This document shows positions 1 to 64,000 of a stretch of 64,000 nt of DNA, in pieces (positions within the stretch are counted from its first letter, which is position 1; the number at the start of each line of letters is the position of its first letter). The stretch spans positions 410,509 through 474,508 of the forward strand of contig JALOQK010000002.1 of assembly GCA_025453395.1 (NCBI GenBank), written 5' to 3'. The notes below the pieces were generated by a model, which saw nothing but the letters and a program-made list of their open reading frames with translations, made no database searches and was not told the origin of the DNA. Made by a program: the position numbers and the translations under genes. The stretch is from Candidatus Omnitrophota bacterium (GTDB taxonomy: Bacteria; Omnitrophota; Gorgyraeia; Gygaellales; Profunditerraquicolaceae).

Positions 1-404
1 TAGCCGAATATGCCGGCACCCTTTTTAAGGCGGCTGAAACTTCTTAAACAATCCCCCAGCTTATCCCCATAAAAAACATTATCCCCTAAAATAAGGCACA
101 CACTGTCTTTGCCGATAAAATCCTCACCCATGATCAAGGAATGCGCTACGCCCCGGGGCTTATCCTGGACAGCGTAAGAAATATTGATCCCTAATTTGCT
201 TCCATCGCCAAGAAGATCACGAAACCTTGGAACATCTTCACGGGTAGAGATAAGAAGAATATCGCGTACCCCAGCAAGCATTAATACCGATAAAGGATAA
301 TAAACCATAGGCTTATCATAAACCGGTAAAAGCTGTTTACATACCGCGCGGGTAACCGGGTATAACCGCGTTGCCTTTCCGCCTGCCAAAATAATCCCTT
401 TCAT
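1..404 (-). CDS. rmlA: Glucose-1-phosphate thymidylyltransferase (RmlA/RfbA), N-terminal part; the gene runs off the window edge
   Basis: Manual reverse-strand translation gives [57 protein letters not shown]..., the canonical RmlA N-terminus with its G-x-G-T-R-L nucleotide-binding motif. A GGAG RBS lies upstream of the ATG at ~402-404. It is absent from the ORF track because it is truncated by the window. Confidence 0.8.
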
Positions 405-613
405 AAAATTCTCCTTTATAATCTAAAATTATTACCCTTAATTTTACGGAATGGACGATTTTTTGTCATAGTTGATTTTCTTAAATATGCCATAAATTCT
501 AAATATACCTGCACAGGGTCATCAAGAAGATAACTAATGCCTTGTGATACTTTTAGGGCACCATTCCTAATTTTACTTGAACGCATTTTTATTAAATTGT
601 TAATATTCCTAAA

Positions 614-1681
614 TTAAATTATCCTTTTTAGCTCGCGCTGGTTTTCGCGTATCCAGGAAAATGTATCTTCAAATATCTGCGCAAGATTTTTAACCGCTCT
701 CCAGCCTAAATCAGCTTCTACGCGGGAATTATCCGTAAGGTATATTTTAATATCTCCCGGGCGGTCTTTTAATATAGAGCCGATATTGACTTTATTCTCT
801 GTGATCCTGGCGCAAGCAGAAGTTAATTCACGCAAAGACACCGAACAGTTTTTACCGCCGCCGGCATTATATATTTTACCATTTACTTTGTTGAAATTAC
901 GCATCTCTAAATCAATAAGGCCAAACAAATCATCCACATGCAAAATATCGCGCACCTGTTTACCCTGACCGCCAAAACCGATATAATTTAAATTACGCTT
1001 AAAATAATGCGCCAGCATCCAAAATGTCACTACGCCCTGATCCGCTTTACCAAACTGTCCCGGCCCAGCAACAACTCCGCAACGGTTAATTACTCCTCTT
1101 ATGCCATACATCTTAATATATTCAGTCAAAATAAGTTCCGAAGAAAGTTTTGTCGCGCCATATAAGGTTTTCGCGCCATCAAGCGGAAAATCAATATCTA
1201 TACCTTGCGAAGAAAACCCTCGCGCCTTTTGTCCTGCCAGCCATTCAAAGCGGCTGTCAGATTCTTTGGCCTTAAGCGCGTTAATTGCCTCATAAGGGTA
1301 AACCCGGCTTGTGGAGAGAAAAATTATATCCGCTTTATCTCTTCGCGCAAGCTCTAAGCAATTAACTGTCCCAACAAGATTGGTATTAATGATATATTTT
1401 GGATTATCCCCAAAACCCGCCAATACCGAAGGCTCGGCAGAACATTCAATTAGAAGTCCGATTTTATCTTTTAAGGCTAAATCCTCCGGACAGCGGATAT
1501 CCCCATGCATAAACTCAACGCCATGCGATTTAAGTATCGGAACATTTATTTCGCTTCCCCGCCTCTTAAAATTATCCAAAGCAATGATCTTTACTTTAGG
1601 ATATTTATCTTTAAGGCGCAAAGCAAGGCTGCTTCCAATAAATCCGGATCCGCCTGTTATTAAAATAGTCGAATAGCGCAT
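614..1681 (-). CDS. NAD-dependent epimerase/dehydratase of the extended SDR family, CDP-paratose 2-epimerase-like
   Basis: N-terminal Rossmann motif TGGSGFIGS. The central region (YGATKLSSE...GKADQGVVTFWM...GKQVRDILHVDD) resembles the RfbE/CDP-tyvelose epimerase family. Confidence 0.7.
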   Translation of the reverse strand: MRYSTILITGGSGFIGSSLALRLKDKYPKVKIIALDNFKRRGSEINVPILKSHGVEFMHGDIRCPEDLALKDKIGLLIECSAEPSVLAGFGDNPKYIINTNLVGTVNCLELARRDKADIIFLSTSRVYPYEAINALKAKESDSRFEWLAGQKARGFSSQGIDIDFPLDGAKTLYGATKLSSELILTEYIKMYGIRGVINRCGVVAGPGQFGKADQGVVTFWMLAHYFKRNLNYIGFGGQGKQVRDILHVDDLFGLIDLEMRNFNKVNGKIYNAGGGKNCSVSLRELTSACARITENKVNIGSILKDRPGDIKIYLTDNSRVEADLGWRAVKNLAQIFEDTFSWIRENQRELKRII

Positions 1682-2078
1682 TTTCAGCTATCAGCTTTCA
1701 GCTATCAGCTTTCAGCAAAGCTTTAATCTCTTTATGAAACCATAAAGCATTGCCGAAAGCTCATCGCATTGTGAATACTTCATAAGAAGAACGCAAAGCT
1801 ATATTAAGAAATCTTTTAAATTCTAAATCAGAACCTGAACCGCTACCTTCAGCTATATTAAGCGCTATTGACACAGACGCTCTTCTTATTTGAGAAGTCA
1901 AACCATAACATTCTGATTCTGGAAATTTACTGGTTTTTAAATACACCTGTTCAATAAAATCCATTGCCTTAGACCATACTTGTAGCTTTTTAAATTTCTG
2001 TATTTCCATCTTTATTGTTGTCTTTGTTTTAGCTGACAGCTGAAGGCTGATGGCTGATAGCTGAAAACTATTTTTTTA
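1682..2078. mobile_element. Palindromic cassette element, copy A. ~36-bp terminal inverted repeats built from t(a/t)tcagc heptamers flank a four-helix-bundle gene.
   Basis: The left arm at 1683-1716 is ttcagctatcagctttcagctatcagctttcagc. The right arm at 2030-2075 is its imperfect reverse complement (~31/36 identity). The whole ~400 bp is ~95% identical to 34104-34495. Confidence 0.65.
1761..2009 (-). CDS. Four-helix-bundle protein of the 23S rRNA intervening-sequence protein / Avd-like family, carried inside the repeat cassette
   Basis: The 82-aa product MEIQKFKKLQVWSKAMDFIEQVYLKTSKFPESECYGLTSQIRRASVSIALNIAEGSGSGS... matches the conserved family pattern (EDLxVWqkA...fpkxExYgLtsQirRAavSIpsNIAEG). 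It looks C-terminally shortened relative to typical ~115-aa members. Confidence 0.75.
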   Translation of the reverse strand: MEIQKFKKLQVWSKAMDFIEQVYLKTSKFPESECYGLTSQIRRASVSIALNIAEGSGSGSDLEFKRFLNIALRSSYEVFTMR

Positions 2079-3137
2079 ATCCAATATTTCTTTCTGCTTA
2101 TCATATATCTGACGAATAGTATCTTCTATATTATACTTATACTCCCACTTAGGATAATGCGATTTAAACTTAGAGACATCGCTTATCCACCAAATATGAT
2201 CCCCAATGCGGTTACGCGGGACATATTCATACTTCATCTTATTACCGGTTGTTTCCTGGCAAATATCAATTGCCTCCAGGACCGAAACATTGGCAAATCT
2301 GCTGCCTCCTATATTATACACTTCCCCCTGCCGCGGGTCTTTAAAAAAATGATAAAAGGCATTGACCAGATCATAAGAATGGATATTATCCCTGACCTGT
2401 TTGCCCTTATAACCAAAAATAGTATAACTTCTTCCGGTAATATTACAGCGCACCAAATAGGATAAAAATCCATGCAATTGGGCTCCGGAATGCGCGGGCC
2501 CGGTCAAACATCCGCCGCGGAAAACAGCCGTGCGCATGCCAAAATACCTGCCATATTCCTGGACCAAAACATCAGCAGATACTTTTGATGCGCCAAACAA
2601 GCTATGCAGACAGTTGTCTATACTCATTGACTCATCTATCCCGTTATAATATTTATGATTCTTAGGCAGCTCATAGCGCGTAGGTAATTCAATTAATTCT
2701 AGGCTATTCGGACGGTCGCCATATACTTTATTGGTAGAAGTAAAAATAAATACCGCCTTTGGGCAAAAAACGCGGGACGCCTCAAGCATAACCAACGTCC
2801 CGTTGGCATTAACCGTGAAATCAACCTCTGGTTCGCGCGCTGCCCAATCATGGGACGGCTGGGCCGCCGCATGCACAACAAGGGCGATACCCTTGGCGTA
2901 TTTCTTAAAGATTTTATCTATCGCTTTTTGATCGCGTATATCCACAGAATAATGCGTATACCCCTTGCAGGACTTTTCCAGCCTCTTTTTATTCCAAAGA
3001 ATGCTCCCGTCAGCGCCAAAGAAATATTTGCGCATATTATTATCAATCCCCACCACATCAAACTTCAACTTAGAAAAAAACTCTACCGCCTCTGAGCCAA
3101 TCAAACCGCATGAACCCGTAATAACCACTACCGCCAC
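2076..3137 (-). CDS. NAD-dependent epimerase/dehydratase (extended SDR)
   Basis: N-terminal [10 protein letters not shown] Rossmann motif, catalytic Y in a YGASK context, and an epimerase-like C-terminus. It is a second paralogue of the 614-1681 type. Confidence 0.7.
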
Positions 3138-3148
3138 TTTTTCCTCCT

Positions 3149-3409
3149 CTATTGCTTTATCCTGTATTTAAAATACAACGCGATTATAATAAAGATCGAC
3201 ACCAAAGTAAAACCATTGGCGCAAATAATTATAGCATTTTTAAGATGCAGCCCATACAGCAACCACAAAAAAACCCCGGCCATAAATTCCAAAAGCGTGA
3301 TAAGGCTTAAGTCGCGGCTTGATTGAGTGCGCACTACTTTTACAATCTGCGGCAAAAAAGCCGCGCTTGTCAAAACCGCCGCGGAAATGCCTACAATATC
3401 CCAAAACAT
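3149..3409 (-). CDS. SemiSWEET / PQ-loop (MtN3-like) small sugar transporter
   Basis: 86 aa with three predicted TM helices and a conserved PQ motif (FLPQIVKV) in TM1, consistent with a single 3-TM SemiSWEET unit. Confidence 0.6.
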
Positions 3410-3410
3410 T

Positions 3411-4874
3411 TTACCTCCTGAAATCGAATAAGTGGCCGAATATTTTTCGAGCTGCCCTTAAATAATACCTGAAATCATCAAAATCCTTTACCGAAGAAAG
3501 CTTACGCAATAAGAACTCGGAATCAAAAGATATATTATACATCCCCCTGACCAATTGCGCTATTTTCTTATCTGGAATATTGGTTTTCATCACAGGATGC
3601 TTCATATCATAATCATTCCAATCCAGGGTATGCAAAAGCTTTTCTTCACAGCAACAGCGGAAAAGCTCTGTGCCCGGATATGGAATAACTATCGTGGCCT
3701 GCATAGTATGGGCGTAGCCCTTCTTTAACAGATACTTGCCCAAGTCTAAAGTTTTTTGCGCGTCCTGGTAACTTTCCCAGGGATAGCCAAACATTATAGT
3801 AATATGCGGGAAAAGGCCTGCGCGGGTTGCGCTCTTGCAATCTTCTATAACCTGCTCTAGCTTGACCTTTTTCTTAAGCCTGTCCAAGGTATTCTGATTA
3901 GCGGATTCCAAGCCAAATAAAAGCAGGCGAAACCCAGCGTCTTTCATCATAACAAAATCATTATAAGAAAGCGCGCCAAAACGCATATTACAATCTAAAT
4001 AAATCTTGCGGCTTTGGTATTGCCTGTTTATTGCAAGGCGGCAAAAATCATCCAACCAATCTCCTGCAGGGAAACATCCGGTATCATCCATTATCTCGCG
4101 GATACGATATTTTTCCACCAACTGGTCAATTTCTTCTATAACGTTATCTGCGCTTCTGGCGCGAAAGGTTGGATACAAAGTAGGCCACGAACAAAAGGTG
4201 CATTCATGATGCCAGCAATCCCTTCCGGACATAATGTAAGTGCCGGGAACAGCTTTAAAATTTCCGTTTTTATAAGCATAAAGCTTGTAATCCGTCAAAT
4301 CCCTGTCTATAAAAGGCAAACTGTTCAGGTCGTGGTCCAATTCAAACTTGCCGCTATTTAAAATACTGCCGTTCTCGCGATAGTATATCCCCGGTTGAAG
4401 AGATGTTTTATCAAGATTCTTGAGGCAATCACATAGGTTAAGAAGCAGAAAATCATAATCGCCGCCAGTCAAAACAAAATCTACCCCTGAGTTCTCAAAA
4501 GATTCTTCCGGAAGCGCTGTCACATGATCTCCGCATAATACAAGCTTAGGCGCAGTTTTTCTCCACGGAAAAGCCTTGATCTGATTTATAATTTCCCAAT
4601 GCTGCCTGATAACAGGGGTTTTAGTCTCAAAAAGAATCAAATCCGGCTGAACAGCCTCTAAGAAAGTAAAATAAGAACCTGTATCCAAGCCGCAGGCAAT
4701 GCTGTCATTCCAGATAACCTGGTGCCCTGCTCTATGCAACAAAGTTGCCGCTTGCGCGGGAACTACCGGATAAATAAAAGTCGGCTCTTTAAAATACTGG
4801 AACTGGCGGTTTTGCCCCAATGTGGGAAAACCGCATTTGTTCTGTAACGGCGGATAGGAAATAATTATCTTCAT
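3411..4874 (-). CDS. B12-binding-domain radical SAM protein (class B radical SAM), putative sugar C-methyltransferase or modifier
   Basis: N-terminal cobalamin-binding-like domain followed by a radical-SAM core. The Cys cluster reads C-W-H-H-E-C-T-F-C, i.e. Cx4Cx2C rather than the canonical Cx3Cx2C (verified on the DNA). Confidence 0.65.
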   Translation of the reverse strand: MKIIISYPPLQNKCGFPTLGQNRQFQYFKEPTFIYPVVPAQAATLLHRAGHQVIWNDSIACGLDTGSYFTFLEAVQPDLILFETKTPVIRQHWEIINQIKAFPWRKTAPKLVLCGDHVTALPEESFENSGVDFVLTGGDYDFLLLNLCDCLKNLDKTSLQPGIYYRENGSILNSGKFELDHDLNSLPFIDRDLTDYKLYAYKNGNFKAVPGTYIMSGRDCWHHECTFCSWPTLYPTFRARSADNVIEEIDQLVEKYRIREIMDDTGCFPAGDWLDDFCRLAINRQYQSRKIYLDCNMRFGALSYNDFVMMKDAGFRLLLFGLESANQNTLDRLKKKVKLEQVIEDCKSATRAGLFPHITIMFGYPWESYQDAQKTLDLGKYLLKKGYAHTMQATIVIPYPGTELFRCCCEEKLLHTLDWNDYDMKHPVMKTNIPDKKIAQLVRGMYNISFDSEFLLRKLSSVKDFDDFRYYLRAARKIFGHLFDFRR

Positions 4875-5839
4875 TTTGCTTCTCTTAAACTAGATGAAAA
4901 AAGCCCTTTTATGAAATATATGCCGTAACAAATATGGGTAGATATTATGCCTAAGAAAACCATAAGTATTAAATTTAACCTTCTCGAAGCTAAAATACTA
5001 AACACTGCGACAATGTGTAAATAGACTAATACCGGGATAAGATAAATGAATAAAAACTGATGGGAAAAAAGTGAAACCGCTGAGCCAAAAATAAGAAAAA
5101 CAACAAAAAGGCTTGGGATAAAATAGGCAAGCCTTAAGGAATTTCCCGGGTAACGCTTGACAAAATAACCTCTGTGCGTTGCATAACTTAATATCTGATG
5201 CAGATGCGCGGTAAAAAGCGGCCTTCTATGGTGATAGACTAATGCCCCAGGATCATATAATATCTTCTTGCCTAATCTTTGAGTGATATCCAGGCAAAGC
5301 TTTGTATCCTCTCCCGGCCAGAAATCCGTGTCAAAACCGCCTAATTCCTCCATGATTTCTTTTCTAACCAGGAAATTACAACTTGGATAATCATCAACAA
5401 AGAATTTTTTCTTAACTGGAATATAGCGGTAAACATATTTTCCGCTTACTGCAAGCGAAGAATACACCAGGCCGCTTGCTTTTTTAGGATAAGAATCTGA
5501 ATCAGGAGTAACTGCCGGCCCCCCTACCGCGGCAACATTCGGATCACTAAAATCAAGAACAGCGTTTTTAAGCCAATCTTTTGCCGGATACGCGTCATCG
5601 TCAAGAAAAGCCAATATCTCGCCCTTAGCGTGTTTTAATCCAATATCTCTTTTCTTCGCCGGGTTGGTATTTCCGGTGGGGATGATCTTGACGTTAACCA
5701 TAACAAAAGGCAAAACAAAGCTTTCGTCAGGCAGGATAATGATTTCATAATCCTTGAAATCCAATTGCCCGCACTTAACGACGCATTCTTCTAAATTCTT
5801 TTGCCAGGTTTTTACGGCGATAATAATGGATACGGTCAT
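4871..5839 (-). CDS. Family 2 glycosyltransferase with C-terminal transmembrane segments
   Basis: GT-A fold start (VSIIIAVKTW), DxD-like LDDDAY motif and a hydrophobic C-terminal tail. Confidence 0.7.
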   Translation of the reverse strand: MTVSIIIAVKTWQKNLEECVVKCGQLDFKDYEIIILPDESFVLPFVMVNVKIIPTGNTNPAKKRDIGLKHAKGEILAFLDDDAYPAKDWLKNAVLDFSDPNVAAVGGPAVTPDSDSYPKKASGLVYSSLAVSGKYVYRYIPVKKKFFVDDYPSCNFLVRKEIMEELGGFDTDFWPGEDTKLCLDITQRLGKKILYDPGALVYHHRRPLFTAHLHQILSYATHRGYFVKRYPGNSLRLAYFIPSLFVVFLIFGSAVSLFSHQFLFIYLIPVLVYLHIVAVFSILASRRLNLILMVFLGIISTHICYGIYFIKGLFSSSLREAK

Positions 5840-6569
5840 AGTATTTAAGAATTTTCATCCTGTAGAAAACCGCTAAGGTGTCCCACAGGGTTACCCAAAT
5901 TGATTCGGGATTAACTACCCCAAACTTTATCTGCGGGCTTACCACTATCGGAGCATCAGCGATCTTATAGCCTAAATGATGGATATTAACCAGTAATTCA
6001 ATATCAAAAGCAAATTTCTTGACTAGTAATCTGGGGAAAACGCGGCGCAAGACTTCTGTCTTGAAAAGTTTCAGGCCCGTCTGGGTATCGCGGCAAGGAA
6101 GGCCAAAAAGCATTTTCACCAAAGAATAATAAACACTGCTGACAAGCTTCCTATGCCAGGGATAATCCACTTTGGAATTAGGATGCATCTTTGAGCCAAT
6201 TACCACATCTGCGTTATCAAGGCGCATAATATCAAATAAGGTGTTTATCTGCGCCGGATGCAAATCCAGGTCAGCATCCAGGAAAACTGTGTAATCGCCC
6301 TTGACAAGACGGATCGCCTGCCTCAACGCCCTTCCTTTTCCGATATTACGGGGATTTTTCCTTACAATCACCTTGCCCGGATATTTAGGCGCGGCAAGGC
6401 TTGCCTGTTCAAAGGTATTATCAACAGAGCCGTCATCAACAACAATTAACTCCCAAGGGCATCCGGTATCCTGCATAGTGCGGCAAGTTTCTTCAATGCT
6501 TAAGGCAATGCGGCTGGCCTCATTAAAAGCCGGCATAATTACGGAAATTTTTTCTTTTATATCCTTCAT
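5775..6569 (-). CDS. Family 2 glycosyltransferase, polyprenyl-phosphate sugar synthase (GtrB/DPM1/ArnC-like)
   Basis: ISVIMPAFNEA...VVDDGSVDNT...DADL motifs typical of dolichyl/undecaprenyl-phosphate glycosyltransferases. Its 3' end overlaps the next gene by 65 nt. Confidence 0.75.
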   Translation of the reverse strand: MKDIKEKISVIMPAFNEASRIALSIEETCRTMQDTGCPWELIVVDDGSVDNTFEQASLAAPKYPGKVIVRKNPRNIGKGRALRQAIRLVKGDYTVFLDADLDLHPAQINTLFDIMRLDNADVVIGSKMHPNSKVDYPWHRKLVSSVYYSLVKMLFGLPCRDTQTGLKLFKTEVLRRVFPRLLVKKFAFDIELLVNIHHLGYKIADAPIVVSPQIKFGVVNPESIWVTLWDTLAVFYRMKILKYYDRIHYYRRKNLAKEFRRMRR

Positions 6570-7816
6570 CTGGGAATGCCTTTTTTAAAGCCTAAGAACA
6601 TGAAGATCAAGAAAAGCGCAAAAGAATTAACGCACATGATAAGCTGGACCTGAAAAAGAGCTGTATGGAATAAAGATATAAGCGCCAGTTGCAAAACAGC
6701 TGCTAAGAAGAAATACTTCAAGAAACGAAAATCGCTTATGGAAAGAAAATAATAAAATAATATTGAGCATAAGGTAAAGAAACTCATAGAAACGCTGAAC
6801 ATCCTGCCCAAAAATACCGCTTCCGGCATAGCCTTTCCGGTTAGGACTTTCAAAGTAAATACCGGGAATAGATTATAGAAAATGGCGGCGCATAAGACTA
6901 AAAATCCGGCATAAAGCAGGCCCCTTCTTAGAAAATGATGGGTTTGCATATTTTTGGAACTTAAGCTGCTTGTTTTAGGGAATATTACCGTTGCCACAGC
7001 CGCGGGAAGAAATAAAAAGATCTTACCCACCATCTGGTAGACCGCGTATATTCCGGACTCTTGCGCGGAAAAGAAATATTTTACAAGTATCATATCCGCG
7101 TTAATAAGCATCATATACACAAAAGAAGCCGCCATAACCGGAAAAATAAAGGTTATTTTCCTGTTAAAATCCACATCCTGCCGGACATAGGGGGCGAAAA
7201 TAATATTTCGCAATGGAATAACAGATAAAATAACAATTGCCGCGCTTGAAATCAAAAAAGCCATAAAAGCCCCCGGAATGCCCAGGCCTATTTTAATAAG
7301 AAAAACCGCGCAGGCAAGTTTTAAAATATGGCTTGCCGCTAATATAAAACTTAGCCATTTAAAAGCCTCGATCCCCTGCACTCCCCCAGAAACAACCGGG
7401 ACCACCCAAGACAAAGCAAATAATATCGCCAAAAGATAAGCAGAATAAGGTGAATCTATTTTTAATTTATCCAGCATAAAAACTGAAAAAACGTAAAATA
7501 ATACAAGACTTATTATGCCCATCCAGGTAGTCCGCCTGATAAATTCCTGAAGGAAATACCTTAATTTAGCAAGATCATTGCCAGAACGATAACTAGCGCA
7601 GAATTTAGCTGATACAACTTGGAGATTGGCTAAGGGGGCGGAAAGTATCATCACAAAAGAAAGAAGGGCGTTAAAAGAAGCAAAATCAATAGGGGTGAAT
7701 GAATGGGCTATAAATAGCTGGAAGAGCAAATTGCAGATATTGACCAAAGTAGCGCCAAAGAAAACAACAAGGATGTTTTTTAGGAAGTCATCACTTTGGT
7801 TTATTTTAGCTGTCAT
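6566..7816 (-). CDS. Polysaccharide biosynthesis / oligosaccharide flippase (Wzx, MOP superfamily)
   Basis: 416 aa, ~12 predicted TM helices, located inside a glycan-synthesis gene block. Confidence 0.65.
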   Translation of the reverse strand: MTAKINQSDDFLKNILVVFFGATLVNICNLLFQLFIAHSFTPIDFASFNALLSFVMILSAPLANLQVVSAKFCASYRSGNDLAKLRYFLQEFIRRTTWMGIISLVLFYVFSVFMLDKLKIDSPYSAYLLAILFALSWVVPVVSGGVQGIEAFKWLSFILAASHILKLACAVFLIKIGLGIPGAFMAFLISSAAIVILSVIPLRNIIFAPYVRQDVDFNRKITFIFPVMAASFVYMMLINADMILVKYFFSAQESGIYAVYQMVGKIFLFLPAAVATVIFPKTSSLSSKNMQTHHFLRRGLLYAGFLVLCAAIFYNLFPVFTLKVLTGKAMPEAVFLGRMFSVSMSFFTLCSILFYYFLSISDFRFLKYFFLAAVLQLALISLFHTALFQVQLIMCVNSFALFLIFMFLGFKKGIPR

Positions 7817-8991
7817 TAAGGCTTAATTTTAAGTTGCAGAAATTTGCGCTTGCCGGCTTTTAATACGCCAGCTTGCTTGATTAAAACATCATCTTTCTGG
7901 ATCTTTGTTTCGTTTAATGAAACTGCTCCTTGCTCGATAAGCCGGCGCGCTTCGTTGCGGCTTGACGCAAGGTTATTTTTCATTAAAATCTCTATAATAT
8001 TCTCCCCTTCAGGCAAGATAATATACACTGACAAGTCATCGGGTGTTTCCTTATTGGAAAACACACGCTGAAATTGCTCTTTTGAAGACAAAGCTGTATC
8101 CTTGCCATGATAATCCGCAACAATAGTTTGAGCAAGCACTAGCTTTGCCTCTTTGGGATGCATCTTTTTTACTTCTGCTAAATCAATATCAGTTAGAAGC
8201 GTGTAATACTTGAGCATCAATTCATCGGAAATAGACATTATTTTACCAAACATATCAAAAGGCTTTTCGCTTATGCCGATATAGTTTCCGTAAGACTTGC
8301 TCATCTTTTGCACGCCGTCGGTGCCCTCTAACAACGGCATAGTAATAACTACCTGCTGGGGCATGGAAAAATCATTCTGCATATCACGGCCCACCAAAAG
8401 ATTAAAGATCTGGTCTGTGCCGCCTAATTCCACATCCGCCTCTAACTTCACTGAATCATAACCTTGCAGAAGAGGATACATAAATTCCAATAAGCTTATA
8501 TCCTCTTTCTTGTCCATACGTTTCTTAAAATCAGCTCTGGCCAGCATTTGTGATACCGTAGCATGAGTAGTCAGGTTTAGAATATCCACAACCGGCATTT
8601 TTTCGAACCAGTGGCTGTTAAAAACAATCTTTGCCTTATCCATATCCAGGATCTTAGACACCTGCTTTTTGTAAGTGGCGGCATTAGCCAAAACCTCATC
8701 GCTTGTTAATTGCTTACGTACAGCGGATCTTCCGGTGGGGTCTCCGATACGCGCGGTAAAATCTCCGATCAGAAAATACACAACATGGCCTAAATCCTGA
8801 AATTGACGCAATTTCCTCAATAATACCGTATGGCCAATATGTATATCCGGGGCGGTAGGGTCAAAACCCGCCTTTATATTAAGCGGCTTCTTGTTCTTGA
8901 TGCTCTGCTCTATTTTCTTTACCAATTGCTCTTCGGAAATAATATTGACCGCCCCGCGTTTTATTACTTCCATCTGTTTTTTAACGTCCAT
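7816..8991 (-). CDS. tyrS: Tyrosine--tRNA ligase
   Basis: HIGH motif (PDIHIGHTV), KMSKS motif and a C-terminal S4-like domain. The start is trimmed to the internal MDVKKQ, which is preceded by GGGGGG and avoids overlap with rpsA. Confidence 0.9.
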   Translation of the reverse strand: MDVKKQMEVIKRGAVNIISEEQLVKKIEQSIKNKKPLNIKAGFDPTAPDIHIGHTVLLRKLRQFQDLGHVVYFLIGDFTARIGDPTGRSAVRKQLTSDEVLANAATYKKQVSKILDMDKAKIVFNSHWFEKMPVVDILNLTTHATVSQMLARADFKKRMDKKEDISLLEFMYPLLQGYDSVKLEADVELGGTDQIFNLLVGRDMQNDFSMPQQVVITMPLLEGTDGVQKMSKSYGNYIGISEKPFDMFGKIMSISDELMLKYYTLLTDIDLAEVKKMHPKEAKLVLAQTIVADYHGKDTALSSKEQFQRVFSNKETPDDLSVYIILPEGENIIEILMKNNLASSRNEARRLIEQGAVSLNETKIQKDDVLIKQAGVLKAGKRKFLQLKIKP

Positions 8992-9019
8992 ATCGGATCC
9001 CCCCGTAACAAACCTCTTT

Positions 9020-10567
9020 TTATAAGCTGGCTGATAAACCGATCTTGCCCTGCTCAATATCAACCTTAATTACTTTGACTTGAATCTTATCTTGAGGCTT
9101 CAAGGCGGCTGCTTTTTCCTTATCAATTTCACTGGAATAAACAAGCCCCTCAATATCCTCGTCCATCTTTACAAATACCCCAAAATCAGTGACACTTACC
9201 ACTTCAGCCTCTAAAACAGTATCCAACGGGTATTTGCTGGCTATCTGGCTCCAGGGATTTTCCTGAAGCTGTTTTATGCCTAAGGAGATCCTTCTGTTCT
9301 GGCTGTCCACAGAAATAATCACCACGTCAACTTTTTGAGCCTTCTTAAACACGTCTTGGGGGTGAGCAATTCTTTTGGTCCAAGACATATCAGAAATATG
9401 GATCATCCCTTCAAGATTGCCATCCAGCTCCACAAAAGCTCCGTATTCGGTAAAGCCCCTTATTTTTCCGCTTACCTTTGAGCCTACCGGATATTTGGTA
9501 TCCGCGTCAAGCCAGGGATTTTGTTCAAGCTGTTTTGTGCTCAAAGATATCCTGCGGGAATCTTTATCAAGGCTAATTACCTGCGCCTCAACCATGTCTC
9601 CAATAGCGAATAATTCCGAAGGATTATTCACTCTCTTAGTCCATGACAATTCAGAGATATGCACCAGGCCTTCTATGCCCTTTTCAAGCTCCAAGAATAC
9701 TCCATAAGGAAGAATGTTCACCACTTTTCCTTTAACCTTGGCGCCTACGGTATATTTATTCTCGATATCCGACCAGGGGTCAGGCAGGCGCTGTTTCAAG
9801 CCTAAAGACACCTTGGAAGATTCTTTATCCATATTAAGCACCATAACTTCTATCTTATCGCCTAACGCGACCACTTCAGAAGGATGGCTTATCTTTGACC
9901 ACGACATATCAGTTATATGCAAAAGCCCGTCTACTCCTCCCAAATCAATAAAGGCGCCAAAATCAGTAATCGCCTTTACTGTGCCGGCGTAGATACTGCC
10001 AATTTTTAGGCCTGTCCAAAGCTTCTCTTTCGCCTCTTCTCTTTCTTTCTGCATTGCTTCCTTGCGTGAAACAATCAGGCTTCTTCTTAAATTGTTGATC
10101 TTTACGATCTTAAACTTAAAGGTCTCGCCCAAAATATCCTTATCTGCCATGCCTTTAAAAGCAGACAAAGATGCCGGCAAGAAGCCTTCTATGCCGGTGA
10201 CATCCACAATAAAACCGCCTTTGACTTTCTTAACCGGCCGGCCATCTACCAAGTCGCCTTCCTGTGAATGTTTGATTACCTTGTCCCATCCATGTATGCG
10301 CATTGCCTTTTGGCGGGAAAGCACCAATACTCCCTTATCATCCTCAATTGACTCAACTAAGAAATCAAGCTCCGCTCCGACGCTTAATTCACTATGGTTA
10401 AATTCAATTATCGGGAGGATCCCTTCAGATTTAAAACCGATATCCACAACCGCTTCTTTTTGGGTAAAAGAAATTATCTTGCCTTTAACAATCTCGCCCT
10501 CTTTTACTATTTTTATGCTTTGATTGTACAACTCTTCCATTTCGCTTAATTTGCGCTGTTCTGCCAT
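9020..10567 (-). CDS. rpsA: 30S ribosomal protein S1
   Basis: 515 aa with multiple tandem S1 RNA-binding repeats (recurring GxV.G.V..I..FGAFV..G..GL.HIS). Confidence 0.9.
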   Translation of the reverse strand: MAEQRKLSEMEELYNQSIKIVKEGEIVKGKIISFTQKEAVVDIGFKSEGILPIIEFNHSELSVGAELDFLVESIEDDKGVLVLSRQKAMRIHGWDKVIKHSQEGDLVDGRPVKKVKGGFIVDVTGIEGFLPASLSAFKGMADKDILGETFKFKIVKINNLRRSLIVSRKEAMQKEREEAKEKLWTGLKIGSIYAGTVKAITDFGAFIDLGGVDGLLHITDMSWSKISHPSEVVALGDKIEVMVLNMDKESSKVSLGLKQRLPDPWSDIENKYTVGAKVKGKVVNILPYGVFLELEKGIEGLVHISELSWTKRVNNPSELFAIGDMVEAQVISLDKDSRRISLSTKQLEQNPWLDADTKYPVGSKVSGKIRGFTEYGAFVELDGNLEGMIHISDMSWTKRIAHPQDVFKKAQKVDVVIISVDSQNRRISLGIKQLQENPWSQIASKYPLDTVLEAEVVSVTDFGVFVKMDEDIEGLVYSSEIDKEKAAALKPQDKIQVKVIKVDIEQGKIGLSASL

Positions 10568-10700
10568 TTTAAAACTCCTTTTAAAATATCTTTTTTTTGT
10601 GTTTTATAGTTAACCCTTTAAAGCAAAGACGAAACACCTCCTTTGCCAAAAGATTTTACAGAATTTGCTGCTACTGAGAAATACAGGAAGGACTCACTTC

Positions 10701-11324
10701 TTATTTTATGCATGAAAGATGCCTTATATGTTCCATAAGCAAACTTGCGATCTGCTCGTAAGGCATCCCCCTTTCTATATGAATTTGCTTACCGAAATGT
10801 ATGCTTACTTTTCTATTAAAATCCATCTTAGCCCCTTTGGCCCAAGCACTGCCTGATCCTTCTATATATGCCGGAATTACTTTAGCATTGGATTTACTAG
10901 CTATAAAACCTACTCCCCCTAAAGCCTTTCCAAAAGTTCCCTCTGCCTGACGGGTTGCTTCCGGAAAAAGGCCTAAAGTTTTCTTTTGGCTTAATATGCG
11001 CAAGGCGCTTTTTAACGCCTTGATATCCGCGGAATTACGCTCCAGAGGCTGGACCTCCAGAGCGCGCAGGATCAAAGCAAATATTTTATTCTCAAATAAG
11101 GTATCGCGCGCTAAAAAATAAACCTTCTTGCCGGCGCCCACGCCTAAAATCAAAGGGTCAAGATAGCTTCTATGATTACAAGCCAAGATCACCGGGCCAG
11201 TTTTAGGAATATTCTCTCTGCCGTAAATCTTCAAGCCAAAACATAATTTCAGGAAGACAAAACACAAGAAGGCGCAAAAATGATAGAAAAGATCAATAAA
11301 ATATTGCCTTATATTAGAGGCCAC
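10701..11324 (-). CDS. plsC: 1-acyl-sn-glycerol-3-phosphate acyltransferase
   Basis: NHRSYLDP (HX4D acyltransferase motif) and FPEATR motif. Confidence 0.8.
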   Translation of the reverse strand: MASNIRQYFIDLFYHFCAFLCFVFLKLCFGLKIYGRENIPKTGPVILACNHRSYLDPLILGVGAGKKVYFLARDTLFENKIFALILRALEVQPLERNSADIKALKSALRILSQKKTLGLFPEATRQAEGTFGKALGGVGFIASKSNAKVIPAYIEGSGSAWAKGAKMDFNRKVSIHFGKQIHIERGMPYEQIASLLMEHIRHLSCIK

Positions 11325-12699
11325 TTATAATGTCCCTGCCTAAAGAAAGAAGTTTTTTCGCCCGGGATAGATCCTTTGCCTCCGCGTAAAGCCGCATAAT
11401 CGGCTCTGTGCCAGAGCCCCTGAACATCAACCAGCTTTGATCCTCGCAGATAAGCTTAACTCCGTCGCTGTCATTTACGGAAATGACCTTTTTGCCTAAA
11501 AGCTCTTTGGGCAGGCTTTCCTTTGCCGGATGCACGCGTTTCTCAAGATGCAAATCATCTCTTACATAAAAATACTTTCCGAACTGCTTCTCCATATCAT
11601 TCAATATTTTAAGTATATTTTTGTTTCTATAAACCATCATCTCAAGCAATAACAACCCCGCCATAGTCCCGTCGCGTTCCGGGATGTAATTTTTTACCCC
11701 CATACCGCCTGCCTCTTCGCCGCCGGCGACTATATCCTGCGTTTCCATAAGATGCGATATATATTTAAATCCCACGGGAGTTTCATAAATTTTTATCCCT
11801 AAGAATTTGGCGATATTATCCATCATCATCGTACCGCAGACGGTCTTAACCATGCCTCCGGACATTTTTCTATCCTGATTAAGATGCAGGGTCAGAAGCC
11901 CTAATATTTTCTGGGGATGAATAAATACCCCGCCCGGGGCGACACAGGCTATCCTATCGGCGTCGCCATCCAAGGCAATACCCAAATCAAACTTGCCCTT
12001 TTTAACCGCCTCTTTTAAAGCCGATAAATTTTCCTCAACCGGTTCAGGGCGGCTTCCGCCAAATGAGGGGTTAATGGTATTTCTTAAAAATTCTAACTTT
12101 ATCTTAGAGCCTTTGAGAACCTCTCCTATAAGGCTGTCACCCGAACCATGCATAGCATCAACCAAAACCTTAAATTTTTTATTCTTGATCTTCTTAAGAT
12201 CAATATAACCTCGCAAGAATTTAATATAAGCCCTGGTCAAATCCTCTACTTTAATCTTATCAAATAAATTTGGGTCCTCTTTAACCGGATTCCTGCCGAT
12301 AAAAGATTCCACTTCTTTGGTAACTTCAACATCTGCGGCCCCGCCTTTAGCGTTTTTAATTTTAAATCCATTATAGGAATACGGGTTGTGCGAAGCAGTG
12401 ATCATTATCCCCAAATCAAACTTTCGGGTTTTTACAGTAAAACTTAAAGTTGGAGTAGGAATAGGGCGGTCAGAAAGCAGCACTTCCATGCCGTTTGCGA
12501 CAAAAACCTGCGCGCAACATCTGGCAAATTCAGCGGACATAAAACGGGTATCGTATCCGATAGCTATTTTTCTGGGCGAGCCTAAATAATCACAGACTGC
12601 CTGTGAGAGCTTCTTTAAATTCTCAAAAGTGTAATCCTTGGCGATTATCGCCCTCCATCCATCGGTGCCGAACTTAATAGGAGTATTATTATCCTGCAT
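11314..12699 (-). CDS. Phosphomannomutase/phosphoglucomutase
   Basis: Active-site TASHNP phosphoserine loop, GDGDADR metal-binding loop and GGEEAGG sugar-binding loop. Confidence 0.8.
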   Translation of the reverse strand: MQDNNTPIKFGTDGWRAIIAKDYTFENLKKLSQAVCDYLGSPRKIAIGYDTRFMSAEFARCCAQVFVANGMEVLLSDRPIPTPTLSFTVKTRKFDLGIMITASHNPYSYNGFKIKNAKGGAADVEVTKEVESFIGRNPVKEDPNLFDKIKVEDLTRAYIKFLRGYIDLKKIKNKKFKVLVDAMHGSGDSLIGEVLKGSKIKLEFLRNTINPSFGGSRPEPVEENLSALKEAVKKGKFDLGIALDGDADRIACVAPGGVFIHPQKILGLLTLHLNQDRKMSGGMVKTVCGTMMMDNIAKFLGIKIYETPVGFKYISHLMETQDIVAGGEEAGGMGVKNYIPERDGTMAGLLLLEMMVYRNKNILKILNDMEKQFGKYFYVRDDLHLEKRVHPAKESLPKELLGKKVISVNDSDGVKLICEDQSWLMFRGSGTEPIMRLYAEAKDLSRAKKLLSLGRDIISGL

Positions 12700-13336
12700 T
12701 TCTTATCCTTTCTATAGCCTGTTTTGTATCAGCGGCATTAAAAATATATGAACCTGCGGCTAAGATATTCGCTCCTGCCTGTATAACAAGTTTCGCGGTC
12801 TGTTCGTTTATGCCCCCGTCAACAGCAATGTCCTGATCAAAGATTTCGCGCAAGGCGGCGATCTTAGGAACTGCCTGCGCGATAAAAGCCTGCCCGCCAA
12901 AACCCGGATTTACCGACATCACCAGCACAGAGTCCACAAAACCTAAAATCGGCTTGATCCTCTTTAAGGGCGTTGCCGGATTAAGAGAAACCCCGCATTT
13001 AATATTATTTGCCCTTAAAATACGGCTTATCTTTTTTATCCCCGAAGCAGATACCGTCTCAATATGCACGGTAATCATATCACTGCCGGCTTCCATAAAA
13101 GATTTTAAGAAAAACACTGGCCGCTCAATCATCAAATGCACATCAAGCGGCAATTTAGTCACTTTTCGCAATGACTTTACGACTTGCGGGCCAATGGTAA
13201 TATTAGGGACAAAATGGCCGTCCATAATATCTACATGGACCAGATCCGCTCCGGCAGCTTCAACCTTTTTTAATTCATCAGCTAAGCGGCTGAAATCCGC
13301 CGATAGTATTGAGGGGGCTATTTTAATTTTTCTCAT
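12689..13336 (-). CDS. rpe: Ribulose-phosphate 3-epimerase
   Basis: IAPSILSADF...HVDIMDGHFVPN signature. Confidence 0.9.
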   Translation of the reverse strand: MRKIKIAPSILSADFSRLADELKKVEAAGADLVHVDIMDGHFVPNITIGPQVVKSLRKVTKLPLDVHLMIERPVFFLKSFMEAGSDMITVHIETVSASGIKKISRILRANNIKCGVSLNPATPLKRIKPILGFVDSVLVMSVNPGFGGQAFIAQAVPKIAALREIFDQDIAVDGGINEQTAKLVIQAGANILAAGSYIFNAADTKQAIERIRNAG

Positions 13337-13899
13337 GAATATATTTTATTGGCCTTAATATAATCAAAAACCTGTTCCGGGACAAGATAACGGAAAGATT
13401 TTCCCTTACGGATGCAATCCCTTACTTCAAAAGCTGAAATATCAACTGATCTTATCGGCACAGTCCTTATATAATCCGGTATCTTCTCTAAAGGATACCC
13501 GGGACGGGTAGCAACCACAAACTTAACCATCCGGATAATATCTGACAGGTCTTTCCACTCATCCAGGTATTTTAAAAGATCCGATCCGGTAATAAAATAA
13601 AACCTATCCGAGCTGCAGCTTGCCATAAAATGCCTTATTGTATCAATGGTATAAGAAATACCTTTTTTCTTGATCTCAAAATCCGACACAGAAAAATGCT
13701 TATTCCCTTTTATCGCCAGCTTAAGCATTTGATACCTATGGAAAGCTGAGACAATGCCTTTCTTTTTCTTATGCGCCGGCAAATACGCCGGGACAAATAT
13801 AATCTTATCAAGCCCAAGCTTCTCGCGCGCCTCTTCCGCTAAAATTAAATGGCCCAAATGCACCGGGTTAAAAGTCCCGCCTAAGATACCTATACGCAT
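13333..13899 (-). CDS. nadD: Nicotinate-nucleotide adenylyltransferase
   Basis: GGTFNPVHLGHL (H/T-x-G-H) nucleotidyltransferase motif. Confidence 0.85.
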   Translation of the reverse strand: MRIGILGGTFNPVHLGHLILAEEAREKLGLDKIIFVPAYLPAHKKKKGIVSAFHRYQMLKLAIKGNKHFSVSDFEIKKKGISYTIDTIRHFMASCSSDRFYFITGSDLLKYLDEWKDLSDIIRMVKFVVATRPGYPLEKIPDYIRTVPIRSVDISAFEVRDCIRKGKSFRYLVPEQVFDYIKANKIYS

Positions 13900-14098
13900 A
13901 ATAGAAATTGAAAGTTTAAAATGAAAAATGCAAAATTAAAAACAAAAAATCAGAAAAAAGAACCTCAAATTAAAAAACACTAAACTCAAAGGAGTTAATC
14001 AATTTAATAACACGCAAAAAGCTGGTTTACTTCTAACTACTATATTCTCTTGTTTTTAATGCTTTTATTCTGAATTTTTAATTTTGATTTCTTAATTT

Positions 14099-15361
14099 TT
14101 AATTTCTTATTTGTCCGTTGCCATAAACCTGGTACTTATAGGAAGTCAATTCTTCCAGGGCCATGGGGCCGCGGGCGTGTATCTTATCGGTAGAAATGCC
14201 AATTTCCGCGCCCATGCCAAATTGATAACCGTCGGTAAAACGCGTAGAGGCATTAACATATACGCAGGCAGAATCAACTTCTTTCAAGAAAACTTCAGAA
14301 TTATTGTAATTATCGGTGATTATCGCATCCGAATGCCCGGAACCATAATGATTGATATGCTGTATGGCATCATAAAGGCTATCCACTACTTTTACTGACA
14401 AAATAAGCCCCAGGTATTCCGTATGGTAATCTTTATCTGTTGCTGATTTAACCTTAAGGTTACGCGCGATCCTGCGGGTTAGCGCGCATCCGCGGATCTG
14501 GACGCCGGCGTCAATTAATCTTTTAGCCATCCCCGGGATAAACCTTGCCGCCGCATCGCGATGCACAAGCATCGTCTCCATGGCATTGCAAACTCCCGGG
14601 CGCTGGACCTTGGCGTTAAAACAAATACTCTCTGCCATATTCAAATCTGCCTCTTCATCAACATAGACATGACAGATGCCCTTATAATGCTTAATAACCG
14701 GAATACGCGAAGTCTCTACTACTTTTTTGATCAGGCTTTCTCCTCCGCGCGGGATCACTAAATCAATCTGCCCGGCCGCTTTAAGAAGAATGTCCACTGC
14801 CCTTCTATCCGTAGTATCAACCATATTAACGCAGGAGGCCGGCAAATTGTGTTTTTCCAATGCGCGTTTCAGGCTTTTAAGAATCGCCGCGTTAGAACAA
14901 AAGGATTCGCTGCCGCCGCGCAAAATAACCGCGTTGCCGGATTTAAAACAAAGCCCCGCGCAATCAGAAGTAACATTAGGGCGGGATTCATAAATGATAA
15001 AAATAACCCCGATTGGGACACGCACCTTTTCTATCTTCAAACCATTGGGCCTATTTTCTGTCTTTAATACCTGGCCCACCGGGTCATCTAATTTTATCAG
15101 GGCTTCTAAGGAATCAACCATCTGGGCTATTCTTTTTTCATTTAAAGTCAAACGGTCAACCAAAGATGCCGGCATTTTCTTTTTAATCGCCATAGACATA
15201 TCTTTGGCGTTAGCAGATAAAATTAAATTCGTATCCTGCCTAAGGCAATCCGCCATATCTTTGAGCACACTATTCTTTTCTTCCGAGCTTAAAACCCCAA
15301 GCTTGCTTGAGGCCTGGCGCGAAAGTTTTAGCATTTGCTCGATCTTTTTATGCAAACTCAT
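14099..15361 (-). CDS. proA: Gamma-glutamyl phosphate reductase
   Basis: 420 aa aldehyde dehydrogenase-family protein with the typical ProA length and motifs. It is adjacent to proB. Confidence 0.9.
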   Translation of the reverse strand: MSLHKKIEQMLKLSRQASSKLGVLSSEEKNSVLKDMADCLRQDTNLILSANAKDMSMAIKKKMPASLVDRLTLNEKRIAQMVDSLEALIKLDDPVGQVLKTENRPNGLKIEKVRVPIGVIFIIYESRPNVTSDCAGLCFKSGNAVILRGGSESFCSNAAILKSLKRALEKHNLPASCVNMVDTTDRRAVDILLKAAGQIDLVIPRGGESLIKKVVETSRIPVIKHYKGICHVYVDEEADLNMAESICFNAKVQRPGVCNAMETMLVHRDAAARFIPGMAKRLIDAGVQIRGCALTRRIARNLKVKSATDKDYHTEYLGLILSVKVVDSLYDAIQHINHYGSGHSDAIITDNYNNSEVFLKEVDSACVYVNASTRFTDGYQFGMGAEIGISTDKIHARGPMALEELTSYKYQVYGNGQIRN

Positions 15362-16449
15362 TTTTCCCCTTGGGTAATAACCAGATTATCCCGATGGACC
15401 ACTTCACGGTTAAAACGCTTGCCCTTTACCTGGCATAAATCAATTGAAGAAACAGATGTCTTCCCTTTCGCAAGTTGTCCGCCTGCGCTGTCCATGATAG
15501 AAACAATATCATCCGGCTTGAAATCTCCCGCGCAAGATAAAACACCTACCGCAAGAAGGCTTTTATTATTTAAAAGCGCCTGTTTTGCCCCGTCATCAAC
15601 AATAATCTTTCCTTGCGGCTTGGCGCTAAAGGCAAGCCAATGTTTTCTTGCGGCAAAAAAATCTTTTTTAGGCGCGAAGAATGTCCCTTGGGCTTTTAAG
15701 GCATTCAAAATAGAATCATTCTTCCTGCCGTTAGTGATAACACACGGTATCCCTGAATCCACGCAGATACCCGCCGCATCAAGCTTAGTGACCATACCTC
15801 CAACACAGCGGGATTTATTCGTAGGACAAGCCAACGCGCGCACAGAAGGCGTAATTTCTTCTACTAAACCAACTACCGTCTTTTTATCTTTATCTAACAA
15901 GCCGTCCACGTCAGAAAGAATGACTAACAGGTCTGCCCCGACTAATCCGGCGACCAAGCTGGATAAGCGGTCATTATCGCCAAATTTAATTTCATCGGTT
16001 GCCACAGTGTCATTTTCATTAATAACCGGCACAACCCCTAATTTTAGCAAGCTTAAAAGGGTATTCTTGGCATTCAGATAACGTTCACGCTGGCTAACAT
16101 CATCCCAGGTAAGAAGCACCTGCGCGCAAACAAGCGAGTATTTCTTGAAATACTGGCTATAAAAATTCATCAGCTTATTCTGACCTATGGCAGCGCAGGC
16201 TTGTAAAATATGCAACTGTCTTGGACGGCTATCAAGCTTTAGCACTCCCATACCCATGGCAATAGCTCCAGAAGAAACAATAATAACTTCTTTTTTATCT
16301 TTTAAAAGCTCAGCTACTTGACGCGAGACAGCATGGATCCGCGCAACATCAAGCTTATTATCCTTAGAATACATAAGGCTTGAGCCGATTTTTACTACAA
16401 TGCGCTTATAATTGCTTTGAGATTGCTTCAAGAAACTCCTCCAGGCCAT
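15358..16449 (-). CDS. proB: Glutamate 5-kinase with C-terminal PUA domain
   Basis: IVVKIGSSLM amino-acid kinase start and a C-terminal PUA-like region. The ATG-predicted start overlaps obg by ~44 nt. Confidence 0.9.
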   Translation of the reverse strand: MAWRSFLKQSQSNYKRIVVKIGSSLMYSKDNKLDVARIHAVSRQVAELLKDKKEVIIVSSGAIAMGMGVLKLDSRPRQLHILQACAAIGQNKLMNFYSQYFKKYSLVCAQVLLTWDDVSQRERYLNAKNTLLSLLKLGVVPVINENDTVATDEIKFGDNDRLSSLVAGLVGADLLVILSDVDGLLDKDKKTVVGLVEEITPSVRALACPTNKSRCVGGMVTKLDAAGICVDSGIPCVITNGRKNDSILNALKAQGTFFAPKKDFFAARKHWLAFSAKPQGKIIVDDGAKQALLNNKSLLAVGVLSCAGDFKPDDIVSIMDSAGGQLAKGKTSVSSIDLCQVKGKRFNREVVHRDNLVITQGEK

Positions 16450-17359
16450 CTTTTTGTAAAGCTGAAATAGGATAAACTTTCTTCTTCAGCTTCTTTTTAA
16501 AAGACGCTAAATTCTCACGCGAAGATGGCAAATCCATTTTGTTGGCAACAACAATCTGCGGTTTTTTACCTAACTGCTTGTTATAGCTTTTTAATTCCGC
16601 GTTTATAATCTTATAATCGTCTAACGGATCGCGGCCCTCAACGCCTGACATATCTATTATATGCACCAATATCCGGGTGCGCTCTACATGCCTTAAGAAT
16701 TGGTCTCCCAGGCCCCTGCCCTCTGAAGAGCCCTGGATCAAACCCGGAATATCCGCAACAATAAAATTTTTATCCTTAAAATTAACCACCCCTAAAACAG
16801 GCGACTTAGTTGTGAAGTGATACGCCCCGATCTTGGAATTTGCCCGGGAAATAGCGCAAATAAGAGTAGATTTACCGGCGTTGGGAAAACCTACCAGGCC
16901 TACATCAGCGATTAACTTTAATTCTAAAGTCAGTTCCCGGCTTTGAGTTATTTCTCCGGGGCTGGCTTCATGCCTGTGATGATTGCCTAAACCGCCTTTG
17001 CCGCCTTTGGCAACAATTAAATCCTGGTTTGGCAGGCTTAAATCGCGCAAAACCAAGCCTGTATTAGCATCCTTAACCACTGTGCCAACAGGCACACGGA
17101 TAATTACCGGCGCGGCATCCCTGCCCCTCTTGTCATTTCCAGAGCCATGCTGGCCATGGGCCCCTATAAATTGCCTTTTATATTTAAAATCAAGCAGGGT
17201 CTGCAGGTTTCTATCGGTGCGGATAATTATGTCCGCGCCATTACCGCCGCCGCCTCCGTCGGGAACCCCTTCGCGGGTGTATTTATCGCGGTAGATACTA
17301 TTACAGCCTCTTCCGCCGTCACCGGCTTTAACCTGAATTTTAACGCTATCAACAAACAT
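16406..17359 (-). CDS. obg: GTPase Obg/CgtA
   Basis: Obg fold N-terminus (FVDSVKIQVKAGDGGRGC...GGGGGNGADII) plus a G domain (GFPNAGKST). Confidence 0.9.
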   Translation of the reverse strand: MFVDSVKIQVKAGDGGRGCNSIYRDKYTREGVPDGGGGGNGADIIIRTDRNLQTLLDFKYKRQFIGAHGQHGSGNDKRGRDAAPVIIRVPVGTVVKDANTGLVLRDLSLPNQDLIVAKGGKGGLGNHHRHEASPGEITQSRELTLELKLIADVGLVGFPNAGKSTLICAISRANSKIGAYHFTTKSPVLGVVNFKDKNFIVADIPGLIQGSSEGRGLGDQFLRHVERTRILVHIIDMSGVEGRDPLDDYKIINAELKSYNKQLGKKPQIVVANKMDLPSSRENLASFKKKLKKKVYPISALQKDGLEEFLEAISKQL

Positions 17360-17368
17360 CGTCTTTTC

Positions 17369-17680
17369 TTACGCTTTGATCTCTTCTACTTCAATAAGAG
17401 ACAGCTTCTGACGATGAGCTTTTTTCCAATGCGAAGATTTTCTGCGGCGGTATTTAAAAGATATCGCCTTGTCGGTTTTGACCTCTTTTAAAACTTTCGC
17501 TTTAACCGTTGCCCCTTTGACATAAGGAGTCCCAACCTCAATTTTATCCTCGTTTGACAATAAAAGGACCTTGTCTAAGCTATAAACCTGACCTGAAGCA
17601 ACCCCCTGCCTTTCCACTTCAAGGGTATCGCCTTTTTTCACCAAGTATTGTTTTGAGCCAACTTCAATAACAGCATACAT
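17369..17680 (-). CDS. rplU: 50S ribosomal protein L21
   Basis: MYAVIEVGSKQYLVKKGDTLEVE is the classic L21 N-terminus. Confidence 0.9.
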   Translation of the reverse strand: MYAVIEVGSKQYLVKKGDTLEVERQGVASGQVYSLDKVLLLSNEDKIEVGTPYVKGATVKAKVLKEVKTDKAISFKYRRRKSSHWKKAHRQKLSLIEVEEIKA

Positions 17681-17786
17681 TTGCGTACTCTCCTTTATTT
17701 AAGTTAAATAAGGTTAAATGAAGTTACAAATACCCCTCGAGATTAGATATTGAAACAAGATATTATATATTATAGCGGGCTTCGGG

Positions 17787-19235
17787 TCAAGAGGAAATCT
17801 TGGTATCTTCTAAGTGCAAGGAGGGATTAGAAACAAGGTTAATCTTAACATGGAACTTCTTTTCTAAGAAACGCACGTCTTCACGATTCTTTAAAAGCTC
17901 GTTGGTAACCTCCGGGTTAAGCGCCAAATCCACTTCTTTGACATCTTTTGTATTAGCAAGATAACGCCTAAGCTCTTTTAAGGCGTAGATAGAGGTGGTT
18001 GGAGCGGATTTAATCTTGCCCCTGCCTTTACAGTAAGGGCAGGCCTGAAAAGACAAAGCTTGAGCGGTATTATGCACCCTCTCGCGGGTCATTTCCACCA
18101 CCCCGAATTTAGATATCCCTAAAATATCATATTTAGCGCGGTCACCGCTTAAAGCGTTTTTTAAAGCCACAAGCACTTTTCTTCTGTGGTCTTCCTTTTC
18201 CATATCAATGAAATCAATGACAATAATGCCTCCTAAATCCCTTAAACGCAGCTGCCTGGCAACTTCCACGGCCGCGTCGCAATTAACCCTAAAGGCAGTC
18301 TCTTCCTGGCCGATATTCTTTGTAAACCCGCCGGAATTAACATCAATAACTACCAAGCCCTCTGTGGGCTCAATAATAAGATAGGCCTTAGATTTAAGGT
18401 AAACCCTGGATTCAAATATGCGGTTGATCTGCCGCTCTACATCTTTTTCTCCGAATAAATCCTGATTTTTATACAGATGGACCTTGCGGATAAGATAGCT
18501 CATGAAAGTCTTCATAAAGCGGATTATCCTGAAGAATTCCGGCTTAGAATCCACAATAAGCGAAGAGACATCATCAGTGAACGAATCCCTGATGGCCCGA
18601 AAAACCAGATCATACTCCTCGTAAACTAAAGACGGGGCTTTTTGAGAATTAATAATTTTCTCAATCCTGGACCAAAGCTTTAAAAGAAACTGCGCGTCGC
18701 GGGCTAATTCCTGCTTGGATTTGCCAACCGCGGCGGTGCGCACAATAAAACCGACATCTTTGGGTAACTTCTGCTCCTGCAGGATGTCTTTGAGCCTGCG
18801 GCGCTCCTTATCATCTTCAATTCTTCTTGAAATGCCGATCTGCCCTTGGCCAGGCATAAGAACTATGTATCTGCCGGCAATGCCGATATGGCAGGATAAC
18901 CGCGGGCCCTTAGTGCCAAACGACTCTTTAACCACCTGCACTAAGACTTCCTGCCCCTTCTTGATCTGTTTTTGCTGTTTAAAAGAATTGTTATCGGAGA
19001 ATTCAAAGGCCTCGTTTATTTCAGAAAGGTACAAGAATCCTTTTTTAGGTAAACCAATATCCACAAAGGCCGCCCCCACTGCCGGCACAACCGCGTCAAT
19101 AACCCCTTTATAAATATTGCCCACGATAGTCTTATCGCCGGGCCGCTCCATATAATATTCTTCAAGCTGGCCGTCAGCAACAATAGCTACTCTTTTTTCT
19201 CTTGGCTCAACATTAATCAATATTTCTTTTGGCAT
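17787..19235 (-). CDS. rng: Ribonuclease G/E family endoribonuclease
   Basis: N-terminal S1 domain followed by the RNase E/G catalytic core; 482 aa is the RNase G size. Confidence 0.85.
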   Translation of the reverse strand: MPKEILINVEPREKRVAIVADGQLEEYYMERPGDKTIVGNIYKGVIDAVVPAVGAAFVDIGLPKKGFLYLSEINEAFEFSDNNSFKQQKQIKKGQEVLVQVVKESFGTKGPRLSCHIGIAGRYIVLMPGQGQIGISRRIEDDKERRRLKDILQEQKLPKDVGFIVRTAAVGKSKQELARDAQFLLKLWSRIEKIINSQKAPSLVYEEYDLVFRAIRDSFTDDVSSLIVDSKPEFFRIIRFMKTFMSYLIRKVHLYKNQDLFGEKDVERQINRIFESRVYLKSKAYLIIEPTEGLVVIDVNSGGFTKNIGQEETAFRVNCDAAVEVARQLRLRDLGGIIVIDFIDMEKEDHRRKVLVALKNALSGDRAKYDILGISKFGVVEMTRERVHNTAQALSFQACPYCKGRGKIKSAPTTSIYALKELRRYLANTKDVKEVDLALNPEVTNELLKNREDVRFLEKKFHVKINLVSNPSLHLEDTKISS

Positions 19236-19249
19236 AATTTATTCTTGGC

Positions 19250-19552
19250 CTAAAAACTATTCGCGGCGGATTTAATGACAATTCCTTCAGGCAAGGCCTT
19301 TTGAAGAAGAGAACAAAAATCTTCCGGGGAAACAACCTGACGCAGCATAACAGTTGCTTCTTCGTTTTCACTTTCTAAGCCTAATTTCAAAGCCCTCTTT
19401 AAACTTAGCTTTATATGCGGGCTATACCCCTCTGTCATTTTTAAAAGTAGCCCCGTTCGACGCAAACCCCTAGCGAACAGGCGCATAAGATCCAAATGCG
19501 AAATATATTTAAGCACCCCTTTCTTGGCAAATATAAAATTTATCTTAAACAT
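19250..19552 (-). CDS. DUF2344 family protein (radical-SAM-linked, often encoded next to rne/rng)
   Basis: ISHLDLMRLFARGLRRTGL...YSPHIKLS matches the DUF2344/TIGR03936 signature. Confidence 0.55.
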   Translation of the reverse strand: MFKINFIFAKKGVLKYISHLDLMRLFARGLRRTGLLLKMTEGYSPHIKLSLKRALKLGLESENEEATVMLRQVVSPEDFCSLLQKALPEGIVIKSAANSF

Positions 19553-19561
19553 AAATTAGGT

Positions 19562-21304
19562 TTATTGATTTACTGCCTTTTTCTTATTTAAAACTTTTTC
19601 TTTTCGCGCTGCCTGCCGTAGCGCCTTCTGCATTTCTTCCTGCTGTTGTTCTTTTTTCCCGTTCCATAATTCATCCTGGAGCTGGGCAATCTTTTCCGCC
19701 GGATAGTCCGCATCATCAATTACGCGCGCGGTAATAAAAATCAAGAGGTCCACTTTTCCGGTATCATTGGTTTCTCTCTGGAATAGCTTTCCTATAAAGG
19801 GAAGCTTGTTTAAAAAAGGAACCCCTATGGTTTCTTTGGACTTAACATCCTTGAGAAGCCCGCCTATTACTACAGTTTCTCCGTTCTTAACCATAATCTG
19901 AGTCTGCGCTTCCCGAACATCGATAACGGGATAATTAACTGTACTCTGCCAATTACCGGAAATAGAAGTAGCAGAGACATTACTGGAAGAAGAAGTGATA
20001 CTGGGATGTATAAGCATATTTATATACCCAGCATCCCCCACCTGCGGGACTACATTAAGCCTGATGCCAATTTCCTGATAATAATCCAAGGTCTGGGTTT
20101 GGGTTGCGCCCTCGCCTGATGTCCCGGCAGTTACGGTGGAACTTAAGATAGGCGTATGATACCCTACCAAAATAGAGGCCTCCTGATTATCCAGTGTCAT
20201 AATCCGGGGGCTAGACAAAGTATTGGTGGCGGCATCATCTTCTAAGGCATGCACGATAAGTTGAAACTCTGTTCCGGTTAACTTCTTAAAAATAACATCA
20301 AGCCCCGCGGAATAAGGATTGCTAAGACTGGAAATTGTTGTAGACGGAGAAAAGATACTGGGAGTAAGGGTCGCCGCGGAACTTCTTCCGGCAATAGTCA
20401 TAGAATTTTTAGCATTTACATCTACCTCTCCCGGAGAAGCAGAACTAGCGCCGGTGGTGCCCGTGCCCCAGTCAAGCCCTAAATCTTTAAGTTTGTCTTT
20501 TTGCACTTCCATAATCTTGGCCTCAATCAAAACCTGTTTTGGCTTATTGTCAATCTTGGCCAAGAATTCCCTGATATTATCAACCGAACTAGAGGTATCT
20601 GTAATAACAAGTGTTTTTGATTTGATAGACTGCGGCAGGTCAACTTTAGTCGGGATAATCCCTCCGGCAGCGTTACGCTCAACCGCGATAGTTTCCTGGC
20701 TTGTCCCTGCCTCGCCCTCACGCTTTAGGCCTTCGCCGCCAACTGTTTCACGGCCAATTTTAAATGAGCCGAATTGCCACCCCTTAGATCCTTTGGTATA
20801 AAAAATTGAGATCCTGCCCCTGGGAGACAACATCGGGATAAGCACCTTCTGCGCGTCTTGGGCATCAAGGTATTTTAAATTAAAGACCTCGGTCCTTAAT
20901 GGCTCATCAGCCTGAATCTTAGAAATATTTTCCAATTTTGTAACCAGAATTATATTGCCCTGCCTTTGATAGGCATAACCATAAGTCTTTAAGATTACAT
21001 CCAAGGCTTTTTCCCACGGCACATCCACCAGCCTAATGCTGATATTTCCGATAACATCAGGAGTAGAAACAATATTTGTGCCGGCTTTTAAAGCGATTAT
21101 CTTAAGCACATTATTGATATCCGCGTCGGTAAAATCCAACGTCACAAGTTCCGAGGTATCCAACGCCTTCTTTTCGATAGATTCCACTTGCAAAGGAGGG
21201 TTGCTTTGGGCAAACGAAAACCCAAACGGGTAAGAAGCTGCCAAGAAAAAAGCCATGGCTGCCCGCGACAAAGAACTTGCTTTGCACAATTTAAACTTTT
21301 TCAT
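19562..21304 (-). CDS. pilQ: Type IV pilus secretin PilQ
   Basis: Signal peptide, N-terminal periplasmic domains and a C-terminal secretin domain (VVIGGLLKDVKSKETIGVPFL...IFITARVI). It sits downstream of pilMNOP. Confidence 0.85.
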   Translation of the reverse strand: MKKFKLCKASSLSRAAMAFFLAASYPFGFSFAQSNPPLQVESIEKKALDTSELVTLDFTDADINNVLKIIALKAGTNIVSTPDVIGNISIRLVDVPWEKALDVILKTYGYAYQRQGNIILVTKLENISKIQADEPLRTEVFNLKYLDAQDAQKVLIPMLSPRGRISIFYTKGSKGWQFGSFKIGRETVGGEGLKREGEAGTSQETIAVERNAAGGIIPTKVDLPQSIKSKTLVITDTSSSVDNIREFLAKIDNKPKQVLIEAKIMEVQKDKLKDLGLDWGTGTTGASSASPGEVDVNAKNSMTIAGRSSAATLTPSIFSPSTTISSLSNPYSAGLDVIFKKLTGTEFQLIVHALEDDAATNTLSSPRIMTLDNQEASILVGYHTPILSSTVTAGTSGEGATQTQTLDYYQEIGIRLNVVPQVGDAGYINMLIHPSITSSSSNVSATSISGNWQSTVNYPVIDVREAQTQIMVKNGETVVIGGLLKDVKSKETIGVPFLNKLPFIGKLFQRETNDTGKVDLLIFITARVIDDADYPAEKIAQLQDELWNGKKEQQQEEMQKALRQAARKEKVLNKKKAVNQ

Positions 21305-21705
21305 TCTTCCCCCTTCTTATAGATAATTTCCGTGGTTTGCCCGTCTTTGATTAGGACAATTTTATCCTGCTCTATTTTTAAAACCTGATAATCTTCAACA
21401 AAATCGCCGATTTGCACAACCGCCCCTCCGATCAGAGCGTAAGAAACTCCTCTGGGGTCGTAGCTTATCCCCTCAAGGACAAAAATATCCTGTTGCTTCC
21501 TGCTGCCGTTTTGCTCTAAATTAACGAATTTCCCGTCCTTTGTCACAAGCGGAATAAAGGGATTACGCCTATCTTTAACAGGAGGCGTATTCGGTTTTTG
21601 CTCTGCAGGAATCGCGTTCTGTTTTTGTTCTTCGGCTAACACAGCTACAGAATAAAAAGCCAAAAAACAAAACAAACAAAAATATAAACCGATGTGTTTT
21701 CTCAT
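21301..21705 (-). CDS. pilP: Pilus assembly protein PilP-like
   Basis: Signal peptide or lipoprotein-like N-terminus and a small beta-rich protein between pilO and pilQ. The call rests on position and size. Confidence 0.5.
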   Translation of the reverse strand: MRKHIGLYFCLFCFLAFYSVAVLAEEQKQNAIPAEQKPNTPPVKDRRNPFIPLVTKDGKFVNLEQNGSRKQQDIFVLEGISYDPRGVSYALIGGAVVQIGDFVEDYQVLKIEQDKIVLIKDGQTTEIIYKKGEE

Positions 21706-21709
21706 AGTC

Positions 21710-22276
21710 CTAAATCTTTATATATGTCTTAAAGCTAAGTTTAATGTTTTGGATCAATGGCGTTGCCTCTACTGACTGGATTGATATATCATTGAGCCTT
21801 AAAAAGATATCCTTGCTCTCCATGTCCGAGAGAAAACGCATAAAATTATAATACGAGCCAAAAATATCCAGGCTTATCATTACCCCTAAAATAGTGCTTT
21901 TACTCTTTGGATTATAAGCTTCCCGGGAAGTGCGTATCTGCATAACCCGAAGCTGATATTTATTCGCCACGTCTGAAATATCTTTTAAAACAGCTGGTAC
22001 GTCTTCTTCAGTGATCAATCTTTGTGTTTTCTGGGGAGTTTGAGCTTTTTTCTTAAACTCCTGCATAAGTCTTATGTCCGCCTCCAGCTTCACAATGTCG
22101 GATTTAGCCTGACTTATCTTATTCTTTGCATCCGCGATTGACCTAAACTGCGCGGAAAGAAGAAATTGATAATCAACAACCAATATCACAAGGCAAATAA
22201 TCCCGATAAGCGCCAATTTCTGCATATCAGAATTTATGCGATTAAAATATTTCTCCGTTATATCCTTATATGTCAT
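21710..22276 (-). CDS. pilO: Type IV pilus assembly protein PilO
   Basis: Single N-terminal TM helix then coiled coil, ~190 aa, in the third position of a pilMNOPQ operon. Confidence 0.6.
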   Translation of the reverse strand: MTYKDITEKYFNRINSDMQKLALIGIICLVILVVDYQFLLSAQFRSIADAKNKISQAKSDIVKLEADIRLMQEFKKKAQTPQKTQRLITEEDVPAVLKDISDVANKYQLRVMQIRTSREAYNPKSKSTILGVMISLDIFGSYYNFMRFLSDMESKDIFLRLNDISIQSVEATPLIQNIKLSFKTYIKI

Positions 22277-22836
22277 TTAAGTTTCCCTGAAATCGTAAAA
22301 TCCACGATATCATAACTGGATATTTGCCTGCGCTGCATAGCGCCAAGCTCAATATTCGTAAAAGCGCTCATAAAATCGGCGTCCTCTTTGATCTTTGTTA
22401 AAAATTCATTGATAAGAGAAACTTCATCCTTGTCCAGAGAAACAACCGAAGCCTTAAGGATAAATGTATCTTGCGAAACAGATATATCCGTAAACCATAC
22501 CCCGGATGGCAAACTTAACCCCAGACGGTCAAGCTTTCCCGCCCAAAGCGAGTATTTACCGGCTACCGCCTGAAGCGCATTTGTATCCATATTTTTTGAA
22601 TCAAATTCTTTCTTGAAGTCTTCATAAGATTTCCTGTCTTTTTCCAGCATCTTCCATTTATTCTGCAGGGTGAATAAATTCCCGCTTATAAAAATCTGCA
22701 CGCAAAAGAAAATAACGTGCACAAAAATAAGTATCCCGATGATAAGCGGGATTATATACAGAAAAGACTGGATATTAAGCAGGCTTTTCTTTCTATTAAG
22801 CTTTAATTCTTCCGGAAGCAAATCAATTTCTATCAT
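22273..22836 (-). CDS. pilN: Type IV pilus assembly protein PilN
   Basis: Short cytoplasmic N-terminus (IEIDLLPEE), one TM helix and a periplasmic domain, encoded directly after pilM. Confidence 0.6.
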   Translation of the reverse strand: MIEIDLLPEELKLNRKKSLLNIQSFLYIIPLIIGILIFVHVIFFCVQIFISGNLFTLQNKWKMLEKDRKSYEDFKKEFDSKNMDTNALQAVAGKYSLWAGKLDRLGLSLPSGVWFTDISVSQDTFILKASVVSLDKDEVSLINEFLTKIKEDADFMSAFTNIELGAMQRRQISSYDIVDFTISGKLK

Positions 22837-22840
22837 ATTT

Positions 22841-23875
22841 TTATCCGCGCAATGCCAAGCCTACTGCCACAGCCAATTGGCCAGACAAAGATTTTAACTT
22901 TTTTGCATCTAAACCGTCGGCAATAAGTATCCGCTTTAAAGGATCCCAGCCTGATATCTCAATATCCAACAAGCCCGATAACGATTGCGGCAACCCCTCT
23001 AATAAAGCGGTGCCGCCGCTTAAGAATATTTTTTCAACATTTAACGCGCTTTGGCTCTCATAGTAATCAAAAGAAACCCTGATTTCCGTGGCCAGGCTAG
23101 CCAAAACAGGCTCAACGGCAAGTTTTATCTGCTCTATCTTATCATCCGGCGGGGAAACTTTTATTTTTTCAGCAGATGAAAAATCAAGCGAAAGATTTTC
23201 TGCGATCCTATGGGTAAAATTATTCCCGGCAATGGAGATATCACGGCTTAATACAGGAACACCTTCCTCTAGTATGCTTAAGGTAGAATAAGACGCCCCG
23301 ATGTTTAAAAGGGCCACAGTCTTAGGAAGATTGCTTTTTTCTGCTTTAACCTCATTAAAAATAAAAGCGTTTACTACGGCCAAAGCATCGTGGTCCATAA
23401 AGCTTGGGATTAAATTATTCTCGGTGGCTAATTTTACGCGCTGGCTTGTATAATCTTTCTTGGAAGCCGCCACCGCCACAAACATATTGTTATTGGCAGT
23501 ATCATTTTTCAGTATCGCCGCGTCAAGATTTACCTCTTGCGCCGGAAACGGTATATACTTCTGGGCTTCAAATTTTATGGATTTACGCAATTCATCTTCG
23601 GTCATTTTGGGCAGGGTTACATAGCGCACCGTAGTAGATGAGCCGCAAAGAGAAAGATTAACGAATTTTGTATCATTAAAAAAATGAAAAATGGGTTTTA
23701 GGGTTTCCTGTGGGTCTGCTCTTACGGGAACATTATCAAAACCGCATAGCTCTAACAGATTATTCTTGAAAGAAAACTTTACCAGCTTAACGAAACTGGT
23801 TCCCGAGTCCAAACCAATAGATATTCGGGGCTTGATAAAAATTTTTTTTAAATCCAAGACATTAAGTTCTGCCAT
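22841..23875 (-). CDS. pilM: Type IV pilus assembly protein PilM (actin-like ATPase fold)
   Basis: IGLDSGTSFVKLV N-terminal phosphate-1-like motif, ~345 aa. Confidence 0.8.
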   Translation of the reverse strand: MAELNVLDLKKIFIKPRISIGLDSGTSFVKLVKFSFKNNLLELCGFDNVPVRADPQETLKPIFHFFNDTKFVNLSLCGSSTTVRYVTLPKMTEDELRKSIKFEAQKYIPFPAQEVNLDAAILKNDTANNNMFVAVAASKKDYTSQRVKLATENNLIPSFMDHDALAVVNAFIFNEVKAEKSNLPKTVALLNIGASYSTLSILEEGVPVLSRDISIAGNNFTHRIAENLSLDFSSAEKIKVSPPDDKIEQIKLAVEPVLASLATEIRVSFDYYESQSALNVEKIFLSGGTALLEGLPQSLSGLLDIEISGWDPLKRILIADGLDAKKLKSLSGQLAVAVGLALRG

Positions 23876-23889
23876 AAAGAATTAGGTGC

Positions 23890-24144
23890 TTAATTAACCA
23901 GCGGCCCCATAACAGGAGGTTCTTGAACAACGGCCTGGGAATCCGCATCTTTCTTTTTATCTTTATAGATAATCCGCTGCCTATTGGCAGGGACACTATT
24001 TTGCGTTTGCTCAATAACAGTTACATTTTTATTAGAAACTGGGGAGGATTTCTGGGGGCCTTGATTAAACCAACCTATTATCGCTACCGTTACTAAATAT
24101 ATAACCACAATTCCAGCCGCAAATATTATAATCTGCTTCTTCAA
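23890..24144 (-). CDS. Small single-pass membrane protein, hypothetical
   Basis: N-terminal TM helix (IIIFAAGIVVIYLVTVAIIGW) and a polar C-terminus. It lies between the PilX-like gene and pilM. Confidence 0.35.
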   Translation of the reverse strand: MKKQIIIFAAGIVVIYLVTVAIIGWFNQGPQKSSPVSNKNVTVIEQTQNSVPANRQRIIYKDKKKDADSQAVVQEPPVMGPLVN

Positions 24145-24248
24145 ACTTCCTCCTAAAGTATTTGATATAATATTATACTATATTTTAAAGGATTTGCTAC
24201 AACAATTTTCTAGCGTATTCTTTAATTTTGACTTTTGACTTTTTACTT

Positions 24249-25964
24249 TTAAATCCCCATGTCGTGCCATGTTAACCGGCTATCCAATTTCCCATCATCA
24301 AAAACCGCGAAATTGGTCATATACGGAAAATAGGGCGGGGTTGTGCCGTTCAACATGCGCGCGTCATAGATAAAATTCCTGCCATAGCCAGTCAACTGGC
24401 CTGAACCCTGGCTAAAGGTGCCGAATGCCCCATAGAAATCCGTAATTGTGCCGCCTAATAAGGTAACATTGCCGCGGGGAGAGCCCTTATTATAATCATC
24501 AACCGTAAATATCCCATTATGCGCCATGACTACCCCGTGCATCACTAAATTATTAGGCGCAGTCTTGGCGATAATCACATCCCCTCCCCAGGAAAGTATC
24601 CCTAAAACATTGTTATACCCGGTAGCATTTAAAGTAGGAGTAGTATTATAATTCTGGTAAGTAATATTATTGGTAATGTTGATGTCACGCTCGCTTGAAA
24701 CAGTAACCTTGGTATTGCCCTCTACTACCCCGGCAAGGCTGGCGATATCATCATTCACATAGATGAGCACGCCCTCATGGCTTACCCCATCGGGTATTCC
24801 GGTATAAACTTTAGTATTACTGCCGTCAACAACGGTTGTGGTATTGGCCGTATAATTCAAAGTAATTACCTTAGTGGTGCCGGAACGGGTAATAGTATAA
24901 ACCGGGCCGGCCGCTCCAACCGACATAACAATTGTAGGATTGTCATTGCTTTGCCCCTGGTTGCCCCGCACATAAATTCCTCCGGTAACCGCTGTGCCGT
25001 TATTGGGGACAAATATCCCGTTAGTATTATCAGGCATTCCGCCTAAGGCTTGAGTCTTAAGTTGGGTTTGAGTAATTGAAGGCGATAGATTAATTATCCC
25101 GAATCCCCGCGTAAATCCTGCATTAAAAATAGGCTTATCCCGCATGACATCCACGCCGGCAACCATAACCGAATTATAATCCGCGTCTTTTGATACGGGG
25201 TTTCCCAGATTATAAAACTGCGCCTTAGTCTGGTGTTGGGTAACTAATTCCGAGAAGGTAGCGCTGGGATCATTGGCAAAACTAAAACGGTCATTAGTAG
25301 AAACAGGCCCGTTGAAATTTGTATCCGCGGTAAACCAGACAGTTGTGCCTGAAGGAGTAGAGTGATGCGAAGTAAAAAGCGCGAATTTAGCGAAGTTATC
25401 GCGGCGGATGGTTATCTTAAATTCTCCTTCCGAAAGCATAACCTGCCTGGTAACTGACGGATTAGTATTTGTAATATTGCCTTGCGAAATAACAGAATAT
25501 TTATAAGGAAATTCAAATATATCCAGAGTAGCGTTAATAGTAGGCGCGCCATTAGCCTGGACTGAAATAACCGCGGAATAATTTCCTTGAATAATGCCGT
25601 CCAAAGAAGAATTCGCGATAGTTAAAGTCGCAACCCCGGAATTCACCGAGAAAGGCGTCCCGGCATTAGGATAGGCGAAAGCGGATAAAACCCCTAAAGG
25701 GTTTGTGGCATAAGCGCTAAAGGTTGACGAAGTAGTAACTTTTGCTATGCGGGAGTTTATATCAATTCGGATGCGCCGGCGCAATTCGCTTACGGCATGA
25801 TTTGCTCCAGCCTCGGCAAGGCTTAACGCCTGAATAGTATATAAATTCCTGTCCGCGGAGCGTTTCTCAGTAAAAACACCGCTAAAATAAGCTCCTACGA
25901 CAATAAGAAGCACCGCCATAACCATCAAAGAAACAGCTAAAACCATTCCTCTATTGTTATTCAT
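24249..25964 (-). CDS. PilX-N-domain large pilus-associated protein (putative minor pilin or tip adhesin)
   Basis: N-terminal hydrophobic helix plus ...ALSLAEAGANHAVSEL... resembles the PilX N-terminal domain. The remainder is an Asn/Thr/Gly/Ser-rich, beta-like region of ~500 aa. Confidence 0.5.
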   Translation of the reverse strand: MNNNRGMVLAVSLMVMAVLLIVVGAYFSGVFTEKRSADRNLYTIQALSLAEAGANHAVSELRRRIRIDINSRIAKVTTSSTFSAYATNPLGVLSAFAYPNAGTPFSVNSGVATLTIANSSLDGIIQGNYSAVISVQANGAPTINATLDIFEFPYKYSVISQGNITNTNPSVTRQVMLSEGEFKITIRRDNFAKFALFTSHHSTPSGTTVWFTADTNFNGPVSTNDRFSFANDPSATFSELVTQHQTKAQFYNLGNPVSKDADYNSVMVAGVDVMRDKPIFNAGFTRGFGIINLSPSITQTQLKTQALGGMPDNTNGIFVPNNGTAVTGGIYVRGNQGQSNDNPTIVMSVGAAGPVYTITRSGTTKVITLNYTANTTTVVDGSNTKVYTGIPDGVSHEGVLIYVNDDIASLAGVVEGNTKVTVSSERDINITNNITYQNYNTTPTLNATGYNNVLGILSWGGDVIIAKTAPNNLVMHGVVMAHNGIFTVDDYNKGSPRGNVTLLGGTITDFYGAFGTFSQGSGQLTGYGRNFIYDARMLNGTTPPYFPYMTNFAVFDDGKLDSRLTWHDMGI

Positions 25965-25981
25965 CAGCCACCCCTCACTTT

Positions 25982-26584
25982 CTAAAACTCTCCCGCTGGA
26001 GGTTCAGATACGCTTACACTTGAATCAAGATTAGAATTGCGATTGCGTAAAGTAACTTCGGAATCTAAAGAAAAATCATTCTGGTTATGAGTAGTTACGC
26101 TTAACTTTACCACAGGACAAGTTACATCAACCGTAGTACAAGTATATGAAGTGCAATTTGCGCAGCCGCCGTTAAAACTTATGCTGGAAACGCCATTAGC
26201 CACGATTACCGCAGGGTTACTGCCTTCCTTTTTTAACAACCTGGTAGTATCCGTGGGGTCAAGCTTAAAAGTAATTTTATTCAACTGGGTTATTGCGCCT
26301 GAACCATTAAAAACAGGGGCGTAAAAATCAATCCTTTGGTTAGAATCGCTAATTACAGCAGAATAAGTAACGCCCCCTATCAGCCATTGAGCGTTAGCTT
26401 GGCGTAAAATACGGCCAACCTCATTGGTGAGTTTGCGCGCTTGAGCTTGAGAAGTTAAATTCCCCTGCTGGCGTTTCCAACTATTATTGGAATTCGTCAA
26501 CAACGCAAGAACCGCAGTAAATAAAACCAGAAATACCGCTAAAGAAATCACTAACTCAACCAAAGTAAAACTCTTCTTGTTCAT
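25982..26584 (-). CDS. Prepilin-type N-terminal cleavage/methylation domain protein (minor pilin, PilW-like)
   Basis: KSFTLVELVISLAVF prepilin leader/cleavage consensus. The start is trimmed to the internal MNKKSF. Confidence 0.65.
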   Translation of the reverse strand: MNKKSFTLVELVISLAVFLVLFTAVLALLTNSNNSWKRQQGNLTSQAQARKLTNEVGRILRQANAQWLIGGVTYSAVISDSNQRIDFYAPVFNGSGAITQLNKITFKLDPTDTTRLLKKEGSNPAVIVANGVSSISFNGGCANCTSYTCTTVDVTCPVVKLSVTTHNQNDFSLDSEVTLRNRNSNLDSSVSVSEPPAGEF

Positions 26585-26597
26585 TTCTCTCCTTGTG

Positions 26598-27047
26598 CTA
26601 CCTGGACACAAAAGTAATTATCTCAACCGGAGAATCTAAAAACCCGTTGCCATTAGTATCTTCGCTGGACTGCCACTGTCCGTCAAGATTAGTATCTTCT
26701 CCAATGATTCTTCCGCCCTTTGAAACAAAAGATACGGTAATTCTTACTTCTTTTAAATCCGCGTATTCTGTGGCAACAACCTCTACGGCTCCACGCGCGG
26801 TACCAGCTGGAAAACCCGCAACACTAAAACCATCCGTGTCAGTAACAACATTATTAAAATCCATATTCTTTAAGCTTTCCAACTGGGCTTGAGCAGCGTT
26901 ACTTGCCAAAGTGATCTGCCGGATTAAATCCCCCAAAGTCATAAAATTGACATAAAGTAAAAGCATGCCGCTTAAAACAAAGGCCAGCAAAAATCCGCTT
27001 AGCATAGTCTCAATTAAAGTAAATCCATTTTTATTCTTCAAGCGCAT
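26598..27047 (-). CDS. Prepilin-type minor pilin (PilV-like)
   Basis: NGFTLIETMLSGFLLAFVL prepilin motif (G|FTLIE). Confidence 0.65.
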   Translation of the reverse strand: MRLKNKNGFTLIETMLSGFLLAFVLSGMLLLYVNFMTLGDLIRQITLASNAAQAQLESLKNMDFNNVVTDTDGFSVAGFPAGTARGAVEVVATEYADLKEVRITVSFVSKGGRIIGEDTNLDGQWQSSEDTNGNGFLDSPVEIITFVSR

Positions 27048-27056
27048 ACGCCCTCT

Positions 27057-27479
27057 TTATTTCCCAGCCTTAAAACAATTTTCCTGACTAAAAACTCCTG
27101 CCGTAGTAACTGCGTATTTTTTTCTACCGGTAAAATTACAGCGTGCCGGAGCACTAACACAACTATAGCCTGTAGGATCTGTGCGCGGGCATTCCAACAG
27201 ATACCCCCTAAGCGCGCCCTGCGCCGAATAATCTTTATCTAAATATGGCGGTTGTGCCTTTAAAAGCATATCCAAAGACTCTGGATAGGCGCCTAAATGG
27301 TCTTTGGCATAATTCTCCAGCGCCGCGGACACTAATTTTAAAGATGATAAAGCCTCTGATTCATTCTGAGTCAGCATCGACTCCAAAAACTGCCCGATAA
27401 AAATACGCAAGAAAAGAGCAATTACTGCCACAACTATCATTATTGCCACTAAACTTTGCGCTTTCTTATTATCCACCAT
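27057..27479 (-). CDS. Pilin-like membrane-anchored protein without a canonical prepilin cleavage motif
   Basis: N-terminal hydrophobic helix (LVAIMIVVAVIALFL) then a ~100-aa Cys-containing domain. It sits between the minor pilins and the major pilin. Confidence 0.35.
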   Translation of the reverse strand: MVDNKKAQSLVAIMIVVAVIALFLRIFIGQFLESMLTQNESEALSSLKLVSAALENYAKDHLGAYPESLDMLLKAQPPYLDKDYSAQGALRGYLLECPRTDPTGYSCVSAPARCNFTGRKKYAVTTAGVFSQENCFKAGK

Positions 27480-27555
27480 TATACCTTTCTTAGAAATAAG
27501 GCGAAGACACTTTATGTATCTTCGCCTATTTCGTATTACCTGAACAAACTAATTG

Positions 27556-28017
27556 CTATTGCCCTACCTGTGCAGCAGCGGTGGAACATACATCTCCAGT
27601 CGTAGCCACAGCACCAGCAGTAGAACCTCTCATAATCCCGGTGTGATCAATACAGAAATACCTGTTACCAGTTGTACCCGGAGTACTCGGATCAGCAGTC
27701 GCAGTAAAAGTATTGATAGCATCCGTTCCTGCTGTAACAGCATACACATATCCGTTCTTAGTTGTGCCGACAAAACCAGTAATAAAAGCTGGGTTTGCCC
27801 CTGTCAAAGCAGCAAGGTTTGGCGGATATACAGGAGAAACCTGTGCTGTACGATAGGTCTCTGCGGCTGTCGCCACTGCCCTTAAACCAGCAATAGCGTT
27901 TGATTCATTAGCAGTTAACCTAGTTCTTAACAAACCCGGTATAGCGATTGTTGCCAATAAGGCTATGATAGCGACAACAATCATGATTTCCACAAGCGTA
28001 AAACCTTTTCTGTTCAT
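27556..28017 (-). CDS. pilA: Type IV major pilin (PilA/PilE-like)
   Basis: MNRKGFTLVEIMIVVAIIALLATIAIPGLLRTRLTANES is a canonical class III signal and alpha1 helix. The Thr/Ala/Gly-rich variable region ends in a C-terminal Cys pair. Confidence 0.8.
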   Translation of the reverse strand: MNRKGFTLVEIMIVVAIIALLATIAIPGLLRTRLTANESNAIAGLRAVATAAETYRTAQVSPVYPPNLAALTGANPAFITGFVGTTKNGYVYAVTAGTDAINTFTATADPSTPGTTGNRYFCIDHTGIMRGSTAGAVATTGDVCSTAAAQVGQ

Positions 28018-28509
28018 GTGAAATCCCCCTTCCTAAGGTATAATTAACAACCTTTTTGTTTCGCGCTCTTTGGAAGGTAATCCCCTCTTTCCGGTTACTA
28101 TTCTTTACTATAATGATTTCTCTTATTGTAACCTTAAGAGCCAATTACCCTTAGCGCCCGTTGTCCACCTTAAAATAATTATCTCACCCCCTTTCTTTTT
28201 GTCAAGTAAAAAATATGAAGCCCTTCCTATTCAAATCTTATGGCGGAATCCCGACCCCTAACATTCACCTAATTCGGCTAGGGCGTCGGGATAAATAAAA
28301 ACGCCCTAAACACTTGATTTTAGGGCGCAAAATTATTTAAATATTTAAGCACTTTTTTGGCAACGCAGCCCTCCGACTGTGGACATCGGAGCTGTCGCTT
28401 TGCGCCCTAACATTACTGTTAGTTTGCCCTTTTCAATAAGGATGCTAAACCTCTTATTTAAAATATAGCACAAAAAAAGGCCATTTTCAAAGAAATCTTT
28501 TAATGTTCC

Positions 28510-28968
28510 TTACTGGCCTAATTGCTTAGCAGTATTTGTGCAAGTTGTCCCAGCTGTAAAAACGCTAGCGGTAGCGCCTCTCATAATTCCGGTATGATCA
28601 ATACAAAAATACCTGATGCCGGTTATCCCATAGGCATCCGGTCTAGCAGTAGCGCTAAATGTATTTACCGGATCACTCCCACAAGCAACATCAAAAACAT
28701 AACCGGATTTAGTAGCGCTTGTAAAACCGGTAACAAAGGGAGGAACGCTTCCTATTAAATCAGTCAATGCCGCAGGATATGAAGGAGAAACCTGCGCTGC
28801 TCTGTAGGATTCCGCACCCGTAGCGATTGATCTTAAACCAGAAATAGCCTTAGATTCATTAGCCATAAGCCTGGTCCTTAATAAAGAAGGTATGGAAATC
28901 GTAGCTAATAAGGCAATGATAGCAACCACAACCATAATCTCTACTAAGGTAAAACCGCGAAATCTCAC
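28510..28968 (-). CDS. pilA: Type IV major pilin, second paralogue
   Basis: MRFRGFTLVEIMVVVAIIALLATISIPSLLRTRLMANES. It shares the conserved C-terminal ...RYFCIDHTGIMRG...GQ with the 27556-28017 paralogue, and the middle region diverges. Confidence 0.8.
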   Translation of the reverse strand: MRFRGFTLVEIMVVVAIIALLATISIPSLLRTRLMANESKAISGLRSIATGAESYRAAQVSPSYPAALTDLIGSVPPFVTGFTSATKSGYVFDVACGSDPVNTFSATARPDAYGITGIRYFCIDHTGIMRGATASVFTAGTTCTNTAKQLGQ

Positions 28969-29093
28969 TATCCCTCCTTTTTAATATGTAGTTATTATTA
29001 CATTTATAAATAAACCTGTCAAGAGCGTCTACTTTATACGCAATAATCTGAAATAGGTTTACATATTTATCGCGATATGCTAAACTAACCGGA

Positions 29094-31421
29094 ATGAAAA
29101 ACCGAGCAACTCTCTTTTATCTGCTAAGTATTTTCATAATTACAATTGCACCTTTTGCCGTTATTCTCTCTGGGAAACCTGATTTTGTTATTGGCATAGC
29201 TAATCATGATGTAGCTGAATTAGAGATCCCCTTACGCAGCCTGCAATTTAGCTACCTCTTAAAAGGCATTATCACGCAATGGAACCCCTATTTATTTTCT
29301 GGCATCCCAGCTGCTGTAGACTGCGCCTTCTACCCACTTAATATAGTACATCTTTTTTTAAATATCCCCACAGCCATAAACCTGTTAATAATGGCCCATT
29401 TATTTCTTGGGGCCTTATTTATGTTTTTCTTCCTTAAGAAAATCACAAAGGAAGACTTCTCTGCTTTTATTGGGGCGCTTATTTTCTCACTTTCCTCTAT
29501 TTTCATTACCCGCATCTTTGCTGGCCACTTATCAGTACTTATCAATTTAGCATGGTTACCCTGTTTATTTTTATTAACCGAGAAATCAATCACAAATAGA
29601 AAAGCTATTTATTATTTACTGTTGACATTGGTATGGGCAATAAGTATTATTGGAGGACATATACAATTTAGCTTTATAACCGCTTTTGGAATTTTTATCT
29701 ACACAATCAACCTGCTTATTAAAGAAAAAACGTCCGGAAAACTTAATGCGCTCTTAAGAGTATTTCTCATACCACTTGCGTTTGGAATAGGAATTGCTGC
29801 TTTTAAAATATTTCTTCTTAAAGAGCAATCAACTGACTCCCTGCGAATAGATAACAACTTGTGGAATTTTTCTTTCAGTATGCCTCCAGAGAATATCGCC
29901 GGCCTGTTTTCTCCGGGGTTCTTTGGCTGGCCCCAAGAAATATACTGGGGCAAATGGAATCCATGGGAAAGCTCTATATATATAGGTATGCTTCCTCTTT
30001 TTCTTACTTTCTTTGCCTTTGCTAATAAAGATAGGCATGCCCGAATTATGGGTATTATCTCTATTGTATCCCTGATATTAGCCATGGGGCCGTATTTGCC
30101 TTTTTACTCCAAGATATTTAAATACCTTTTAGGTGTAAACATATTCCGCTCACAAGGAAGATTCCTTTGTTTAACCGCGTTCTCATTATCCACTTTAGCA
30201 TCCATTGGATGTAAAAAACTTCTTGAGACACCTGAAGATTCGGTACACAAAGTAAAAACTAAGCTTTATATTATCTTTATCGCCATGGTTGCGATTATTT
30301 CTTTTTTCCTTGTCATAAGTTTAAAATACACATCATGGCATGAGATGTGGAGAATATTAAATACTTACGAGAAACTCTCCAGCGCCTTTAGCGATAACAT
30401 CCACTGCTTTTTCAATTTTATCTGGGGCAGAGACATTTTTCAGGAAAGTCTAACCCGAAGCGTTATATTAAGTATACTATCGTTGAGTGCGATAATTCTT
30501 CTCTTACGCAAAAGCGTACCAAGATACTTTACAAAAACCCTTTTTAGTATTCTTATTCTTGTTGATCTGTTAGCTTTTTCCTCTAAATATTACAAAGTTT
30601 TCTCTTACCGAGATTTACGCGCTCCACAAGAAGCGTTTAATTTCTTAAAGAAGAATACCGGACAGAACCGGATATTAGTTCTAGACGGAATAAATCTTAA
30701 TTCCGGCATGCTTAGCAATATACCCAGCATGGGGGGATATTACACTCTTCTTCCCAAGCACTATAACCGCTTTATTAATTTTACTCAAAATCAGGATTTA
30801 GATTCACCTCTTGCTCTAGACAATATCCAAAAGTTTCCACCTCTTTTTGCTCTTGTCAACCTTAAATACATCATAAGCTCTAAACCGGATTTAAAAGGAT
30901 TGACTAAAACTTACTCATCGGGTCCGTTAAACATATTTGAGACAAATTATAAACTACCTAAGGCATTTATCGCGCATAAAGCAATTGTCAAAGATACTAC
31001 AGAAGAGATCTTAAACGCGCTTAATACTACCGGGTTTAATTTTAGAGAAACGGTGATCATAGAAAAAACTATTCCCGAAATGAATACGCTAAAGGAAAGC
31101 CTCTCCCCTGAAACGCTTCCAGAAATTGTTTCTTACGATGCGGATAAAATCATTATAAAGGCAAGCCTCCATGAACCGGGAATTCTTGTTTTATGCGACA
31201 ACTATAACCCAAACTGGCAAGCTCAAGTAAACGGTATTCCCGCTAAAGTATTCCCAGTAGATTACATTTTGCGCGCGGTTTTCCTCCCAAAAGGAGAACA
31301 TACGGTCATTTTTACATATAAACCATTGTCTTTTAGAATCGGAATATCTATTTCTGCTCTATTCTTAATAATCTGGATTATTACCTTAGCAAGGATTATT
31401 TTATGCGAAAAAAAGCATTAA
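29094..31421 (+). CDS. YfhO-family polytopic membrane glycosyltransferase (GT-C fold)
   Basis: 775 aa with many TM helices. The WNPYLFSGIPAAVDCAFYPLN motif matches the conserved YfhO signature (WNPY.FGG.P..A.PQ...YPLN). A large C-terminal extracytoplasmic domain follows. Confidence 0.65.
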   Translation: MKNRATLFYLLSIFIITIAPFAVILSGKPDFVIGIANHDVAELEIPLRSLQFSYLLKGIITQWNPYLFSGIPAAVDCAFYPLNIVHLFLNIPTAINLLIMAHLFLGALFMFFFLKKITKEDFSAFIGALIFSLSSIFITRIFAGHLSVLINLAWLPCLFLLTEKSITNRKAIYYLLLTLVWAISIIGGHIQFSFITAFGIFIYTINLLIKEKTSGKLNALLRVFLIPLAFGIGIAAFKIFLLKEQSTDSLRIDNNLWNFSFSMPPENIAGLFSPGFFGWPQEIYWGKWNPWESSIYIGMLPLFLTFFAFANKDRHARIMGIISIVSLILAMGPYLPFYSKIFKYLLGVNIFRSQGRFLCLTAFSLSTLASIGCKKLLETPEDSVHKVKTKLYIIFIAMVAIISFFLVISLKYTSWHEMWRILNTYEKLSSAFSDNIHCFFNFIWGRDIFQESLTRSVILSILSLSAIILLLRKSVPRYFTKTLFSILILVDLLAFSSKYYKVFSYRDLRAPQEAFNFLKKNTGQNRILVLDGINLNSGMLSNIPSMGGYYTLLPKHYNRFINFTQNQDLDSPLALDNIQKFPPLFALVNLKYIISSKPDLKGLTKTYSSGPLNIFETNYKLPKAFIAHKAIVKDTTEEILNALNTTGFNFRETVIIEKTIPEMNTLKESLSPETLPEIVSYDADKIIIKASLHEPGILVLCDNYNPNWQAQVNGIPAKVFPVDYILRAVFLPKGEHTVIFTYKPLSFRIGISISALFLIIWIITLARIILCEKKH

Positions 31422-33175
31422 TATTTATTATTATACTCTGCGCTGTTTTACCATATCTAAACACTTTAAATGCCAACTTTGTCTGGGATGACGAAGTACA
31501 ACTTGTGCAAAACCCATACATGCAATCTTTTAAATACTTAAAAGATTTCTTTACGCATGATTTTTGGCACGTAGGCATTAACAAACTAGACACCGCTTAC
31601 TACCGGCCGCTTTTTGCCGCCAATCTTATGAGTCAATACGTTCTCTGGGGCAAAAATCCCTTTGGGTACCACCTAATCAACATCCTTTTACATTGCCTAA
31701 TAACCTTGTTAATTTTCAAAATCTTACTTTTGTTAACATCCGACGAAATAATATCTTTTACCGCAAGCCTTATTTTTGCTGTCCATCCAATTCACACAGA
31801 ATCTGTTTCTTTTATAGCTGCAATTGTGGACCTGCAGACTTTTATTTTCATGCTTCTTACTTTCCTCTGTTATATTCTATACCAAAGAAACAGCCGTAAA
31901 ATATTACTTGTGACTGGAGCTGTTTCTTTTGTTGCCGGGCTATTAACCAAAGAAATGGCTGTGATAACACCGTTTCTTATTCTCATAAAGGATGTTTTTA
32001 TCCCGAAAGAAAACAACAAAAAACAAAACATTGTAGCGTATTTTATCTTCTTCTTGATACTCGCAGCATATTTAATGTTTCGCGTTCATCTTTTTGGCAT
32101 AAAACCAAACGATGGGAATCTAGTGTCTTCAAATTTTATCCCCGGGAATACCCCCTATTGGAGATTTCTTACTGTACCTGCGATTATCGCCCGTTACATA
32201 GGGCTTCTTTTTATCCCATACAACATGACTGCAGATTATTTATTTAAAGCCAATAACTCTATTTGGAATATCTATGTTATCTCGGGAATGCTTATTATTT
32301 TACTTTGCATATTCGTAATTATTTTTTTGCGTAAGAAACAGGCGCTGTTATCATTTGCCATCGCATGGTTTGCATTAACCATCCTGCCGGTAAGTAATAT
32401 TTTCCCCCAGGGAAATATCTTTGCAGAGCGTTTCCTCTATATCCCATCACTTGGATTTTGCATCCTAATGGCAGTTGTTTTCTCTTATTTTCCAAAGAGG
32501 CCTCTGGTAACCTGTTTGTTTTACTGCTGGATAATAAGTATGGGCCGCTTAACATGGGAAAGAAATATCGTTTGGAAAAATGATTTAAATTTGTGGATAG
32601 ATACTGTTTCCAAAGTACCCAATAGCCCCAGGGCACATCTAAATCTTGCCGAACAATATTTTCTATATGGAAAAACAAATGAAGCAATATTAGAATTGGA
32701 TACTGCAATAAAGATTTTACCTAATTATAAACAAGCCTATAACGGCTTAGGCCTTGTATTGTATAAGACAGGCGATATAAATGCAGCTATTGCTGCCTAC
32801 CAAAAAGCCATAGCTATTGATCCTAAATATAACGAAGCCTACAACAATATGGCGGCGGCATTAATCGAAAATAAACAATACAAAGAAGCTATAAACGCCC
32901 TAGAAATTGCCATAAACTATAATCCCTATTTAACTTTTGCTTATTACAATCTGGGACAAGCATATGACAAATTAGGAATACCGGATAAGGCAATTGCTGC
33001 TTACGAAAAGTTTATTGCAATAAAGCCTGAATACGCAGTAATATATGCGGATATGGGCAGGCTTTATTACCAAGAAGGCAATACTAAAAAAGCTAAAGAA
33101 TGCTGCCTTAAAGCGCTTGAGCTTGCTCCGGGACACATGCCAGCGCAAGAAATAATAGATAAAATCAGGGATTAG
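31403..33175 (+). CDS. TMTC-like GT-C glycosyltransferase with C-terminal TPR repeats (protein O-mannosyltransferase-like)
   Basis: FVWDDE acidic motif in the first extracytoplasmic loop and ~11 TM helices. At least 5 C-terminal TPR units follow ([32 protein letters not shown]...). Confidence 0.6.
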
Positions 33176-34103
33176 ACTGAAACCAGTGGATGGTTGTTTC
33201 CAAGCCTTCTTGGAGTTTGATTTTTGGCTGCCAACCAAGCAGGCGCCTGGCGCGGGAGATATCGGGTTTTCTTTGTTTGGGGTCATCTTGGGGAAGCGGC
33301 TTATAGATAATCTTGCTTTTAGAATTGGTAATCTTAAGGACCAAATCCGCCAATTCCATAATAGTAAACTCTCCGGGATTGCCTAAATTAACCGGGTCAT
33401 GGAACTTTTTCCCCATTAGGCGGACAATCCCATCCACCAAATCCGAAACATAACAGAAACTGCGGGTTTGCGCGCCCTTTCCATACACAGTCAAAGGTTT
33501 ATTATTCAACGCCTGATAAATAAAATTCGGGACCACCCTGCCATCATTAATTCTCATAAATTCGCCGTAGGTATTGAAAATACGAATTATCCTTGTATCT
33601 ACTTTGTGCGTTCTGTGGTAAGCCATAGTCATTGCTTCGGCAAAACGTTTTGCCTCATCATAGCATCCGCGGATGCCCACGCTATTTACATTTCCCCAGT
33701 AACTTTCCGGTTGAGGATGGACTAATGGATCCCCGTAAACTTCAGAAGTAGATGCCAATAAGAATCCGGCTTTGTTTTTCATCGCCACGCCTAAAGCATT
33801 ATGCGTGCCTAAAGCTCCGGCCTTTAAGGTCTGTATGGGGTGTTTTAGATAATCATCGGGAGATGCGCAAGAAGCAAAATGCAGGACAAAATCCACCTTT
33901 TCCTTTATAGATATGTACTTACTAACATCATGTTTTACAAAACAAAAATGTTTATTTTTGATAATCCCCTCTATATTATCCAAGGAACCGGTAATTAAAT
34001 TATCCATACAAATAACCTGCCAACCGTCTTTAAGCAAACGGTCGCATAAATGCGAGCCGATAAACCCCGCTCCGCCAGTAACAAGAACTTTAGAATAACG
34101 CAT
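33165..34103 (-). CDS. uxs: UDP-glucuronate decarboxylase (UDP-xylose synthase)
   Basis: [13 protein letters not shown]...[34 protein letters not shown] is a near-canonical UXS signature. Confidence 0.85.
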
Positions 34104-34495
34104 TTTCAGCTATCAGCTTTCAGCTATCAGCTTTCAGCAAAGCTTTAATCTCTTTATGAAACCATAAAGCATTGCCGAAAGCTCATCGCATTGTGAACTT
34201 CTCATAAGAAGAACGTAAAGCAATATTAAGAAACCTTTTAAACTCTAAATCAGAACCTGAACCACTGCCTTCAGCTATATTAAGCGCTATTGACACGGCC
34301 GCTCTTCTAACTTGAGAAGTCAAACCATAACATTCTGATTGCGGGAATTTACTGGTTTTTAAATACACCCGTTCAATAAAATCCATTGCCTTAGACCATA
34401 CTTGTAGCTTTTTAAACTTTTGTATTTCCATTTTTATTATTGTCTTTGTTTTTAGCTGACGGCTGAAGGCTGACGGCTGATAGCTGAAAATATTC
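34104..34495. mobile_element. Palindromic cassette element, copy B (~95% identical to 1682-2078). Heptamer TIRs flank a four-helix-bundle gene.
   Basis: Left arm ~34104-34137 and right arm ~34450-34490. The right arm is read through by the upstream epimerase ORF. Confidence 0.65.
34183..34431 (-). CDS. Four-helix-bundle protein (23S rRNA IVS protein / Avd-like family), copy B
   Basis: 82 aa, 75 of 82 residues identical to the 1761-2009 product. Confidence 0.75.
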   Translation of the reverse strand: MEIQKFKKLQVWSKAMDFIERVYLKTSKFPQSECYGLTSQVRRAAVSIALNIAEGSGSGSDLEFKRFLNIALRSSYEKFTMR

Positions 34496-35425
34496 TACCG
34501 TTATTTTTAACCCCTCCGTGAAATTGACTTGCGGCTTAAAACCCAGTAACTTCTTGCTCAATGTCAAATCTGCTTTAGTGCGAAAAACATCGCCTTGGCG
34601 TTTGGGCAAAAATACAGGTTTTATCTTTTTGCCAAGTATTTTATTAAGAATACTGGCTAACTCTAAAACAGAATAATCCCTGCCCCCTGCCACATTAAAA
34701 ACTCCGGATTTAACTTTCCCCTTTAAGGCGCAACTTGCGGCCAATAAATTAGCTTGGACCGCATTGGCCACAAAAGTAAAATCCCGCGATTGCCTGCCGG
34801 TGCCATAAATTGGCATAGCGTTATCACGCAAAAGACAGTCAATGAATTTTGGCACTACTACCGCGTATTCATCATCAAGCGACTGCCGGGGCCCAAAAAC
34901 ATTAAAATAGCGTAAAGATACCGCCGGCACCCCATAATGCAAACTAAAAATCTTGCAATAATATTCCCCTGCAAGCTTACTTAATGCATAAGGCGAAATA
35001 GGCCCGGGGAAAAAAGATTCCTTCTCTGGAAACTTGCTGACATCGCCATACACAGAGCTTGAAGAGGCAAAAACAAACGCTTTCACGTTGTTTTCCCGTG
35101 AAGCCTCTAACATATTAAGAATCCCGCCTATATTTACCTTATTATACACATCAGGATTCTTCATGGACTTAGGCACGCTTCTCAAAGCCGCCTGATGAAA
35201 AACCACATCTACCCCTGAAACAGCCTTGCGGCAGGTATCTCTATCGCAAATATCGCCTTTTATTATCTTAACTTTACCGGATACCCCGGACAAATTATCA
35301 AGCTTGCCGCTTGAGAAATTATCCAAAACCCGCACTTGGCAATTATTTTTTACAAGCGCATCAACAATGTGCGAGCCGATAAACCCGGCGCCACCAGTAA
35401 CCAGTACTTTCTTATTAAAAAACAT
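34412..35425 (-). CDS. NAD-dependent epimerase/dehydratase, UDP-GlcNAc/UDP-Glc 4-epimerase family (WbpP/GalE-like)
   Basis: [26 protein letters not shown] and SSSSVYGD motifs. The last ~24 codons (QLSAVSLQPSAKNKDNNKNGNTKV) are encoded by the repeat arm, so the native C-terminus is probably shorter. Confidence 0.75.
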   Translation of the reverse strand: MFFNKKVLVTGGAGFIGSHIVDALVKNNCQVRVLDNFSSGKLDNLSGVSGKVKIIKGDICDRDTCRKAVSGVDVVFHQAALRSVPKSMKNPDVYNKVNIGGILNMLEASRENNVKAFVFASSSSVYGDVSKFPEKESFFPGPISPYALSKLAGEYYCKIFSLHYGVPAVSLRYFNVFGPRQSLDDEYAVVVPKFIDCLLRDNAMPIYGTGRQSRDFTFVANAVQANLLAASCALKGKVKSGVFNVAGGRDYSVLELASILNKILGKKIKPVFLPKRQGDVFRTKADLTLSKKLLGFKPQVNFTEGLKITVEYFQLSAVSLQPSAKNKDNNKNGNTKV

Positions 35426-35640
35426 TTAGAAAATATCCTTTTATTATCAAATAACCAAACACCAAATCTCAAACACCAAACAAATCCCAATAATCAATTA
35501 CCAATTTACCAAACAAGTTTGGTTTTTGGTGTTTGGTTTTTGGTTATTATTTGGTTATTTAACATTTGGTTATTGGTTATTTCCTACTTTTACCTTGTAA
35601 TTTTTACTTTTGCCTTTTTACTTTTGACTTTTTACTTTCT
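35426..35640. repeat. Long strand-skewed imperfect palindrome (CA-rich arm / TG-rich arm, ccaaacacc units) followed by ttttacttttg direct repeats
   Basis: accaaacaccaaatctcaaacaccaaac...tttggtttttggtgtttggtttttgg forms an inverted repeat of ~60 nt arms. It ends in tttttacttttgcctttttacttttgactttttacttt. Confidence 0.6.
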
Positions 35641-36940
35641 ATAGCCTCTCTACCTTATCACTCTTCACGCCCTTATACACATTTCGCGCGTCAAAAATAA
35701 AACGGCTGTTTTCCAGCAAGAATTTATAATCAACATTGGAATGATCAGTGCCAATGATAACGCAATCAAAACTAGATAAATTACTCTTGGTTAATTCTAT
35801 AGACTTAAGGTCAATATTATTGACTTTTAAATACGGGATCAGGGGATCATAATAAGAAACTTTGGCTTTATGTTTCTTAAGGCTATCTATAATATCCAAG
35901 GACGGAGACTTACGCAGGTCCTTTATATCTTTTTTATAAGTAACGCCTACAACTAAAATATTCGCCTTCCCAATATTAACACCTTTAACCTTTAAACTAT
36001 GCCCCGCGCGGCTAACCACATAATCAGGCATATTAGAGGTTACATCCGACGCTAATTTAATGAACCGCGAGCTAAAACCGTGGTGCTTAGCTTTCCAATA
36101 CAAATATAACGGATCCTTCCCAATACAATGTCCGCCCACCCCCGGCCCCGGATAAAAAGGCATAAATCCAAAAGGCTTGGTGGACGCCGCCTCCACAATC
36201 TCCCAGATATCCATCTTCATCTTATGCGCCATCATGGCGATTTCATCAATTAAGCCGATATTGATCAGGCGAAAAGTATTTTCTAAAAGCTTTACGGTCT
36301 CTGCCACGCGCGCGGAAGAAACCGGAACAACCTGCTCAATAATATTGGAGTAAACAAGCTGGCCCATTTTAGTTGCGGTATCGCTTAAGCCGCCTATGAC
36401 CTTAGGGATCTTGGGAAGCGGGTATTTAATGTTACCCGGGTCTATTCTTTCAGGAGAAAAACAAAGGAAGAAATCCCTATCATGCACAAGAGCCTGCTTA
36501 TTAAAAATAGGCAAAATCACCTCTTGCGTTGTCCCGGGATAAGTGGTACTTTCCAGAATAACTAAAGCCCCCTTCTTAATATTCTTTGAAATCTGGCCAA
36601 CCGCGCTTTTGATATAAGAAATATCCGGGGTATATTTATTTTTTAAGGGCGTTGGGACACAGATAAGTATTACATCCGCATCCTTAACTGCGGAGAAATT
36701 ATCATAACCATGAAAACGCCCGGTGCCTATGACGCTTTTTAATTCCTCTGTGGTAACATCCGTAATATAGGACCTTTTTTCTTTGATCCCGGCTAAGCGG
36801 TCCTTATCAAGCTCAACGCCAGAAACAAAAAATCCATTCTTGGCAAATTCAATTGCCAAAGGAAGCCCCACATAACCAAGCCCCACCACCGCGATTTTCG
36901 CTTCTTTTAAACTTAATCTCTTGGAAAATGAATCAAACAT
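35639..36940 (-). CDS. Nucleotide-sugar dehydrogenase (UDP-N-acetyl-D-mannosamine/glucosamine dehydrogenase family, WecC/WbpA-like)
   Basis: IAVVGLGYVGLPLA N-terminal NAD fold, 433 aa, placed next to ugd. Confidence 0.75.
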   Translation of the reverse strand: MFDSFSKRLSLKEAKIAVVGLGYVGLPLAIEFAKNGFFVSGVELDKDRLAGIKEKRSYITDVTTEELKSVIGTGRFHGYDNFSAVKDADVILICVPTPLKNKYTPDISYIKSAVGQISKNIKKGALVILESTTYPGTTQEVILPIFNKQALVHDRDFFLCFSPERIDPGNIKYPLPKIPKVIGGLSDTATKMGQLVYSNIIEQVVPVSSARVAETVKLLENTFRLINIGLIDEIAMMAHKMKMDIWEIVEAASTKPFGFMPFYPGPGVGGHCIGKDPLYLYWKAKHHGFSSRFIKLASDVTSNMPDYVVSRAGHSLKVKGVNIGKANILVVGVTYKKDIKDLRKSPSLDIIDSLKKHKAKVSYYDPLIPYLKVNNIDLKSIELTKSNLSSFDCVIIGTDHSNVDYKFLLENSRFIFDARNVYKGVKSDKVERL

Positions 36941-38237
36941 GCTTTCCTCTTCCTATGCCTATATATGAAAACCCATTCTGCTTGATTATCTGGGGATCAT
37001 AGATATTGCGCCCATCCACAATAAGCGGCCTTTTCATTATTTTTCTTATTCTCTTGAAATCAAGCTCTTTAAATTCCGGCCATTCAGTAGCTAAGATCAG
37101 GCAGTCGCTTGCCTTGGCTACAGAATAAATATCATCAACAAAAACCACGCCTTTTAATTGTTTACTCAAATGTTTTCTTCCCACGCACGGATCATATACT
37201 TTGATCTTGGCCCCTTCCAAAAGAAGCATCTTAATAATATCTACTGCCGGAGAATTACGGATGTCATCAGTATTCGGTTTAAATGATAAGCCTAAAACCC
37301 CGATATTTTTATCTTTGACAATCCATAGTTTCTGCTTTATTTTATCCAAAAAGAAATCTTTTTGAGTTATATTGATATTCTTTACCTCTCTTAAAAGAGC
37401 AAAATCATATCCCAGCTTTTCCGATATCCTTAAAAAAGCGTCAAGGTCCTTAGGAAAACATGACCCACCGTAGCCGATACCGGCGTTAAGAAATGCCTGG
37501 CCGATTCTTTTATCAAGGCCCATGCCTAAAGCAACTTCAGTAACATCTGCGCCTACTTTATCGCAGATACGCGAAATAGCATTAATAAAAGAAATCTTGG
37601 CAGCTAAAAATGAATTGGAAGCGTGCTTTATCAATTCCGCGGACTTTATATCCGTAACTACGATCGGGGCGTTTAACGGCTTATAAAGGCCAGATAAAAT
37701 GTTTTCCGCTTTCTTTGATTCTACGCCGATAACGATCCTATCCGGATGCATAAAATCATGGATCGCCTGCCCCTCTTTTAGAAACTCCGGGTTAGAAGCT
37801 ACGTCAAATTTTATCTTTTTGCGAACATAAGTTTGAATAGTGTGTTTTACCCACTGCCCAGTTTCCACAGGGACAGTTGACTTTTCAACTACTAATTTAT
37901 AACCATCCATATTGCGCGCGATATTTCTGGCCACATCTTCAATGCCGGTTAGGTCCGCTTCGCCATTTTCTAAAGAAGGCGTGCCTACCGCAAGAAATAT
38001 AACTTCGGAGCGCCTAACCGCGTCTTTTATGTTAGAGGTAAATACTAAACGTTTTTTACGCGCATTGGCCAAAATAAGCTCTTCTAACCCCGGCTCATAA
38101 ATAGGAATCTTGCCCTTTTTAAGCAAAGCTATCTTATGCGCGTTATTATCCGCGCAAATCACACAATTGCCTAATTCCGCGAAACACGCTCCGGTAACTA
38201 ACCCTACATAGCCTGAACCAATAATTGTTATATTCAT
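36933..38237 (-). CDS. ugd: UDP-glucose 6-dehydrogenase
   Basis: MNITIIGSGYVGLVTGACFAELGN start with a catalytic Cys region (GGSCFPKD). Confidence 0.85.
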   Translation of the reverse strand: MNITIIGSGYVGLVTGACFAELGNCVICADNNAHKIALLKKGKIPIYEPGLEELILANARKKRLVFTSNIKDAVRRSEVIFLAVGTPSLENGEADLTGIEDVARNIARNMDGYKLVVEKSTVPVETGQWVKHTIQTYVRKKIKFDVASNPEFLKEGQAIHDFMHPDRIVIGVESKKAENILSGLYKPLNAPIVVTDIKSAELIKHASNSFLAAKISFINAISRICDKVGADVTEVALGMGLDKRIGQAFLNAGIGYGGSCFPKDLDAFLRISEKLGYDFALLREVKNINITQKDFFLDKIKQKLWIVKDKNIGVLGLSFKPNTDDIRNSPAVDIIKMLLLEGAKIKVYDPCVGRKHLSKQLKGVVFVDDIYSVAKASDCLILATEWPEFKELDFKRIRKIMKRPLIVDGRNIYDPQIIKQNGFSYIGIGRGKHV

Positions 38238-38257
38238 ACCTTGCCTTCTCTAGCGAA

Positions 38258-40453
38258 TTAATTGTTTAATGACTGGGAACCTGTTTTGGGCTGGTGATAA
38301 CTCTGGTCAAGATTAAACTGCATTTCCGGAAAAGCCTTAAGCCTAAAAGCAATCCAGATACTTTGGCCGTTGCCTTTTGTTGTATTATAAATAAGCTCTG
38401 TCTCCCAGCAATGTAAATCCCTGATAATAGAATACTCCTGCTCCCGCAATCCTCTGCCGGTGGCGGCGGTATTGCTGAATTCAAAACGCTCATAAACACT
38501 GAATTTCCATTTAGGAGTAAGCCTCCATTGCGTGCTAAAAGTTAAATCCTTGCTGTCTTTTCTATGGTACCTCTGGCCGATTCCAATGCTTCGCTCCGGG
38601 GCAAAATTAAAACTTAAATCTGTGTTTATATCGGTAAGCTTATGCTGGTCCCGTGCCAGGGTGGTTTCATTGCTTAATGAAACCCAAGAATAAGGCAAGA
38701 GATCCAGATCAAATAGAAAATCGCCCAATGTCCCGCCTTCTTTATTGCTAGAAGACCTGAAAGTATAGGTATTTCTTACCCGCAAATCGGCTATATCCAC
38801 GCTTTTGCCGGCGCGCTTGGTCTGCAGCTTATTAGACAGCTCCAAAGAAGCGCTGTTGTTCAACTTCAGGGCGTCTATTTCATCTATCTGCTTAAGGCGG
38901 CTTTGGCTAACAGTAGGCTTAAAATTAAAATTATAAGAAACTGTGGGAGAAATAATATGCCTTAAACCGTTGATATCTAATTTCAAAAAATTAGTCTTAA
39001 CGTTAAAAAGCCGGTAGAATTTAGTGCTCATATCTGTTCCGGTATAAAATATAGAGCGCGGAGAAACCGAAGAGCCATTAACATCCTTATCATAATAGGT
39101 AATCCGCTCGCCCACAAAAGGGGCAAGCTTAAAAATGGAAAATCTAAAAGGAACGGATATCTGGTTGTAGGTATCAAATCTGGCCATATCCAAATAAGCG
39201 AAACCGCCTGTTACGCTAGCATCAGGGACTTTTTTGTTATAGTTAGCAAGGGAACTTAAGTTTTCAAAATATACAGGGCTATCCGCGAATATGGGAGTAT
39301 TCACTTTAGTGTATTTTAACTCCGGCAGCTTTTCCAAATCTGAATACCAGCCGTTTATTCTTTTTTGCACTAATAAATCCAGTGAAGAATTATCCATCAC
39401 ATGGCGCAGGGAAAAATAAGTAGACGGCTGCGCGTCTTTTTCATATTCACGGTAAAAATAGTCTTTCAGAAAATCATACTTATCGCCGTATAATTTACGC
39501 TTCGTATCTTTTTCTTTGAAATACTGCGCGAACATACTTGTGCGGTCAGTGATATCCCACTTATGCCGGTAACGTATAAGGTAACGCTCGAATTCATGGG
39601 AAGAATTAGAATCTGCTGCGGATATGCTATTTGAATTATCGCGTTCATGCGTATAGTAAACTTTAAAATCGCCCTTGCCAAAATCCAAAGAATCAAAATT
39701 AACCAGGTACCCCGGGGCAACCCCCAGTTTCTGGCGGTAATCCAAAAGAAGATTTCCCGTAACATTAGCAGTTAAGTCATGCCGCCACGCGGTCAACAAA
39801 TAAGCTCCCCAATTTTTCCTGATCCCCGGCGAGACCTGCACATGCATAAGCGGGTCCTTTAAACTCTGGGTTAAACTGGGCAGATATAAAATCGGTATTT
39901 GCGCCTTTTGCCCGAAAAAAAACAGATTATCCTTGGTCTCAACCCGTTCACCTACAAGAAAATCCATTTTCTTTGCCGCGATACGGTAATGCGGATGGTC
40001 AAAATTACAGGTAGTCAGATACGTGCGCAAAGCGCGCATCTGGACACTGCTTAAGCGGTTGATCTTCTGGCTCCTGCCAAAATAAGGATTGGCGCGAAAA
40101 TCAGCATCATAGATAACCCCGATGCCGCTATCAAGATTATAAGTCATCTTTTGCGCTTCTATGACACCTTGCGCGTCTTCTAAGCGCACTTTACCCTCGG
40201 CAACAGCATCACGGGTTTGAGTATCCACGCTTATTTTCTGGCAAAACAGCTTTGTCCCTTTATAAACAATCCTAACATTGCCAACGGCCAAAACATTTCT
40301 ATTGTCAGTAGAATATTCTACGGTATCGGCGTTGATATTAACTCCGGAAGGCTTCAAGGGCAGGATGTCTTCTTGCGCGAAAGAAAAACCAATAAAAGCA
40401 GTTATAAAATATAAGTTTATAAAGAAAGCGCGAAATAGATATTTTTTATTCAC
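38258..40453 (-). CDS. lptD: LPS-assembly protein LptD (OstA family)
   Basis: N-terminal OstA/LptA-like beta-jellyroll region (NADTVEYSTDNRNVLAVGNVRIVYKGTKLFCQKISVDTQTRDAVAEGKVRLED) and a large C-terminal beta-barrel. The start is set to an in-frame GTG, giving the signal-peptide-like MNKKYLFRAFFINLYFITAFIGFSFAQ and avoiding a 50-nt overlap with tal. Confidence 0.7.
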   Translation of the reverse strand: MNKKYLFRAFFINLYFITAFIGFSFAQEDILPLKPSGVNINADTVEYSTDNRNVLAVGNVRIVYKGTKLFCQKISVDTQTRDAVAEGKVRLEDAQGVIEAQKMTYNLDSGIGVIYDADFRANPYFGRSQKINRLSSVQMRALRTYLTTCNFDHPHYRIAAKKMDFLVGERVETKDNLFFFGQKAQIPILYLPSLTQSLKDPLMHVQVSPGIRKNWGAYLLTAWRHDLTANVTGNLLLDYRQKLGVAPGYLVNFDSLDFGKGDFKVYYTHERDNSNSISAADSNSSHEFERYLIRYRHKWDITDRTSMFAQYFKEKDTKRKLYGDKYDFLKDYFYREYEKDAQPSTYFSLRHVMDNSSLDLLVQKRINGWYSDLEKLPELKYTKVNTPIFADSPVYFENLSSLANYNKKVPDASVTGGFAYLDMARFDTYNQISVPFRFSIFKLAPFVGERITYYDKDVNGSSVSPRSIFYTGTDMSTKFYRLFNVKTNFLKLDINGLRHIISPTVSYNFNFKPTVSQSRLKQIDEIDALKLNNSASLELSNKLQTKRAGKSVDIADLRVRNTYTFRSSSNKEGGTLGDFLFDLDLLPYSWVSLSNETTLARDQHKLTDINTDLSFNFAPERSIGIGQRYHRKDSKDLTFSTQWRLTPKWKFSVYERFEFSNTAATGRGLREQEYSIIRDLHCWETELIYNTTKGNGQSIWIAFRLKAFPEMQFNLDQSYHQPKTGSQSLNN

Positions 40454-40457
40454 GAGT

Positions 40458-41105
40458 TTAACTTTTGGGGATTTTTTTATAATCTTCCAGAAAACGTTTG
40501 ACTCCAATATCAGTAAGCGGATGCTTGATCAACTGTTCAATTACCGCAAAAGGGATAGTTGCGATATCCGCCCCTTCTTTGGCGGCGTTTACCACATGCA
40601 TGGGATTGCGCACTGAGGCAACGATAATCTGCGTTTTAAACCCATAATTGGAATAAATCTGTTTTATGTCGCGGATCAGATCCATGCCTTCCAAACTTAT
40701 ATCATCAAGCCTGCCGATAAAAGGCGATATATAGGTAGCGTTGCATTTAGCGGTTAAAAGCGCCTGCGATGGAGAGAAACATAAAGTAACATTGGTCTTA
40801 ATAGATTCTGCGGACAAGATCTTGACCGCCTTTAAGCCGTCTTTGATAAGAGGTATTTTTACCACGATGTTCGGGGCGATCTTAGCCAGCACGCGCGCTT
40901 CTTTGAGCATTTCTTCAGTAGTCAGGCCAACAACTTCAGCGCTTACCGGCCCGGAAACACAGGCGCATATTTCTTTTAGAATCTGCATTGCCGGACGATT
41001 CTCCCGGGCAACAAGAGTAGGATTAGTAGTAACCCCGTCAATAACTCCCAGCTCTTGCGCCTGCTTTATTTCCTCAATGTTAGCTGTATCAATAAAGATC
41101 TTCAA
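40458..41105 (-). CDS. tal: Transaldolase / fructose-6-phosphate aldolase (short Tal/Fsa type)
   Basis: [14 protein letters not shown]...GVTTNPTL signature. It uses a TTG start preceded by a GGAGGG RBS. Confidence 0.85.
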
Positions 41106-41180
41106 TTTGTCCCTCCGGTATATATATGGCGATAATGAAAAGTATTCTATACTAAAGCAGCGGGCTTTTCAAGCAATATA

Positions 41181-41291
41181 TCAGCTTTCAGCCATCAGCC
41201 TTCAGCTTTCAGCAAAAACAAAAATACAATAAGGAAATACCCTGTTTAGTATTTATTATTTTTCTTTTAGCTGATGACTGATAGCTGATAG
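41181..41291. repeat. Empty member of the heptamer-palindrome element family: two inverted arms around a ~55-bp ORF-less core
   Basis: atcagctttcagccatcagccttcagctttcagc ... agctgatgactgatagctgatagctga. It is intergenic between tal and a GGDEF gene. Confidence 0.6.
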
Positions 41292-41295
41292 CTGA

Positions 41296-42297
41296 TTAAC
41301 CCTGACAAACATATATTCGGTTACGCCCAGACTGTTTGGCTTTGTAAAGCGCCTGATCCGCCTTATCAATTAGTTCCTCCTGCGTCCGGCCGTGATCCGG
41401 GAAGAAAGACAAACCAATGCTTATGGTGGCTTTTAGCGTCTCATCATAGGCCTTAACCATGCCCTGTTCAATTGCCTGCCTTATACGTTCAGCCACAAAG
41501 ATGGCTTCTTCCATCTTGGTTTGGGGAAGAAGCAGGATAAATTCCTCTCCGCCAAAACGGCCCAAAAGATCAACCTGACGGCTGTTCTCCTTTATGGAAT
41601 TGCAGATATGCCGCAATATCTGATCCCCAACCAAATGCCCGTAACGGTCATTGCAATTCTTGAAGTGGTCCACATCGATCATCAGTATTGCGAATGTCAA
41701 ACCAAACCTTAATGAACGTTCCAACTCTTGAGCAAACCTTTCCAGATAATAACGCCGGTTAAAAATACCGGTTAGGCTATCAACAATAGACAACTCCTGC
41801 ACCTTAAGGTATAAAAACGCGCGTTTTAAAACAAGCATGAACTGATGCGTTAATATATCAAACTTCTCGCGGTCTTTTTCAGACAAACCCTTGATCAGCA
41901 AATATCCTGCGGCAGGCGAGCCTTTTTGCAGGATAAAAGGGATAACTTCATACCCCAGGACATCTTTTAGATTAGCCGTCTGCCGGACAAACCTGCAGTC
42001 CTGAAAATCTATGTGGCGCTCAATCTCTTCGCGAAAGACCATAAAAAGCTTATCCTCATCAAGATATTTACTGATTTCTTTGGTGATGGTATAAAGTTCC
42101 ATGGTATCAGAGGCATCCCTCTCTATCAAGGCGACCTGCGCTTCAAGCTCTTTATTTTGAGCGTATAGATCATGATAATGCTGCTGCATCTGCTTAGAGC
42201 TTAGAGAAAATTTGAATAATCTTTCCCTGAACCAAAACCTCAAATAGAAAAAACAATATAAAATAAGCGATATAAGTACGGCTATTTTCATAAACAA
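41296..42297 (-). CDS. Diguanylate cyclase (GGDEF) with N-terminal TM and coiled-coil
   Basis: RFGGEEF active-site motif and a predicted RxxD I-site region. Confidence 0.85.
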   Translation of the reverse strand: MFMKIAVLISLILYCFFYLRFWFRERLFKFSLSSKQMQQHYHDLYAQNKELEAQVALIERDASDTMELYTITKEISKYLDEDKLFMVFREEIERHIDFQDCRFVRQTANLKDVLGYEVIPFILQKGSPAAGYLLIKGLSEKDREKFDILTHQFMLVLKRAFLYLKVQELSIVDSLTGIFNRRYYLERFAQELERSLRFGLTFAILMIDVDHFKNCNDRYGHLVGDQILRHICNSIKENSRQVDLLGRFGGEEFILLLPQTKMEEAIFVAERIRQAIEQGMVKAYDETLKATISIGLSFFPDHGRTQEELIDKADQALYKAKQSGRNRIYVCQG

Positions 42298-43568
42298 ACC
42301 ACCCTGTTTCTGCCTTTATCTTTGGCCTTATACAGCATCATGTCCGCCTTCAACATCAACTCTTCTTCGTTAGAAGCGTCATCAGGAAAACACGCAGCCC
42401 CTATTGAAACAGTAACACTGGTTTTTTTGCGGCGCAGCTCAATCTGTATCTGCTCAACTTCTTTGCGCATTTTCTCAGCTATCTGCTTAACTTCCGGTTT
42501 TGACATAGTAGGGATAAAAATACAAAACTCTTCTCCGCCAAAACGGCTTGCCACTGCGTCATGGCCCTTTAAGACCCCTAAAATGCATCTGGACAGCTCT
42601 CTTAAAACTATATCGCCGGCAGTATGGCCAAATTTATCGTTATAAGACTTAAAATAATCTATATCAAGCATTATAACCGAAAGGGCATGTTTTTTAGCCA
42701 AACAGCGGGCATATTCCTCTTTTAAACACTGCAAGAAATGCCCTTTGGTGTAAAGCTGCGTTAAACCATCACGCAAAGCCAGCTCTTCAGTATGCTCAAA
42801 CAACTCGCTATTTTCTAAGGCTACCGCCCCCAACTCTGATAGAGTAACCAGAAATCTTAAATCATCTTGTGAAAAACAGGACTGCTGGGAGCTTTCTAAC
42901 CTTAACGCGCCTATAAACCTGTTATTGGCGATAAGCGGCGCGATGATAACTGAAGATATACCCCTTGTCCTCTCGCTTTCTATCGCCTCAACATCAAAAC
43001 GAAAATCACTTTTAACGTCTCCAATCAAAAGAGGCGTCATATGCCTTAATACCCAAATATCAAAGATGTCACCCTGTTTCTGCTTGATCACCAGATGCCG
43101 GTCTTCTTTCTTGGTTTTGAAAATAGCCAGATTCTGCGTCTTCTGATCTATAAGATACAGTATGCAGCTGCCCCTGCTATTTCCTATTAAATGAAAGGCG
43201 ATTTCCGTCAAACAGTTAGCAGTGGTTTCCAAATCCAGGCTCTGGTTGATATCCTGCACTATCTCTTTAAGCTGGTTGTAACGGCCTATTTTTTCTTTTA
43301 GAGAAGAACGTATTGCCTGATAATGGCGGTTTTGCGCGGTAATAAGGTTGATTTTTTCTTCGCTGCGGCTTATGGCAAGCTTAAAGTTATCTTTATTGCT
43401 TAAGTAGGCCATAAAGGAAAGATAGCCTATCAAGCCGATAATAAAGTAAAACAAAAATATGATTTTTAAAGAGGAGCTGTTAAGCGGAGAGAAAAGAACA
43501 AGCGGAATTCCGATATAGGCAAACGGCAAAAGGTAATTATAGAAACCTGCGCTATTATTCTTGGGCAC
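42288..43568 (-). CDS. Membrane-anchored GAF-GGDEF diguanylate cyclase
   Basis: Two N-terminal TM helices, a GAF-like sensory domain and a C-terminal GGDEF domain (RFGGEEF). Confidence 0.8.
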   Translation of the reverse strand: MPKNNSAGFYNYLLPFAYIGIPLVLFSPLNSSSLKIIFLFYFIIGLIGYLSFMAYLSNKDNFKLAISRSEEKINLITAQNRHYQAIRSSLKEKIGRYNQLKEIVQDINQSLDLETTANCLTEIAFHLIGNSRGSCILYLIDQKTQNLAIFKTKKEDRHLVIKQKQGDIFDIWVLRHMTPLLIGDVKSDFRFDVEAIESERTRGISSVIIAPLIANNRFIGALRLESSQQSCFSQDDLRFLVTLSELGAVALENSELFEHTEELALRDGLTQLYTKGHFLQCLKEEYARCLAKKHALSVIMLDIDYFKSYNDKFGHTAGDIVLRELSRCILGVLKGHDAVASRFGGEEFCIFIPTMSKPEVKQIAEKMRKEVEQIQIELRRKKTSVTVSIGAACFPDDASNEEELMLKADMMLYKAKDKGRNRVVCL

Positions 43569-43610
43569 GATTTATTTTAACACTAAGATTAGCAAAGAAT
43601 CAAGAAAAGA

Positions 43611-44744
43611 TTAGGCTATAGCCTCTTCGGTGTCTTTGGCAAAAAAATGCACCTTGCTCATGTCAAAAACAACATCTATGTCCTGATTTACCCGCGGCCG
43701 ATTGTGGGAGGCGACCCGGGCGATAAAGGTATGCTTTCCGGTATTAAGGTGCAAATACACTTCCGAGCCCATAGGCTCAACTACCTCACAAGTAACCCTA
43801 ACAATATTCTCCGCAGGCGCCTCTGAAACAAAAAGCTTGTCATAGATATCTTCGGATCTTATTCCTAACACAACCTCTTTTCCGCTGTAAGCAATAATCC
43901 TACTATACATATCTTCCACTATCTTGACTTTAATAATCCCCTCGTCAAAATAAAATTTTCCATCTTTCTTAATAATCTTTCCGTTGATGAAATTCATTGG
44001 CGGGGAGCCGATAAAACCTGCCACGAACTTATTTTTCGGCTGGTCATAAATGGTGATCGGATCAGCCACCTGCTGGATCACTCCTTCTTTCATAACCGCG
44101 ATCCTATCCCCCATAGTCATGGCCTCAATCTGATCATGGGTAACGTAAATAATCGTAGTCTGTAAACGAATATGCAATTTATGTATTTCGGTGCGCATAT
44201 TAACGCGAAGCTTCGCGTCAAGGTTGCTTAAGGGTTCATCAAAAAGAAAAACAAGCGGCTTTCTGACAATCGCCCTGCCTACAGCTACACGTTGACGCTC
44301 TCCGCCTGAAAGCTCGCGCGGCTTACGGCCCAAAAGATGTTTTAAGCCCAATATCTGCGCGGCATCATTTACGCGCTGGATAATCTCCTGCTTGGGATAA
44401 TGCCTTAACTTCAGCCCAAACGCCATATTCTCAAAAACAGTCATATGAGGATAAAGGGCGTAATTCTGAAAAACCATAGCGATATCCCGGTCTTTTGCCG
44501 GCACATCGTTGACCATTTTATCGCCGATATAAATACTGCCTTCGCTTATTTCTTCCAGGCCGGCGATCATCCTTAAGGTAGTGGATTTGCCGCAGCCGGA
44601 AGGCCCCACTATAATCATAAACTCTTTATTCTCTATACTTAAGTTTATCCGCTCAACGGCCCTGGTGCCGTTGGGATAGATTTTGGATATATTATTTAAG
44701 CTTACCTGCGCCATTTCATCCTCATTATTAACAAAAATATTCAA
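43611..44744 (-). CDS. ABC transporter ATP-binding protein of the MalK/UgpC sugar-importer type with C-terminal TOBE domain
   Basis: Walker A GPSGCGKST, Q-loop, signature LSGGERQRV and Walker B FLFDEPLSNLD. The ~140-aa C-terminal regulatory domain is also present. Confidence 0.8.
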   Translation of the reverse strand: MNIFVNNEDEMAQVSLNNISKIYPNGTRAVERINLSIENKEFMIIVGPSGCGKSTTLRMIAGLEEISEGSIYIGDKMVNDVPAKDRDIAMVFQNYALYPHMTVFENMAFGLKLRHYPKQEIIQRVNDAAQILGLKHLLGRKPRELSGGERQRVAVGRAIVRKPLVFLFDEPLSNLDAKLRVNMRTEIHKLHIRLQTTIIYVTHDQIEAMTMGDRIAVMKEGVIQQVADPITIYDQPKNKFVAGFIGSPPMNFINGKIIKKDGKFYFDEGIIKVKIVEDMYSRIIAYSGKEVVLGIRSEDIYDKLFVSEAPAENIVRVTCEVVEPMGSEVYLHLNTGKHTFIARVASHNRPRVNQDIDVVFDMSKVHFFAKDTEEAIA

Positions 44745-45567
44745 GCAGACGGCTTAATGACTGTTTCATATCCTTACGGTTGACAATCATATCAATCATG
44801 CCGTGCTCTAAAAGAAATTCTGAACGTTGAAATCCTGGGGGAAGTTTCTGGCGAATAGTCTGCTCAATGACCCTGGGGCCGGTAAATCCGATCAAAGCCT
44901 TTGGTTCAGCAACCGTAATATCCCCCAAGGCGGCAAAAGAAGCCATAACTCCTGCCATAGTAGGGTTGGTCAAAACAGATATAAACAATAATTTGGCTTT
45001 ATGGTGATAGGAAAGAGCAGCCGATGTTTTTGCCATCTGCATGAGGCTGAACATCCCCTCATACATCCTCGCCCCGCCGCCTGAACCAGAAACGATAATA
45101 ACTGGAAGCTTCTTTTTGGTCGCGCTTTCTATAGCCCGGGTTATTTTCTCTCCCACCACAGAGCCCATTGAGCCCATAATAAAACGCGAATCTGTTGCCG
45201 CGATAACAACTTTCCTATTATCCAAAAGCCCTTCCCCTGTGACAGCAGCATCTTTTAATCCGGTTGCATCCTGATCCTGCTTGAGTTTTTCCTTGTATGT
45301 CTTTGGCCCCTTAAAATCCAAAGGGTCAGATGATAGCATATCTTTATCGTATTCCTCAAAGGTGGGCTTATCGATTAAAAGATTCACTCTTTCATAAGCG
45401 CCTAAAACAAAATGAAAATTACATTTGGGGCAGACTTTAAGATTTTCTTCTAAGGTCTTATTGTAAAGCGGCTGGGAACACTCTTCGCACTTGGTCCAAA
45501 GACCCTCAGGGATCTCTTTCTTCTTCACTCGCACAATTGTGTACTTTGGTTTTCCAAATAGCGCCAT
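44728..45567 (-). CDS. accD: Acetyl-CoA carboxylase carboxyltransferase beta subunit
   Basis: N-terminal C4 zinc ribbon (CEECSQ...CPKCNFH) followed by a carboxyltransferase domain. Confidence 0.85.
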   Translation of the reverse strand: MALFGKPKYTIVRVKKKEIPEGLWTKCEECSQPLYNKTLEENLKVCPKCNFHFVLGAYERVNLLIDKPTFEEYDKDMLSSDPLDFKGPKTYKEKLKQDQDATGLKDAAVTGEGLLDNRKVVIAATDSRFIMGSMGSVVGEKITRAIESATKKKLPVIIVSGSGGGARMYEGMFSLMQMAKTSAALSYHHKAKLLFISVLTNPTMAGVMASFAALGDITVAEPKALIGFTGPRVIEQTIRQKLPPGFQRSEFLLEHGMIDMIVNRKDMKQSLSRLLEYFC

Positions 45568-45582
45568 ATTTACCTCATAACC

Positions 45583-46857
45583 CTAAAACTTATTGATCAC
45601 CAAACCTGAAAGTACTTTTGGATAAAAATAGGTTGATTTTGAAGGCATCCTTTCGCCTCTTAAGGCAACATTGATGATCTCTTCCATCTTCGCAGGGTTT
45701 AAAATAAAAACTATTCCCCCTGGCTCTTTATCAAGCTTGCGCATCAATTCCTGCGCATCGTGATGAAAGATTATTTTACTTTTATCCTCTATATCCATGC
45801 CTAAGGCCTTATTTAAAACAAGGTAATTAAATATGCATACCCCCAGCCTTCTATATTCTTTGGGCTTATCCGCAATTACCTTATCTAAAATCTTAATATT
45901 TTTCAATCTCAACAGCCAGAATTTCTTGTCTATATACATGCCGATGACCTGCTCGTTCATAGCGGCCTTCTGCATAAGAAAGGTAAAACGCGCAGAATCC
46001 TTAACCTCTTCTACATCAAAATTTTCTCTTAAAAGCTCTTTAAAGGACTCAAAGTTAAACCCCGATGGCAGATGGACAAAGCGATGAATAGGAAGAATAC
46101 TTAACCCCCGCGCGTCGGTATTAGTAAAATAAGTCATCAGGTAATTAAACCCTTCGGCCCCGTCCAAAGAACCCAATTTCTTGCGCATGTGCTCCCGATA
46201 AAGGCAGGCCACTTCATAACGATGGTGCCCGTCGGCAATAAATATTTCTTCGTCCTGCATCTTAGATTGTATGCTCTTTAATAATTCCGGTTCGTCCACT
46301 CTCCAGATCTTATGCTTAACGCTGTCAGGGTCAACAACCTGCATAGAGCACGGCAAATTCTTTATATAAGACGAAAACACCTGGCGGATAACTCGTTTCT
46401 TGTCGGGGAATATGGCAAAAATCGGGCTTAAATTGGCATGCACCTTAGAAAGTAATTTAAAGCGGTCTTCTTTGGGCTCGCAACGGGTATATTCATGCTT
46501 GAATACGGGGGATGATTTATCCTCTAACTCTAAAAGCGAGATAAAACCAAAACGGGTCTTCTTTTCTCCTAGAATATTATATTCCTGGCTATAAAAATAT
46601 ATTGCGGGTTTGGCATCTTTGGTCAGGATATCCTGCTTTATCCAATCCTGAAACATCCTTCCCGCGCGCGCGTATTTATCATCATCCGGGATATCCTTGC
46701 CTAAAAGCAAATGGATTAAATTATAGGGGCTTTGTTTATGGTAAAATTCCTGCTGTTTCTGGGAAATAACGTCATACGGAGGGCAAGTAACCCGAGATAA
46801 ATCTGCTACCTTATTCTGGTTATAGACTAAAGCGCTAAAGGGTTTTATTTTTGCCAT
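45583..46857 (-). CDS. DUF1015-family conserved protein
   Basis: 424 aa. The N-terminal IKPFSALVY...CPPYDVIS pattern resembles DUF1015; no catalytic motifs are recognisable. Confidence 0.45.
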   Translation of the reverse strand: MAKIKPFSALVYNQNKVADLSRVTCPPYDVISQKQQEFYHKQSPYNLIHLLLGKDIPDDDKYARAGRMFQDWIKQDILTKDAKPAIYFYSQEYNILGEKKTRFGFISLLELEDKSSPVFKHEYTRCEPKEDRFKLLSKVHANLSPIFAIFPDKKRVIRQVFSSYIKNLPCSMQVVDPDSVKHKIWRVDEPELLKSIQSKMQDEEIFIADGHHRYEVACLYREHMRKKLGSLDGAEGFNYLMTYFTNTDARGLSILPIHRFVHLPSGFNFESFKELLRENFDVEEVKDSARFTFLMQKAAMNEQVIGMYIDKKFWLLRLKNIKILDKVIADKPKEYRRLGVCIFNYLVLNKALGMDIEDKSKIIFHHDAQELMRKLDKEPGGIVFILNPAKMEEIINVALRGERMPSKSTYFYPKVLSGLVINKF

Positions 46858-46862
46858 ATATT

Positions 46863-47120
46863 TTACTGGTGATGCTTACAAGAAGCGCATCCATCTTTAC
46901 TTTTTGGACAGGTTTCCGGGACAGGCGCCTTGGAAGGGCTCTTTTTGTAATCTGTGGCATAAAAACCTGACCCTTTAAAAATAATCCCTGAACCGCTTCC
47001 GATAAGCCGGCGCAGTTTTTTCTTGCATTTAGGGCAAGACTTGAGTGGCGCTTCAGTCATCTTCTGGACAACCTCAAAACGATGCGCGCAAGACAAGCAT
47101 TCATATTCATAAGTAGGCAT
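46863..47120 (-). CDS. FmdB-family zinc-ribbon protein
   Basis: MPTYEYECLSCAHRFEV...CPKC is the characteristic FmdB/CxxC-x17-CxxC zinc ribbon. Confidence 0.7.
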   Translation of the reverse strand: MPTYEYECLSCAHRFEVVQKMTEAPLKSCPKCKKKLRRLIGSGSGIIFKGSGFYATDYKKSPSKAPVPETCPKSKDGCASCKHHQ

Positions 47121-47129
47121 TAATTACTC

Positions 47130-48284
47130 CTATCTAAAAGTCTTTCGTATCCTATCTGTAAAACTGTCTTTGCCGGTGCCTTCCGGTGAAACGCGGGCGA
47201 ATTCTTCCATTGCCTTTCTTTGTTCCTGATTTAAATTTCTGGGTATTTCCACGTCAACCTTGACTAATTGATCGCCGATTTCTCTTGTATGCACGTCTGG
47301 CATGCCTTTTTCTTTAAGCCTGAATACGCTTGCGGATTGCGTTCCGGCAGGGATCTTCATAGAAACTTTGCCAGAAAGAGTAGGCACTTCTACTTGCGCG
47401 CCTAAAACAGCTTTTGCAAGGCTGACCTTGATTTCTGTGATAAGGTCGTTTCCATGGCGCTCTAAGAACGGATGGGCAGATACTTCTATCGCCACATACA
47501 AATCCCCTCTGCCAGCTGTCCCGTATTCACCTTCCTGCCTGATCCTAAGATTAGACCCCGTATCTACGCCCGCGGGGATCTTGACTTTTATTTTACGGGT
47601 AACTTTAACCCTGCCTTGGCCCTTGCATTCCGGACAGGCAGATTGGATAACACTTCCTTCACCTGAACAGGCAGTACAGGTTTGCGCCACCTGAAAGAAG
47701 CCATTAGAGGCAATTATTCTACCACTGCCCCGGCATTTAGAGCAAGTATTTTTCTTGCTTCCGGGCTTAGCCCCTGTGCCAGAACAAACTGCGCATACTT
47801 CGTAACGGGGCAGATTAATCGTCTTTTCAACACCCTGATAAGCCTCTTCCAGGGTTATATTTACGGCGATCTCTAAATCTCGTCCTCTGCGGCTGCGGTT
47901 GCCGCGCCGGCCTTGGGAGCCAAAAATATCAAACCCTAGGTCACTAAAGACTTCCTCAAATAGTCCTCCCCCAACCCCAAAATCACCCATCCCCTGAAAA
48001 ACACTGTTAAAATCCGCGCCCTTAAAGATATCCTCATAAGCGTATTTCTGGTCAATGCCTGAATGCCCATATTGATCATATAAGGCGCGCTTATTGGCGT
48101 CAGAAAGAATAGCATAAGCTTCGGAGATCTCTTTAAATTTCTCCTCGGCTTCTTTTTTCTGCTCTTGAGGCACACGGTCAGGATGAAAGCGCAAGGCCAT
48201 CTGACGGTACGCGTTCTTTACCTCATCCAGGCTTGCGCCTTTTTTGATCCCCAGGATCTCGTAATAATCACGTTTGGTAGACAT
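47130..48284 (-). CDS. dnaJ: Chaperone DnaJ
   Basis: J domain (DYYEILG...HPD), G/F region, four CxxCxGxG zinc-finger repeats and a C-terminal domain. Confidence 0.9.
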   Translation of the reverse strand: MSTKRDYYEILGIKKGASLDEVKNAYRQMALRFHPDRVPQEQKKEAEEKFKEISEAYAILSDANKRALYDQYGHSGIDQKYAYEDIFKGADFNSVFQGMGDFGVGGGLFEEVFSDLGFDIFGSQGRRGNRSRRGRDLEIAVNITLEEAYQGVEKTINLPRYEVCAVCSGTGAKPGSKKNTCSKCRGSGRIIASNGFFQVAQTCTACSGEGSVIQSACPECKGQGRVKVTRKIKVKIPAGVDTGSNLRIRQEGEYGTAGRGDLYVAIEVSAHPFLERHGNDLITEIKVSLAKAVLGAQVEVPTLSGKVSMKIPAGTQSASVFRLKEKGMPDVHTREIGDQLVKVDVEIPRNLNQEQRKAMEEFARVSPEGTGKDSFTDRIRKTFR

Positions 48285-48372
48285 AGAAGCGTAAAGGTTA
48301 AAGCGAAAAGCGTAAAACCAAAATTTAAAATTTTAAATTGTAGTTTTGCGCTTTACGCTTTTAGTTTTTAGT
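48285..48372. repeat. AT-rich palindromic element (family 2) in the dnaK-dnaJ intergenic space
   Basis: aaagcgaaaagcgtaaaaccaaaatttaaaa / ttttaaattgtagttttgcgctttacgctttt inverted arms. It is ~85% identical to the arm at 57340-57385. Confidence 0.6.
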
Positions 48373-50259
48373 TTACTTTTTATCATCCTCTTCTTTGAAC
48401 TCTGCGTCAATCACATCTTCCTTTTTTTCTTCTTTTTTCGGTTCCTCTGTCGCCGGCCCTCTATCTTCTGACTTCTGGCCTGCGTCTTGCGCCTTCTGCT
48501 GCTTCTGCGAAGCCTGCTTATAAACCTCTTCAGCCAGTTTATGCGAAGCCTTGCTTAAATCGTCCATGGTCTTCTTAATACGCTGCACATCCTTTTCTTT
48601 GATCGCGTTCTTAACATCATTAGCCTTCGCTTCAATATCCGCTTTTTCCTCCTGGCTTATTTTGTCTCCGAAATCGCGAAGTGAGCGTTCTGTGGCATAG
48701 ACAAAATTATCCGCCTGGTTAGTCACTTCCACAAGTTCCTTTTTCTTAACATCATCAGCGGCGAATTTCTCCGCGTCTTTAACCATCTTATCAATTTCTT
48801 CTTTGGAGAGCTTCTTAGGCGCTGTAATGCGCACAGATTGCTCTTTCCCTGTGCCGAGGTCCTTGGCTGAAACATGCACAATGCCATTGGCGTCAATATC
48901 AAAAGTAACCTCTATTTGAGGAACGCCTCTTGGAGCGGGAGGAATACCTACCAGATCAAACCTGCCCAGCTCTACATTATCATCAGCCATGGGCCTTTCG
49001 CCCTGCAAAACCCTAATAGTTACCGCAGTTTGATTGTCCGCGGCAGTAGAAAATGTTTGGCCTTTTCTGGTAGGAACAGTAGTATTTCTCTCAATAAGTT
49101 TAGTACTTACTCCACCCAATGTTTCAATGCCCAAAGATAGCGGAGTAACGTCCAGCAATAATACATCTTTGACTTCGCCTTTCATAATTGCCGCCTGGAT
49201 TGCCGCTCCCATTGCCACGCATTCCATAGGGTCAACCCCGCGCTCAATTTTCTTGCCGATGTAATCCTCAACAAATTTCTGCACAATAGGCATGCGCGTG
49301 GGCCCGCCGACCATAATCACGCGATCAACATCAGAAGCCTTAAGCTTGGCATCAGAAAGCGCCTGTTCCATAGGATGTTTGCAACGATCAATAATAGGAG
49401 ATACCAAGTCTTCAAGCTTAGCGCGGGTTATAGACATCGTCAAATGCTTAGGCCCCGCGGCATCAGCAGTAATAAACGGCAGATTTATATCAGTTGAAAC
49501 TGTGGAAGAAAGCTCCACTTTTGCCTTTTCTGCTGCTTCACGTAATCTCTGCACTGCCATTTTGTCATTACGCAAATCAATTCCGGATTCACGCTTAAAC
49601 TGGTCCATGATATGGTTAATCAAAACGTTATCCATATCAGTTCCGCCCAACTGCGTATCCCCGGATGTTGACTTTACCTCAAAGACGCCTTGCGCCATTT
49701 CCATAATAGTAACGTCAAGGGTACCGCCGCCTAAATCAAAGACCATTATTTTCTGTTCCTTTTGGGATTTTTCCAAGCCATAAGCCAAACACGCTGCCGT
49801 AGGTTCATTGATTATGCGCAAGACTTTCAATCCGGCGATCTCCCCTGCGTCTTTAGTGGCAGTACGCTGGTTATCATCAAAATAAGCCGGGCAAGTAATA
49901 ACCACCTCTTCAACTTTATCGCCCAGATAGGCTTCGGCGTCCTGTTTTACTTTCTGCAGGATAAACGCGGAAATCTGCTGCGGCGAATACTCTTTGCCAA
50001 ATGCCTTAAAATGATAGTCGCTTCCCATCTTACGCTTGGCAGCCTGAATAGTCCCTTCAGGATTGATTGCCGCTTGACGACGCGCTGGCTCGCCGACAAG
50101 GCGCTGTCCGTCTTTGGTAAAAGCCACATAAGACGGAAACGCCTTGCCTGATGCCACCCCTGCTCCTTCCGCAGAAGGAATAATTACCGGCCTACCGCCT
50201 TCCATCACCGCTGCAGCTGAATTCGAAGTACCTAAATCAATACCGATTACTTTTGCCAT
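48373..50259 (-). CDS. dnaK: Chaperone DnaK (Hsp70)
   Basis: [14 protein letters not shown]... with all Hsp70 signatures. The start is set at MAKVIG, 7 codons inside the ORF-track start. Confidence 0.95.
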
Positions 50260-50383
50260 ATCAATACCCTCCTTGAGCACATAAAGTTTTTGTCCAGCGA
50301 AAATCCGACGAGTGCATTAAAATCTCATGCTCTTTGAAATTTTAATGCATTTTACGAGTCGGAGTAAATTAAAACATAGCCTA

Positions 50384-50914
50384 CTATTCATTGCTTCTTT
50401 TAGAAACCTTAACTTTCGTAGTTCTTATTACCCTATCATTCATCAAATAGCCCTTCTGCATTTCCTCTAAAACCGTGTGCTCCGGCAAATCCTTATTTTC
50501 TTCCTGCATAAGCGCTTCATGCAAATGCGGATCAAAAACTTTTCCTTCTGCTTCAATAGGTTTGACTCCATAGCTTTTCAATAATTCATACAAATGCGCC
50601 AAAATCATTTCTACGCCTTTGACAAAATTCGTAACCTCAGGATGCTGTTTCTGCTCTGTGGCTACCGTGCGCTCCAAGTCATCAAGGATGTTTAATAAAT
50701 CCACGATCAGGCCTTCATTAGCAAACTTGGCAAATTCCTGCTTTTCTTTGTCCATGCGCTTGCGGGTATTCTCAAAATCCGCCTGCAAACGCAAGATCCG
50801 GTCAGAATAATCCTTGGCTTGTTCTTTTAAGGCCAGGTACTCTTCTTCGGGAATGGTAATTTCCCGCTTCTTTTCTTCTTTGTGCTCTTTCTTTTCCTGA
50901 TTACTCATAATCAT
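50384..50914 (-). CDS. grpE: Nucleotide exchange factor GrpE
   Basis: RLQADFENTRKR...coiled-coil and a GrpE C-terminal beta domain. Confidence 0.9.
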   Translation of the reverse strand: MIMSNQEKKEHKEEKKREITIPEEEYLALKEQAKDYSDRILRLQADFENTRKRMDKEKQEFAKFANEGLIVDLLNILDDLERTVATEQKQHPEVTNFVKGVEMILAHLYELLKSYGVKPIEAEGKVFDPHLHEALMQEENKDLPEHTVLEEMQKGYLMNDRVIRTTKVKVSKRSNE

Positions 50915-51653
50915 TTAGCTCCTCTAGGGCATCGGATAAAGAATCTGAAATATACTCCAAGGCAGGGATAATATGATTATATTCCATGCGCATGGGGCCC
51001 AAAACCGCGATTTTCCCCAAAGTCTTCTTGCCGGCCGAATAATTGGAAATAACAATCGCGCATCTTTCTACCTCCGGACAGCCTAGTTCATCGCCTATAT
51101 AAATCTTGACCTTATCATCAAAATCACGATTAATTATATTGAAGAAGCGTTGCTTATCTTCAATTAAACGGACAATATTTCTTATCTGCCCGGCATCCTG
51201 AAATTCCGGCTGTTCCAGCATAGAGCTTATGCCCTTATAAAACAGCCTTTTGTCTTGGTTGATAACCGAAGCTATGCCGGCGTAATGCGTAACAGCGCTT
51301 AAGACATCGGTTGTCGCCTCTAACAGATCTTCGAGCTTCTGCAGCTTTTTCTTATATTCGTTGCCAATACGCTCTTTTTCGCCGTCTAAAAGCTGCATCT
51401 GCTGAATCAGTATATCCACGTAATACCGATACCCCTTAACCGTAGGGATTCTTCCTCCGGAAGTATAGGGATGCGTTAAATAACCTTCGTCCTCTAACTG
51501 CTTAAAGATATTGCGTATGGTAGCGGAACTAAGCTCAAAATTGCGGGCAAGATCATCCGAAGATACTGGCTGTGCCTTCTTGATATAAAGGTTTATCACC
51601 TGTGCCAGAACCGCTTTCTTCCTGTTTTCAAAATCTATGTTTTTATTCATCAT
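50901..51653 (-). CDS. hrcA: Heat-inducible transcription repressor HrcA (short form)
   Basis: N-terminal winged-helix (RKKAVLAQVINLYIKKAQPVSSDDLA...SSATIRNIFKQLEDEGYLTHPYTSGGRIPT). A CIRCE element lies directly upstream. Confidence 0.85.
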   Translation of the reverse strand: MMNKNIDFENRKKAVLAQVINLYIKKAQPVSSDDLARNFELSSATIRNIFKQLEDEGYLTHPYTSGGRIPTVKGYRYYVDILIQQMQLLDGEKERIGNEYKKKLQKLEDLLEATTDVLSAVTHYAGIASVINQDKRLFYKGISSMLEQPEFQDAGQIRNIVRLIEDKQRFFNIINRDFDDKVKIYIGDELGCPEVERCAIVISNYSAGKKTLGKIAVLGPMRMEYNHIIPALEYISDSLSDALEELNDYE

Positions 51654-51661
51654 AGTTTAAA

Positions 51662-51688
51662 TTAGCACTCTTTATCTAAGATTGCTAA
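51662..51688. promoter_or_regulatory. CIRCE operator (HrcA binding site)
   Basis: TTAGCACTC-tttatctaa-GATTGCTAA has one mismatch to the consensus TTAGCACTC-N9-GAGTGCTAA. It lies 9 nt upstream of the hrcA start. Confidence 0.8.
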
Positions 51689-51694
51689 CGGGTA

Positions 51695-51722
51695 ATTCTA
51701 ACATAAATCACCCCTTTGTCAA
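51695..51722 (-). promoter_or_regulatory. Sigma-70-like promoter of the hrcA-grpE-dnaK-dnaJ operon
   Basis: On the minus strand TTGACA-N16-TAGAAT lies immediately upstream of CIRCE. Confidence 0.5.
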
Positions 51723-51733
51723 TAGGCACTTCC

Positions 51734-53935
51734 TTATCGAATTACAAATTTTAGCCCCTGGTCCGCCTGCACATCCACGATAATTTTCTTTGCCAAATAA
51801 GTTTTATGCTCTAAAATCTTTAAGGCCAAGGGATCCTGAATATATCTATTTATCGCGCGCTTCAGCGGCCGGGCGCCAAAATTAATGTCAAACCCTTGTT
51901 CTAAAAGAAATTCTTTGGCCTTACTTGTAACCTCTAAAGTAATCCCAAGGCTCAACATCTTTTCATAAAGCGGCTCTAACTGCAGATCCACGATCTTTAA
52001 CAATTCAGCTTGCCTTAAGGAATTAAAAACCACAATATCATCTAAACGGTTGATAAATTCCGGACGAAAGAATTTGCGCACCTCTTCCATAAGTTTATCT
52101 TTTAGAAATACAGCGTTGTCTGCGGCTTTCTGGGCCTGCTGTTGAATAATATCCTGCCCAATATTAGAGGTCATAATAACTACGGTATTTCTAAAATTAA
52201 CTACCTGCCCATGGCCATCCGTAAGCCTGCCGTCGTCCAAGACCTGCAAAAGAATATTAAAAACATCCGGGTGCGCCTTTTCAATTTCATCAAGAAGGAT
52301 CACCGCATACGGCCTTCTTCTTATTTTCTCGGTCAATTGCCCGCCTTCATCATAGCCTACATACCCGGGAGGAGCTCCGATAAGCCGCGACACGCTGTGT
52401 TTTTCCATATATTCAGACATATCTATACGGATAAGCGCGTCATTATCGTCAAATAAAAATCCTGCCAACTCCTGCGCCAGCTTTGTTTTGCCTACGCCTG
52501 TGGGCCCTAAGAAAATAAAAGAGCCTATGGGCCTGCGCTCATCCGCTAAACCGCTTTGCGAACGCCGGATAGCCGCGGCAATAGTTTCTACTGCCTGATC
52601 CTGGCCGATAACGCTGGATTTAAGGCGCTGTTCCATTTTGAGCAATTTCTCTGCGTCTTGCTCCTTAAGTTTGGCAAGAGCGATACCAGTTGACTCAGAA
52701 ACCACATTAGCAATATCATCGTCATCAACCTCTTGCCTTAACATAGGGCTGCCCTCGGAAATCTTTTCTAATTCATCGTTTTTCTTATTTAACTGTGCGC
52801 CCAGATCCACCAACTCTCCATATTTAATCCGCGCGGCCTTTTCCAAGTCCCCGGTTTTTTCAGCAGAATGAGCCTGATTCTTTAATTGTTCGATTTTCTC
52901 TTTAATATTCTGGATACTGACAATCACCGCCTTTTCCTTTTCCCATCTTTTTTTCTTTTCCTCAAGCTCTATCTTTAAAATTGACAAATCCTGCTCAATT
53001 TTATTCAATCGGTCCTGCGAATCCTTTTCTATTTCTTTTTTCAAGGCCTGCCTCTGGATTTCAAGCTGCAGGATTTTTCTCTGCAGGTTATCCACCTGCG
53101 CAGGCATACTGTCTATTTCAATACGCAGGCGGCTGGCGGCTTCATCAATCAGATCCACAGCTTTATCCGGCAAATGCCGCTGATTAATGTAGCGCGCTGA
53201 CAACTTAGCCGCAGCAATTAATGCCGAATCTTTAATGCGCACCCCATGATGCACCTCATATTTCTCTTTAAGCCCGCGTAAAATCGCAATTGTATCGTGG
53301 ACACTTGGCTCTTCCAGGAATACCGTCTGGAACCTGCGCTCAAGCGCGCGGTCTTTTTCAATATACTGCCTGTATTCATCAAGAGTAGTCGCTCCGATAC
53401 AACGTAACTGCCCCCGGGCAAGCATGGGCTTTAGCATATTAGAAGCGTCAATGGCCCCTTCTGCCGCACCTGCTCCCACAATAGTATGCAGTTCGTCAAT
53501 AAAAAGAATTATTTCCTTGTCCTTTTCCTGTATTTCTTTTAAAACTGCCTTGAGCCTGTCTTCAAATTCGCCGCGGAATTTTGCTCCGGCAATAAGGCTT
53601 CCCAGATCCAAAGAAACAATCCTCTTGTTTTTTAAACCCTCCGGGACATCATTAGAAACGATCCTCTGGGCTAAACCTTCAACTACCGCGGTTTTGCCCA
53701 CTCCCGCCTCTCCGATTAAAACCGGATTATTTTTTGTCCGGCGGGAAAGAACCTGCATTAACCGCCTTATTTGAGAATCCCTGCCAATTACCGGATCAAG
53801 TTTCATCTGCCGGGCAAGCGCGGTAATATCCTGCCCATACTTTTCCAGGGCGCTTGATCCTTCTTGGGAGTTCTGCTCTTGTTCAATTCTAAAATCCTCC
53901 TGGCCCATCTTAAATTCTCCTTTCACCATTAGCAC
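51734..53935 (-). CDS. clpB: ATP-dependent chaperone ClpB lacking the N-terminal domain
   Basis: Two AAA+ modules ([17 protein letters not shown]; [15 protein letters not shown]) separated by a long coiled-coil M-domain. At 733 aa it is much shorter than the ~860 aa of canonical ClpB, and it begins at the NBD1 linker region. Confidence 0.85.
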
Positions 53936-53978
53936 TCTGATATATTGAGTGCTAACATAAAAATAAAAAAAATTTACC

Positions 53979-54236
53979 CTAAACTTCTTTTTCCAAAATA
54001 ATTTTTATTCCGTGGATATTCACTTTTTTCTCCTCCATGAGATAATGCACGTACTCTAATCGGCGCATATCCTTTAAAGAATAAAGCCTGCTTTTCTTAC
54101 CTACTCTTTTGGGCTTAACCACTCCTGCCTTATCCAACTGCCTTAAAGTCCATACCGGTAAATCCACCAATTTGCTCACAATGCTTATTACATAAACTGG
54201 TTCATCCGGGCTTATCTGAATATCAAACAAAGGCAT
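53979..54236 (-). CDS. hspR: MerR-family heat-shock regulator HspR-like (DNA-binding domain only)
   Basis: PVYVISIVSKLVDLPVWTLRQLDKAGVVKPKRVGKKSRLYSLKDMRRLEYVHYL closely follows the HspR N-terminus pattern (PVYVIS.a..L.g....TLRqYDrlGLv.P.R..g..R.YS..D). It is encoded immediately upstream of clpB. Confidence 0.65.
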   Translation of the reverse strand: MPLFDIQISPDEPVYVISIVSKLVDLPVWTLRQLDKAGVVKPKRVGKKSRLYSLKDMRRLEYVHYLMEEKKVNIHGIKIILEKEV

Positions 54237-54283
54237 GAAATTCTCCTGATTTCGGCGTGCCTATGGGGTTTACTCCGAAATAA

Positions 54284-54302
54284 CACTTTGCTCTGCAAAG
54301 TG
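54284..54302. promoter_or_regulatory. Perfect 8-3-8 palindrome upstream of the hspR-like gene, a candidate operator
   Basis: CACTTTGC-tct-GCAAAGTG sits ~50 nt upstream of the hspR-like start. It is not the Streptomyces HAIR consensus sequence. Confidence 0.35.
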
Positions 54303-54360
54303 CTTTCTAGTTTATTTACAATAAGAGAATAGCACAACCCAACTATTCTGTCAAGCAAAA

Positions 54361-55671
54361 TTAATTATTTTTGTTAGATATTCTAACAGTTATCCCCATC
54401 TTCTTATCCAACAACAGCTTATCTGCTAATACTTTAGTCGTAACCAGCTTGATCTCTACGCTTTTATTAAGGTATTTAATCTGTTCAACCTTGCCCATTT
54501 TGTAAATCATATTCACCAAATCCATTCTCCCCTGCGCAAGGGTTAAATCTAACTTCACCATCCTTGCGCTAAACACCTGGGTGATTTTTTCTAATAATTT
54601 ATCTATATTCTTACTCGTCAAAGCAGAAATTGCCACAGAATCCGCATAAGTGCTCAACAGATTATCTAAATACTGCTGATCAGGCACAAGGTCAATTTTG
54701 TTTAATACGGTGATAGTTTTCTTGTCTTCTAATTCCAATTGCTTCAAAACATCTAATACCGCCAGATACAATTGTTCGCTTTTGTGATGGCTTGCGTCCA
54801 AAACGTGCAAAAGCAAGTCCGCCTCAATGGCCTCTTCCAAGGTGCCATGAAATGCCTGGATTAAATGATGCGGCAGATTATAAAGAAAACCCACGGTATC
54901 TGAAATAATTATCTGCTCTTTATTCAAAAGGGAGAGGTTGCGCGATAAAGGATCAAGGGTTGTAAAAAGGCTGTTCTGGACCTTCTGCCCGGCAAAAGTT
55001 AAAGTATTAAGAAGCGTTGATTTACCGGCATTAGTATAACCCACAATCGCCACAACCGGAATGTCATTTTCTTTTCTTTTCTTGCGCGCAACTTGCCGAT
55101 GCAAAGACAATCGCGCCAGCTGCTCCTTTAGTTTATCAATTCTTGCGCGCACGCATCTTCGGTCTGTTTCAAGCTTCTGTTCACCGGGGCCGCGCGTACC
55201 AATGCCTGCACCCAGCCGCGACAACCAGGGGTCACTGCCCACAAGCCGCGGCAGAAGATATTCCAATTGCGCCAACTCCACTTGCGTTTTTCCTTCCATG
55301 CTCTTGGCATGCCTGGCAAAAATATCCAAGATAAGCTGGGTGCGGTCAATTACTTTCTTGTCCAACACCTCTTCAAGATTGCGCTGTTGGGTGCCGGACA
55401 AATCCACATTAAAAATTACCGTCTGAACGTCATATTCAGATGCCAAAGCTTTCAATTCTTCGGCTTTGCCCTTACCTATATATAGATTGGGGGTGATTTG
55501 TTTTAGCATGCAGGGGATCGTATCTACCGGCTCTGCGGAAGCTGTATCCGCAAGCTCTTCTAACTCAAGCGCCATATCCTCAAGCGCCCAGCCAGATTCA
55601 TCATCATATTCTTTTACTACGATTAACAATGCTCTTTCTTTCATTACCCTAACTTTCCAATCTGTTGGCAA
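54361..55671 (-). CDS. hflX: GTPase HflX
   Basis: HflX N-terminal domain followed by a G domain ([17 protein letters not shown]). Confidence 0.9.
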
Positions 55672-56575
55672 TAAGCTTAGAGATAGCGGACGGCTTATCC
55701 TTTGCCTTGATTTCTATCCAACATAAACGCTTATCTTTTCTAAACCAAGTCAGCTGGCGCTTAGCATATAAACGGGTATTATGCTTAATCCGCTCTAAAG
55801 CTTCTTCCAATAAACACTCATCCTTTAAGTAAGAACCAATTTCAGAGATTCCTATGGCAAAGCTGGCGGTTCGGCTTGTTTTCTTCTTTAATAAATCCTT
55901 CACTTCTTTTAATAATCCCGACTTTTGCATTTTATTTACCCGCTTATCAATGCGAGAATACAAATCTTTCCTGTCCATATTAAGACAAAAGGCTTTAATA
56001 TCATAACTATCCGCCAAGCCGCTTCTTTGTTTCTGCAAAAAAGATATTTTCTTGCCCGTACCCAGAAAAACTTCCAGTGCCCGTATAACCCGCTTCAGGT
56101 CATGGGGATGGATCTTAGCTGCCGCCTCTTTATCGGTTTTTAGCAATATCTGATACAAATATTCTTTGCCCTTGTCTTGGGAAAGCTTATATAGCCGGGA
56201 ACGGATTTTTTCCTGCTCTGGAATTTTAACTTCAAAAATGCCGTCCAGCAAAATAGACATATAAAGCCCTGTGCCGCCAACAAGAATCGGGGTTTTTCCG
56301 CGCGAAAAAATATCAATTATTGCCGCATTGGCTTGTTTACGGTACCGCGAAACATCATATTCACAAGTTACCGGAACTTGTTCAAATAAATGATGCTTGA
56401 CTTGCCTCTTAAATTTATCTTCAGGAGCAGAATTCAAAATATTCATTCCCTGGTAGACTTGCATGGAATCACAACAGACAATCTCGCCGTTTATTTTCTT
56501 TGCCAGGCAATAAGCGACCGCGCTTTTACCCGAAGCTGTAGGCCCAACAATAAAAATAATTCTTTTTTTCAGCAA
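55649..56575 (-). CDS. miaA: tRNA dimethylallyltransferase
   Basis: [16 protein letters not shown]-loop with a MiaA core. Confidence 0.9.
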
Positions 56576-56622
56576 AGCATTCCTCTCATACTAAAACCAA
56601 AAGATTTTGGCATAAACATCTA

Positions 56623-57411
56623 CTATGGGAAAATTTTGGTAGGTAAACCCTGGCCAGATAGTTTTTTCTCTACGACTTGGGCTTCTTGCAGCGAATTCAA
56701 CTTGCCCACGCGCACTTTATAAACCGGCTTGCCGGAATTCTCTGACTGAACAAGATAGGAATCAAACCCCTGATTATATAACCTATCCTTTAGCTCTAAA
56801 GCGTTATTTTTCTCACTAAATGCGCCCACTTGGACACAATAGAATTCTTTGGGGCAGACTTCTTCGGGCTTAAGCTGAAAACAACTGAAACTGGGGTCCT
56901 TTAATTTAGCTAAATAATTCTGCGATTTAACAGTATCGCCTTTTTTTAACGCGCATTGGCTTAAACGGTAATAAATCTGGTCCAACACTACCGAAAACTC
57001 GCTATCTGTAATAGTGCCCTCGTAGATACCCTGCGCCTTGGTATAGTCCTCTCTCAAGAAAAACGTATCCCCTAATCCTATTTTAGCCTTAGTTTTGAAT
57101 TTGCTGTCCTGAAATTCATTGATCACTATCTCGAAAATATCTGACGCGCGCAGATAATTTGCGTCTTTAAGATAACTAATCCCTAAAAGATAATATAACT
57201 CATCCATGCCCTTTTCATCATGTTTGGTATCCCCCAGCAGGATCTCCCCCTCTATGATAGCCGCCTTATAATCATGCCTTAAGATATCAACCTTGATCTT
57301 CTCTAAATCCAAAGCATAAACGCGTGATACAAACGAAAAACTCAAAGCGAAAAATGTAAAACCAAAACTTAAAATTAAAAATTTAACCGCTTTTTCTCTT
57401 TGTCTTTTCAT
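56623..57411 (-). CDS. TPR-like / SPOR-domain periplasmic protein (septal peptidoglycan-binding)
   Basis: Signal peptide and a TPR-like helical region. The C-terminal SPOR domain reads YCVQVGAFSEKNNALELKDRLYNQGFDSYLV...YKVRVGKLNSLQEA. Confidence 0.6.
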   Translation of the reverse strand: MKRQREKAVKFLILSFGFTFFALSFSFVSRVYALDLEKIKVDILRHDYKAAIIEGEILLGDTKHDEKGMDELYYLLGISYLKDANYLRASDIFEIVINEFQDSKFKTKAKIGLGDTFFLREDYTKAQGIYEGTITDSEFSVVLDQIYYRLSQCALKKGDTVKSQNYLAKLKDPSFSCFQLKPEEVCPKEFYCVQVGAFSEKNNALELKDRLYNQGFDSYLVQSENSGKPVYKVRVGKLNSLQEAQVVEKKLSGQGLPTKIFP

Positions 57412-57475
57412 GTTTACATTTTAACTTTTAAACTTTAGCTTTACGTTTTTCGTTTTGCGCTTTAAGCTTAACTGA
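57340..57475. repeat. AT-rich palindromic element (family 2) overlapping the start of the SPOR-domain gene
   Basis: The caaagcgaaaaatgtaaaaccaaaacttaaaattaaaaatttaa arm lies inside the signal-peptide coding region. The complementary T-rich arm (tttacattttaac...tttttcgttttgcgcttt) lies in the 5' UTR. Confidence 0.55.
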
Positions 57476-58789
57476 TATTTTCTTCTGTAGCTCCAATATT
57501 AAACCGTGCCTTCTTTCTTTTTCCGCTTTTGGCACATCATCCGGCATATTCGCGGCTTGCGTATGCGGCCGGGGCGAATACTTAAAGATAAAACCGGCGT
57601 TAAATTCAACTTCTTTTATTAAATCGTAAGTATCTTGAAAATCTTTTTCTGTCTCACCCGGAAATCCTACAATAATATCCGTAGTCAGGGCCCCATTAGG
57701 AACTATTTTACGATATTGCGCCGCTAAATCCAAATAGAATCTTCTGGTATATTGGCGGTTCATTAACTTTAAAATCCGGTCAGAGCCTGATTGCACCGGA
57801 AGATGCAGATATTTCTTAAGTTTGCCGCATTCTGCCATCGCCTTAAAAAGCTCAATACTTGTATCTTTAGGGTGAGAAGTAATAAAACCAAACTCCTTTA
57901 AGCCTTTAACCGCATTGACTGTTTTTAATAAATCCACAAAACTGATTTCTATATCTTTATTTGGAATTTGGGATTTGGAATCTGAGATTTGGGATTTGTA
58001 AGAGTTTACGTTCTGCCCCAGCAAGGTAACGCTTGTGATTCCTAGGGCAACCGCCTCGTTTATTTCTTGCAAGATATCTTCTTTTCTTCTGTGGCGTAGT
58101 GCTTTGCGAGTATAAGGCACGACACAGTATGAGCAAAAGTTAGAACAGCCTTCGGAAATAACAATAAAGGCATGATTTTTATCTTCAAAAAATCCGGTAT
58201 GATAAATCTGCTCCGGCCTGTTTTCGCCGTCTGTCTCCCAAATCTTGCTTTCAAAAAAGCTTTTTGCTTTTAGTTTTTCGCCTTTAGCTGAAGGCTGACA
58301 GCTGACAGCTGACAGCTGACTGATTATTTCTGGGATTTTTGCGATATCCGCCGGCCCGACCACAAAATCCACCTCCGGCGACCTCTCAAACACCGCTTCT
58401 TTATAATTCTGCGCCATACATCCAACAAGCCCTATTATAGGTTTATTTTTCTCACTTTTTCCTTTTTCCTTTTTACTTTTTAGTTTTGTGATCCTCCCAA
58501 TTTCACTCCACACCTTCTCCTCGGCGTGCTGGCGCACAGAACAGGTATTAAGAATAACCACATTTGCTTCTTCCGCCAAACCAGTTATCGTATATCCTGC
58601 CTTCTGCAAAATCCCGGAAATCACCTCGGAATCCCGTAGATTCATCTGACAACCAAAAGTTTTGATAAAAACTTTTGGTTGCCGTGTCCGCGCTGCGCAG
58701 GGTAAAGTTTGCAAAACTTTACCCTGCACGTTTGCAGCCGGACCACTTTGGCGCCCGGACCTATTTCTACTTCTTCTTTGCTCTTCCAT
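57428..58789 (-). CDS. miaB: MiaB-like tRNA methylthiotransferase without a recognisable TRAM domain, carrying several repeat-derived in-frame inserts
   Basis: MTTase N-domain KVFIKTFGCQMNLRDSEV...ILNTCSVRQHAEEKV and radical-SAM core (CSNFCSYC). It ends where the TRAM domain would start. The N-terminal 38 aa are encoded by a palindrome-rich stretch. Inserts KLKSKKEKGKSEKNK, QLSAVSCQPSAKGEK and YKSQISDSKSQIPN are encoded by repeat DNA. Confidence 0.7.
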   Translation of the reverse strand: MEEQRRSRNRSGRQSGPAANVQGKVLQTLPCAARTRQPKVFIKTFGCQMNLRDSEVISGILQKAGYTITGLAEEANVVILNTCSVRQHAEEKVWSEIGRITKLKSKKEKGKSEKNKPIIGLVGCMAQNYKEAVFERSPEVDFVVGPADIAKIPEIISQLSAVSCQPSAKGEKLKAKSFFESKIWETDGENRPEQIYHTGFFEDKNHAFIVISEGCSNFCSYCVVPYTRKALRHRRKEDILQEINEAVALGITSVTLLGQNVNSYKSQISDSKSQIPNKDIEISFVDLLKTVNAVKGLKEFGFITSHPKDTSIELFKAMAECGKLKKYLHLPVQSGSDRILKLMNRQYTRRFYLDLAAQYRKIVPNGALTTDIIVGFPGETEKDFQDTYDLIKEVEFNAGFIFKYSPRPHTQAANMPDDVPKAEKERRHGLILELQKKISVKLKAQNEKRKAKV

Positions 58790-59099
58790 GATTTTTTCTT
58801 ATCTCCAACACCTTATCAAGGCGCATGCCACCTACCAATAATTCTTTTTGTTTTCTGGTAAATTCCTTAATCGTCTTCTCTAATTTAAACGCCGGCTTAA
58901 ATTGCTTATATTGCTTATTCCACACCAGCTTCACGGGCCTTCTGTCGCGCGTATATTTGGCGCCTTTACCCTTGTTGTGTAATTCTATACGCTTTTCTAA
59001 ATTAGGCGTATAACCTGTATAAAACGTCCCATCCCCACACTCCACCATATACACCCAAAACTTCCCGCTTCTTTTAAATTTCTTTCTACTACTTATCAT
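58767..59099 (-). CDS. GIY-YIG nuclease-family protein (UPF0213/YhbQ-like)
   Basis: FWVYMVECGDGTFYTGYTPNLEKRIELHNKGKGAKYTR is a canonical stand-alone GIY-YIG domain. Confidence 0.8.
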   Translation of the reverse strand: MISSRKKFKRSGKFWVYMVECGDGTFYTGYTPNLEKRIELHNKGKGAKYTRDRRPVKLVWNKQYKQFKPAFKLEKTIKEFTRKQKELLVGGMRLDKVLEIRKNHGRAKKK

Positions 59100-59178
59100 A
59101 ACCTTCGCTTCTTTTTGCCTAAAATGTCACATACATTCACAGGTCTGCCTGCGGCAGACAGGCAGGCGCCCCTATTAT

Positions 59179-59940
59179 TTACTTCTCCGCCACCACAAGC
59201 ATTTCAAAATCTTCGGTAGTCAATTTGTCATTTCTTGAATAAGCCCCAAGCTTGGAGCCGAAGATATCGATCTTTTTGAATCCAAGCGTCTTTAAAAGCC
59301 ATGTTATCTCACTGGGTACATAATAACGCTCGTTGCACTTAAGCTCCTTTTTATTACCGGAATCGTCTTCAAAAACAGCGGTGTTATGGTCGCGGAAAGT
59401 CATCAGGTCAAAAGAGCAGTCCTTGCACTGAGATTGGCCTTCTTTCTGAGCTAACTCATAGAATTCCTTGACCGAATGGAAAAGCGGGAATAATCCGTTT
59501 AATGCGGTGAAAACAAGCTTCCCCTGACCGTTCAAAGCTCTGGCCGCGCTCTTAAGGATCGCGAAATTCATTTCATCCGTTTCCATAAGAGAAAACCCGC
59601 CTTCGCAGAGCATAATGGCTAGATCAAATTCACCCTCAAACGGAAGGCCTCGCGCGTCATACTTCTGGAAATTAATTGTCAGCCCTGCCGCTTTGGCTTT
59701 CTCCCGCGCTCCCGCAAGCTGTGACTCGGAAAGATCAACGCCTGTCACTTTATACCCTCTTTTGGTCAGTTCGATAGCGTGGCGGCCGGTGCCGCAACCA
59801 ATGTCGATTATCTTTAAAGATTTATTGCGGCTAATCTCCTGTTCAATAAAATCGCACTCGCCCGCAGTGCCCTGAACAAAAGGCTCGTTATCATATTTGC
59901 GAGCGTAATTCTCGAATAATGCTTCGTACCATTGTTTCAT
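59179..59940 (-). CDS. Class I SAM-dependent methyltransferase
   Basis: Motif I IIDIGCGTGRHA, post-I acidic residue and motif II. Confidence 0.75.
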   Translation of the reverse strand: MKQWYEALFENYARKYDNEPFVQGTAGECDFIEQEISRNKSLKIIDIGCGTGRHAIELTKRGYKVTGVDLSESQLAGAREKAKAAGLTINFQKYDARGLPFEGEFDLAIMLCEGGFSLMETDEMNFAILKSAARALNGQGKLVFTALNGLFPLFHSVKEFYELAQKEGQSQCKDCSFDLMTFRDHNTAVFEDDSGNKKELKCNERYYVPSEITWLLKTLGFKKIDIFGSKLGAYSRNDKLTTEDFEMLVVAEK

Positions 59941-60063
59941 TTTAATCCTTTCTTACAATTTAATTAGAACTTTCATTTTAAGGGAACTGGCCTTATGACA
60001 ATATTCCTGCTTACACAACTTAAAAATATTTTTCCTATTCATTTAACACAGCGCAATAATAAA

Positions 60064-60486
60064 CTAACGTAAAATAATAAGCAACGTGCCAATGGTAATC
60101 AACCCCACCCCCGCCCATTGATAAGCTCCTAAGCGTTCCCCTAAGAACATAACAGAAAGAATTACCGCGAACACCAGGCTTAGCTTATCAATTGGGGAAA
60201 CAATGGAAGCCGGGCCGGTTTGAAGCGCGCGAAAATAACAAATCCATGATAAACCCGTAGCAAAGGCCGAAAGAATGAGAAATATCATGCTGTGCCTGTC
60301 TATTAATAAAGGATTCCTCCACTCGCGGCGCACGCCAATCAAGACCCCTAAAAACAAAATAATCACAACCGTCCTTATAAAAGTAGCCAGATTAGAAGAG
60401 ATGTTCTTAACCCCTACTTTCGCCAACACCGCGGTCAGCCCTGCGAAAAAAGCTGAACCCACAGCGTATATTTTCCAATCCAACAT
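60064..60486 (-). CDS. EamA-domain small transporter (DMT superfamily, single 4-5 TM unit)
   Basis: 140 aa, hydrophobic throughout, with an EamA-like pattern. Confidence 0.6.
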   Translation of the reverse strand: MLDWKIYAVGSAFFAGLTAVLAKVGVKNISSNLATFIRTVVIILFLGVLIGVRREWRNPLLIDRHSMIFLILSAFATGLSWICYFRALQTGPASIVSPIDKLSLVFAVILSVMFLGERLGAYQWAGVGLITIGTLLIILR

Positions 60487-60514
60487 AATTGCCCCCCCTT
60501 TTTTTTATCGCGTT

Positions 60515-61990
60515 TTAAGAAGAAGGCAATATCCTAAATAAATGCTCATTATAGAAATATTGCGCTACTTCTTTCCCATACCAACTCTCATTGCGCCGCA
60601 TCCCCATAGGCTTGACATAAAAATGCTCCTGAAGAATGCTTTTTAAGATAAAACACGGGTCATAGCCCAGGGCCGTAGAAGTAAGATACACCGGATACCC
60701 TGCTCTATTTAAAACAATTATTTTACCAAAAAAATCATCCCATTGCGCCTGATCACAGTTTACCGGCGGAAGAAGATATTTTCTTTTTGTGTAAAGCTTT
60801 AAAAATATATGCTCATCTTGTATGATAATAATACTGTCTGGTTCGGTAGCCGATTCTACAAAAAGCGCGAAATCTTTTTGGTAATTATTAACGTGGCGTG
60901 AATATAAGATATTCTTTGCCGGCATAAGCATGGTCAGGCAAACAAATAACATTGCCGTGGCGCAGATTATATTCTTCTTGAAGACAAAGCATATTGCCTG
61001 GGAAGAAAAATAAAACATAAAAAATGACGCTGGGATAAGATAACGCGGGCTAAAGGTTTGCATATTCACAAGCAACATAAAAGAAACCGCAAAAGCAACA
61101 AAAAATAAAACCGCCTCTTCTTTTTTTTCTTTCAAGAAGCCAAGAAAAACTCCCAATACCGCCCAGATTACCGCCATATACGCCCAATGCCACAAGGCTT
61201 GCCAGCCTTGCCTGAATCTTGCCAAACTAAAGCCAGAAAACACCTCCATGCTATCTGACTGAACGTTTATCCCGATGGCAGAAGAAAACACATTAAGATA
61301 CGCCCGGCAATTGGGCACCAAAAGCGCTAACAGGATAACTATCGCAAAAGAGAAAAAGATAATCCCCAGAAACCTGGCGCCAAAAATCAAAATTTGCTTT
61401 AAAAACCCCTCATGCCTTTTCTTGAAAACAATATTCACGTAATAAGCGAAAAATCCGGCAAAAATAATCATGTTTTCATTTCTTGAAGCAATAGCTAATC
61501 CGGTAAAAAATGCGCATAGCCAAAAAGTATTGCTTAGAAAATAAAACAAACTAAACACTAAAAACAACTGCCCTAACGCATGGTCAATCCTGCCATAAGT
61601 AGTTACCGAGAAAAACGGCGCAAAGCAACTTGTTAATAACGCCCAGGATAAAGCAGAAGAGTCTGCGATTGTCTTACGAAAACACAGGTATATTACTACA
61701 GCTGTTAGGGCGGATATAAAAGAGGTAGAAAAAAACAGGACATCCTGATAGGCGGCCCATGGAAATAAAGCATCCCTGATAAACCCCAAACTTATTATAA
61801 AGAAAGACACAAAAGGAAAACTTGCCGCGTGCGGATAGGCCAGTTTATCCTGCATTACTAAGATAAACTCCGCAGTGTCATAATGAAACGGGCCCTTGCT
61901 TAATAAAAGAAACCGCGGGATAAAGCTAAAGGCAAAAATAAAAAATGCCCAAGCCCAAACCCCTATTTTACTATTTTTTGCGTTCCACAT
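60515..61990 (-). CDS. Polytopic membrane protein, possible GT-C-type (ArnT/PMT-like) glycosyltransferase
   Basis: ~12 predicted TM helices, 491 aa, and an acidic residue pair in the first loop (HYDTAEF). There is no strong family motif. Confidence 0.4.
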   Translation of the reverse strand: MWNAKNSKIGVWAWAFFIFAFSFIPRFLLLSKGPFHYDTAEFILVMQDKLAYPHAASFPFVSFFIISLGFIRDALFPWAAYQDVLFFSTSFISALTAVVIYLCFRKTIADSSALSWALLTSCFAPFFSVTTYGRIDHALGQLFLVFSLFYFLSNTFWLCAFFTGLAIASRNENMIIFAGFFAYYVNIVFKKRHEGFLKQILIFGARFLGIIFFSFAIVILLALLVPNCRAYLNVFSSAIGINVQSDSMEVFSGFSLARFRQGWQALWHWAYMAVIWAVLGVFLGFLKEKKEEAVLFFVAFAVSFMLLVNMQTFSPRYLIPASFFMFYFSSQAICFVFKKNIICATAMLFVCLTMLMPAKNILYSRHVNNYQKDFALFVESATEPDSIIIIQDEHIFLKLYTKRKYLLPPVNCDQAQWDDFFGKIIVLNRAGYPVYLTSTALGYDPCFILKSILQEHFYVKPMGMRRNESWYGKEVAQYFYNEHLFRILPSS

Positions 61991-62690
61991 GGCACAAATA
62001 AGATGCGCAACATAAACGATTTAATATAAATATCCGCTCAACTAAAGGCTCAATCTTTTTTAATAGATTAGCTGCCCAATCCGGGCAAAAAAAAGGCACT
62101 AAACCAATGTAATCATGTTTTAGGATTTTAGCTGCGGATAGCCCGACCCATCTGCGGATAACAAATGGCGGGTAAGATTTCTCATTATGCGCTCGATGAT
62201 AACTGGAGAAACGCTCAATTATTTTTAAGAAAGGATTATACCCATTAGGATCAAGGATAATAACTTCCGAGGCTACTCGCAGCGCCTCTTTTAAGGCCTG
62301 TCCGGGATTGCAGATGTGGTGCAAAATACCCCGCATATAAACAATATCAAACGCATTATCTTTAAATGGGAGCCTATCTACAGAACATAGCGCAAAATTT
62401 ATATTTGTATCTGAATTTTTTGCGCGTGCCGATGAAATTGCCTCAAAAGCAAGATCCACACCATAAACCCTCAAGGCTTTACCCCGCTGGCATAATTCAA
62501 CAGTATAAGTTGCGTCTCCGCAGCCAACATCAAGCACCCGCTTACCTGCGAAATCAGCCATTTTAAAAGCTGCATCACTTAAATGGGCATTGGAAAGGCG
62601 GCTGCTTAGCGATGGATTAGTAGTATAGCGATAGCCATTATTTTCCTTAATGTCTATGCGAAAAGAATTTATAGCGCTTTTATTTTGCAT
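61971..62690 (-). CDS. Class I SAM-dependent methyltransferase
   Basis: VLDVGCGDATYT motif I. Confidence 0.75.
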   Translation of the reverse strand: MQNKSAINSFRIDIKENNGYRYTTNPSLSSRLSNAHLSDAAFKMADFAGKRVLDVGCGDATYTVELCQRGKALRVYGVDLAFEAISSARAKNSDTNINFALCSVDRLPFKDNAFDIVYMRGILHHICNPGQALKEALRVASEVIILDPNGYNPFLKIIERFSSYHRAHNEKSYPPFVIRRWVGLSAAKILKHDYIGLVPFFCPDWAANLLKKIEPLVERIFILNRLCCASYLCHVERKK

Positions 62691-63756
62691 TTGGAAACAA
62701 CCTCTGTATCGCCTGATAAACTATTGCCGCCAAAATAAGATTTCCGTCACCGTTTAAATGGCATTCATCGTAGAAAAGTGTTTTATAACTGTCTTTAAAA
62801 AACTGCCTTAAGTCAAGAACTATGACATTCGGATTACCATTATATTTCTGCTGTAATATGTTCGCGTAAATTCCATGCTGGTATTTGTGCATTTGGGAAA
62901 GTATTTCTCCGACATTCTCATCGCGAAATCCCGTACCGAATTGCTTCAAATAAAAATTAGGAACAATGTAGGGCTCCAAGATAACGATCACCTTAATATT
63001 ATGCTTTAAACAATAATCAATGGAATCCAGCTCTTTCTCCAGGAAAACTTGAAGCCTTTTTTCGTTCTCCATGTAAACATCCTGGACCGAGCCCTGATTA
63101 AGCTTATACCGCTTGTAATCAAAACCCAAAAATAAATCTCCTCCTTTACCCATTTTTTCCTTAATAAAAGAGGTTACAAACCTATAAGTGCAGCGAAAGT
63201 TAATCTTAATAAAGCTAACAGTATACCGCACTATTGGGTTATCAGGATAGGGGTTAAATGCCTGATAGTAATCTTTCGGGGCAAGATATTCATAGCGGTT
63301 GTCATTTATTTTTTTGACCACAACCGGTAAATCATTATAGCCATCATGGATAACCACGCAATTAGGATCGTATTGCGGTAAAACAGATTTTATGAAATAA
63401 TTCGTGGTTACCGCTGATACCCCGGAAATACCGAAATTATAAATACTTGCCGGCTTTTTTTCTTTAAAACAGATGTCCTGTAAAAGAGTGGGGTAGCTAT
63501 ACTCGTAAGGCATGTTATTGCCATTGGTAGTTGAGCCGCCAAGGCAGAAAACCCTCGGAGGCATGGCATTCTTATACGGCATCGGGCTTCTTAAGAAACA
63601 GGCAGCGTGATATAAAATACTGGGCCTTAAGGTATAGTAAAACTTCGCCGTATCATTATACATAAAGCGGAAATAAGTCTCTATGCCGAATAATAAACCG
63701 AAAACTAAGGACACCCCAAATCCCATGGCCAATAAATTAGCAGTTATCTTTTTCAC
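62680..63756 (-). CDS. Membrane-anchored hypothetical protein, possibly an SGNH-like hydrolase fold with a degenerate motif
   Basis: N-terminal TM helix. VFCLGGSTTNG resembles SGNH block I but lacks the Asp/Ser pattern. Confidence 0.3.
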   Translation of the reverse strand: MKKITANLLAMGFGVSLVFGLLFGIETYFRFMYNDTAKFYYTLRPSILYHAACFLRSPMPYKNAMPPRVFCLGGSTTNGNNMPYEYSYPTLLQDICFKEKKPASIYNFGISGVSAVTTNYFIKSVLPQYDPNCVVIHDGYNDLPVVVKKINDNRYEYLAPKDYYQAFNPYPDNPIVRYTVSFIKINFRCTYRFVTSFIKEKMGKGGDLFLGFDYKRYKLNQGSVQDVYMENEKRLQVFLEKELDSIDYCLKHNIKVIVILEPYIVPNFYLKQFGTGFRDENVGEILSQMHKYQHGIYANILQQKYNGNPNVIVLDLRQFFKDSYKTLFYDECHLNGDGNLILAAIVYQAIQRLFPNAK

Positions 63757-63830
63757 CTATTCTCCTGTTGTTGTTTTAATACTTGCAAACTAAATGAAAA
63801 ATCACTATAATTACTACTTAAGGAGGCCAT

Positions 63831-64000
63831 ATGGAACAAAAACATAAACGCAAGAAAATCTGGGAAATCTCTTATGCCATCAAATTTTTAAACGTTGCCT
63901 TGGGCCTGATGATACTGTTGGTCGCTAGCGGTTTCTTCTTTTTTAGCGTGGCAGTAAAACAGGCAGAACTAAGCCAAGCGCGCCCATTTTCGCTTCAGAT
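63831..64000 (+). CDS. Hypothetical small membrane protein, 5' part only; the gene continues beyond the window
   Basis: A strong AAGGAGG RBS lies 6 nt upstream of the ATG. The product MEQKHKRKKIWEISYAIKFLNVALGLMILLVASGFFFFSV... has a TM helix. It is absent from the ORF track because it is truncated. Confidence 0.5.
   Translation, partial: MEQKHKRKKIWEISYAIKFLNVALGLMILLVASGFFFFSVAVKQAELSQARPFSLQ

Follow-up and report, generated by a model that had tools for sequence, protein, structure and literature searches.

Hairpins recognised by RNase III lie between cistrons in the early region of phage T7 and in lambda, where they are short-looped and gene-less and have a demonstrated function, and RNase III cleavage has been shown experimentally for the intervening sequence (IVS) of Leptospira. 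The helix-45 23S IVS of Coxiella burnetii has GACAGAT heptamers before the S23p ATG and a 28-bp stem; RNase III cleaves at the first of these repeats, inside the heptamer stem, and the number of heptamer repeats varies among Coxiella strains (PMC4990558). Heptamers are also known from other settings: STRR repeats are found in cyanobacteria, the TAACTGA repeats of Beggiatoaceae, Cyanobacteria and Bacteroidetes abut start codons (PMC4679880), and GGGAATC / GGGGAYT repeats occur in Xanthomonas and Nostoc (PMC4692102). Word searches showed that these two papers mention neither the PF05635 family nor rRNA IVS, and we found no paper in the literature describing an association of a PF05635 gene with heptamer arms. 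Finally, the Avd protein of diversity-generating retroelements (DGR) belongs to a homologous four-helix-bundle fold family, PF05635 / cd16375 (PMC10053308).

We compared these systems with two cassettes, A and B, in a 64,000-nt stretch of DNA (the window) from contig JALOQK010000002.1 of Candidatus Omnitrophota. ORF-bearing 23S IVS resemble the cassettes in carrying the same gene family in sense orientation, in their length of ~400 nt, in having a ~30-bp terminal stem and no promoter of their own, and in combining a heptamer arm that reaches up to the start codon with a variable repeat number and an ORF that is often decaying. The cassettes differ in that they lie between protein-coding genes (SDR genes) in mRNA operons rather than in an rRNA helix, and in their heptamer, which is TCAGCNN as against GACAGAT in the Coxiella IVS. 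Moreover, excision by RNase III is experimental for the rRNA IVS, whereas for the cassette arms we infer cleavage by analogy.

Cassettes A and B and their PF05635 gene

The original prediction described two near-identical segments of ~400 bp with ~95% identity. The pair is real, with corrected bounds, on the minus strand, of 1682-2067 for cassette A and 34104-34490 for cassette B, and with an identity of ~93.5% (25 differences over ~387 nt). Their divergence is very uneven, amounting to 8% in the ORF and to zero differences in the last 99 nt, and their likeness reaches as far as the arm on one side and 11-12 nt beyond it on the other. The direct repeats found in the window are limited to the cassettes with their arms and a 41-nt match of an SDR gene, and its 64 kb hold the two cassettes (dS 0.33) and one ORF-less hairpin. 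Rfam gave no match at the cassettes and no rRNA anywhere in the window, and promoter-like and intrinsic terminator-like sites in the cassettes showed no excess over shuffles. The best explanation of each segment is an IVS-type cassette, namely, a promoter-less PF05635 gene between two inverted arrays of 7-nt repeats, located exactly where the stop of one gene meets the start of the next, co-transcribed one. The features of the two copies are as follows.

2031..2067, minus strand: 5' arm of cassette A, five TCAGCYN heptamers, minus-strand reading UUUUCAGCUAUCAGCCAUCAGCCUUCAGCUGUCAGCU
1761..2009, minus strand: ORF of cassette A, 82 aa, PF05635/TIGR02436, truncated, covering profile positions 1-74 of 106
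1712..1774, minus strand: out-of-frame remnant of the family C-terminus in cassette A, SQCDELSAMLYGFIKRLKLC followed by a stop; a 65-nt deletion (relative to L001) lies between the remnant and the ORF
1682..1716, minus strand: 3' arm of cassette A, (GCTGAWA)5, running into the ATG (1679-1681) of SDR gene 614-1681
34454..34490, minus strand: 5' arm of cassette B, (TCAGCYN)5, through which the upstream epimerase ORF reads
34183..34431, minus strand: ORF of cassette B, 82 aa, truncated PF05635, differing from A by 5 amino acids and 11 synonymous codons
34104..34138, minus strand: 3' arm of cassette B, (GCTGAWA)5, within the 99-nt tract identical to A
34092..34103, minus strand: first four codons (MRYS) of the UXS-like gene, chimeric, copied with the cassette from the start of gene 614-1681

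The ORFs match PF05635 (E 2.5e-27; 95.6 and 92.0 bits, cutoff 33.8) and TIGR02436 (87.9 and 85.0 bits, cutoff 24), and with both cutoffs exceeded in this profile search, the predicted membership of the IVS-protein family holds. A profile built from close relatives matches Xcc0516 (PDB 2GSC) at E 1e-30 and also 2RLD. The conserved family motif RxxxSxxxNxxE (PMC3936711) is present in the cassette ORF as RASVSIALNIAE, and N51, I52, A53, E54 and G55 are invariant across the family alignment. On the other hand, the close-relative profile gave no match to bAvd at E <= 1e-3 and, unlike in the case of DGR Avd, neither cassette has a reverse transcriptase, a template repeat or a variable repeat next to it, both sides being occupied by SDR neighbours. 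With bAvd not matched and no adjacent reverse transcriptase, we rejected a DGR.

As for the predicted 82-aa four-helix-bundle gene, its family and length were correct, but it is a truncated remnant from which helix 4 has been removed. A 65-nt deletion and a frameshift, common to A and B, take out 22 codons including helix 4, both ORFs fall short of the full four-helix domain (about 106-120 residues), and the coverage of only profile positions 1-74 of 106 points to a truncated gene encoding no intact four-helix bundle. The final codons and the stop of the C-terminus remnant fall within the first heptamer of the 3' arm. The leader of the cassette A ORF is without an SD-like motif, and the full-length orthologue in L001 has AAGGAG. 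Judged from sequence, the PF05635 gene is probably dead in both cassettes, as a remnant of deletion and frameshift. A dN/dS of 0.10 between the A and B ORFs (dS 0.33) might suggest a functional truncated protein, but we think it more likely that this low ratio dates from the time before the deletion, which borders the 99-nt identical tract.

Insertion sites and the origin of cassette B

The 5' arm of cassette A starts 8 nt past the TAA stop (2076-2078) of SDR gene 2076-3137, and in both copies the 3' arm directly abuts the ATG of an SDR gene starting with MRYS, which encodes a CDP-paratose-2-epimerase-like SDR downstream of A (614-1681) and a UDP-xylose-synthase-like protein (UXS) downstream of B (33165-34103). 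The epimerase gene upstream of B (34412-35425) has lost its own stop, runs for 24 extra codons through the 5' arm (..EYFQLSAVSLQPSAKNK..) and ends inside the cassette. The shared micro-context that had been predicted is thus seen at both sites, with the 5' arm either following a stop (A) or overrun by the upstream SDR gene (B). It had also been proposed that the downstream epimerase start, having no SD of its own, could be controlled by the element; however, a strong SD precedes only 21 of the 60 ORF starts in the window, so its lack is uninformative.

Empty counterparts were found for both sites. For A, the synteny of L083/L084 is identical (GT2, B12-radical SAM, PQ-loop, SDR, SDR) and their two SDR genes share an ATGA, the P0134 locus has the same 4-nt SDR overlap (from the gene table), and L085 has a spacer of 18 nt. 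For B, the synteny is likewise identical in L212 (two UDPG dehydrogenases, epimerase, UXS), where the spacer measures 19 nt, and L211 shows a gene overlap of 22 nt. An occupied orthologous site, with a full-length 121-aa gene and an SD-like motif, is present in L001. Since the flanks are unrelated and both sites have empty syntenic counterparts, A and B are discrete insertions at stop/start junctions, as the original prediction held. A segmental duplication of a larger sugar-nucleotide operon might have been suspected, as each copy has an SDR-family gene on either side and the downstream gene begins with MRYS in both cases. However, the genes flanking A and B belong to different SDR subfamilies and show no alignment outside the Rossmann motif, separate insert-free syntenic orthologues exist for the two sites, and a start with MRYS is alien to UXS proteins; we therefore consider this explanation ruled out, with virtually no probability left to it.

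The junctions bear on how the second copy arose. Among the matches listed, none of the other 119 UXS homologues has the MRYS start. Cassette B holds 12 nt of the host gene of A beyond the arm, and its other (left) junction lies within a 7-nt microhomology with the target, the flanks reading AAAAATAG, cassette, ATGCGC in A and GTAGAATA, cassette, ATGCGT in B. The 99-nt tract identical in A and B extends from the deletion junction to ATGCG. The carried-over 12 nt and the 7-nt microhomology point to recombination and not transposition, and B derives from A by a recombination that used this microhomology. By their dS of 0.33, the copies are old apart from the identical 3' tract, and the position of the deletion at the edge of that tract would fit a recent gene conversion.

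Accordingly, we regard as improbable a DNA transposon or MITE-like element whose arms would be terminal inverted repeats for a transposase acting in trans. Such an element would account for the inverted ends, the presence/absence polymorphism at syntenic sites, the short ORF-less derivatives and the more than one copy in the genome. However, the check for target-site duplications that the prediction had called for found none at cassettes A and B, whose B junctions are instead those described above, and no transposase was found in or beside the cassettes. Besides, a dS of 0.33 between copies speaks against a recent burst, the arms are tandem repeats that vary in number and, between lineages, in sequence, and the L001 orthologue indicates long vertical residence at one site. 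Elements of the REP/BIME type with RAYT, and MITEs, are like the cassettes short intergenic palindromes between operon genes, with ORF-less copies outnumbering the gene-bearing ones. The cassettes differ from them in that their cargo is no recombinase, target duplications are absent, their arms consist of tandem repeats and not of one unique hairpin, and copying looks like microhomology-mediated recombination.

Pairing of the arms and a candidate mechanism

The predicted ~36-bp terminal inverted repeats of tandem heptamers are present as inverted arrays of five units each, with the general pattern TCAGCNN / GCTGANN, although they are not repeats of the transposon type. Matches to the heptamer pattern number 21 in the window, where 0.04 are expected. 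The arms can form 33 Watson-Crick pairs over 39-40 aligned positions, with computed duplex energies of -51.4 and -50.3 kcal/mol, and the predicted minimum-free-energy folds of the whole cassettes pair the arms (z -4.9 and -6.9). It is quite plausible, though far from assured, that the cassettes are IVS-type elements residing in mRNA operons, with arms that pair into a duplex of the RNase III type. On this reading, a cassette would be transcribed through read-through, and its ~36-bp arm duplex would be cut by RNase III, as in the Coxiella and Leptospira IVS. The cut would free the RNA of the cassette and part the cistrons on its two sides from each other, and only a very short leader would remain in front of the downstream SDR gene; before cutting or unwinding, the stem would hide the start codon of this gene. 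Once the protein is gone, the processing hairpin would be what persists in the genome, and it might spread without a transposase, when recombination occurs or the template is switched at the foot of the palindrome. A long intercistronic duplex is likewise found in the T7 and lambda hairpins, where cutting separates messages and can stabilise them.

Two properties of the arms count against an RNase III-type duplex. Each heptamer unit consists of a conserved 5-nt core and two variable positions, and as the arm mismatches are mainly in the latter, the inner stem would be broken into 5-bp helices by 2-nt internal loops. In addition, G:U does not exceed A:C among the sense-strand arm mismatches (62 vs 85), so they give no specific sign that the sense RNA is under selection.

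Heptamer arrays with and without the gene

We surveyed 79 loci of PF05635 relatives from many phyla, comparing flank complementarity with shifted controls. The complementarity lies above the 95th percentile of the controls in 64 of the 79 loci, and 7-nt periodicity is present in both flanks in 49. Strict arrays are 16 times denser beside PF05635 gene ends than elsewhere in the same loci, and the heptamer sequence varies by lineage while its inverted symmetry is retained. Some relatives have C-termini (KLKADS or KLKAES before the stop) that are encoded by the array itself. The genes are tightly packed in operons, with median gaps of 52 nt on the upstream side (to the preceding stop) and 29 nt on the downstream side (to the following start), and the upstream neighbour is co-stranded in 65 of 76 loci. 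A gene with inverted heptamer arms is the family-wide layout, and the same as that of ORF-bearing 23S rRNA IVS. The notion of an IVS-like element outside rRNA is thus supported, as the Coxiella 23S IVS shares the anatomy and arms are the norm in the survey. A scan of 80 related loci for four short conserved rRNA motifs found a 23S motif 2.2 kb upstream in L012 and none adjacent to the gene.

The predicted sugar-nucleotide operon setting is no general preference among the relatives, whose 108 neighbours span 140 Pfam families (agmatine deiminase/CN-hydrolase, MetH, CbiMQ and FtsZ among them), and we rejected such a preference. A phage vector was also rejected, as only one relative, on a single contig, was found in the viral contig collection. 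Other results of the survey weigh against an RNase III-type duplex: some relatives have direct instead of inverted arrays (L210, L078 and L079), others are antisense to the host operon (L207 and L209), and arm strength shows no relation to co-orientation with the neighbours.

Arrays without the gene occur in the window as well.

41181..41297, minus strand: ORF-less hairpin of the same heptamers, arms 41270-41297 and 41181-41213, spacer ~56 nt
58286..58320, minus strand: solitary array, GTCAGCT x5, in frame within a MiaB-like methylthiotransferase ORF

A GGDEF gene (41296-42297) has its stop directly ahead of the hairpin, and a transaldolase gene follows 75 nt further on. The solitary array encodes QLSAVSCQPSAK within the linker that separates the UPF0004 and Radical_SAM domains. 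More generally, heptamer arrays are much commoner without a PF05635 gene than with one, the gene being present in only 3 of 80 metagenome loci with an array, on contigs that are short. They show a strong polarity, with a complementary partner on the side that places the T-array 5' and the G-array 3' for 35 of 88 arrays, versus 3 of 87 on the other side. Metagenome arrays of this heptamer class abut an ORF start in 19 of 82 cases in forward orientation versus 4 of 83 in reverse, which suggests that arrays may have a role of their own (e.g. as a protein-binding site) unrelated to RNase III; both this and the abundance of gene-less arrays count against the RNase III-type duplex.

These arrays resemble the STRR, TAACTGA and GGGAATC types of repeat, which are also tandem 7-nt units in operon spacers, often a few nt from a start codon, and which, like the arrays in the window, sometimes form convergent (inverted) pairs and occasionally lie inside ORFs. 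The window unit (T/A)AGCTGA is one base away from TAACTGA. Unlike in those repeats, the cassette arrays bracket a gene, and Omnitrophota is a new phylum for them. An alternative, which we think rather unlikely, is that a protein acting in trans, perhaps the PF05635 protein, would bind the arrays as repeated sites, with pairing being secondary. By analogy with RAYT/REP, gene-bearing cassettes would then be autonomous, and the ORF-less hairpins and solitary arrays, including those of the STRR, TAACTGA and GGGAATC types, would be non-autonomous relatives or targets. The conservation of the 5-nt core, with mismatches mainly at the two variable positions, argues for binding sites, as do the polarity of the arrays, their 16-fold enrichment at PF05635 gene ends with many other arrays in the same loci, and the direct orientation of arrays at some genes. 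Avd relatives, furthermore, bind reverse transcriptase and RNA. Forward arrays abut start codons as the TAACTGA repeats do (PMC4679880), and the heptamer-rich taxa (Nostoc, Xanthomonas and Bacteroidetes; PMC4692102, PMC4679880) overlap those in which PF05635 genes were found. However, the protein changes far more slowly than the heptamer sequence, the arms are kept in the window although the protein is truncated, and the gene accompanies few metagenome arrays, even if the contigs are short.

We give still less credence to the arrays being slippage-prone simple repeats that serve as phase-variation switches, in which gain or loss of a 7-nt unit shifts the frame at the end of the adjacent gene. 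The unit length is indeed not a multiple of three, array sequence extends over the PF05635 stop and, in copy B, over the C-terminus of the upstream epimerase, the repeat number differs among Coxiella strains, and one array lies in frame within the MiaB-like gene. However, the inverted pairing and the tie to one gene family would be left unexplained, and the affected C-terminal tails are short and non-conserved.

Genes annotated as "four helix bundle protein" are very common and scattered through operons and cas loci, and intergenic heptamer repeats of the STRR and TAACTGA types have, to our knowledge, been unexplained since 1990. The window and the 79-locus survey show that one architecture joins these two puzzles with that of the ORF-bearing rRNA IVS. 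It is conceivable, if doubtful, that PF05635 proteins are the missing partner of the intergenic heptamer arrays (STRR, TAACTGA, GGGAATC and lineage variants). The array-flanked cassette would then be the autonomous form of a widespread palindromic element, and rRNA IVS, ORF-less hairpins and solitary arrays its derivatives or targets, with an Avd-like protein that binds the repeats (as RNA or DNA) and aids their maintenance, spread or processing. The shared architecture makes the question testable in cultivable carriers, for example, Nostoc, Pedobacter and Xanthomonas. For annotation, it explains odd C-terminal extensions and chimeric N-termini near such elements, for example, the 24-residue tail of the epimerase and the MRYS start of the UXS. 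If the arms are RNase III sites, then hundreds of operons in many phyla would host a lodger that cuts polycistronic mRNAs at gene junctions.

Two cassettes at junctions of SDR genes

The two near-identical segments of the original prediction are confirmed: in a pairwise alignment, cassettes A and B, each of which has a PF05635/TIGR02436 ORF between inverted heptamer arms, show 25 differences in about 387 nt, and beyond the arms, the Rossmann motif in the SDR genes is all that aligns between the two regions. The two-cassette observation is genuine.

Cassettes in the window and their parts
1682-2067, minus strand: cassette A
34104-34490, minus strand: cassette B
Order of parts in both: 5' arm, leader, ORF, tail, 3' arm
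5' arm of each: five TCAGCYN heptamers
Leader between 5' arm and ORF: about 20 nt in both
ORF of each: 82 codons
Tail between ORF and 3' arm: 44 nt in both
3' arm of each: five GCTGAWA heptamers, continuous with the ATG of the following gene

There are 21 matches to the heptamer pattern in the window, where 0.04 would be expected, and the 5' and 3' arms pair with each other in the minimum-free-energy folds of the entire cassettes (z -4.9 and -6.9), the isolated arm duplexes having energies of -51.4 and -50.3 kcal/mol. The ORF product has an exact match in a 542,597-bp contig of a Candidatus Omnitrophica MAG.

That each cassette is a discrete insertion is likewise borne out, by cassette-free syntenic loci for both sites. 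For site A, the junction holding cassette A, the gene order of the window (GT2, B12-radical-SAM, PQ-loop, SDR-353 and SDR-358) recurs on the metagenome contigs L083 and L084, where the SDR pair overlaps as ATGA with no cassette; the same 4-nt overlap is seen in a further locus, P0134, according to its gene table. The spacer is 18 nt in L085, and in L081 it is an 81-nt sequence without heptamers that looks like an inverted repeat of unrelated origin, rich in G+C. Another Omnitrophota MAG (L001) carries the cassette at the identical junction with a full-length gene, and the cassette has therefore resided long at site A. At site B, locus L212 has the window order of two UDP-glucose dehydrogenases, epimerase and the UDP-xylose-synthase-like gene (UXS), with an epimerase-UXS spacer of just 19 nt that includes an SD, while L211 has a 22-nt overlap of these genes. 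The sugar-nucleotide operon context did not hold up as a preference, the neighbours of relatives spanning 140 Pfam families.

Further heptamer arrays in the window
41181-41297: ORF-less TCAGCNN/GCTGANN hairpin starting at the stop codon of a GGDEF gene (-59 kcal/mol, z -8.7)
35426-35638: AACCAAA/TTTGGTT inverted arrays and TTTTGAC arrays, in the 213-nt spacer between UDP-glucose dehydrogenase and epimerase
57428-58789, minus strand: MiaB-like methylthiotransferase ORF with three different in-frame heptamer arrays
58442-58487: AAAAAGT-type array in the MiaB-like ORF
58286-58320: GTCAGCT array in the MiaB-like ORF
57959-57998: CCCAAAT array in the MiaB-like ORF
24215-24255: TTTTGAC array at the 3' end of gene 24249-25964 (minus strand); the unit is found again at 35601-35638

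The stem of the hairpin at 41181-41297 extends into the spacer, and the arrays in the MiaB-like ORF add low-complexity peptides in UPF0004, in the linker and in the Radical_SAM domain. Since the two genes that flank the 213-nt spacer overlap by 4 nt in L212, this block of arrays, which has no ORF, is likewise an insertion. The sole Rfam match in the window is a c-di-GMP-I-GGC riboswitch aptamer at 28355-28437 on the minus strand (RF03167, 61.1 bits vs a gathering score of 59).

Decay of the gene and origin of copy B

Profile searches match both ORFs to PF05635 (E 2.5e-27 and 3.3e-26) and TIGR02436, so the family assignment of the predicted 82-aa four-helix-bundle gene stands; an intact bundle does not. 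The PF05635 match of both ORFs is confined to profile positions 1-74 of 106, full-length relatives have about 121 aa, and compared with L001, the closest full-length relative, the window copies lack 65 nt, corresponding to 22 codons of helices 3 and 4. Past this deletion, the C-terminal end of the family (SQCDELSAMLYGFIKRLK) persists in a different reading frame. No SD-like motif was found in the ORF leader of the window copies, where L001 has AAGGAG. The gene in the window is thus dead, or at least crippled. The subfamily profile matches pentameric Xcc0516 (solved structure 2GSC, E 1e-30) and 2RLD, with no match to bAvd, an accessory protein of diversity-generating retroelements.

The UXS gene downstream of cassette B (33165-34103) starts MRYS, and its first 11 nt are identical to those of gene A, the SDR gene downstream of cassette A (614-1681). 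Tyr at position 3 is absent from all the other 119 UXS homologues listed, most of which start M-x-K-K-[T/I], while about 100 of 120 homologues of the gene downstream of site A start M-[KRN]-Y. Given a start that is foreign to UXS homologues and matches gene A, copy B must have been copied from site A along with 12 nt of host sequence. The native site-B target in L212 (GAATATTTTCAG followed by AAAAAC) has TTTTCAG in common with the outer end of the element. No target-site duplication and no transposase were found. Together with the host sequence carried along, this speaks against transposition as the origin of copy B; the junctions fit recombination via microhomology, or else a template switch at the palindrome base.

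The ORFs of A and B have 11 synonymous and 5 non-synonymous codon differences (dS 0.33, dN/dS 0.10), yet a 99-nt stretch that begins at the deletion junction, includes the 3' arm and ends with ATGCG is identical (1682-1780 and 34104-34202), which has a P of about 0.001 at the ORF divergence rate. This tract starts exactly at the junction of the 65-nt deletion; the ORF upstream of it differs by 8%, and 4 of the 6 bases in the two codons immediately before the junction differ. Our guess is that recent gene conversion lies behind the tract: the two paralogues would first have diverged under purifying selection, and the conversion would later have transferred the 3' part with the deletion between the copies. 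We conclude that the window copies are decayed, old, and spread via recombination rather than transposition.

PF05635 genes and their flanks in other genomes

Scanning species-representative genomes gave 80 loci from Omnitrophota, CPR phyla, Nitrospirota, Planctomycetota, Bacteroidota and others, 79 of which were usable for comparing the stretch upstream of the ATG with that around and after the stop. Complementarity of the two flanks exceeded the 95th percentile of shifted controls, our threshold, in 64 of the 79 loci (median score 27 vs 14), and 49 of the 79 show a 7-nt periodicity in both flanks, with a unit of 8-9 nt in some Bacteroidota. The repeat unit depends on the lineage (TCAGCNN, CAGACNA, TAGTTCC, ATAGTCN, GAGTTCG, GTAGGGA and others), and the inverted symmetry is maintained across the lineages of the surveyed genome loci despite the changing unit. 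Beside the gene ends, strict heptamer arrays reach 16x their density in the rest of these loci, and in many relatives the array itself supplies the final codons together with the stop (..KLKADS*, ..KLKAES*). PF05635 genes are tightly packed, with median gaps to their neighbours of 52 and 29 nt, and lie on the same strand as the upstream neighbour in 65 of 76 cases and as the downstream neighbour in 58 of 75.

Finished cyanobacterial plasmids have a PF05635 gene between cmr2 and cmr3, between cas6 and cas4, or antisense between nrdA and nrdB, also with heptamer arrays, in one case direct rather than inverted. The cas6/cas4 copy, in Pseudanabaena galeata plasmid pPg_01 (L210, about 1080-1680), has long direct arrays, (AAAGCTA)x16 upstream and (AAAGCCA)x10 downstream; direct flanks also occur in L078 and L079. 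The antisense copy, in the nrdA-like/nrdB spacer of Nostoc edaphicum plasmid pNe_5 (L207, 1108-1604), has inverted (GTAGGGA)n/(TCCCTAC)n arrays. Near the cassette, Nitrospirota and Nitrospinae loci (L015, 177-290; L016, 2579-2696 and 3345-3460) contain further long hairpins of heptamers without an ORF, as well as duplicated pieces of the arms, and several loci (L018, L019, L029) have at least four different heptamer families in a 6-kb stretch.

Relation to rRNA intervening sequences and to arrays without the gene

The 23S intervening sequence (IVS) of Coxiella, as described by Warrier et al. 2016 (PMC4990558), is 428 nt long, contains an S23p ORF and has a terminal stem of 28 bp; RNase III cleaves it at the first repeat. 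Immediately upstream of its ATG are two or three tandem GACAGAT heptamers and a degenerate one, their number differing between strains, and the ORF is decaying and probably untranslated (PMC4990558). PF05635 ORFs are also known in 16S as well as 23S insertions of CPR bacteria. The Coxiella IVS and the window cassette have the same anatomy, and GACAGAT is of a class found in the Nitrospirota loci of our survey; it is thus fitting to speak, as the earlier description did, of an IVS-like element outside rRNA, and the analogy is stronger than could be known when it was proposed. RNase III processing, which we infer for the mRNA-borne copies from homology of architecture, appears to be the best-supported mechanism. 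Among the arm mismatches, G:U is no commoner than A:C on the sense strand (62 vs 85, plus 198 other mismatches), so the sense RNA is not singled out as the selected molecule; the mismatches cluster at two variable positions per heptamer.

Searching metagenomes for (GCTGANN)x4 gave 80 loci, most of them on G+C-rich contigs, and just 3 of the 80 have a PF05635 gene. A complementary partner array was found on one particular side in 35 of 88 cases vs 3 of 87 on the other, and the loops fall into two size classes, 0-110 nt in ORF-less hairpins and 385-501 nt in cassettes. In L090 (425-970), a G+C-rich metagenome contig, TCAGCNN/GCTGANN arms surround a 76-aa DUF2007 (PF09413) ORF in place of the PF05635 gene. 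In the metagenome set, 19 of 82 forward arrays lie directly beside an ORF start vs 4 of 83 reverse ones, and these start-adjacent arrays echo MacGregor's TAACTGA repeats (PMC4679880). Heptamer repeats, including 70-75 inverted pairs, are known in Xanthomonas and Nostoc (PMC4692102). Neither PF05635 nor IVS turned up in word searches of these two papers, and we found no published account of the association between PF05635 and heptamer arrays in the open-access literature. A bolder reading, to which we give a low probability, is that the PF05635 protein is the partner of heptamer arrays genome-wide. The general pattern, in which inverted heptamer arrays enclose a PF05635 gene where two genes adjoin, links these genes with rRNA IVS and with STRR/TAACTGA-type repeats.

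Follow-up and report, generated by a model that had tools for sequence, protein, structure and literature searches.

Gene content of the pilin locus

The window, by which we mean the whole 64,000-nucleotide stretch of DNA analyzed, from an uncultivated Omnitrophota bacterium, contains a type IV pilus (T4P) operon on the minus strand and two plus-strand genes beside it:

19562-27479, minus: remaining type IV pilus operon (Pfam)
27556-28017, minus: type IV pilin A (pilA paralogue), putative acceptor, 153 aa; N_methyl
28301-28328, minus: terminator-like hairpin and T-run directly after the riboswitch aptamer
28355-28437, minus: c-di-GMP-I-GGC riboswitch aptamer, leader of pilin A (Rfam RF03167)
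28510-28968, minus: type IV pilin B (pilA paralogue), putative acceptor, divergent from yfhO, 152 aa; N_methyl
28969-29093, no strand: divergent intergenic region of pilin B and yfhO, 125 bp, with promoter-like sites on both strands
29094-31421, plus: YfhO-family GT-C membrane glycosyltransferase, 775 aa; PF09586
31403-33175, plus: TPR-GT-C, a TMTC-like membrane glycosyltransferase with a C-terminal TPR domain, 590 aa

The yfhO and TPR-GT-C genes are divergent from both pilin genes, as a preliminary description had reported, and the start of the second gene overlaps the stop of the first by 19 bases. Every other plus-strand open reading frame of at least 130 aa overlaps a minus-strand gene with a strong Pfam match, which fits the earlier claim that the pair are the only plus-strand genes in 64 kb.

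The two pilins are 65% identical, and the prepilin motif N_methyl (Pfam) is recognized in each. After residue 55, serine and threonine make up 22% of pilin A and 23% of pilin B, compared with 10.9% in the long open reading frames of the window. The globular parts are Ser/Thr-rich, in line with what had been noticed before for the C-terminal regions; at twice the level of the local proteome, this composition is only suggestive of glycosylation. The aptamer scores 61.1 bits (gathering threshold 59, E=6.8e-13), and the hairpin that follows it is likely its expression platform. A c-di-GMP-I aptamer also precedes the first pilin in a related contig, L169. Between pilin B and yfhO, one promoter-like site points toward pilin B (TTGACA-17-AATAAT, 29022-28994, minus) and one toward yfhO (TTTACA-17-TAAACT, 29058-29086, plus). 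The remaining operon encodes an uncleaved pilin-like protein (p140), two minor pilins, a DUF4900 protein, PilM, PilN, PilO, a PilP-like protein and the PilQ secretin, and this gene order is repeated in the related contigs L001, L005, L167 and L169.

Both plus-strand genes encode GT-C glycosyltransferases

The 775-aa protein passes the Pfam model PF09586 with 90.1 bits (cut-off 28.5, E=1.7e-25), in agreement with the family first proposed for it. Its hydropathy profile has 11 hydrophobic segments, a hydrophilic domain of 255 aa (498-752) and a final membrane helix (753-771), which is the layout of B. subtilis YfhO. All residues that are invariant across an eight-sequence alignment (A1), Asp39 included, are kept.

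In the 590-aa protein, TPR repeats span residues ~403-585 (TPR_1, Pfam, E=3.9e-31). No Pfam family matched its N-terminal 400 residues, even at E=10, and the TMTC family DUF1736 was without a match in the protein. Because profile search left the TMTC/PMT-like label unconfirmed, we tested it by structure. The AlphaFold (AF2) model was confident (pLDDT 91), and when its N-terminal part was compared with the PDB using Foldseek, the top 36 matches were all GT-C enzymes: STT3/PglB/AglB, Pmt4, ArnT, DPY19, Pmt1/2, ALG9 and AftA. The sequence F26-V-W-D29-D30-E31 lies in the loop after the first membrane helix. The conserved residues D29-D30, Y67-R68-P69, K183-E184 and E342-R343-x-x-Y346 correspond to the TMTC motifs M1, M2, M4 and M7 (PMC7801869), and five of the seven TMTC motifs are recognizable. 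M3 (RxD) is altered in the window protein, which has I141 where 30 of 39 relatives have arginine, and M5 and M6 are approximate only. The GT-C catalytic motifs are near-invariant among relatives. From the positively charged loops of the protein we predict that its TPR domain faces the periplasm. Pfam gave no Wzy_C match for the window proteins. We conclude that the identities of both genes, the GT-C fold and the conservation of the catalytic motifs are established, and the TMTC-like/TPR assignment made earlier holds, with the fold coming from structure, the repeats from Pfam and the motifs from sequence.

Orthologs of the pair are embedded in type IV pilus operons

Adjacency in one genome is statistically meaningless alone, and it is conservation in relatives that makes it meaningful. 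We compared the window with eight independent, more distantly related Omnitrophota contigs with usable flanks, in which the orthologs are 37-44% identical to the window proteins and 44-70% identical among themselves. In all eight (L001, L005, L165, L167/L168, L169, L170 and L171) they lie beside or inside a T4P operon, flanked by the major pilin(s) or PilC on one side and by the minor pilins plus PilMNOPQ on the other. All cassette genes are on the same strand, with gaps of 0-100 bases. YfhO orthologs (37-40% identity) are found within T4P operons in L001, L005, L165 and L167, and TPR-GT-C orthologs (37-44% identity) are likewise inside T4P operons. A further YfhO ortholog occurs in L172, which breaks off on the flank expected to hold pilus genes. 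The gene orders are:

L001: pilin, YfhO, GT2-MT, TPR-GT-C, p140, pilins, PilMNOPQ
L005: pilins, TPR-GT-C, YfhO, GT2-MT, TPR-GT-C, pilins, PilM to PilQ
L165: UDP-sugar block, TPR-GT-C, pilin, GT2-MT, TPR-GT-C, YfhO
L167/L168: pilin, intervening genes, YfhO, GT2-MT, TPR-GT-C, pilins, PilMNOPQ, RNase G
L169: PilB, PilB, response regulator, PilC, GT2-MT, two TPR-GT-C, pilins (through PilMNOPQ and RNase G)
L170 and L171: PilB, PilB, response regulator, PilC, GT2-MT, two TPR-GT-C; the contigs end there

The pilin upstream of YfhO in L001 is 43% identical to pilin A. What the relatives conserve as a core is a DPMS-like GT2 fused to a methyltransferase (GT2-MT), accompanied by one or two TPR-GT-C genes; no ortholog locus with sequence across that position lacks GT2-MT. 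YfhO is a frequent yet optional third member; none is seen in the sequence of L169-L171, of which L170 and L171 stop at a contig edge. The initial proposal of a YfhO/TMTC pair as the module is therefore upheld in that both enzymes are pilus-linked, but needs revision as to the core. The cassette GT2 is homologous to DPMS (5mlz, E=1e-25), ArnC and GtrB, and we classify it on this homology as a polyprenyl-phosphate glycosyltransferase. None of the cassette loci has a GtrA-like flippase in its Pfam list. The window is an atypical version, with GT2-MT missing and the GT-C pair inverted relative to the pilins, so that the pair is not co-transcribed with them. The window has no GT2-MT ortholog, and none attributable to its own contig was among the top 120 homologs.

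The preliminary description had proposed a candidate pilin O-glycosylation module, to be rejected if the GT-C genes kept their place in relatives lacking pilins. We found the opposite, as close orthologs with flanks are all pilus-linked. Since the same enzymes lie inside the pilus operon in related genomes, sugar decoration of the pilus is their most likely function. We conclude that this is a real, conserved, pilus-linked glycosylation cassette, putative as to acceptor, sugar and activity. Its embedding in the operon is conserved, and we judge it probable, though far from certain, that yfhO and TPR-GT-C supply the GT-C enzymes of an extracytoplasmic O-glycosylation cassette that is dedicated to the pilus and has been kept in one Omnitrophota lineage.

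Distant relatives and a possible general glycosylation system

Profiling of neighborhoods, as had been suggested, was extended to 160 distant YfhO loci from several phyla, in which we compared the density of pilin-like open reading frames within 1 kb with that at 5-10 kb. Within 1 kb there were 9 against 0.9 expected, a roughly tenfold enrichment (Poisson P=5e-7 per open reading frame; 7 loci against about 1 expected), and all 15 within 5 kb were on the YfhO strand. Examples are L029 (Elusimicrobiota), L083 (Planctomycetes) and L119 (pilin, YfhO, PilM). A GT2 gene lies within 3 kb of YfhO at 70 of the 160 loci.

The enzymes could instead form a general system that O-glycosylates many periplasmic proteins, like Neisseria PglL/PglO; their place at the pilus locus would then be incidental, and pilins would be one of numerous targets, if targets at all. 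The TPR-GT-C family is very large (>2,300 clusters), with abundant genes and multiple copies in Omnitrophota as well as in other phyla, and most paralogues are not pilus-linked. Trios of GT2, YfhO and TPR-GT-C also occur without pilus genes (e.g., L007, L024, L027 and L088), no pilus genes were found near YfhO relatives of 30-37% identity with full flanks (L007 and L015), and TPR domains are able to bind diverse partners. We nevertheless consider such a system unlikely, though the most credible of the alternatives. The cassette orthogroup (E<1e-90 to the window proteins) is pilus-embedded at every locus with usable flanks, whereas weaker paralogues are mostly elsewhere, and placement between PilC and pilins on a single strand (L169-L171) is what would be expected of dedicated accessory genes.

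Candidate sugar-supply genes and a possible envelope-glycan role

The window also encodes candidate sources of the sugar:

5775-6569, minus: DPMS/ArnC-like GT2; PDB 5mlz (DPMS) E=6e-17, ArnC E=3e-12
33165-34103, minus: UDP-glucuronate decarboxylase (UDP-xylose synthase), convergent with the TPR-GT-C gene; full-length match to human UXS1, E=9e-106
34412-35425, minus: WbpP/WbgU/TviC-like UDP-HexNAc(A) 4-epimerase; ortholog in L165
35639-36940, minus: TviB/WecC-like UDP-HexNAc 6-dehydrogenase; TIGR03026, 404 bits; ortholog in L165
36933-38237, minus: UDP-glucose 6-dehydrogenase; TuaD model, 562 bits; ortholog in L165, E=1e-210

The genes at 36933-38237 and 33165-34103 account for the UDP-xylose pathway recognized earlier. 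This UDP-glucose dehydrogenase/UDP-xylose synthase block flanks the cassette in one relative, L165, where the ortholog of 33165-34103 is directly upstream of it (E=8e-160). An LptD-like gene lies beyond the block in the window. The GtrB-like synthase of the preliminary description exists as the DPMS/ArnC-like GT2, but it is 23 kb off, in a separate GT2/Wzx/radical-SAM cluster, and only a distant relative of the cassette GT2 domain (27-31% identity). A role as the polyprenyl-phosphate-sugar synthase for the GT-C enzymes is possible but unproven.

This setting would also suit an Arn-like modification of an envelope glycolipid or polysaccharide (lipid A/LPS or another surface glycan), the pilin adjacency then reflecting a general surface-structure neighborhood. 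The window pair is not co-oriented with the pilins and converges with a UDP-sugar block that includes a decarboxylase of ArnA/UXS type and is followed by the LptD-like gene; ArnT is among the structural matches of TPR-GT-C; and one distant YfhO, P0014, lies within an Lpt cluster (LptC-LptA-YfhO-LptB). Characterized YfhO proteins glycosylate teichoic acids, not proteins (PMC5836110). At seven other loci, however, the cassette is enclosed by pilus genes or directly adjoins them, and UDP-sugar and Lpt genes are absent from the vicinity. A protein acceptor is also what the TPR domain and the TMTC-like architecture suggest, and we regard envelope-glycan modification as improbable.

It is very improbable that the TPR protein is mainly a pilus assembly factor with a PilF/PilW/Tgl-like role for the secretin rather than an enzyme. 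In favor of such a role, its TPR domain matches PilW (TIGR02521, E=4.6e-22) as well as Tgl (E=1.5e-19) below threshold, and Pfam detected no separate PilF/Tgl gene in the window pilus operon. Such TPR matches are generic, however, with MamA, NlpI and OGT scoring alike; the GT-C catalytic motifs are near-invariant, and a polyprenyl-phosphate GT2 always accompanies the TPR-GT-C gene in relatives. Chance adjacency is strongly disfavored: a lone divergent pair in one genome carries little weight, but the linkage is kept across eight divergent contigs and recurs as the pilin enrichment beside distant YfhO.

Comparison with known systems and a proposed mechanism

The closest precedent for a pilin-linked GT-C enzyme is TfpW, which is encoded beside pilA and arabinosylates Pseudomonas pilins (Kus et al. 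2008, cited in PMC5836110; bioRxiv 10.1101/2020.04.19.049825). In P. aeruginosa Pa5196 this group IV pilin accessory gene, like those in the window, encodes a GT-C membrane glycosyltransferase and adjoins the major pilin gene. According to these sources, TfpW acts in the periplasm, where it O-glycosylates pilin Ser/Thr with a monosaccharide carried on polyprenyl phosphate, and we propose the same here. By its description, TfpW belongs to another GT-C family without a TPR domain; it is a single enzyme instead of a GT2, TPR-GT-C and optional YfhO cassette, its D-Araf donor pathway is encoded elsewhere, and its host is proteobacterial.

CsbB-YfhO of B. subtilis and GtlA-GtlB / Lmo1079 of Listeria are two-enzyme systems: a GtrB-like GT2 synthesizes C55-P-sugar, and a YfhO-family GT-C is its partner in a transfer that takes place outside the cytoplasmic membrane (PMC5836110). 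Their acceptors are the lipoteichoic and wall teichoic acids of Gram-positives. The window YfhO resembles them in Pfam match and layout, but its host is a diderm, as PilQ and the LptD-like gene indicate, its context is a pilus operon and it has no adjacent GT2. Eukaryotic TMTC1-4 are O-mannosyltransferases (cadherin/protocadherin O-Man) with a polyprenyl-type phosphate sugar donor and specific folded protein acceptors (PMC7801869), and TPR-GT-C may work likewise. Both have ~11 membrane helices, a DD loop among them, and then TPR repeats on the luminal or periplasmic side, and both carry M1 (DD), M2 (YRP), M4 (KE...T) and M7 (ERxxY). TPR-GT-C differs in being bacterial, in leaving DUF1736 unmatched and in its M3, M5 and M6; the likeness in architecture and motifs may reflect a shared clan rather than orthology.

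TfpO/PilO and PglL/PglS are periplasmic pilin-modifying O-oligosaccharyltransferases with lipid-linked donors, often encoded beside pilA. They are Wzy_C-type enzymes that move preassembled Und-PP-oligosaccharides, unlike the window cassette, which is of the polyprenyl-monophosphate, GT-C type. The cassette shares its logic with three-component GtrA/GtrB/GT-C systems and with Ppm1-PMT of Actinobacteria, which O-mannosylates proteins: a GT2 makes the polyprenyl-P-sugar and a GT-C transfers it outside the membrane (PMC11127046). It differs in having no GtrA-like flippase gene at its loci, in a GT2 fused to a methyltransferase, and in bringing two GT-C families together within a pilus operon.

We infer the pilin acceptor, the O-linkage, the sugar, how the two GT-Cs divide the work and where this genome obtains its donor, as follows. 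A cytoplasmic DPMS-like GT2, in relatives the cassette-encoded methyltransferase fusion, would place a sugar from a nucleotide sugar on polyprenyl phosphate; the nucleotide sugars would probably come from the UDP-glucose dehydrogenase/UDP-xylose synthase block and the UDP-HexNAc dehydrogenase/epimerase pair. The lipid-linked sugar would be flipped to the periplasmic face, where the TMTC-like enzyme, whose catalytic DD loop and TPR domain would both be exposed there, would move it to pilin Ser/Thr before or during pilus assembly, the TPR domain recognizing the folded pilin. YfhO, as an optional second GT-C, would add a further sugar or serve other sites. In the window, the cassette would have been inverted and have lost its own GT2-MT; lacking that gene, it must draw its donor from a GT2 elsewhere, possibly 5775-6569. 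Counted against pilin glycosylation are the missing GT2-MT, the inverted pair, I141, the lack of a GtrA-like flippase, the non-pilus paralogues, L007/L015 and P0014.

The preliminary description had called a YfhO/TMTC pilin system undescribed. Literature searches found no paper tying YfhO or TMTC-like enzymes to pilins; the novelty does not extend to a GT-C pilin enzyme encoded beside pilA, for which TfpW is a precedent. If our reading is true, pilin glycosylation would be a previously undescribed role for both the YfhO and the TMTC-like family.

Two membrane glycosyltransferase genes diverge from a type IV pilus operon

In this Candidatus Omnitrophota MAG, the genes for YfhO and TPR-GT-C, a TMTC-like protein with a TPR domain, diverge from a type IV pilus (T4P) operon, and the TPR-GT-C gene is convergent with a block of four nucleotide-sugar genes.

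Gene layout around the two glycosyltransferase genes
19562-28968, minus strand: T4P operon, transcribed from pilin B first to PilQ last
28510-28968, minus strand: pilin B; matches PF07963 and TIGR02532, prepilin motif
27556-28017, minus strand: pilin A; matches PF07963 and TIGR02532, 65% identical to pilin B
27057-27479, minus strand: p140, a pilin-like protein of 140 aa without cleavage motif, conserved in relatives
Downstream of p140, minus strand: two minor pilins, DUF4900 protein, PilM, PilN, PilO, PilP-like protein, PilQ secretin
29094-31421, plus strand: YfhO; divergent from pilin B, 125 bases apart
31403-33175, plus strand: TPR-GT-C, 590 aa; overlaps YfhO by 19 bases
33165-34103, nucleotide-sugar block: UDP-xylose synthase (human UXS1, E=9e-106)
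After UDP-xylose synthase, same block: WbpP/TviC-like 4-epimerase
Same block: TviB-like dehydrogenase
Same block: UDP-glucose dehydrogenase

In both pilins, alignment and profiles identify an N-terminal G/FTLxE cleavage-methylation motif and a hydrophobic helix, which together make a class III signal peptide. Separating the genes for the epimerase and UDP-xylose synthase is an 82-aa ORF (34183-34431, minus strand) that overlaps the stop of the former. YfhO and TPR-GT-C had been described as the only plus-strand genes of the window, and the ORF survey fits this: all remaining plus-strand ORFs of at least 130 aa overlap well-supported minus-strand genes. GC skew across 28001-32000 is negative (-0.155 and -0.157), as in the minus-strand flanks. 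The strand switch thus leaves no trace in the skew, and this speaks against a flip in the assembly or a very recent inversion.

Linkage to pilus operons is conserved in related loci

Because adjacency in one genome proves little, we collected related loci. A word-indexed protein search returned 35 relatives of YfhO, the best at 36% identity, and thousands of relatives of TPR-GT-C, often several on one contig. The comparison set of 172 loci (L001-L172) came from the contigs of the best matches and from a YfhO-alignment scan of species-representative genomes and JGI metagenomes. Eight diverse YfhO proteins, once aligned, shared no stretch conserved well enough to scan with, and the scan used a two-sequence alignment instead. 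The loci were annotated by phmmer with the window's proteins and by a prepilin-signal pattern.

Conservation of the GT-C genes in relatives that lack pilins would contradict the pilin link proposed in the preliminary description; instead, all close orthologs with usable flanks form part of a T4P operon, closely spaced with its genes and sharing their strand. Their cassettes also include a gene for a GT2-methyltransferase fusion (GT2-MT).

Gene orders in related loci
L001: pilin, YfhO, GT2-MT, TPR-GT-C, p140, pilin, minor pilins, PilMNOPQ
L005: two pilins, TPR-GT-C, YfhO, GT2-MT, TPR-GT-C, pilin, minor pilin, DUF4900, PilM, PilN, PilP, PilQ
L165: UDP-glucose dehydrogenase, TviB-like, TviC-like, UDP-xylose synthase, TPR-GT-C, pilin, GT2-MT, TPR-GT-C, YfhO
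L167/L168: pilin, split TPR-GT-C, GT2, YfhO, GT2-MT, TPR-GT-C, toxin-antitoxin pair, four pilins, PilX, PilMNOPQ, RNase G
L169: PilB, PilB, response regulator, PilC, GT2-MT, TPR-GT-C, TPR-GT-C, pilins, PilMNOPQ, RNase G
L170 and L171: as L169 from PilB to both TPR-GT-C genes, where the contigs end

Four close relatives were uninformative: L172 is cut on the would-be pilus side, and L006, L085 and L166 are short contigs. The window proteins form the outgroup, with 37-44% identity to the other members, which share 44-70%, and the window's YfhO/TPR-GT-C pair is inverted relative to the pilins. From this distance we conclude that the genes have stayed linked while their sequences diverged considerably and at least one rearrangement took place. 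In the window, L167 and L169 alike, the gene after PilQ is RNase G, confirming that the loci are orthologous.

Two further elements of the neighbourhood were compared. The UDP-sugar block, which the preliminary description had mentioned together with the module, is syntenic with the cassette in L165 (E 1e-134 to 1e-210) but absent from the other loci. The p140 protein has a hydrophobic N-terminal helix, lacks a G/FTLxE motif and has no Pfam match; counterparts at L001:6055-6471 and L167:13018-13434 (E=7e-38 and 4e-44) lie beside the cassette or the pilins. Possibly p140 is a pilin-like component that stays uncleaved and anchored in the membrane. The 914-aa TviB-like UDP-sugar dehydrogenase at L165:1460-4204 contains an intein (Pfam Intein_splicing and LAGLIDADG_3). 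In L167/L168, the toxin-antitoxin pair between cassette and pilins is of the HEPN/nucleotidyltransferase kind (12282-12976), and a RelB/ParE pair (2162-2622) lies upstream of the first pilin.

Leaving the cassette orthogroup out, we considered 160 loci with distant YfhO genes (about 21-30% identity). The density of pilin-like ORFs was 0.32 per 10 kb up to 1 kb from YfhO and 0.03 per 10 kb at 5-10 kb. Nine such ORFs, in 7 loci, were observed within 1 kb against 0.9 expected (Poisson P=5e-7, indicative only, because pilins cluster, so that ORF counts are non-independent, and the pilin detector was home-made). Within 5 kb, 15 of 15 pilin-like ORFs were on the YfhO strand. Examples come from Elusimicrobiota (L029), Planctomycetes (L083) and other Omnitrophota (L035 and L061), and L119 has the order pilin, YfhO, PilM. 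A TPR-GT-C neighbour was present in 11 of the 160 loci, and 70 had a DPMS/GtrB-like GT2 no more than 3 kb away, as in the classical arrangement of CsbB and YfhO. In two loci from Binatia and Auribacterota MAGs (L007:1-12361 and L015:3441-12346), a GT2 and/or YfhO gene comes after a tandem array of three or four TPR-GT-C paralogues. No pilus genes were found near these arrays, from which we conclude that the trio of GT2, YfhO and TPR-GT-C also exists as a stand-alone cassette.

A GT2-methyltransferase fusion and TPR-GT-C form the conserved core

The preliminary description had presented YfhO and its TPR-containing neighbour as the module. TPR-GT-C does belong to the conserved core, but no YfhO was seen in L169-L171, two of which (L170 and L171) stop at a contig edge. 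The core is instead the 419-aa GT2-MT fusion with one or two TPR-GT-C proteins. GT2-MT lies at L165:8766-10025 and has orthologs in L001, L005, L006, L167 and L169-L172. Its GT2 domain matches Pyrococcus DPMS (5mlz, E=1.2e-25), followed by ArnC and GtrB, and is, as judged from these sequence matches, a polyprenyl-phosphate glycosyltransferase; the product of the fusion is possibly a methylated polyprenyl-phosphate sugar. Identity reaches 60-88% among the closest, mostly Omnitrophota-labelled, homologs, a conservation far above that of the GT-C proteins. Relatives that are about 50% identical are annotated in Chloroflexi and Woesearchaeota, and at E<=1e-20 the number of clusters exceeds 4,000.

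Searching the window by tblastn, we found no GT2-MT remnant near 29-33 kb. The search returned only a distant GT2 (match 5739-6548, gene 5775-6569, 27-31% identity) and, at 62214-62561, a weak methyltransferase match. None of the top 120 GT2-MT homologs lay on a contig matching the window's in length (542,597 or 197,194 bases), and this result covers such contigs only.

TPR-GT-C resembles TMTC, PMT and ArnT enzymes

Pfam placed TPR repeats at residues 403-585 of TPR-GT-C and gave no match for residues 1-400 at E up to 10. An N-terminal profile had no match among PDB sequences. AlphaFold2 with 39 homologs modelled the whole protein at pLDDT 91.6 and the N-terminal 406 residues at 91.0. With the full-length model, Foldseek returned TPR proteins only, and the full-length PDB profile search was likewise swamped by them; the N-terminal 406 residues were therefore modelled alone. 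The first 36 PDB matches of this model in Foldseek were all GT-C enzymes (best E 1.5e-4, TM-score 0.36-0.57 on the query), among them STT3, PglB, AglB, Pmt4, ArnT, DPY19, Pmt1/2, ALG9, AftA and ALG3. The membrane domain is thus predicted by the model to adopt a GT-C fold.

Column statistics over the alignment of 39 homologs identified near-invariant residues at D29-D30, Y67-R68-P69, H128-P129-x-H131-x-E133, D143, K183-E184, P329 and E342-R343-x-x-Y346. We compared these with the TMTC motifs, for which M2 to M7 are given as SHKSYRP, RxD, KE(T/Q)xxT, DW, PxxP and ERxxY (Eisenhaber et al., PMC7801869). M1, the acidic DD of the first extracytoplasmic loop, is D29-D30, found in 38 of the 39 aligned sequences. 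The YRP core of M2 and the whole of M7 (E342-R343-x-x-Y346) are present, and K183-E184-M is a near match to M4. M3 reads I141-V-D143, with its Arg lost in the window copy and retained in 30/39 relatives. M5 (D278-Y279, acidic in 24/39 only) and M6 (P329...P335, with other spacing) are approximate. The positively charged loops LRKKQ and FPKRP, together with the helix count of the AlphaFold2 model, suggest an 11-helix protein that would expose the TPR domain and both motif loops, DD and ERxxY, to the periplasm.

Taken together, we infer that TPR-GT-C works like a TMTC/PMT/ArnT-type enzyme with the architecture of a TMTC. Neither DUF1736 (PF08409) nor PMT_2 (PF13231) matched the N-terminal domain of the window protein at E up to 10, and for this reason we call it TMTC-like rather than TMTC. 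Elsewhere in the family, PMT_2 matches 2 of 13 members and a few homologs, and DUF1736 matches none.

The 775-aa protein is a YfhO family member

Membership of the 775-aa protein in the YfhO family is firm (PF09586, 90.1 bits against a cut-off of 28.5, E=1.7e-25, residues 79-638). Its hydropathy profile shows 11 hydrophobic segments; residues 498-752 form a hydrophilic stretch of 255 aa, and residues 753-771 the last helix. The same layout is described for Bacillus subtilis YfhO, which has a large extracytoplasmic domain between its last two helices (PMC5836110). All residues invariant in the alignment of eight full-length relatives are retained, Asp39 included. A search against PDB sequences gave no match. 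The window YfhO has no GtrB/CsbB-like GT2 as operon partner, the nearest GT2 being 23 kb away; its relatives in L001, L005, L006, L085, L165, L167/L168 and L172 do have a GT2 beside them.

The only known role of YfhO is the glycosylation of teichoic acids in Firmicutes (PMC5836110). That role is unlikely here because the host carries outer-membrane machinery (PilQ and an LptD-like protein). P0014, a distant YfhO-like protein (24% identity), has its gene inside a cluster of LptC, LptA-like, YfhO and LptB-like (ABC ATPase) genes at L004:8313-13266, which hints at an LPS-related role for some diderm YfhO relatives.

A c-di-GMP riboswitch lies between the pilin genes

The 490-base gap separating the two pilin genes contains a full-length c-di-GMP-I-GGC aptamer (28355-28437, minus strand; RF03167, 61.1 bits against a gathering threshold of 59, E=6.8e-13). 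The aptamer has a promoter-like site before it and a terminator-like hairpin with a T-run after it (28301-28328, minus strand); from this arrangement, it is likely the leader controlling pilin A. L169 has a c-di-GMP-I aptamer (11974-12100, plus strand; RF01051, 40 bits) between the last TPR-GT-C and the first pilin. A pair of neighbouring genes for GGDEF diguanylate cyclases, one of which also has a GAF domain, occupies 41296-43568 (minus strand), about 13 kb from the pilin that the riboswitch probably controls. In L169-L171, a GGDEF gene and PilB ATPases with MshEN domains lie upstream of the cassette.

A proposed model for pilin glycosylation

We propose a mechanism by analogy with three-component polyprenyl-phosphate glycosylation (PMC11127046; PMC5836110). 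A GT2 would load polyprenyl phosphate with a sugar, possibly methylated, at the cytoplasmic face, and the lipid-linked sugar would be flipped. In the periplasm, TPR-GT-C would move the sugar onto pilin Ser/Thr, its TPR domain picking the folded acceptor as in TMTCs, and YfhO would add a further residue or serve other sites. Three-component systems combine a GT2, a GtrA-type flippase and a GT-C. The window locus has the GT-C without the GT2, and the ortholog loci hold a DPMS-like GT2 and the GT-C, with no GtrA-type flippase (PF04138) listed in any cassette locus. Since no GT2-MT was found in the window, the donor in this genome would have to come from elsewhere, a candidate source being the DPMS-like GT2 at 5775-6569. 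Ser and Thr make up 22-23% of the globular parts of the major pilins versus a background of 10.9%, and an A(T/D)P-x-(S/T)-x-G-x-TG loop is common to the window pilins and those of related loci. Both features are compatible with the mechanism and do not prove it.

We bring these observations together in one tentative claim, to which we give slightly less than an even chance. Bacterial TMTC-like TPR GT-C proteins would be protein-specific O-glycosyltransferases, and one Omnitrophota orthogroup would be the dedicated pilin enzyme of an operon cassette (DPMS-like GT2-MT, TPR-GT-C and optional YfhO), with YfhO acting on a glycoprotein and pilin expression also controlled by a c-di-GMP riboswitch.

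The alternative that survives best is a general O-glycosylation system with many targets, which overlaps with the pilin-directed explanation. The cassette could also carry out an Arn-like envelope modification; the UDP-GlcA decarboxylase, the nearby LptD-like gene and ArnT among the fold matches fit this reading for the window taken alone, but it does not fit loci that have the cassette between PilC and the pilins. A purely structural TPR domain, like that of a PilF/Tgl-type pilotin, is unlikely and was rejected as the main explanation: the matches of the domain are generic, the catalytic motifs are conserved and the GT2 partner is obligatory. Chance adjacency of GT-C genes and pilins is effectively excluded by the synteny across related loci.

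Relation to known systems and significance

It is well known that pilins can be glycosylated by an enzyme whose gene neighbours pilA. The enzymes TfpO/PilO and PglL are O-oligosaccharyltransferases of the Wzy_C type, whereas Pfam found no Wzy_C or O-antigen ligase domain in YfhO or TPR-GT-C. The closest functional analogue of the window GT-Cs is TfpW, a GT-C arabinosyltransferase that acts on pilin (PMC5836110; bioRxiv 10.1101/2020.04.19.049825); the comparison made is one of function. For TMTCs, the known role is confined to the O-mannosylation of cadherins in eukaryotes (PMC7801869). Full-text literature searches found no paper linking YfhO, TMTC-like or TPR-GT-C proteins to pilins, and the main Omnitrophota genomics paper makes no mention of glycosylation or glycosyltransferases. 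The principle of pilus-linked glycosylation by GT-C enzymes using lipid-phosphate sugars is already known. What is new in this predicted system is the choice of enzyme families and the way the cassette is built, and the system is conserved in an uncultivated phylum.

T4P are probably the main contact organ of these ultra-small, possibly host-dependent Omnitrophota, and elsewhere pilin glycosylation alters adhesion, pilus bundling and phage susceptibility (bioRxiv 10.1101/150227). The bacterial family of TPR-fused TMTC-like proteins comprises more than 2,300 sequence clusters. The cassette is compact and conserved and could serve glycoengineering. If the joint claim is true, it would give both families their first function in diderm bacteria and provide a prokaryotic counterpart to the domain-specific O-glycosylation of eukaryotic TMTCs. 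If the cassette modifies the pilins, a substrate would be assigned to two large and poorly understood GT-C families, YfhO and TPR-GT-C, in Gram-negative-type bacteria. It would also mean that lipid-phosphate-sugar glycosyltransferases were recruited to pilins a third time, independently, and would provide a tractable bacterial model of TPR-guided, protein-specific O-glycosylation.

Follow-up and report, generated by a model that had tools for sequence, protein, structure and literature searches.

The window analysed here, which is the whole stretch of 64,000 nucleotides, carries a heat-shock operon in which dnaK and dnaJ are separated by a spacer of 88 nt with a GC content of 28%. This spacer is filled exactly, from the dnaK TAA to the dnaJ ATG, by a single palindromic element without an ORF. 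A related element lies at the junction of a miaB-like radical-SAM gene and the gene for a SPOR/TPR protein, and several further arrays with a 7-nt period are found elsewhere in the window. All positions are collected in Table 1.

Table 1. Positions, strands and basis of assignment of the features discussed, in window coordinates.
Feature	Position	Strand	Basis
dnaJ, downstream of the spacer element	47130..48284	-	Pfam DnaJ, DnaJ_C, DnaJ_CXXCXGXG
dnaK-dnaJ spacer, solo AAAGCG-type palindrome of 7-nt units	48285..48372	-	fold, lag-7 tract, exact fit
Spacer A-rich arm (+ reading), 3' U-rich arm in mRNA	48287..48339	+	nhmmer E = 1.9e-11
Spacer A-rich arm (- reading), 5' arm in dnaK-dnaJ mRNA	48322..48373	-	nhmmer E = 2.5e-10
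dnaK, upstream of the spacer element	48373..50280	-	Pfam HSP70, E = 2.5e-232
SPOR/TPR protein gene with arm-encoded signal peptide	56623..57411	-	Pfam SPOR
Family arm, locus 2; complement is the T-rich coding arm for SPOR residues	57332..57384	+	nhmmer E = 4.9e-9; translation
Apical region of the locus-2 hairpin	57385..57418	-	ORF map and predicted fold
Partner A-rich arm, locus 2; miaB-like C-terminal tail and stop	57419..57469	-	nhmmer E = 4.7e-5
miaB-like radical-SAM gene	57428..58789	-	domain search and relatives
Three in-frame 7-nt periodic tracts in the miaB-like CDS	57957-58001, 58276-58333, 58445-58495	-	lag-7 scan
Full-length sister-family cassette: inverted CAGCTNT / GCTGAWA arrays and frameshifted 23S_rRNA_IVP gene	1678..2073	-	lag-7 scan, domain search
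Inverted pair of AAATTNA-type 7-nt arrays, intergenic	13902..14114	-	lag-7 scan
AAAAGTN 7-nt array directly after a gene stop	24213..24260	-	lag-7 scan
Second IVP cassette copy, 94% aa identity	34100..34492	-	lag-7 scan
AACCAAA-type palindrome (35431-35560), then AAAAGTN array (35591-35649), filling one spacer	35431..35649	-	lag-7 scan
Solo CAGCTNT/GCTGAWA palindrome, loop ~50 nt, between co-directional genes	41175..41298	-	lag-7 scan

Two palindromic loci in the window

The spacer palindrome is made up of arms 48293-48330 and 48331-48368, each 38 nt long, which are 82% complementary and follow each other with zero gap, and a lag-7 periodic tract covers 48299-48383. The first modelled base of the arm read on the minus strand is the final base of the dnaK stop codon. 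As RNA the spacer is predicted to fold at -25 kcal/mol (z = -4.1) and none of 200 shuffles folds equally well. The hairpin described as almost perfect in the initial annotation is borne out as an imperfect one. In the predicted fold, family elements form helices of 6-7 bp with a single mismatch at each 7th position. A weak promoter-like site at 48410-48382 is located inside the end of dnaK, upstream of the hairpin.

The recurrence of the spacer arm at about 57340-57385, already noticed in the initial annotation, was confirmed. The repeat at 57337-57386 has 42 of 53 identities with the spacer in an ungapped comparison, and in the core (48300-48339 against 57344-57383) 35 of 40 positions are identical. 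The partner arm that had been placed in the 5' UTR of the SPOR gene also exists (57414-57470, 50 nt, 78% complementary), but the 5' UTR label is largely wrong because most of this arm is coding. Positions 57428-57470 hold the last 14 codons of the miaB-like ORF (...VKLKAQNEKRKAKV, then the stop at 57428-57430), the A-rich arm encodes the Lys-rich tail KLKAQNEKRKAKV up to the stop, and the non-coding gap to the SPOR gene is only 16 nt (57412-57427). Nor are the first ~15 SPOR codons the complementary stretch, as had been stated; it corresponds to about codons 9-27, and the AUG is found in the apical loop. The apical region spans the SPOR ATG (57409-57411), a portion of the 16-nt gap and the MKRQREKA codons, which specify the positively charged n-region of the signal peptide. 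The T-rich arm, 27 nt ahead of which the SPOR ORF starts, encodes residues ~10-27 (VKFLILSFGFTFFALSFSFV), which form the signal peptide's hydrophobic core. Taken by itself, the fold of locus 2 does not outperform shuffled sequence (z = -1.65), and the reality of this element therefore rests on the match of both its arms to the family profile described below.

The tail of the miaB-like protein is ~8 aa longer in the window than in relatives. The gene lacks a TRAM domain in the window and in the relatives alike, and the idea that the insertion had removed this domain was rejected since TRAM-less genes ending at the same point are usual in relatives. Two of the three 7-nt periodic tracts within the miaB-like gene coincide with 13-aa insertions unique to the window, and the third with a region of variable length.

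A dispersed family of ordered 7-nt arrays

The arm shared by the two loci is an ordered array of ~8 non-identical AAANNNN units (AAAGCta, AAAACtt, AAAGCGa, AAAGCGc, AAAACcA, aAAcTTA, AAAtTcA). Arms of 50-60 nt face each other so that on both strands an A-rich arm is followed by a short loop and a T-rich arm, and the whole element of 87-140 bp is one inverted repeat with the termini AGCG...CGCT. A 27-nt pattern from the arm matches at least 120 metagenome contigs, and a profile (nhmmer) built solely from 120 arms of unrelated metagenome contigs finds exactly four sites in the window, two arms per locus (1.9e-11, 2.5e-10, 4.9e-9 and 4.7e-5). The AAA phase is kept in 105-119 of the 120 arms, and strong conservation with a 7-nt period extends to columns that the search pattern did not cover. 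At least 198 arms and at least 51 close A-to-T pairs were counted at the metagenome loci. Periodicity at lag 7 stands out from that at other lags in the window (16 tracts vs 0-3 at each other lag from 3 to 12), at the metagenome loci (228 vs at most 27) and at loci of Omnitrophota MAGs (39 vs at most 5). In the window 3-4 sites match a 20-mer when up to 3 mismatches are allowed, against 0.02-0.03 expected from shuffles. The motif search suggested in the initial annotation thus defines a genuine repeat family, represented far beyond two copies, and not a two-place oddity.

The AAAGCG-type palindrome occurs between many unrelated gene pairs, and the tight fit of the spacer copy has parallels: in ~14 of 48 complete elements at most 8 nt separate the upstream stop from the 5' end, and the downstream gene starts 1-16 nt past the 3' end. 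Complementarity between the two arms of one element (0.727) only slightly exceeds that between arms of different elements (0.689), which is little evidence for selection on pairing beyond the consensus itself. RNAalifold gave no consensus structure for 31 complete elements, because register slips of one 7-nt unit break the column-wise pairing.

The window holds two AAAGCG-type loci. No further arms or lag-7 tracts are present in 10 kb of contig past its low end, and no full-length AAAGCG-type copy was seen in these two stretches of the genome (64 kb and 10 kb). The exact 19-mer has no match in 80 GTDB loci, among which the profile detects the weak relatives L034, L031 and L029. The family is anchored in Omnitrophota by the window and L172 only, plus L034 by way of its MAG, the matches in L029 and L031 being weak. 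One further contig (L002, Logan SRR12684589) is identical to the window at both loci. In viral contigs the 19-nt core gave 76 single matches, each covering the searched pattern only, and these were discarded as background. The family is apparently large and undescribed; the literature covered, which is incomplete and leaves novelty unproven, held no description of heptamer or palindromic repeats in Omnitrophota or of dispersed TIGR02436/S23p elements.

Full-length members of ~450-510 bp carry between their arms a gene for a four-helix-bundle protein (TIGR02436 / PF05635; S23p, the 23S rRNA intervening-sequence protein, here IVP). The arms are then 340-405 nt apart, the enclosed gene is recognised at E of about 1e-28, and six contigs have the IVP ORF within the stem (L249, L171, L258, L180, L161 and L268). 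The start of this ORF coincides with the inner end of the A-arm, and its stop codon falls within the inner end of the T-arm. Solo copies with a loop of ~20 nt retain the first ~3 and the last ~4 cargo codons, as exemplified by solo L182 (aaaattgag/agaaaaagttttgag) in comparison with L161, and partial-deletion intermediates are found in L198 and L215. The IVP gene is co-oriented with the flanking genes in all cases compared, that is in 11 cassette loci and in the two window copies. Judged from these sequences, the short members are internal-deletion derivatives in the way that MITEs are of insertion sequences, the AAAGCG family appears to descend from small gene cassettes of the kind that interrupts rRNA genes, and the dnaK-dnaJ spacer looks like the MITE-like, cargo-less stem of such an IVS-like cassette.

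The two IVP cassettes of the window, both with frameshifted IVP genes, belong to a sister CAGCTGA family of opposite polarity in which the T-rich arm comes first. The 5' array of the second cassette doubles as coding sequence for the C-terminal tail of an epimerase gene (34412-35425). Two T-rich repeats, at 24215-24248 and 35590-35640, had been regarded as related to the spacer; they exist and have a periodic AAANNNN architecture, but the AAAGCG profile misses them at E<=10, and they are thus of a related class and not of the same family.

At the orthologous position, relatives within Omnitrophota have a dnaK-dnaJ spacer of 0-13 nt or a long hairpin of different, usually 7-nt-based sequence. 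The closest relative (L172, DnaJ 77% identical) has ~19 TTTAACC units there instead, and three contigs from outside Omnitrophota (L041, L065 and L074) have classic hairpins of a GC stem and a U-tract. Orthologous spacers thus differ among relatives, and no clean pair of empty and filled sites was obtained. There was no consistent target-site duplication at 13 inspected element ends and no TA termini were found in family elements. As for a parental transposase, the longer relatives encode only the TIGR02436 four-helix-bundle protein, which has no known transposase activity.

The capture of a signal peptide from the repeat, considered as one option in the initial annotation, is upheld by further cases. 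In L172, too, and probably in L031 (a weaker match, E 0.03), the core of the SPOR signal peptide is T-arm sequence. On other contigs this arm codes for the signal peptides of proteins of the ApbE, LptC/OstA-like and metallophosphoesterase-like kinds, and outside the window it serves in this way in at least four unrelated families of exported proteins. Ten of 203 arms are located in long ORFs, and in all ten the ORF starts within ~72 nt of the arm, which puts the translated T-arm close to the N-terminus; the motif LSF(S/G)F(T/A)L(Y/F)A(L/F)SF is present in about eight of the ten. An A-rich/T-rich palindrome in frame gives a charged n-region followed by a hydrophobic h-region. These cases suggest that unrelated exported proteins have repeatedly gained a signal peptide from the family or had theirs replaced by it, and arm-encoded signal peptides would be a route from selfish DNA to a protein-targeting sequence.

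Interpretation of the spacer element

The spacer is probably a cargo-less ('solo') copy of a dispersed palindromic family linked to IVP cassettes, with a hairpin that acts in the operon mRNA. The copy may be an essentially selfish or neutral insertion, tolerated because of its exact fit between stop and start codon. Exact-fit copies leave no room for a promoter, so such an element would have to be co-transcribed, in this case within the hrcA-grpE-dnaK-dnaJ mRNA. Its main effect there would be a ~26-bp RNA duplex which, by analogy with known hairpins, is likely to serve as an RNase III substrate and as a stabiliser of 3' ends, and which could uncouple the fates of dnaK and dnaJ mRNA. MITE hairpins such as Correia and ERIC have been reported to influence mRNA processing and stability (PMC2229807). 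The IVS of Coxiella has a 28-bp stem of terminal inverted repeats, which RNase III cleaves, and a loop that contains S23p, with variable-number tandem 7-nt repeats separating the cut site from the S23p start (PMC4990558). The hairpin base would also juxtapose the dnaK stop and the dnaJ start, so that coupling by termination and reinitiation, again by analogy, could persist. At locus 2 one element straddles two genes, its A-rich arm supplying the Lys tail and stop of the miaB-like gene and its T-rich arm the hydrophobic core of the SPOR protein.

The initial annotation had suggested that the hairpin at the SPOR locus could sequester the start region, as a translational control or in the manner of an RNA thermometer. 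As such a cis-regulatory RNA, thermometer or translational repressor, the hairpin would occlude the initiation region of dnaJ or of the SPOR gene and melt on heat shock. The position in a heat-shock operon would suit this, the AU-rich stem with periodic mismatches could melt gradually, and the 3' arm ends 16 nt ahead of the dnaJ AUG with positions -18..-1 partly paired (P(unpaired) about 0.4). The predicted folds, however, make such a role highly improbable. Between 15 and 55 C the dnaJ start is predicted to become little more accessible (0.38 to 0.48 at -18..-1 and 0.48 to 0.68 at AUG..+12), the spacer core stem remains the MFE structure at 45 C, and the SPOR AUG in the apical loop has a P(unpaired) of 0.83-0.89 at 15-45 C and of 0.80 at 55 C. 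No SD is visible and start accessibility is nearly flat over the whole range, which is not the picture of a ROSE or fourU thermometer. Rfam at the gathering threshold gave no family match at either locus and no rRNA in the window. The presence of the same element between many unrelated gene pairs also speaks against a thermometer, and relatives have unrelated sequence or 2-6 nt at the site where a conserved sensor would be expected. The operon moreover already carries canonical CIRCE sites (TTAGCACTC-N9-GAGTGCTAA; 51662-51688 and 53929-53955) upstream of hrcA and clpB, and the spacer has no CIRCE match. A partial factor-independent terminator or attenuator after dnaK, setting a high DnaK and low DnaJ output, is unlikely, although terminator-like hairpins occupy the dnaK-dnaJ spacers of the three contigs from other phyla mentioned above, each CGC clamp of the U-rich 3' arm is followed by a UUU(U) run, and canonical terminators are not enriched in the region (25 vs 20.9 +/- 4.5), so that another structure may do their job. 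The spacer was not called in a consensus terminator scan of 40000-59999, its stem being AU-rich and mismatched. In exact-fit copies the next gene begins 1-16 nt past the stem, which leaves no room for a promoter, so that strong termination would silence it, and the reversed polarity of the sister CAGCTGA family shows that a U-rich 3' arm is not a general feature.

Other explanations concern the DNA itself. An array of phased 7-bp units bound by a protein, perhaps the IVP protein as a pentamer, and serving nucleoid organisation or the maintenance or mobility of the element, would account for the strict phasing of AAA every 7 bp, for sequence being conserved more than pairing and for the physical linkage of an IVP gene to arrays in two different 7-nt families. 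Arrays of 7-bp units, whether direct or inverted, are the binding sites of the omega repressor of plasmid pSM19035, and Avd, a homologous protein of DGRs, binds nucleic acid. Such a function is nonetheless quite unlikely for the spacer, as solo copies persist in regions without a nearby IVP gene and the 7-nt unit sequence varies widely between families. Very unlikely is a purely local product of 7-nt slippage, that is SSR expansion and inversion without common origin or IVP link, even if the long pure TTTAACC run (~19 units) in the same spacer of L172 and the in-frame 7-nt periodic insertions inside the miaB-like gene are in its favour, and 7-nt SSRs are over-represented in bacterial intergenic DNA (PMC4692102). 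Against it, the order of differing units is conserved over more than 120 contigs, including columns unused in the search; this conserved order, profile E-values down to 2e-11 and deletion junctions shared with IVP-bearing copies argue for common descent. Chance complementarity in AT-rich, strand-skewed sequence deserves practically no credence. It would agree with the locus-2 fold (z = -1.65) and with the inherent complementarity of Lys codons (AAA/AAG) to Phe/Leu codons (TTT/CTT), but is ruled out by the motif counts (3-4 vs 0.02-0.03), the spacer fold (z = -4.1), the E-values from the independent profile and the enrichment at lag 7.

Beyond the solo copy in the dnaK-dnaJ spacer, a wider proposal can be made, tentatively and as one that we consider rather doubtful. 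Cassettes of 7-nt arrays with an S23p/IVP gene would be an unrecognised class of mobile elements of which the rRNA IVS is a special case. They would insert co-directionally into operon spacers across Omnitrophota-like bacteria, the IVP protein would recognise the arrays and be needed for spread or maintenance, and solo stems would be co-opted as RNase III or coupling hairpins and, where read in frame, as ready-made signal peptides, with the Lys/Arg n-region coming from the A-rich arm and the Phe/Leu h-region from the T-rich one. The family in any case provides a concrete class of structured spacer elements for Omnitrophota, a poorly studied uncultured phylum, and the stops, starts, tails and signal peptides inside its repeats affect gene calling, operon and transcript models and MAG assembly.

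Comparison with known repeat systems

With MITEs such as ERIC/IRU, Correia/NEMIS, YPAL/RU-2 and RUP the family shares palindromes of ~90-130 bp in many copies, mostly between co-directional genes and co-transcribed, which resemble internal-deletion derivatives of a longer element and are occasionally translated; YPAL fusions have been predicted to form signal peptides (PMC2229807). Like MITEs, the elements are short (87-140 bp) and non-autonomous, have terminal inverted repeats and occur in many copies, with at least 198 arms counted on 120 contigs. Neither TA termini nor a consistent target-site duplication were detected, however, the parent has no recognisable transposase, and a 7-nt periodicity with a mismatch at each 7th pair is not described for MITE hairpin families. 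Rickettsia palindromic elements (RPE) are likewise tolerated in frame within conserved protein genes, and the miaB-like tail, the SPOR signal peptide and the 7-nt periodic insertions in surface loops are comparable cases. Sequence, phylum and architecture of RPE are unrelated, and in contrast to RPE most copies of the present family are intergenic and its coding use is mostly N-terminal (signal peptides) or in C-terminal tails. REP/BIME elements, mobilised by RAYT transposases, are likewise palindromes outside genes; situated at gene ends, they stabilise mRNA, a role which the family may share by analogy. REPs are 20-40 nt long and GC-rich with GTAG/CGTC heads (PMC3733652), features that are absent here, where arms are 50-55 nt, the spacer has 28% GC and the termini are AGCG...CGCT. 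Heptameric SSRs (cyanobacterial STRR, Xanthomonas GGGAATC, Beggiatoaceae TAACTGA) have in common with the family the 7-nt period, the intergenic enrichment, an occasional inverted arrangement and a frequent location directly ahead of start codons (PMC4679880, PMC4692102). They are tandem repeats of an identical or near-identical unit, whereas the family has a fixed order of differing units, inverted pairing as the usual state and a linked gene cargo.

Like the full-length family members and the sister-family cassettes of the window, the 23S rRNA IVS of Coxiella, Leptospira and Salmonella have a terminal-inverted-repeat stem whose loop contains a TIGR02436/PF05635 ORF that runs in the direction of the host transcript, variable-number 7-nt repeats between stem and ORF (PMC4990558), and an ORF which is often decayed, as in the frameshifted IVP copies of the window. 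These IVS sit in helix 25 or 45 of the rRNA, but both window loci are between or within protein-coding genes; the IVS stem is a simple one of 28 bp, but the family arms are ordered arrays of 7-nt units, 50-60 nt long; and, unlike the IVS, the family has abundant cargo-less derivatives. Excision of the stem by RNase III is known for the IVS and would apply to the family by analogy. The origin, mobility and function of the rRNA IVS and its S23p ORF have been described as unsettled (PMC4990558), and a gene-in-stem architecture outside rRNA, present in many copies and in a series from full through partial to solo elements, makes the view of the IVS as a mobile element directly testable.

The dnaK-dnaJ and miaB-like/SPOR palindromes

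The dnaK-dnaJ spacer is an imperfect palindrome whose arms, 48293-48330 and 48331-48368, are 82% complementary with zero nucleotides between them, and its RNA fold of -25 kcal/mol, with z = -4.1 relative to dinucleotide-shuffled sequences, bears out the hairpin proposed in the initial annotation. The stem is built of 6-7-bp helices in series with a 1x1 mismatch at each seventh position. The recurrence of an arm at the SPOR gene, also claimed there, was found again: the T-rich arm is identical to a spacer arm in 42/53 positions, and in 35/40 of the core. With up to 3 mismatches allowed, 20-mers gave 3-4 matches in the window versus 0.02-0.03 expected. Given these identities, the complementarity, the fold z of the spacer and the 20-mer counts above expectation, the palindromic repeat is a real feature at both loci. 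All genes around the two palindromes lie on the minus strand. The window belongs to contig Ga0392394_0000010 (197 kb) of JGI metagenome 3300037461.

Coordinates of the genes, operators and repeat elements
Feature	Position	Strand	Remarks
23S_rRNA_IVP gene (PF05635), frameshifted	1761-2009	minus	arrays 1678-1721/2026-2073
23S_rRNA_IVP gene (PF05635), frameshifted	34183-34431	minus	arrays 34100-34143/34445-34492
AACCAAA/CACCAAA palindrome	35431-35560		separate palindrome, 130 nt, loop ~40 nt; fills spacer before gene 34412-35425; presumably the first palindromic family implied by the initial annotation
GCTGAWA/CAGCTNT solo palindrome	41175-41298
dnaJ	47130-48284	minus	Pfam
dnaK-dnaJ spacer, imperfect palindrome	48285-48372	minus	88 nt, dnaK stop to dnaJ ATG
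dnaK	48373-50280	minus	Pfam
grpE	50384-50914	minus	Pfam
hrcA	50901-51653	minus	Pfam
CIRCE operator TTAGCACTC-N9-GAGTGCTAA	51662-51688		just upstream of hrcA, one mismatch
CIRCE operator TTAGCACTC-N9-GAGTGCTAA	53929-53955		perfect; overlaps annotated GTG start of clpB-like gene 51734-53935
SPOR/TPR gene	56623-57411	minus
SPOR-locus arm	57337-57386		T-rich on coding strand; family-profile match
SPOR-locus inverted partner arm	57414-57470
miaB-like radical-SAM gene	57428-58789	minus

The AAAGCG-type family and 7-nt periodicity

The motif search by which the family was to be defined reached far beyond two places, as a 27-nt degenerate pattern matched at least 120 metagenome contigs; in viral contigs a shorter core gave only partial, background-like matches. 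With 120 listed arms aligned in register, columns outside the search pattern were strongly conserved, the consensus being aAAgCta AAAACtt AAAGCGa AAAGCGc AAAACcA aAAcTTA AAAtTcA AAACTT. An origin of the arm as a slippage run was rejected, since it is an ordered series of differing 7-nt units. The only parts of the window matched by an HMM built solely from these 120 arms were the four arms at the two loci (E 1.9e-11, 2.5e-10, 4.9e-9 and 4.7e-5); outside the window it matched the comparison locus L034 (E 3.6e-5), with weaker matches to L031 and L029.

The metagenome loci among the matches listed (734 kb, median GC 0.38) contain 198 arms, among them 51 close pairs of an A-rich and a T-rich arm with a loop mode of ~8 nt, and have 3.1 lag-7 tracts per 10 kb. 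The gene setting among these matches was co-directional in 62 cases, divergent in 8 and convergent in 3, and about 14 of 48 complete elements fit their spacer exactly, as the dnaK-dnaJ copy does. In exact-fit copies the upstream stop is no more than 8 nt away from the 5' end, usually as a TAA within a GCGTAAAGCG unit, and the downstream start 1-16 nt past the 3' end. Arms of the same element were 0.727 complementary versus 0.689 across elements (p = 8e-4), a marginal excess that argues against strong structural selection. A second small palindrome (core ...TTCCCGC...GCGGGATCCCGC...GCGGGAA, ~50-65 nt) occurs in L172 (7340-7395, within the N-terminal coding region of the SPOR gene), L237 and L247, nested at the exact centre of AAAGCG-type palindromes. 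A GC-rich hairpin, GGGTCGGATTTATCCGACCC, follows shortly after single arms in the unrelated contigs L163, L176, L246 and L264; it could be a terminator, or a dispersed element in its own right.

Lag-k self-identity was scanned in 35-nt windows at a threshold of 70% or more, giving 16 lag-7 tracts in the window and 0-3 at any other lag from 3 to 12. Set in register, all are AAANNNN or its complement, in the unit families AAAGCGN (both palindromes), AAAAGTN, AACCAAA, TCCCAAA, AAATTNA and GCTGAWA/CAGCTNT, and they fill most of the larger co-directional spacers. The T-rich repeats near 24215 and 35590, initially annotated as relatives, share the AAANNNN form but consist of AAAAGTN, not AAAGCGN, units. 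The miaB-like gene has three internal lag-7 tracts, two of them coinciding with 13-aa insertions unique to the window, and a fourth forms its extended C-terminal tail. One 7-nt array is translated twice, in the C-terminal tail of the epimerase 34412-35425 (QLSAVSLQPSAKNK...) and in the miaB-like 13-aa insertion at 58276-58333 (QLSAVSCQPSAKGEK). Loci of Omnitrophota MAGs had 39 lag-7 tracts versus at most 5 at other lags (0.39 per 10 kb), and other sampled phyla had fewer, 0.07 per 10 kb. The periodicity is read as a genome-wide trait. Simple 7-nt sequence repeats (SSRs) are known to be over-represented in the intergenic DNA of bacteria generally, with examples in Xanthomonas, cyanobacteria and Beggiatoaceae (PMC4692102, PMC4679880).

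Arms translated as signal peptides

The partner arm placed in the SPOR 5' UTR by the initial annotation does exist, but it is mostly miaB-like coding sequence, from the end of that gene (its final 14 codons plus stop, ...VKLKAQNEKRKAKV), with just 16 nt non-coding. Nor does the complementarity involve the first ~15 SPOR codons: the paired stretch is approximately codons 9-27 and the start codon lies in the apical loop. The miaB-like protein lacks a TRAM domain in the window and in most Omnitrophota relatives inspected (L003-L043), ending shortly past ...LILELQK.IS. In most relatives its stop, after ...LQK.ISKRKKC, shares an overlap of 4-20 nt with the start of the SPOR gene; in the window the two genes are 16 nt apart, and both the Lys-rich tail and the SPOR signal peptide (MKRQREKAVKFLILSFGFTFFALSFSFVSRVYA/LD) are longer. 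The element at this junction is patchily distributed among relatives.

The T-rich arm, a canonical family arm, encodes the hydrophobic core of the SPOR signal peptide. The same is seen in the SPOR orthologue of L172, which also has a small nested GGGATCCCG-type insert, and probably in L031 (match E 0.03). Among the 203 arms listed, 10 lie within long ORFs; in 10/10 the ORF starts within ~72 nt of the arm, which is thus translated near the N-terminus. About eight of the ten share the frame LSF(S/G)F(T/A)L(Y/F)A(L/F)SF. Several have a K/R-rich n-region that comes from the loop or A-rich arm, e.g. MKRKVQSEERKVKVQSLKLLVLSFGFALFAFSFTLACYA in L225. The exported families concerned are unrelated: ApbE lipoprotein, LptC/OstA-like, metallophosphoesterase-like and SPOR proteins. 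Since Lys codons AAA/AAG complement Phe/Leu codons TTT/CTT, a palindrome read in frame from A-rich to T-rich arm gives a charged and then a hydrophobic segment. A precedent comes from Yersinia, in which protein fusions of the YPAL MITE were proposed, with a predicted role as signal peptides (PMC2229807).

Probable identity and proposed action of the dnaK-dnaJ element

Almost all DnaJ relatives with 65-75% identity come from Candidatus Omnitrophota MAGs, in which the dnaK-dnaJ spacer is either 0-13 nt, frequently only 2-6 nt, or 60-150 nt and then in almost every case a long hairpin. In this long form the arms are usually tandem 7-nt units, whose sequence depends on the lineage: CAGCTGA-type units in L006, L007 and L045, AGCGTAT in L012, CACACGA in L050 and L054, and GCTAAGG in L060. 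The spacer of L029 is nearest to that of the window. L172, the closest relative among the matches listed (DnaK 82% and DnaJ 77% identical, syntenic), has a pure tandem run of ~19 TTTAACC units (547-733) bracketed by short inverted GGTCATA-type units, which shows very fast 7-nt repeat turnover. From such unlike spacers the junction is read as a site of rapid turnover. Non-Omnitrophota spacers carry ordinary GC-stem and U-tract hairpins. Bacterial-type dnaK-dnaJ was also found in L069, L075, L078 and L081, titled as Methanosarcinales, Methanoperedens or Methanobacteriota MAGs; L069 has adjacent miaB-like and SPOR genes as in Omnitrophota, and a spacer hairpin with repeated GTGACA-like motifs. 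These look like Omnitrophota contigs mis-binned into archaeal MAGs, which would be of interest as Omnitrophota are reported to attach to methanogens.

A conserved regulatory sequence was rejected, as sequence and length differ between lineages, and this turnover likewise speaks against a dedicated regulator in the spacer. The operon region already has CIRCE operators, and predicted start-site accessibility was flat across temperature; this, with the SPOR start in an apical loop, leaves the suggested RNA thermometer or start sequestration unsupported. Rfam had no match for the element, and a terminator scan called none at the spacer. Elsewhere, positions 51722-51695 hold a strong sigma-70-like promoter (TTGACA-16-TAGAAT), and 28355-28437 on the minus strand a c-di-GMP-I-GGC riboswitch aptamer (Rfam RF03167, 61.1 bits versus a gathering score of 59).

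The dnaK-dnaJ element is best read as MITE-like, the solo stem left from a cassette of IVS type with 7-nt unit arrays at its borders, an identity that is very probable. Where arm pairs among the matches listed lie 340-405 nt apart, the interval encodes a ~115-aa protein (..LLRSATSIGANIIEAQASSSKKDF..YWL.LL...ILGSSILTLKGxNKF, then stop) that matches the "four helix bundle protein" model TIGR02436 with E ~1e-28, the S23p/IVP of 23S rRNA intervening sequences (IVS). The ORF starts at the inner end of the A-rich arm, and its stop is contained in the T-rich arm's inner end (AAG TTT TGA ATTTTAA). Solo elements with ~20-nt loops keep the first ~3 and last ~4 ORF codons, as seen at the junctions of solo L182 (aaaattgag/agaaaaagttttgag) versus full-length L161 (aaaattgag/cta...ggcaaaag/atagttttgag). 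Deletion is intermediate in L198 and L215 and has gone furthest in copies with a short loop, of which the dnaK-dnaJ spacer is one. The two IVP copies of the window, 94% identical, are sited between sugar-nucleotide epimerase genes and each bracketed by inverted 7-nt arrays of the CAGCTNT/GCTGAWA family, a sister of the AAAGCG-type family that also includes the solo palindrome at 41175-41298; JGI calls a 120-aa ORF in another frame than the 82-aa ATG ORF. In L006, L007 and L045 the dnaK-dnaJ hairpin is made of CAGCTGA-type arms like theirs. In all cases compared, 11 cassette loci among the matches listed and the two window copies, the IVP gene was co-oriented with its flanking genes.

With no promoter room before dnaJ, the spacer copy would have to be transcribed through as part of the operon mRNA and would then fold into a ~26-bp duplex. 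Analogy with the stems of IVS and the hairpins of Correia and ERIC elements makes it plausible that RNase III cuts this duplex and that it stabilises the 3' end. Relatives would have coupling through 2-6-nt spacers, and reinitiation coupling from dnaK to dnaJ could persist across the hairpin, as the stem base juxtaposes stop and start. Confidence in such an RNA-level effect is moderate to low, and identity and effect taken jointly are moderately probable.

Neither the AAAGCG-type palindrome family nor a dispersal of S23p cassettes among operon spacers was found described in the searchable literature, whose coverage is incomplete. In the IVS of Coxiella, RNase III cleaves a 28-bp terminal inverted-repeat stem with S23p in the loop, two or three strain-variable tandem 7-nt repeats separate the cut site from the beginning of S23p, and IVS origin and mobility are stated as unresolved (PMC4990558). 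The AAAGCG-type cassettes have the same architecture of inverted-repeat stem, S23p/IVP ORF in the loop and 7-nt repeats.
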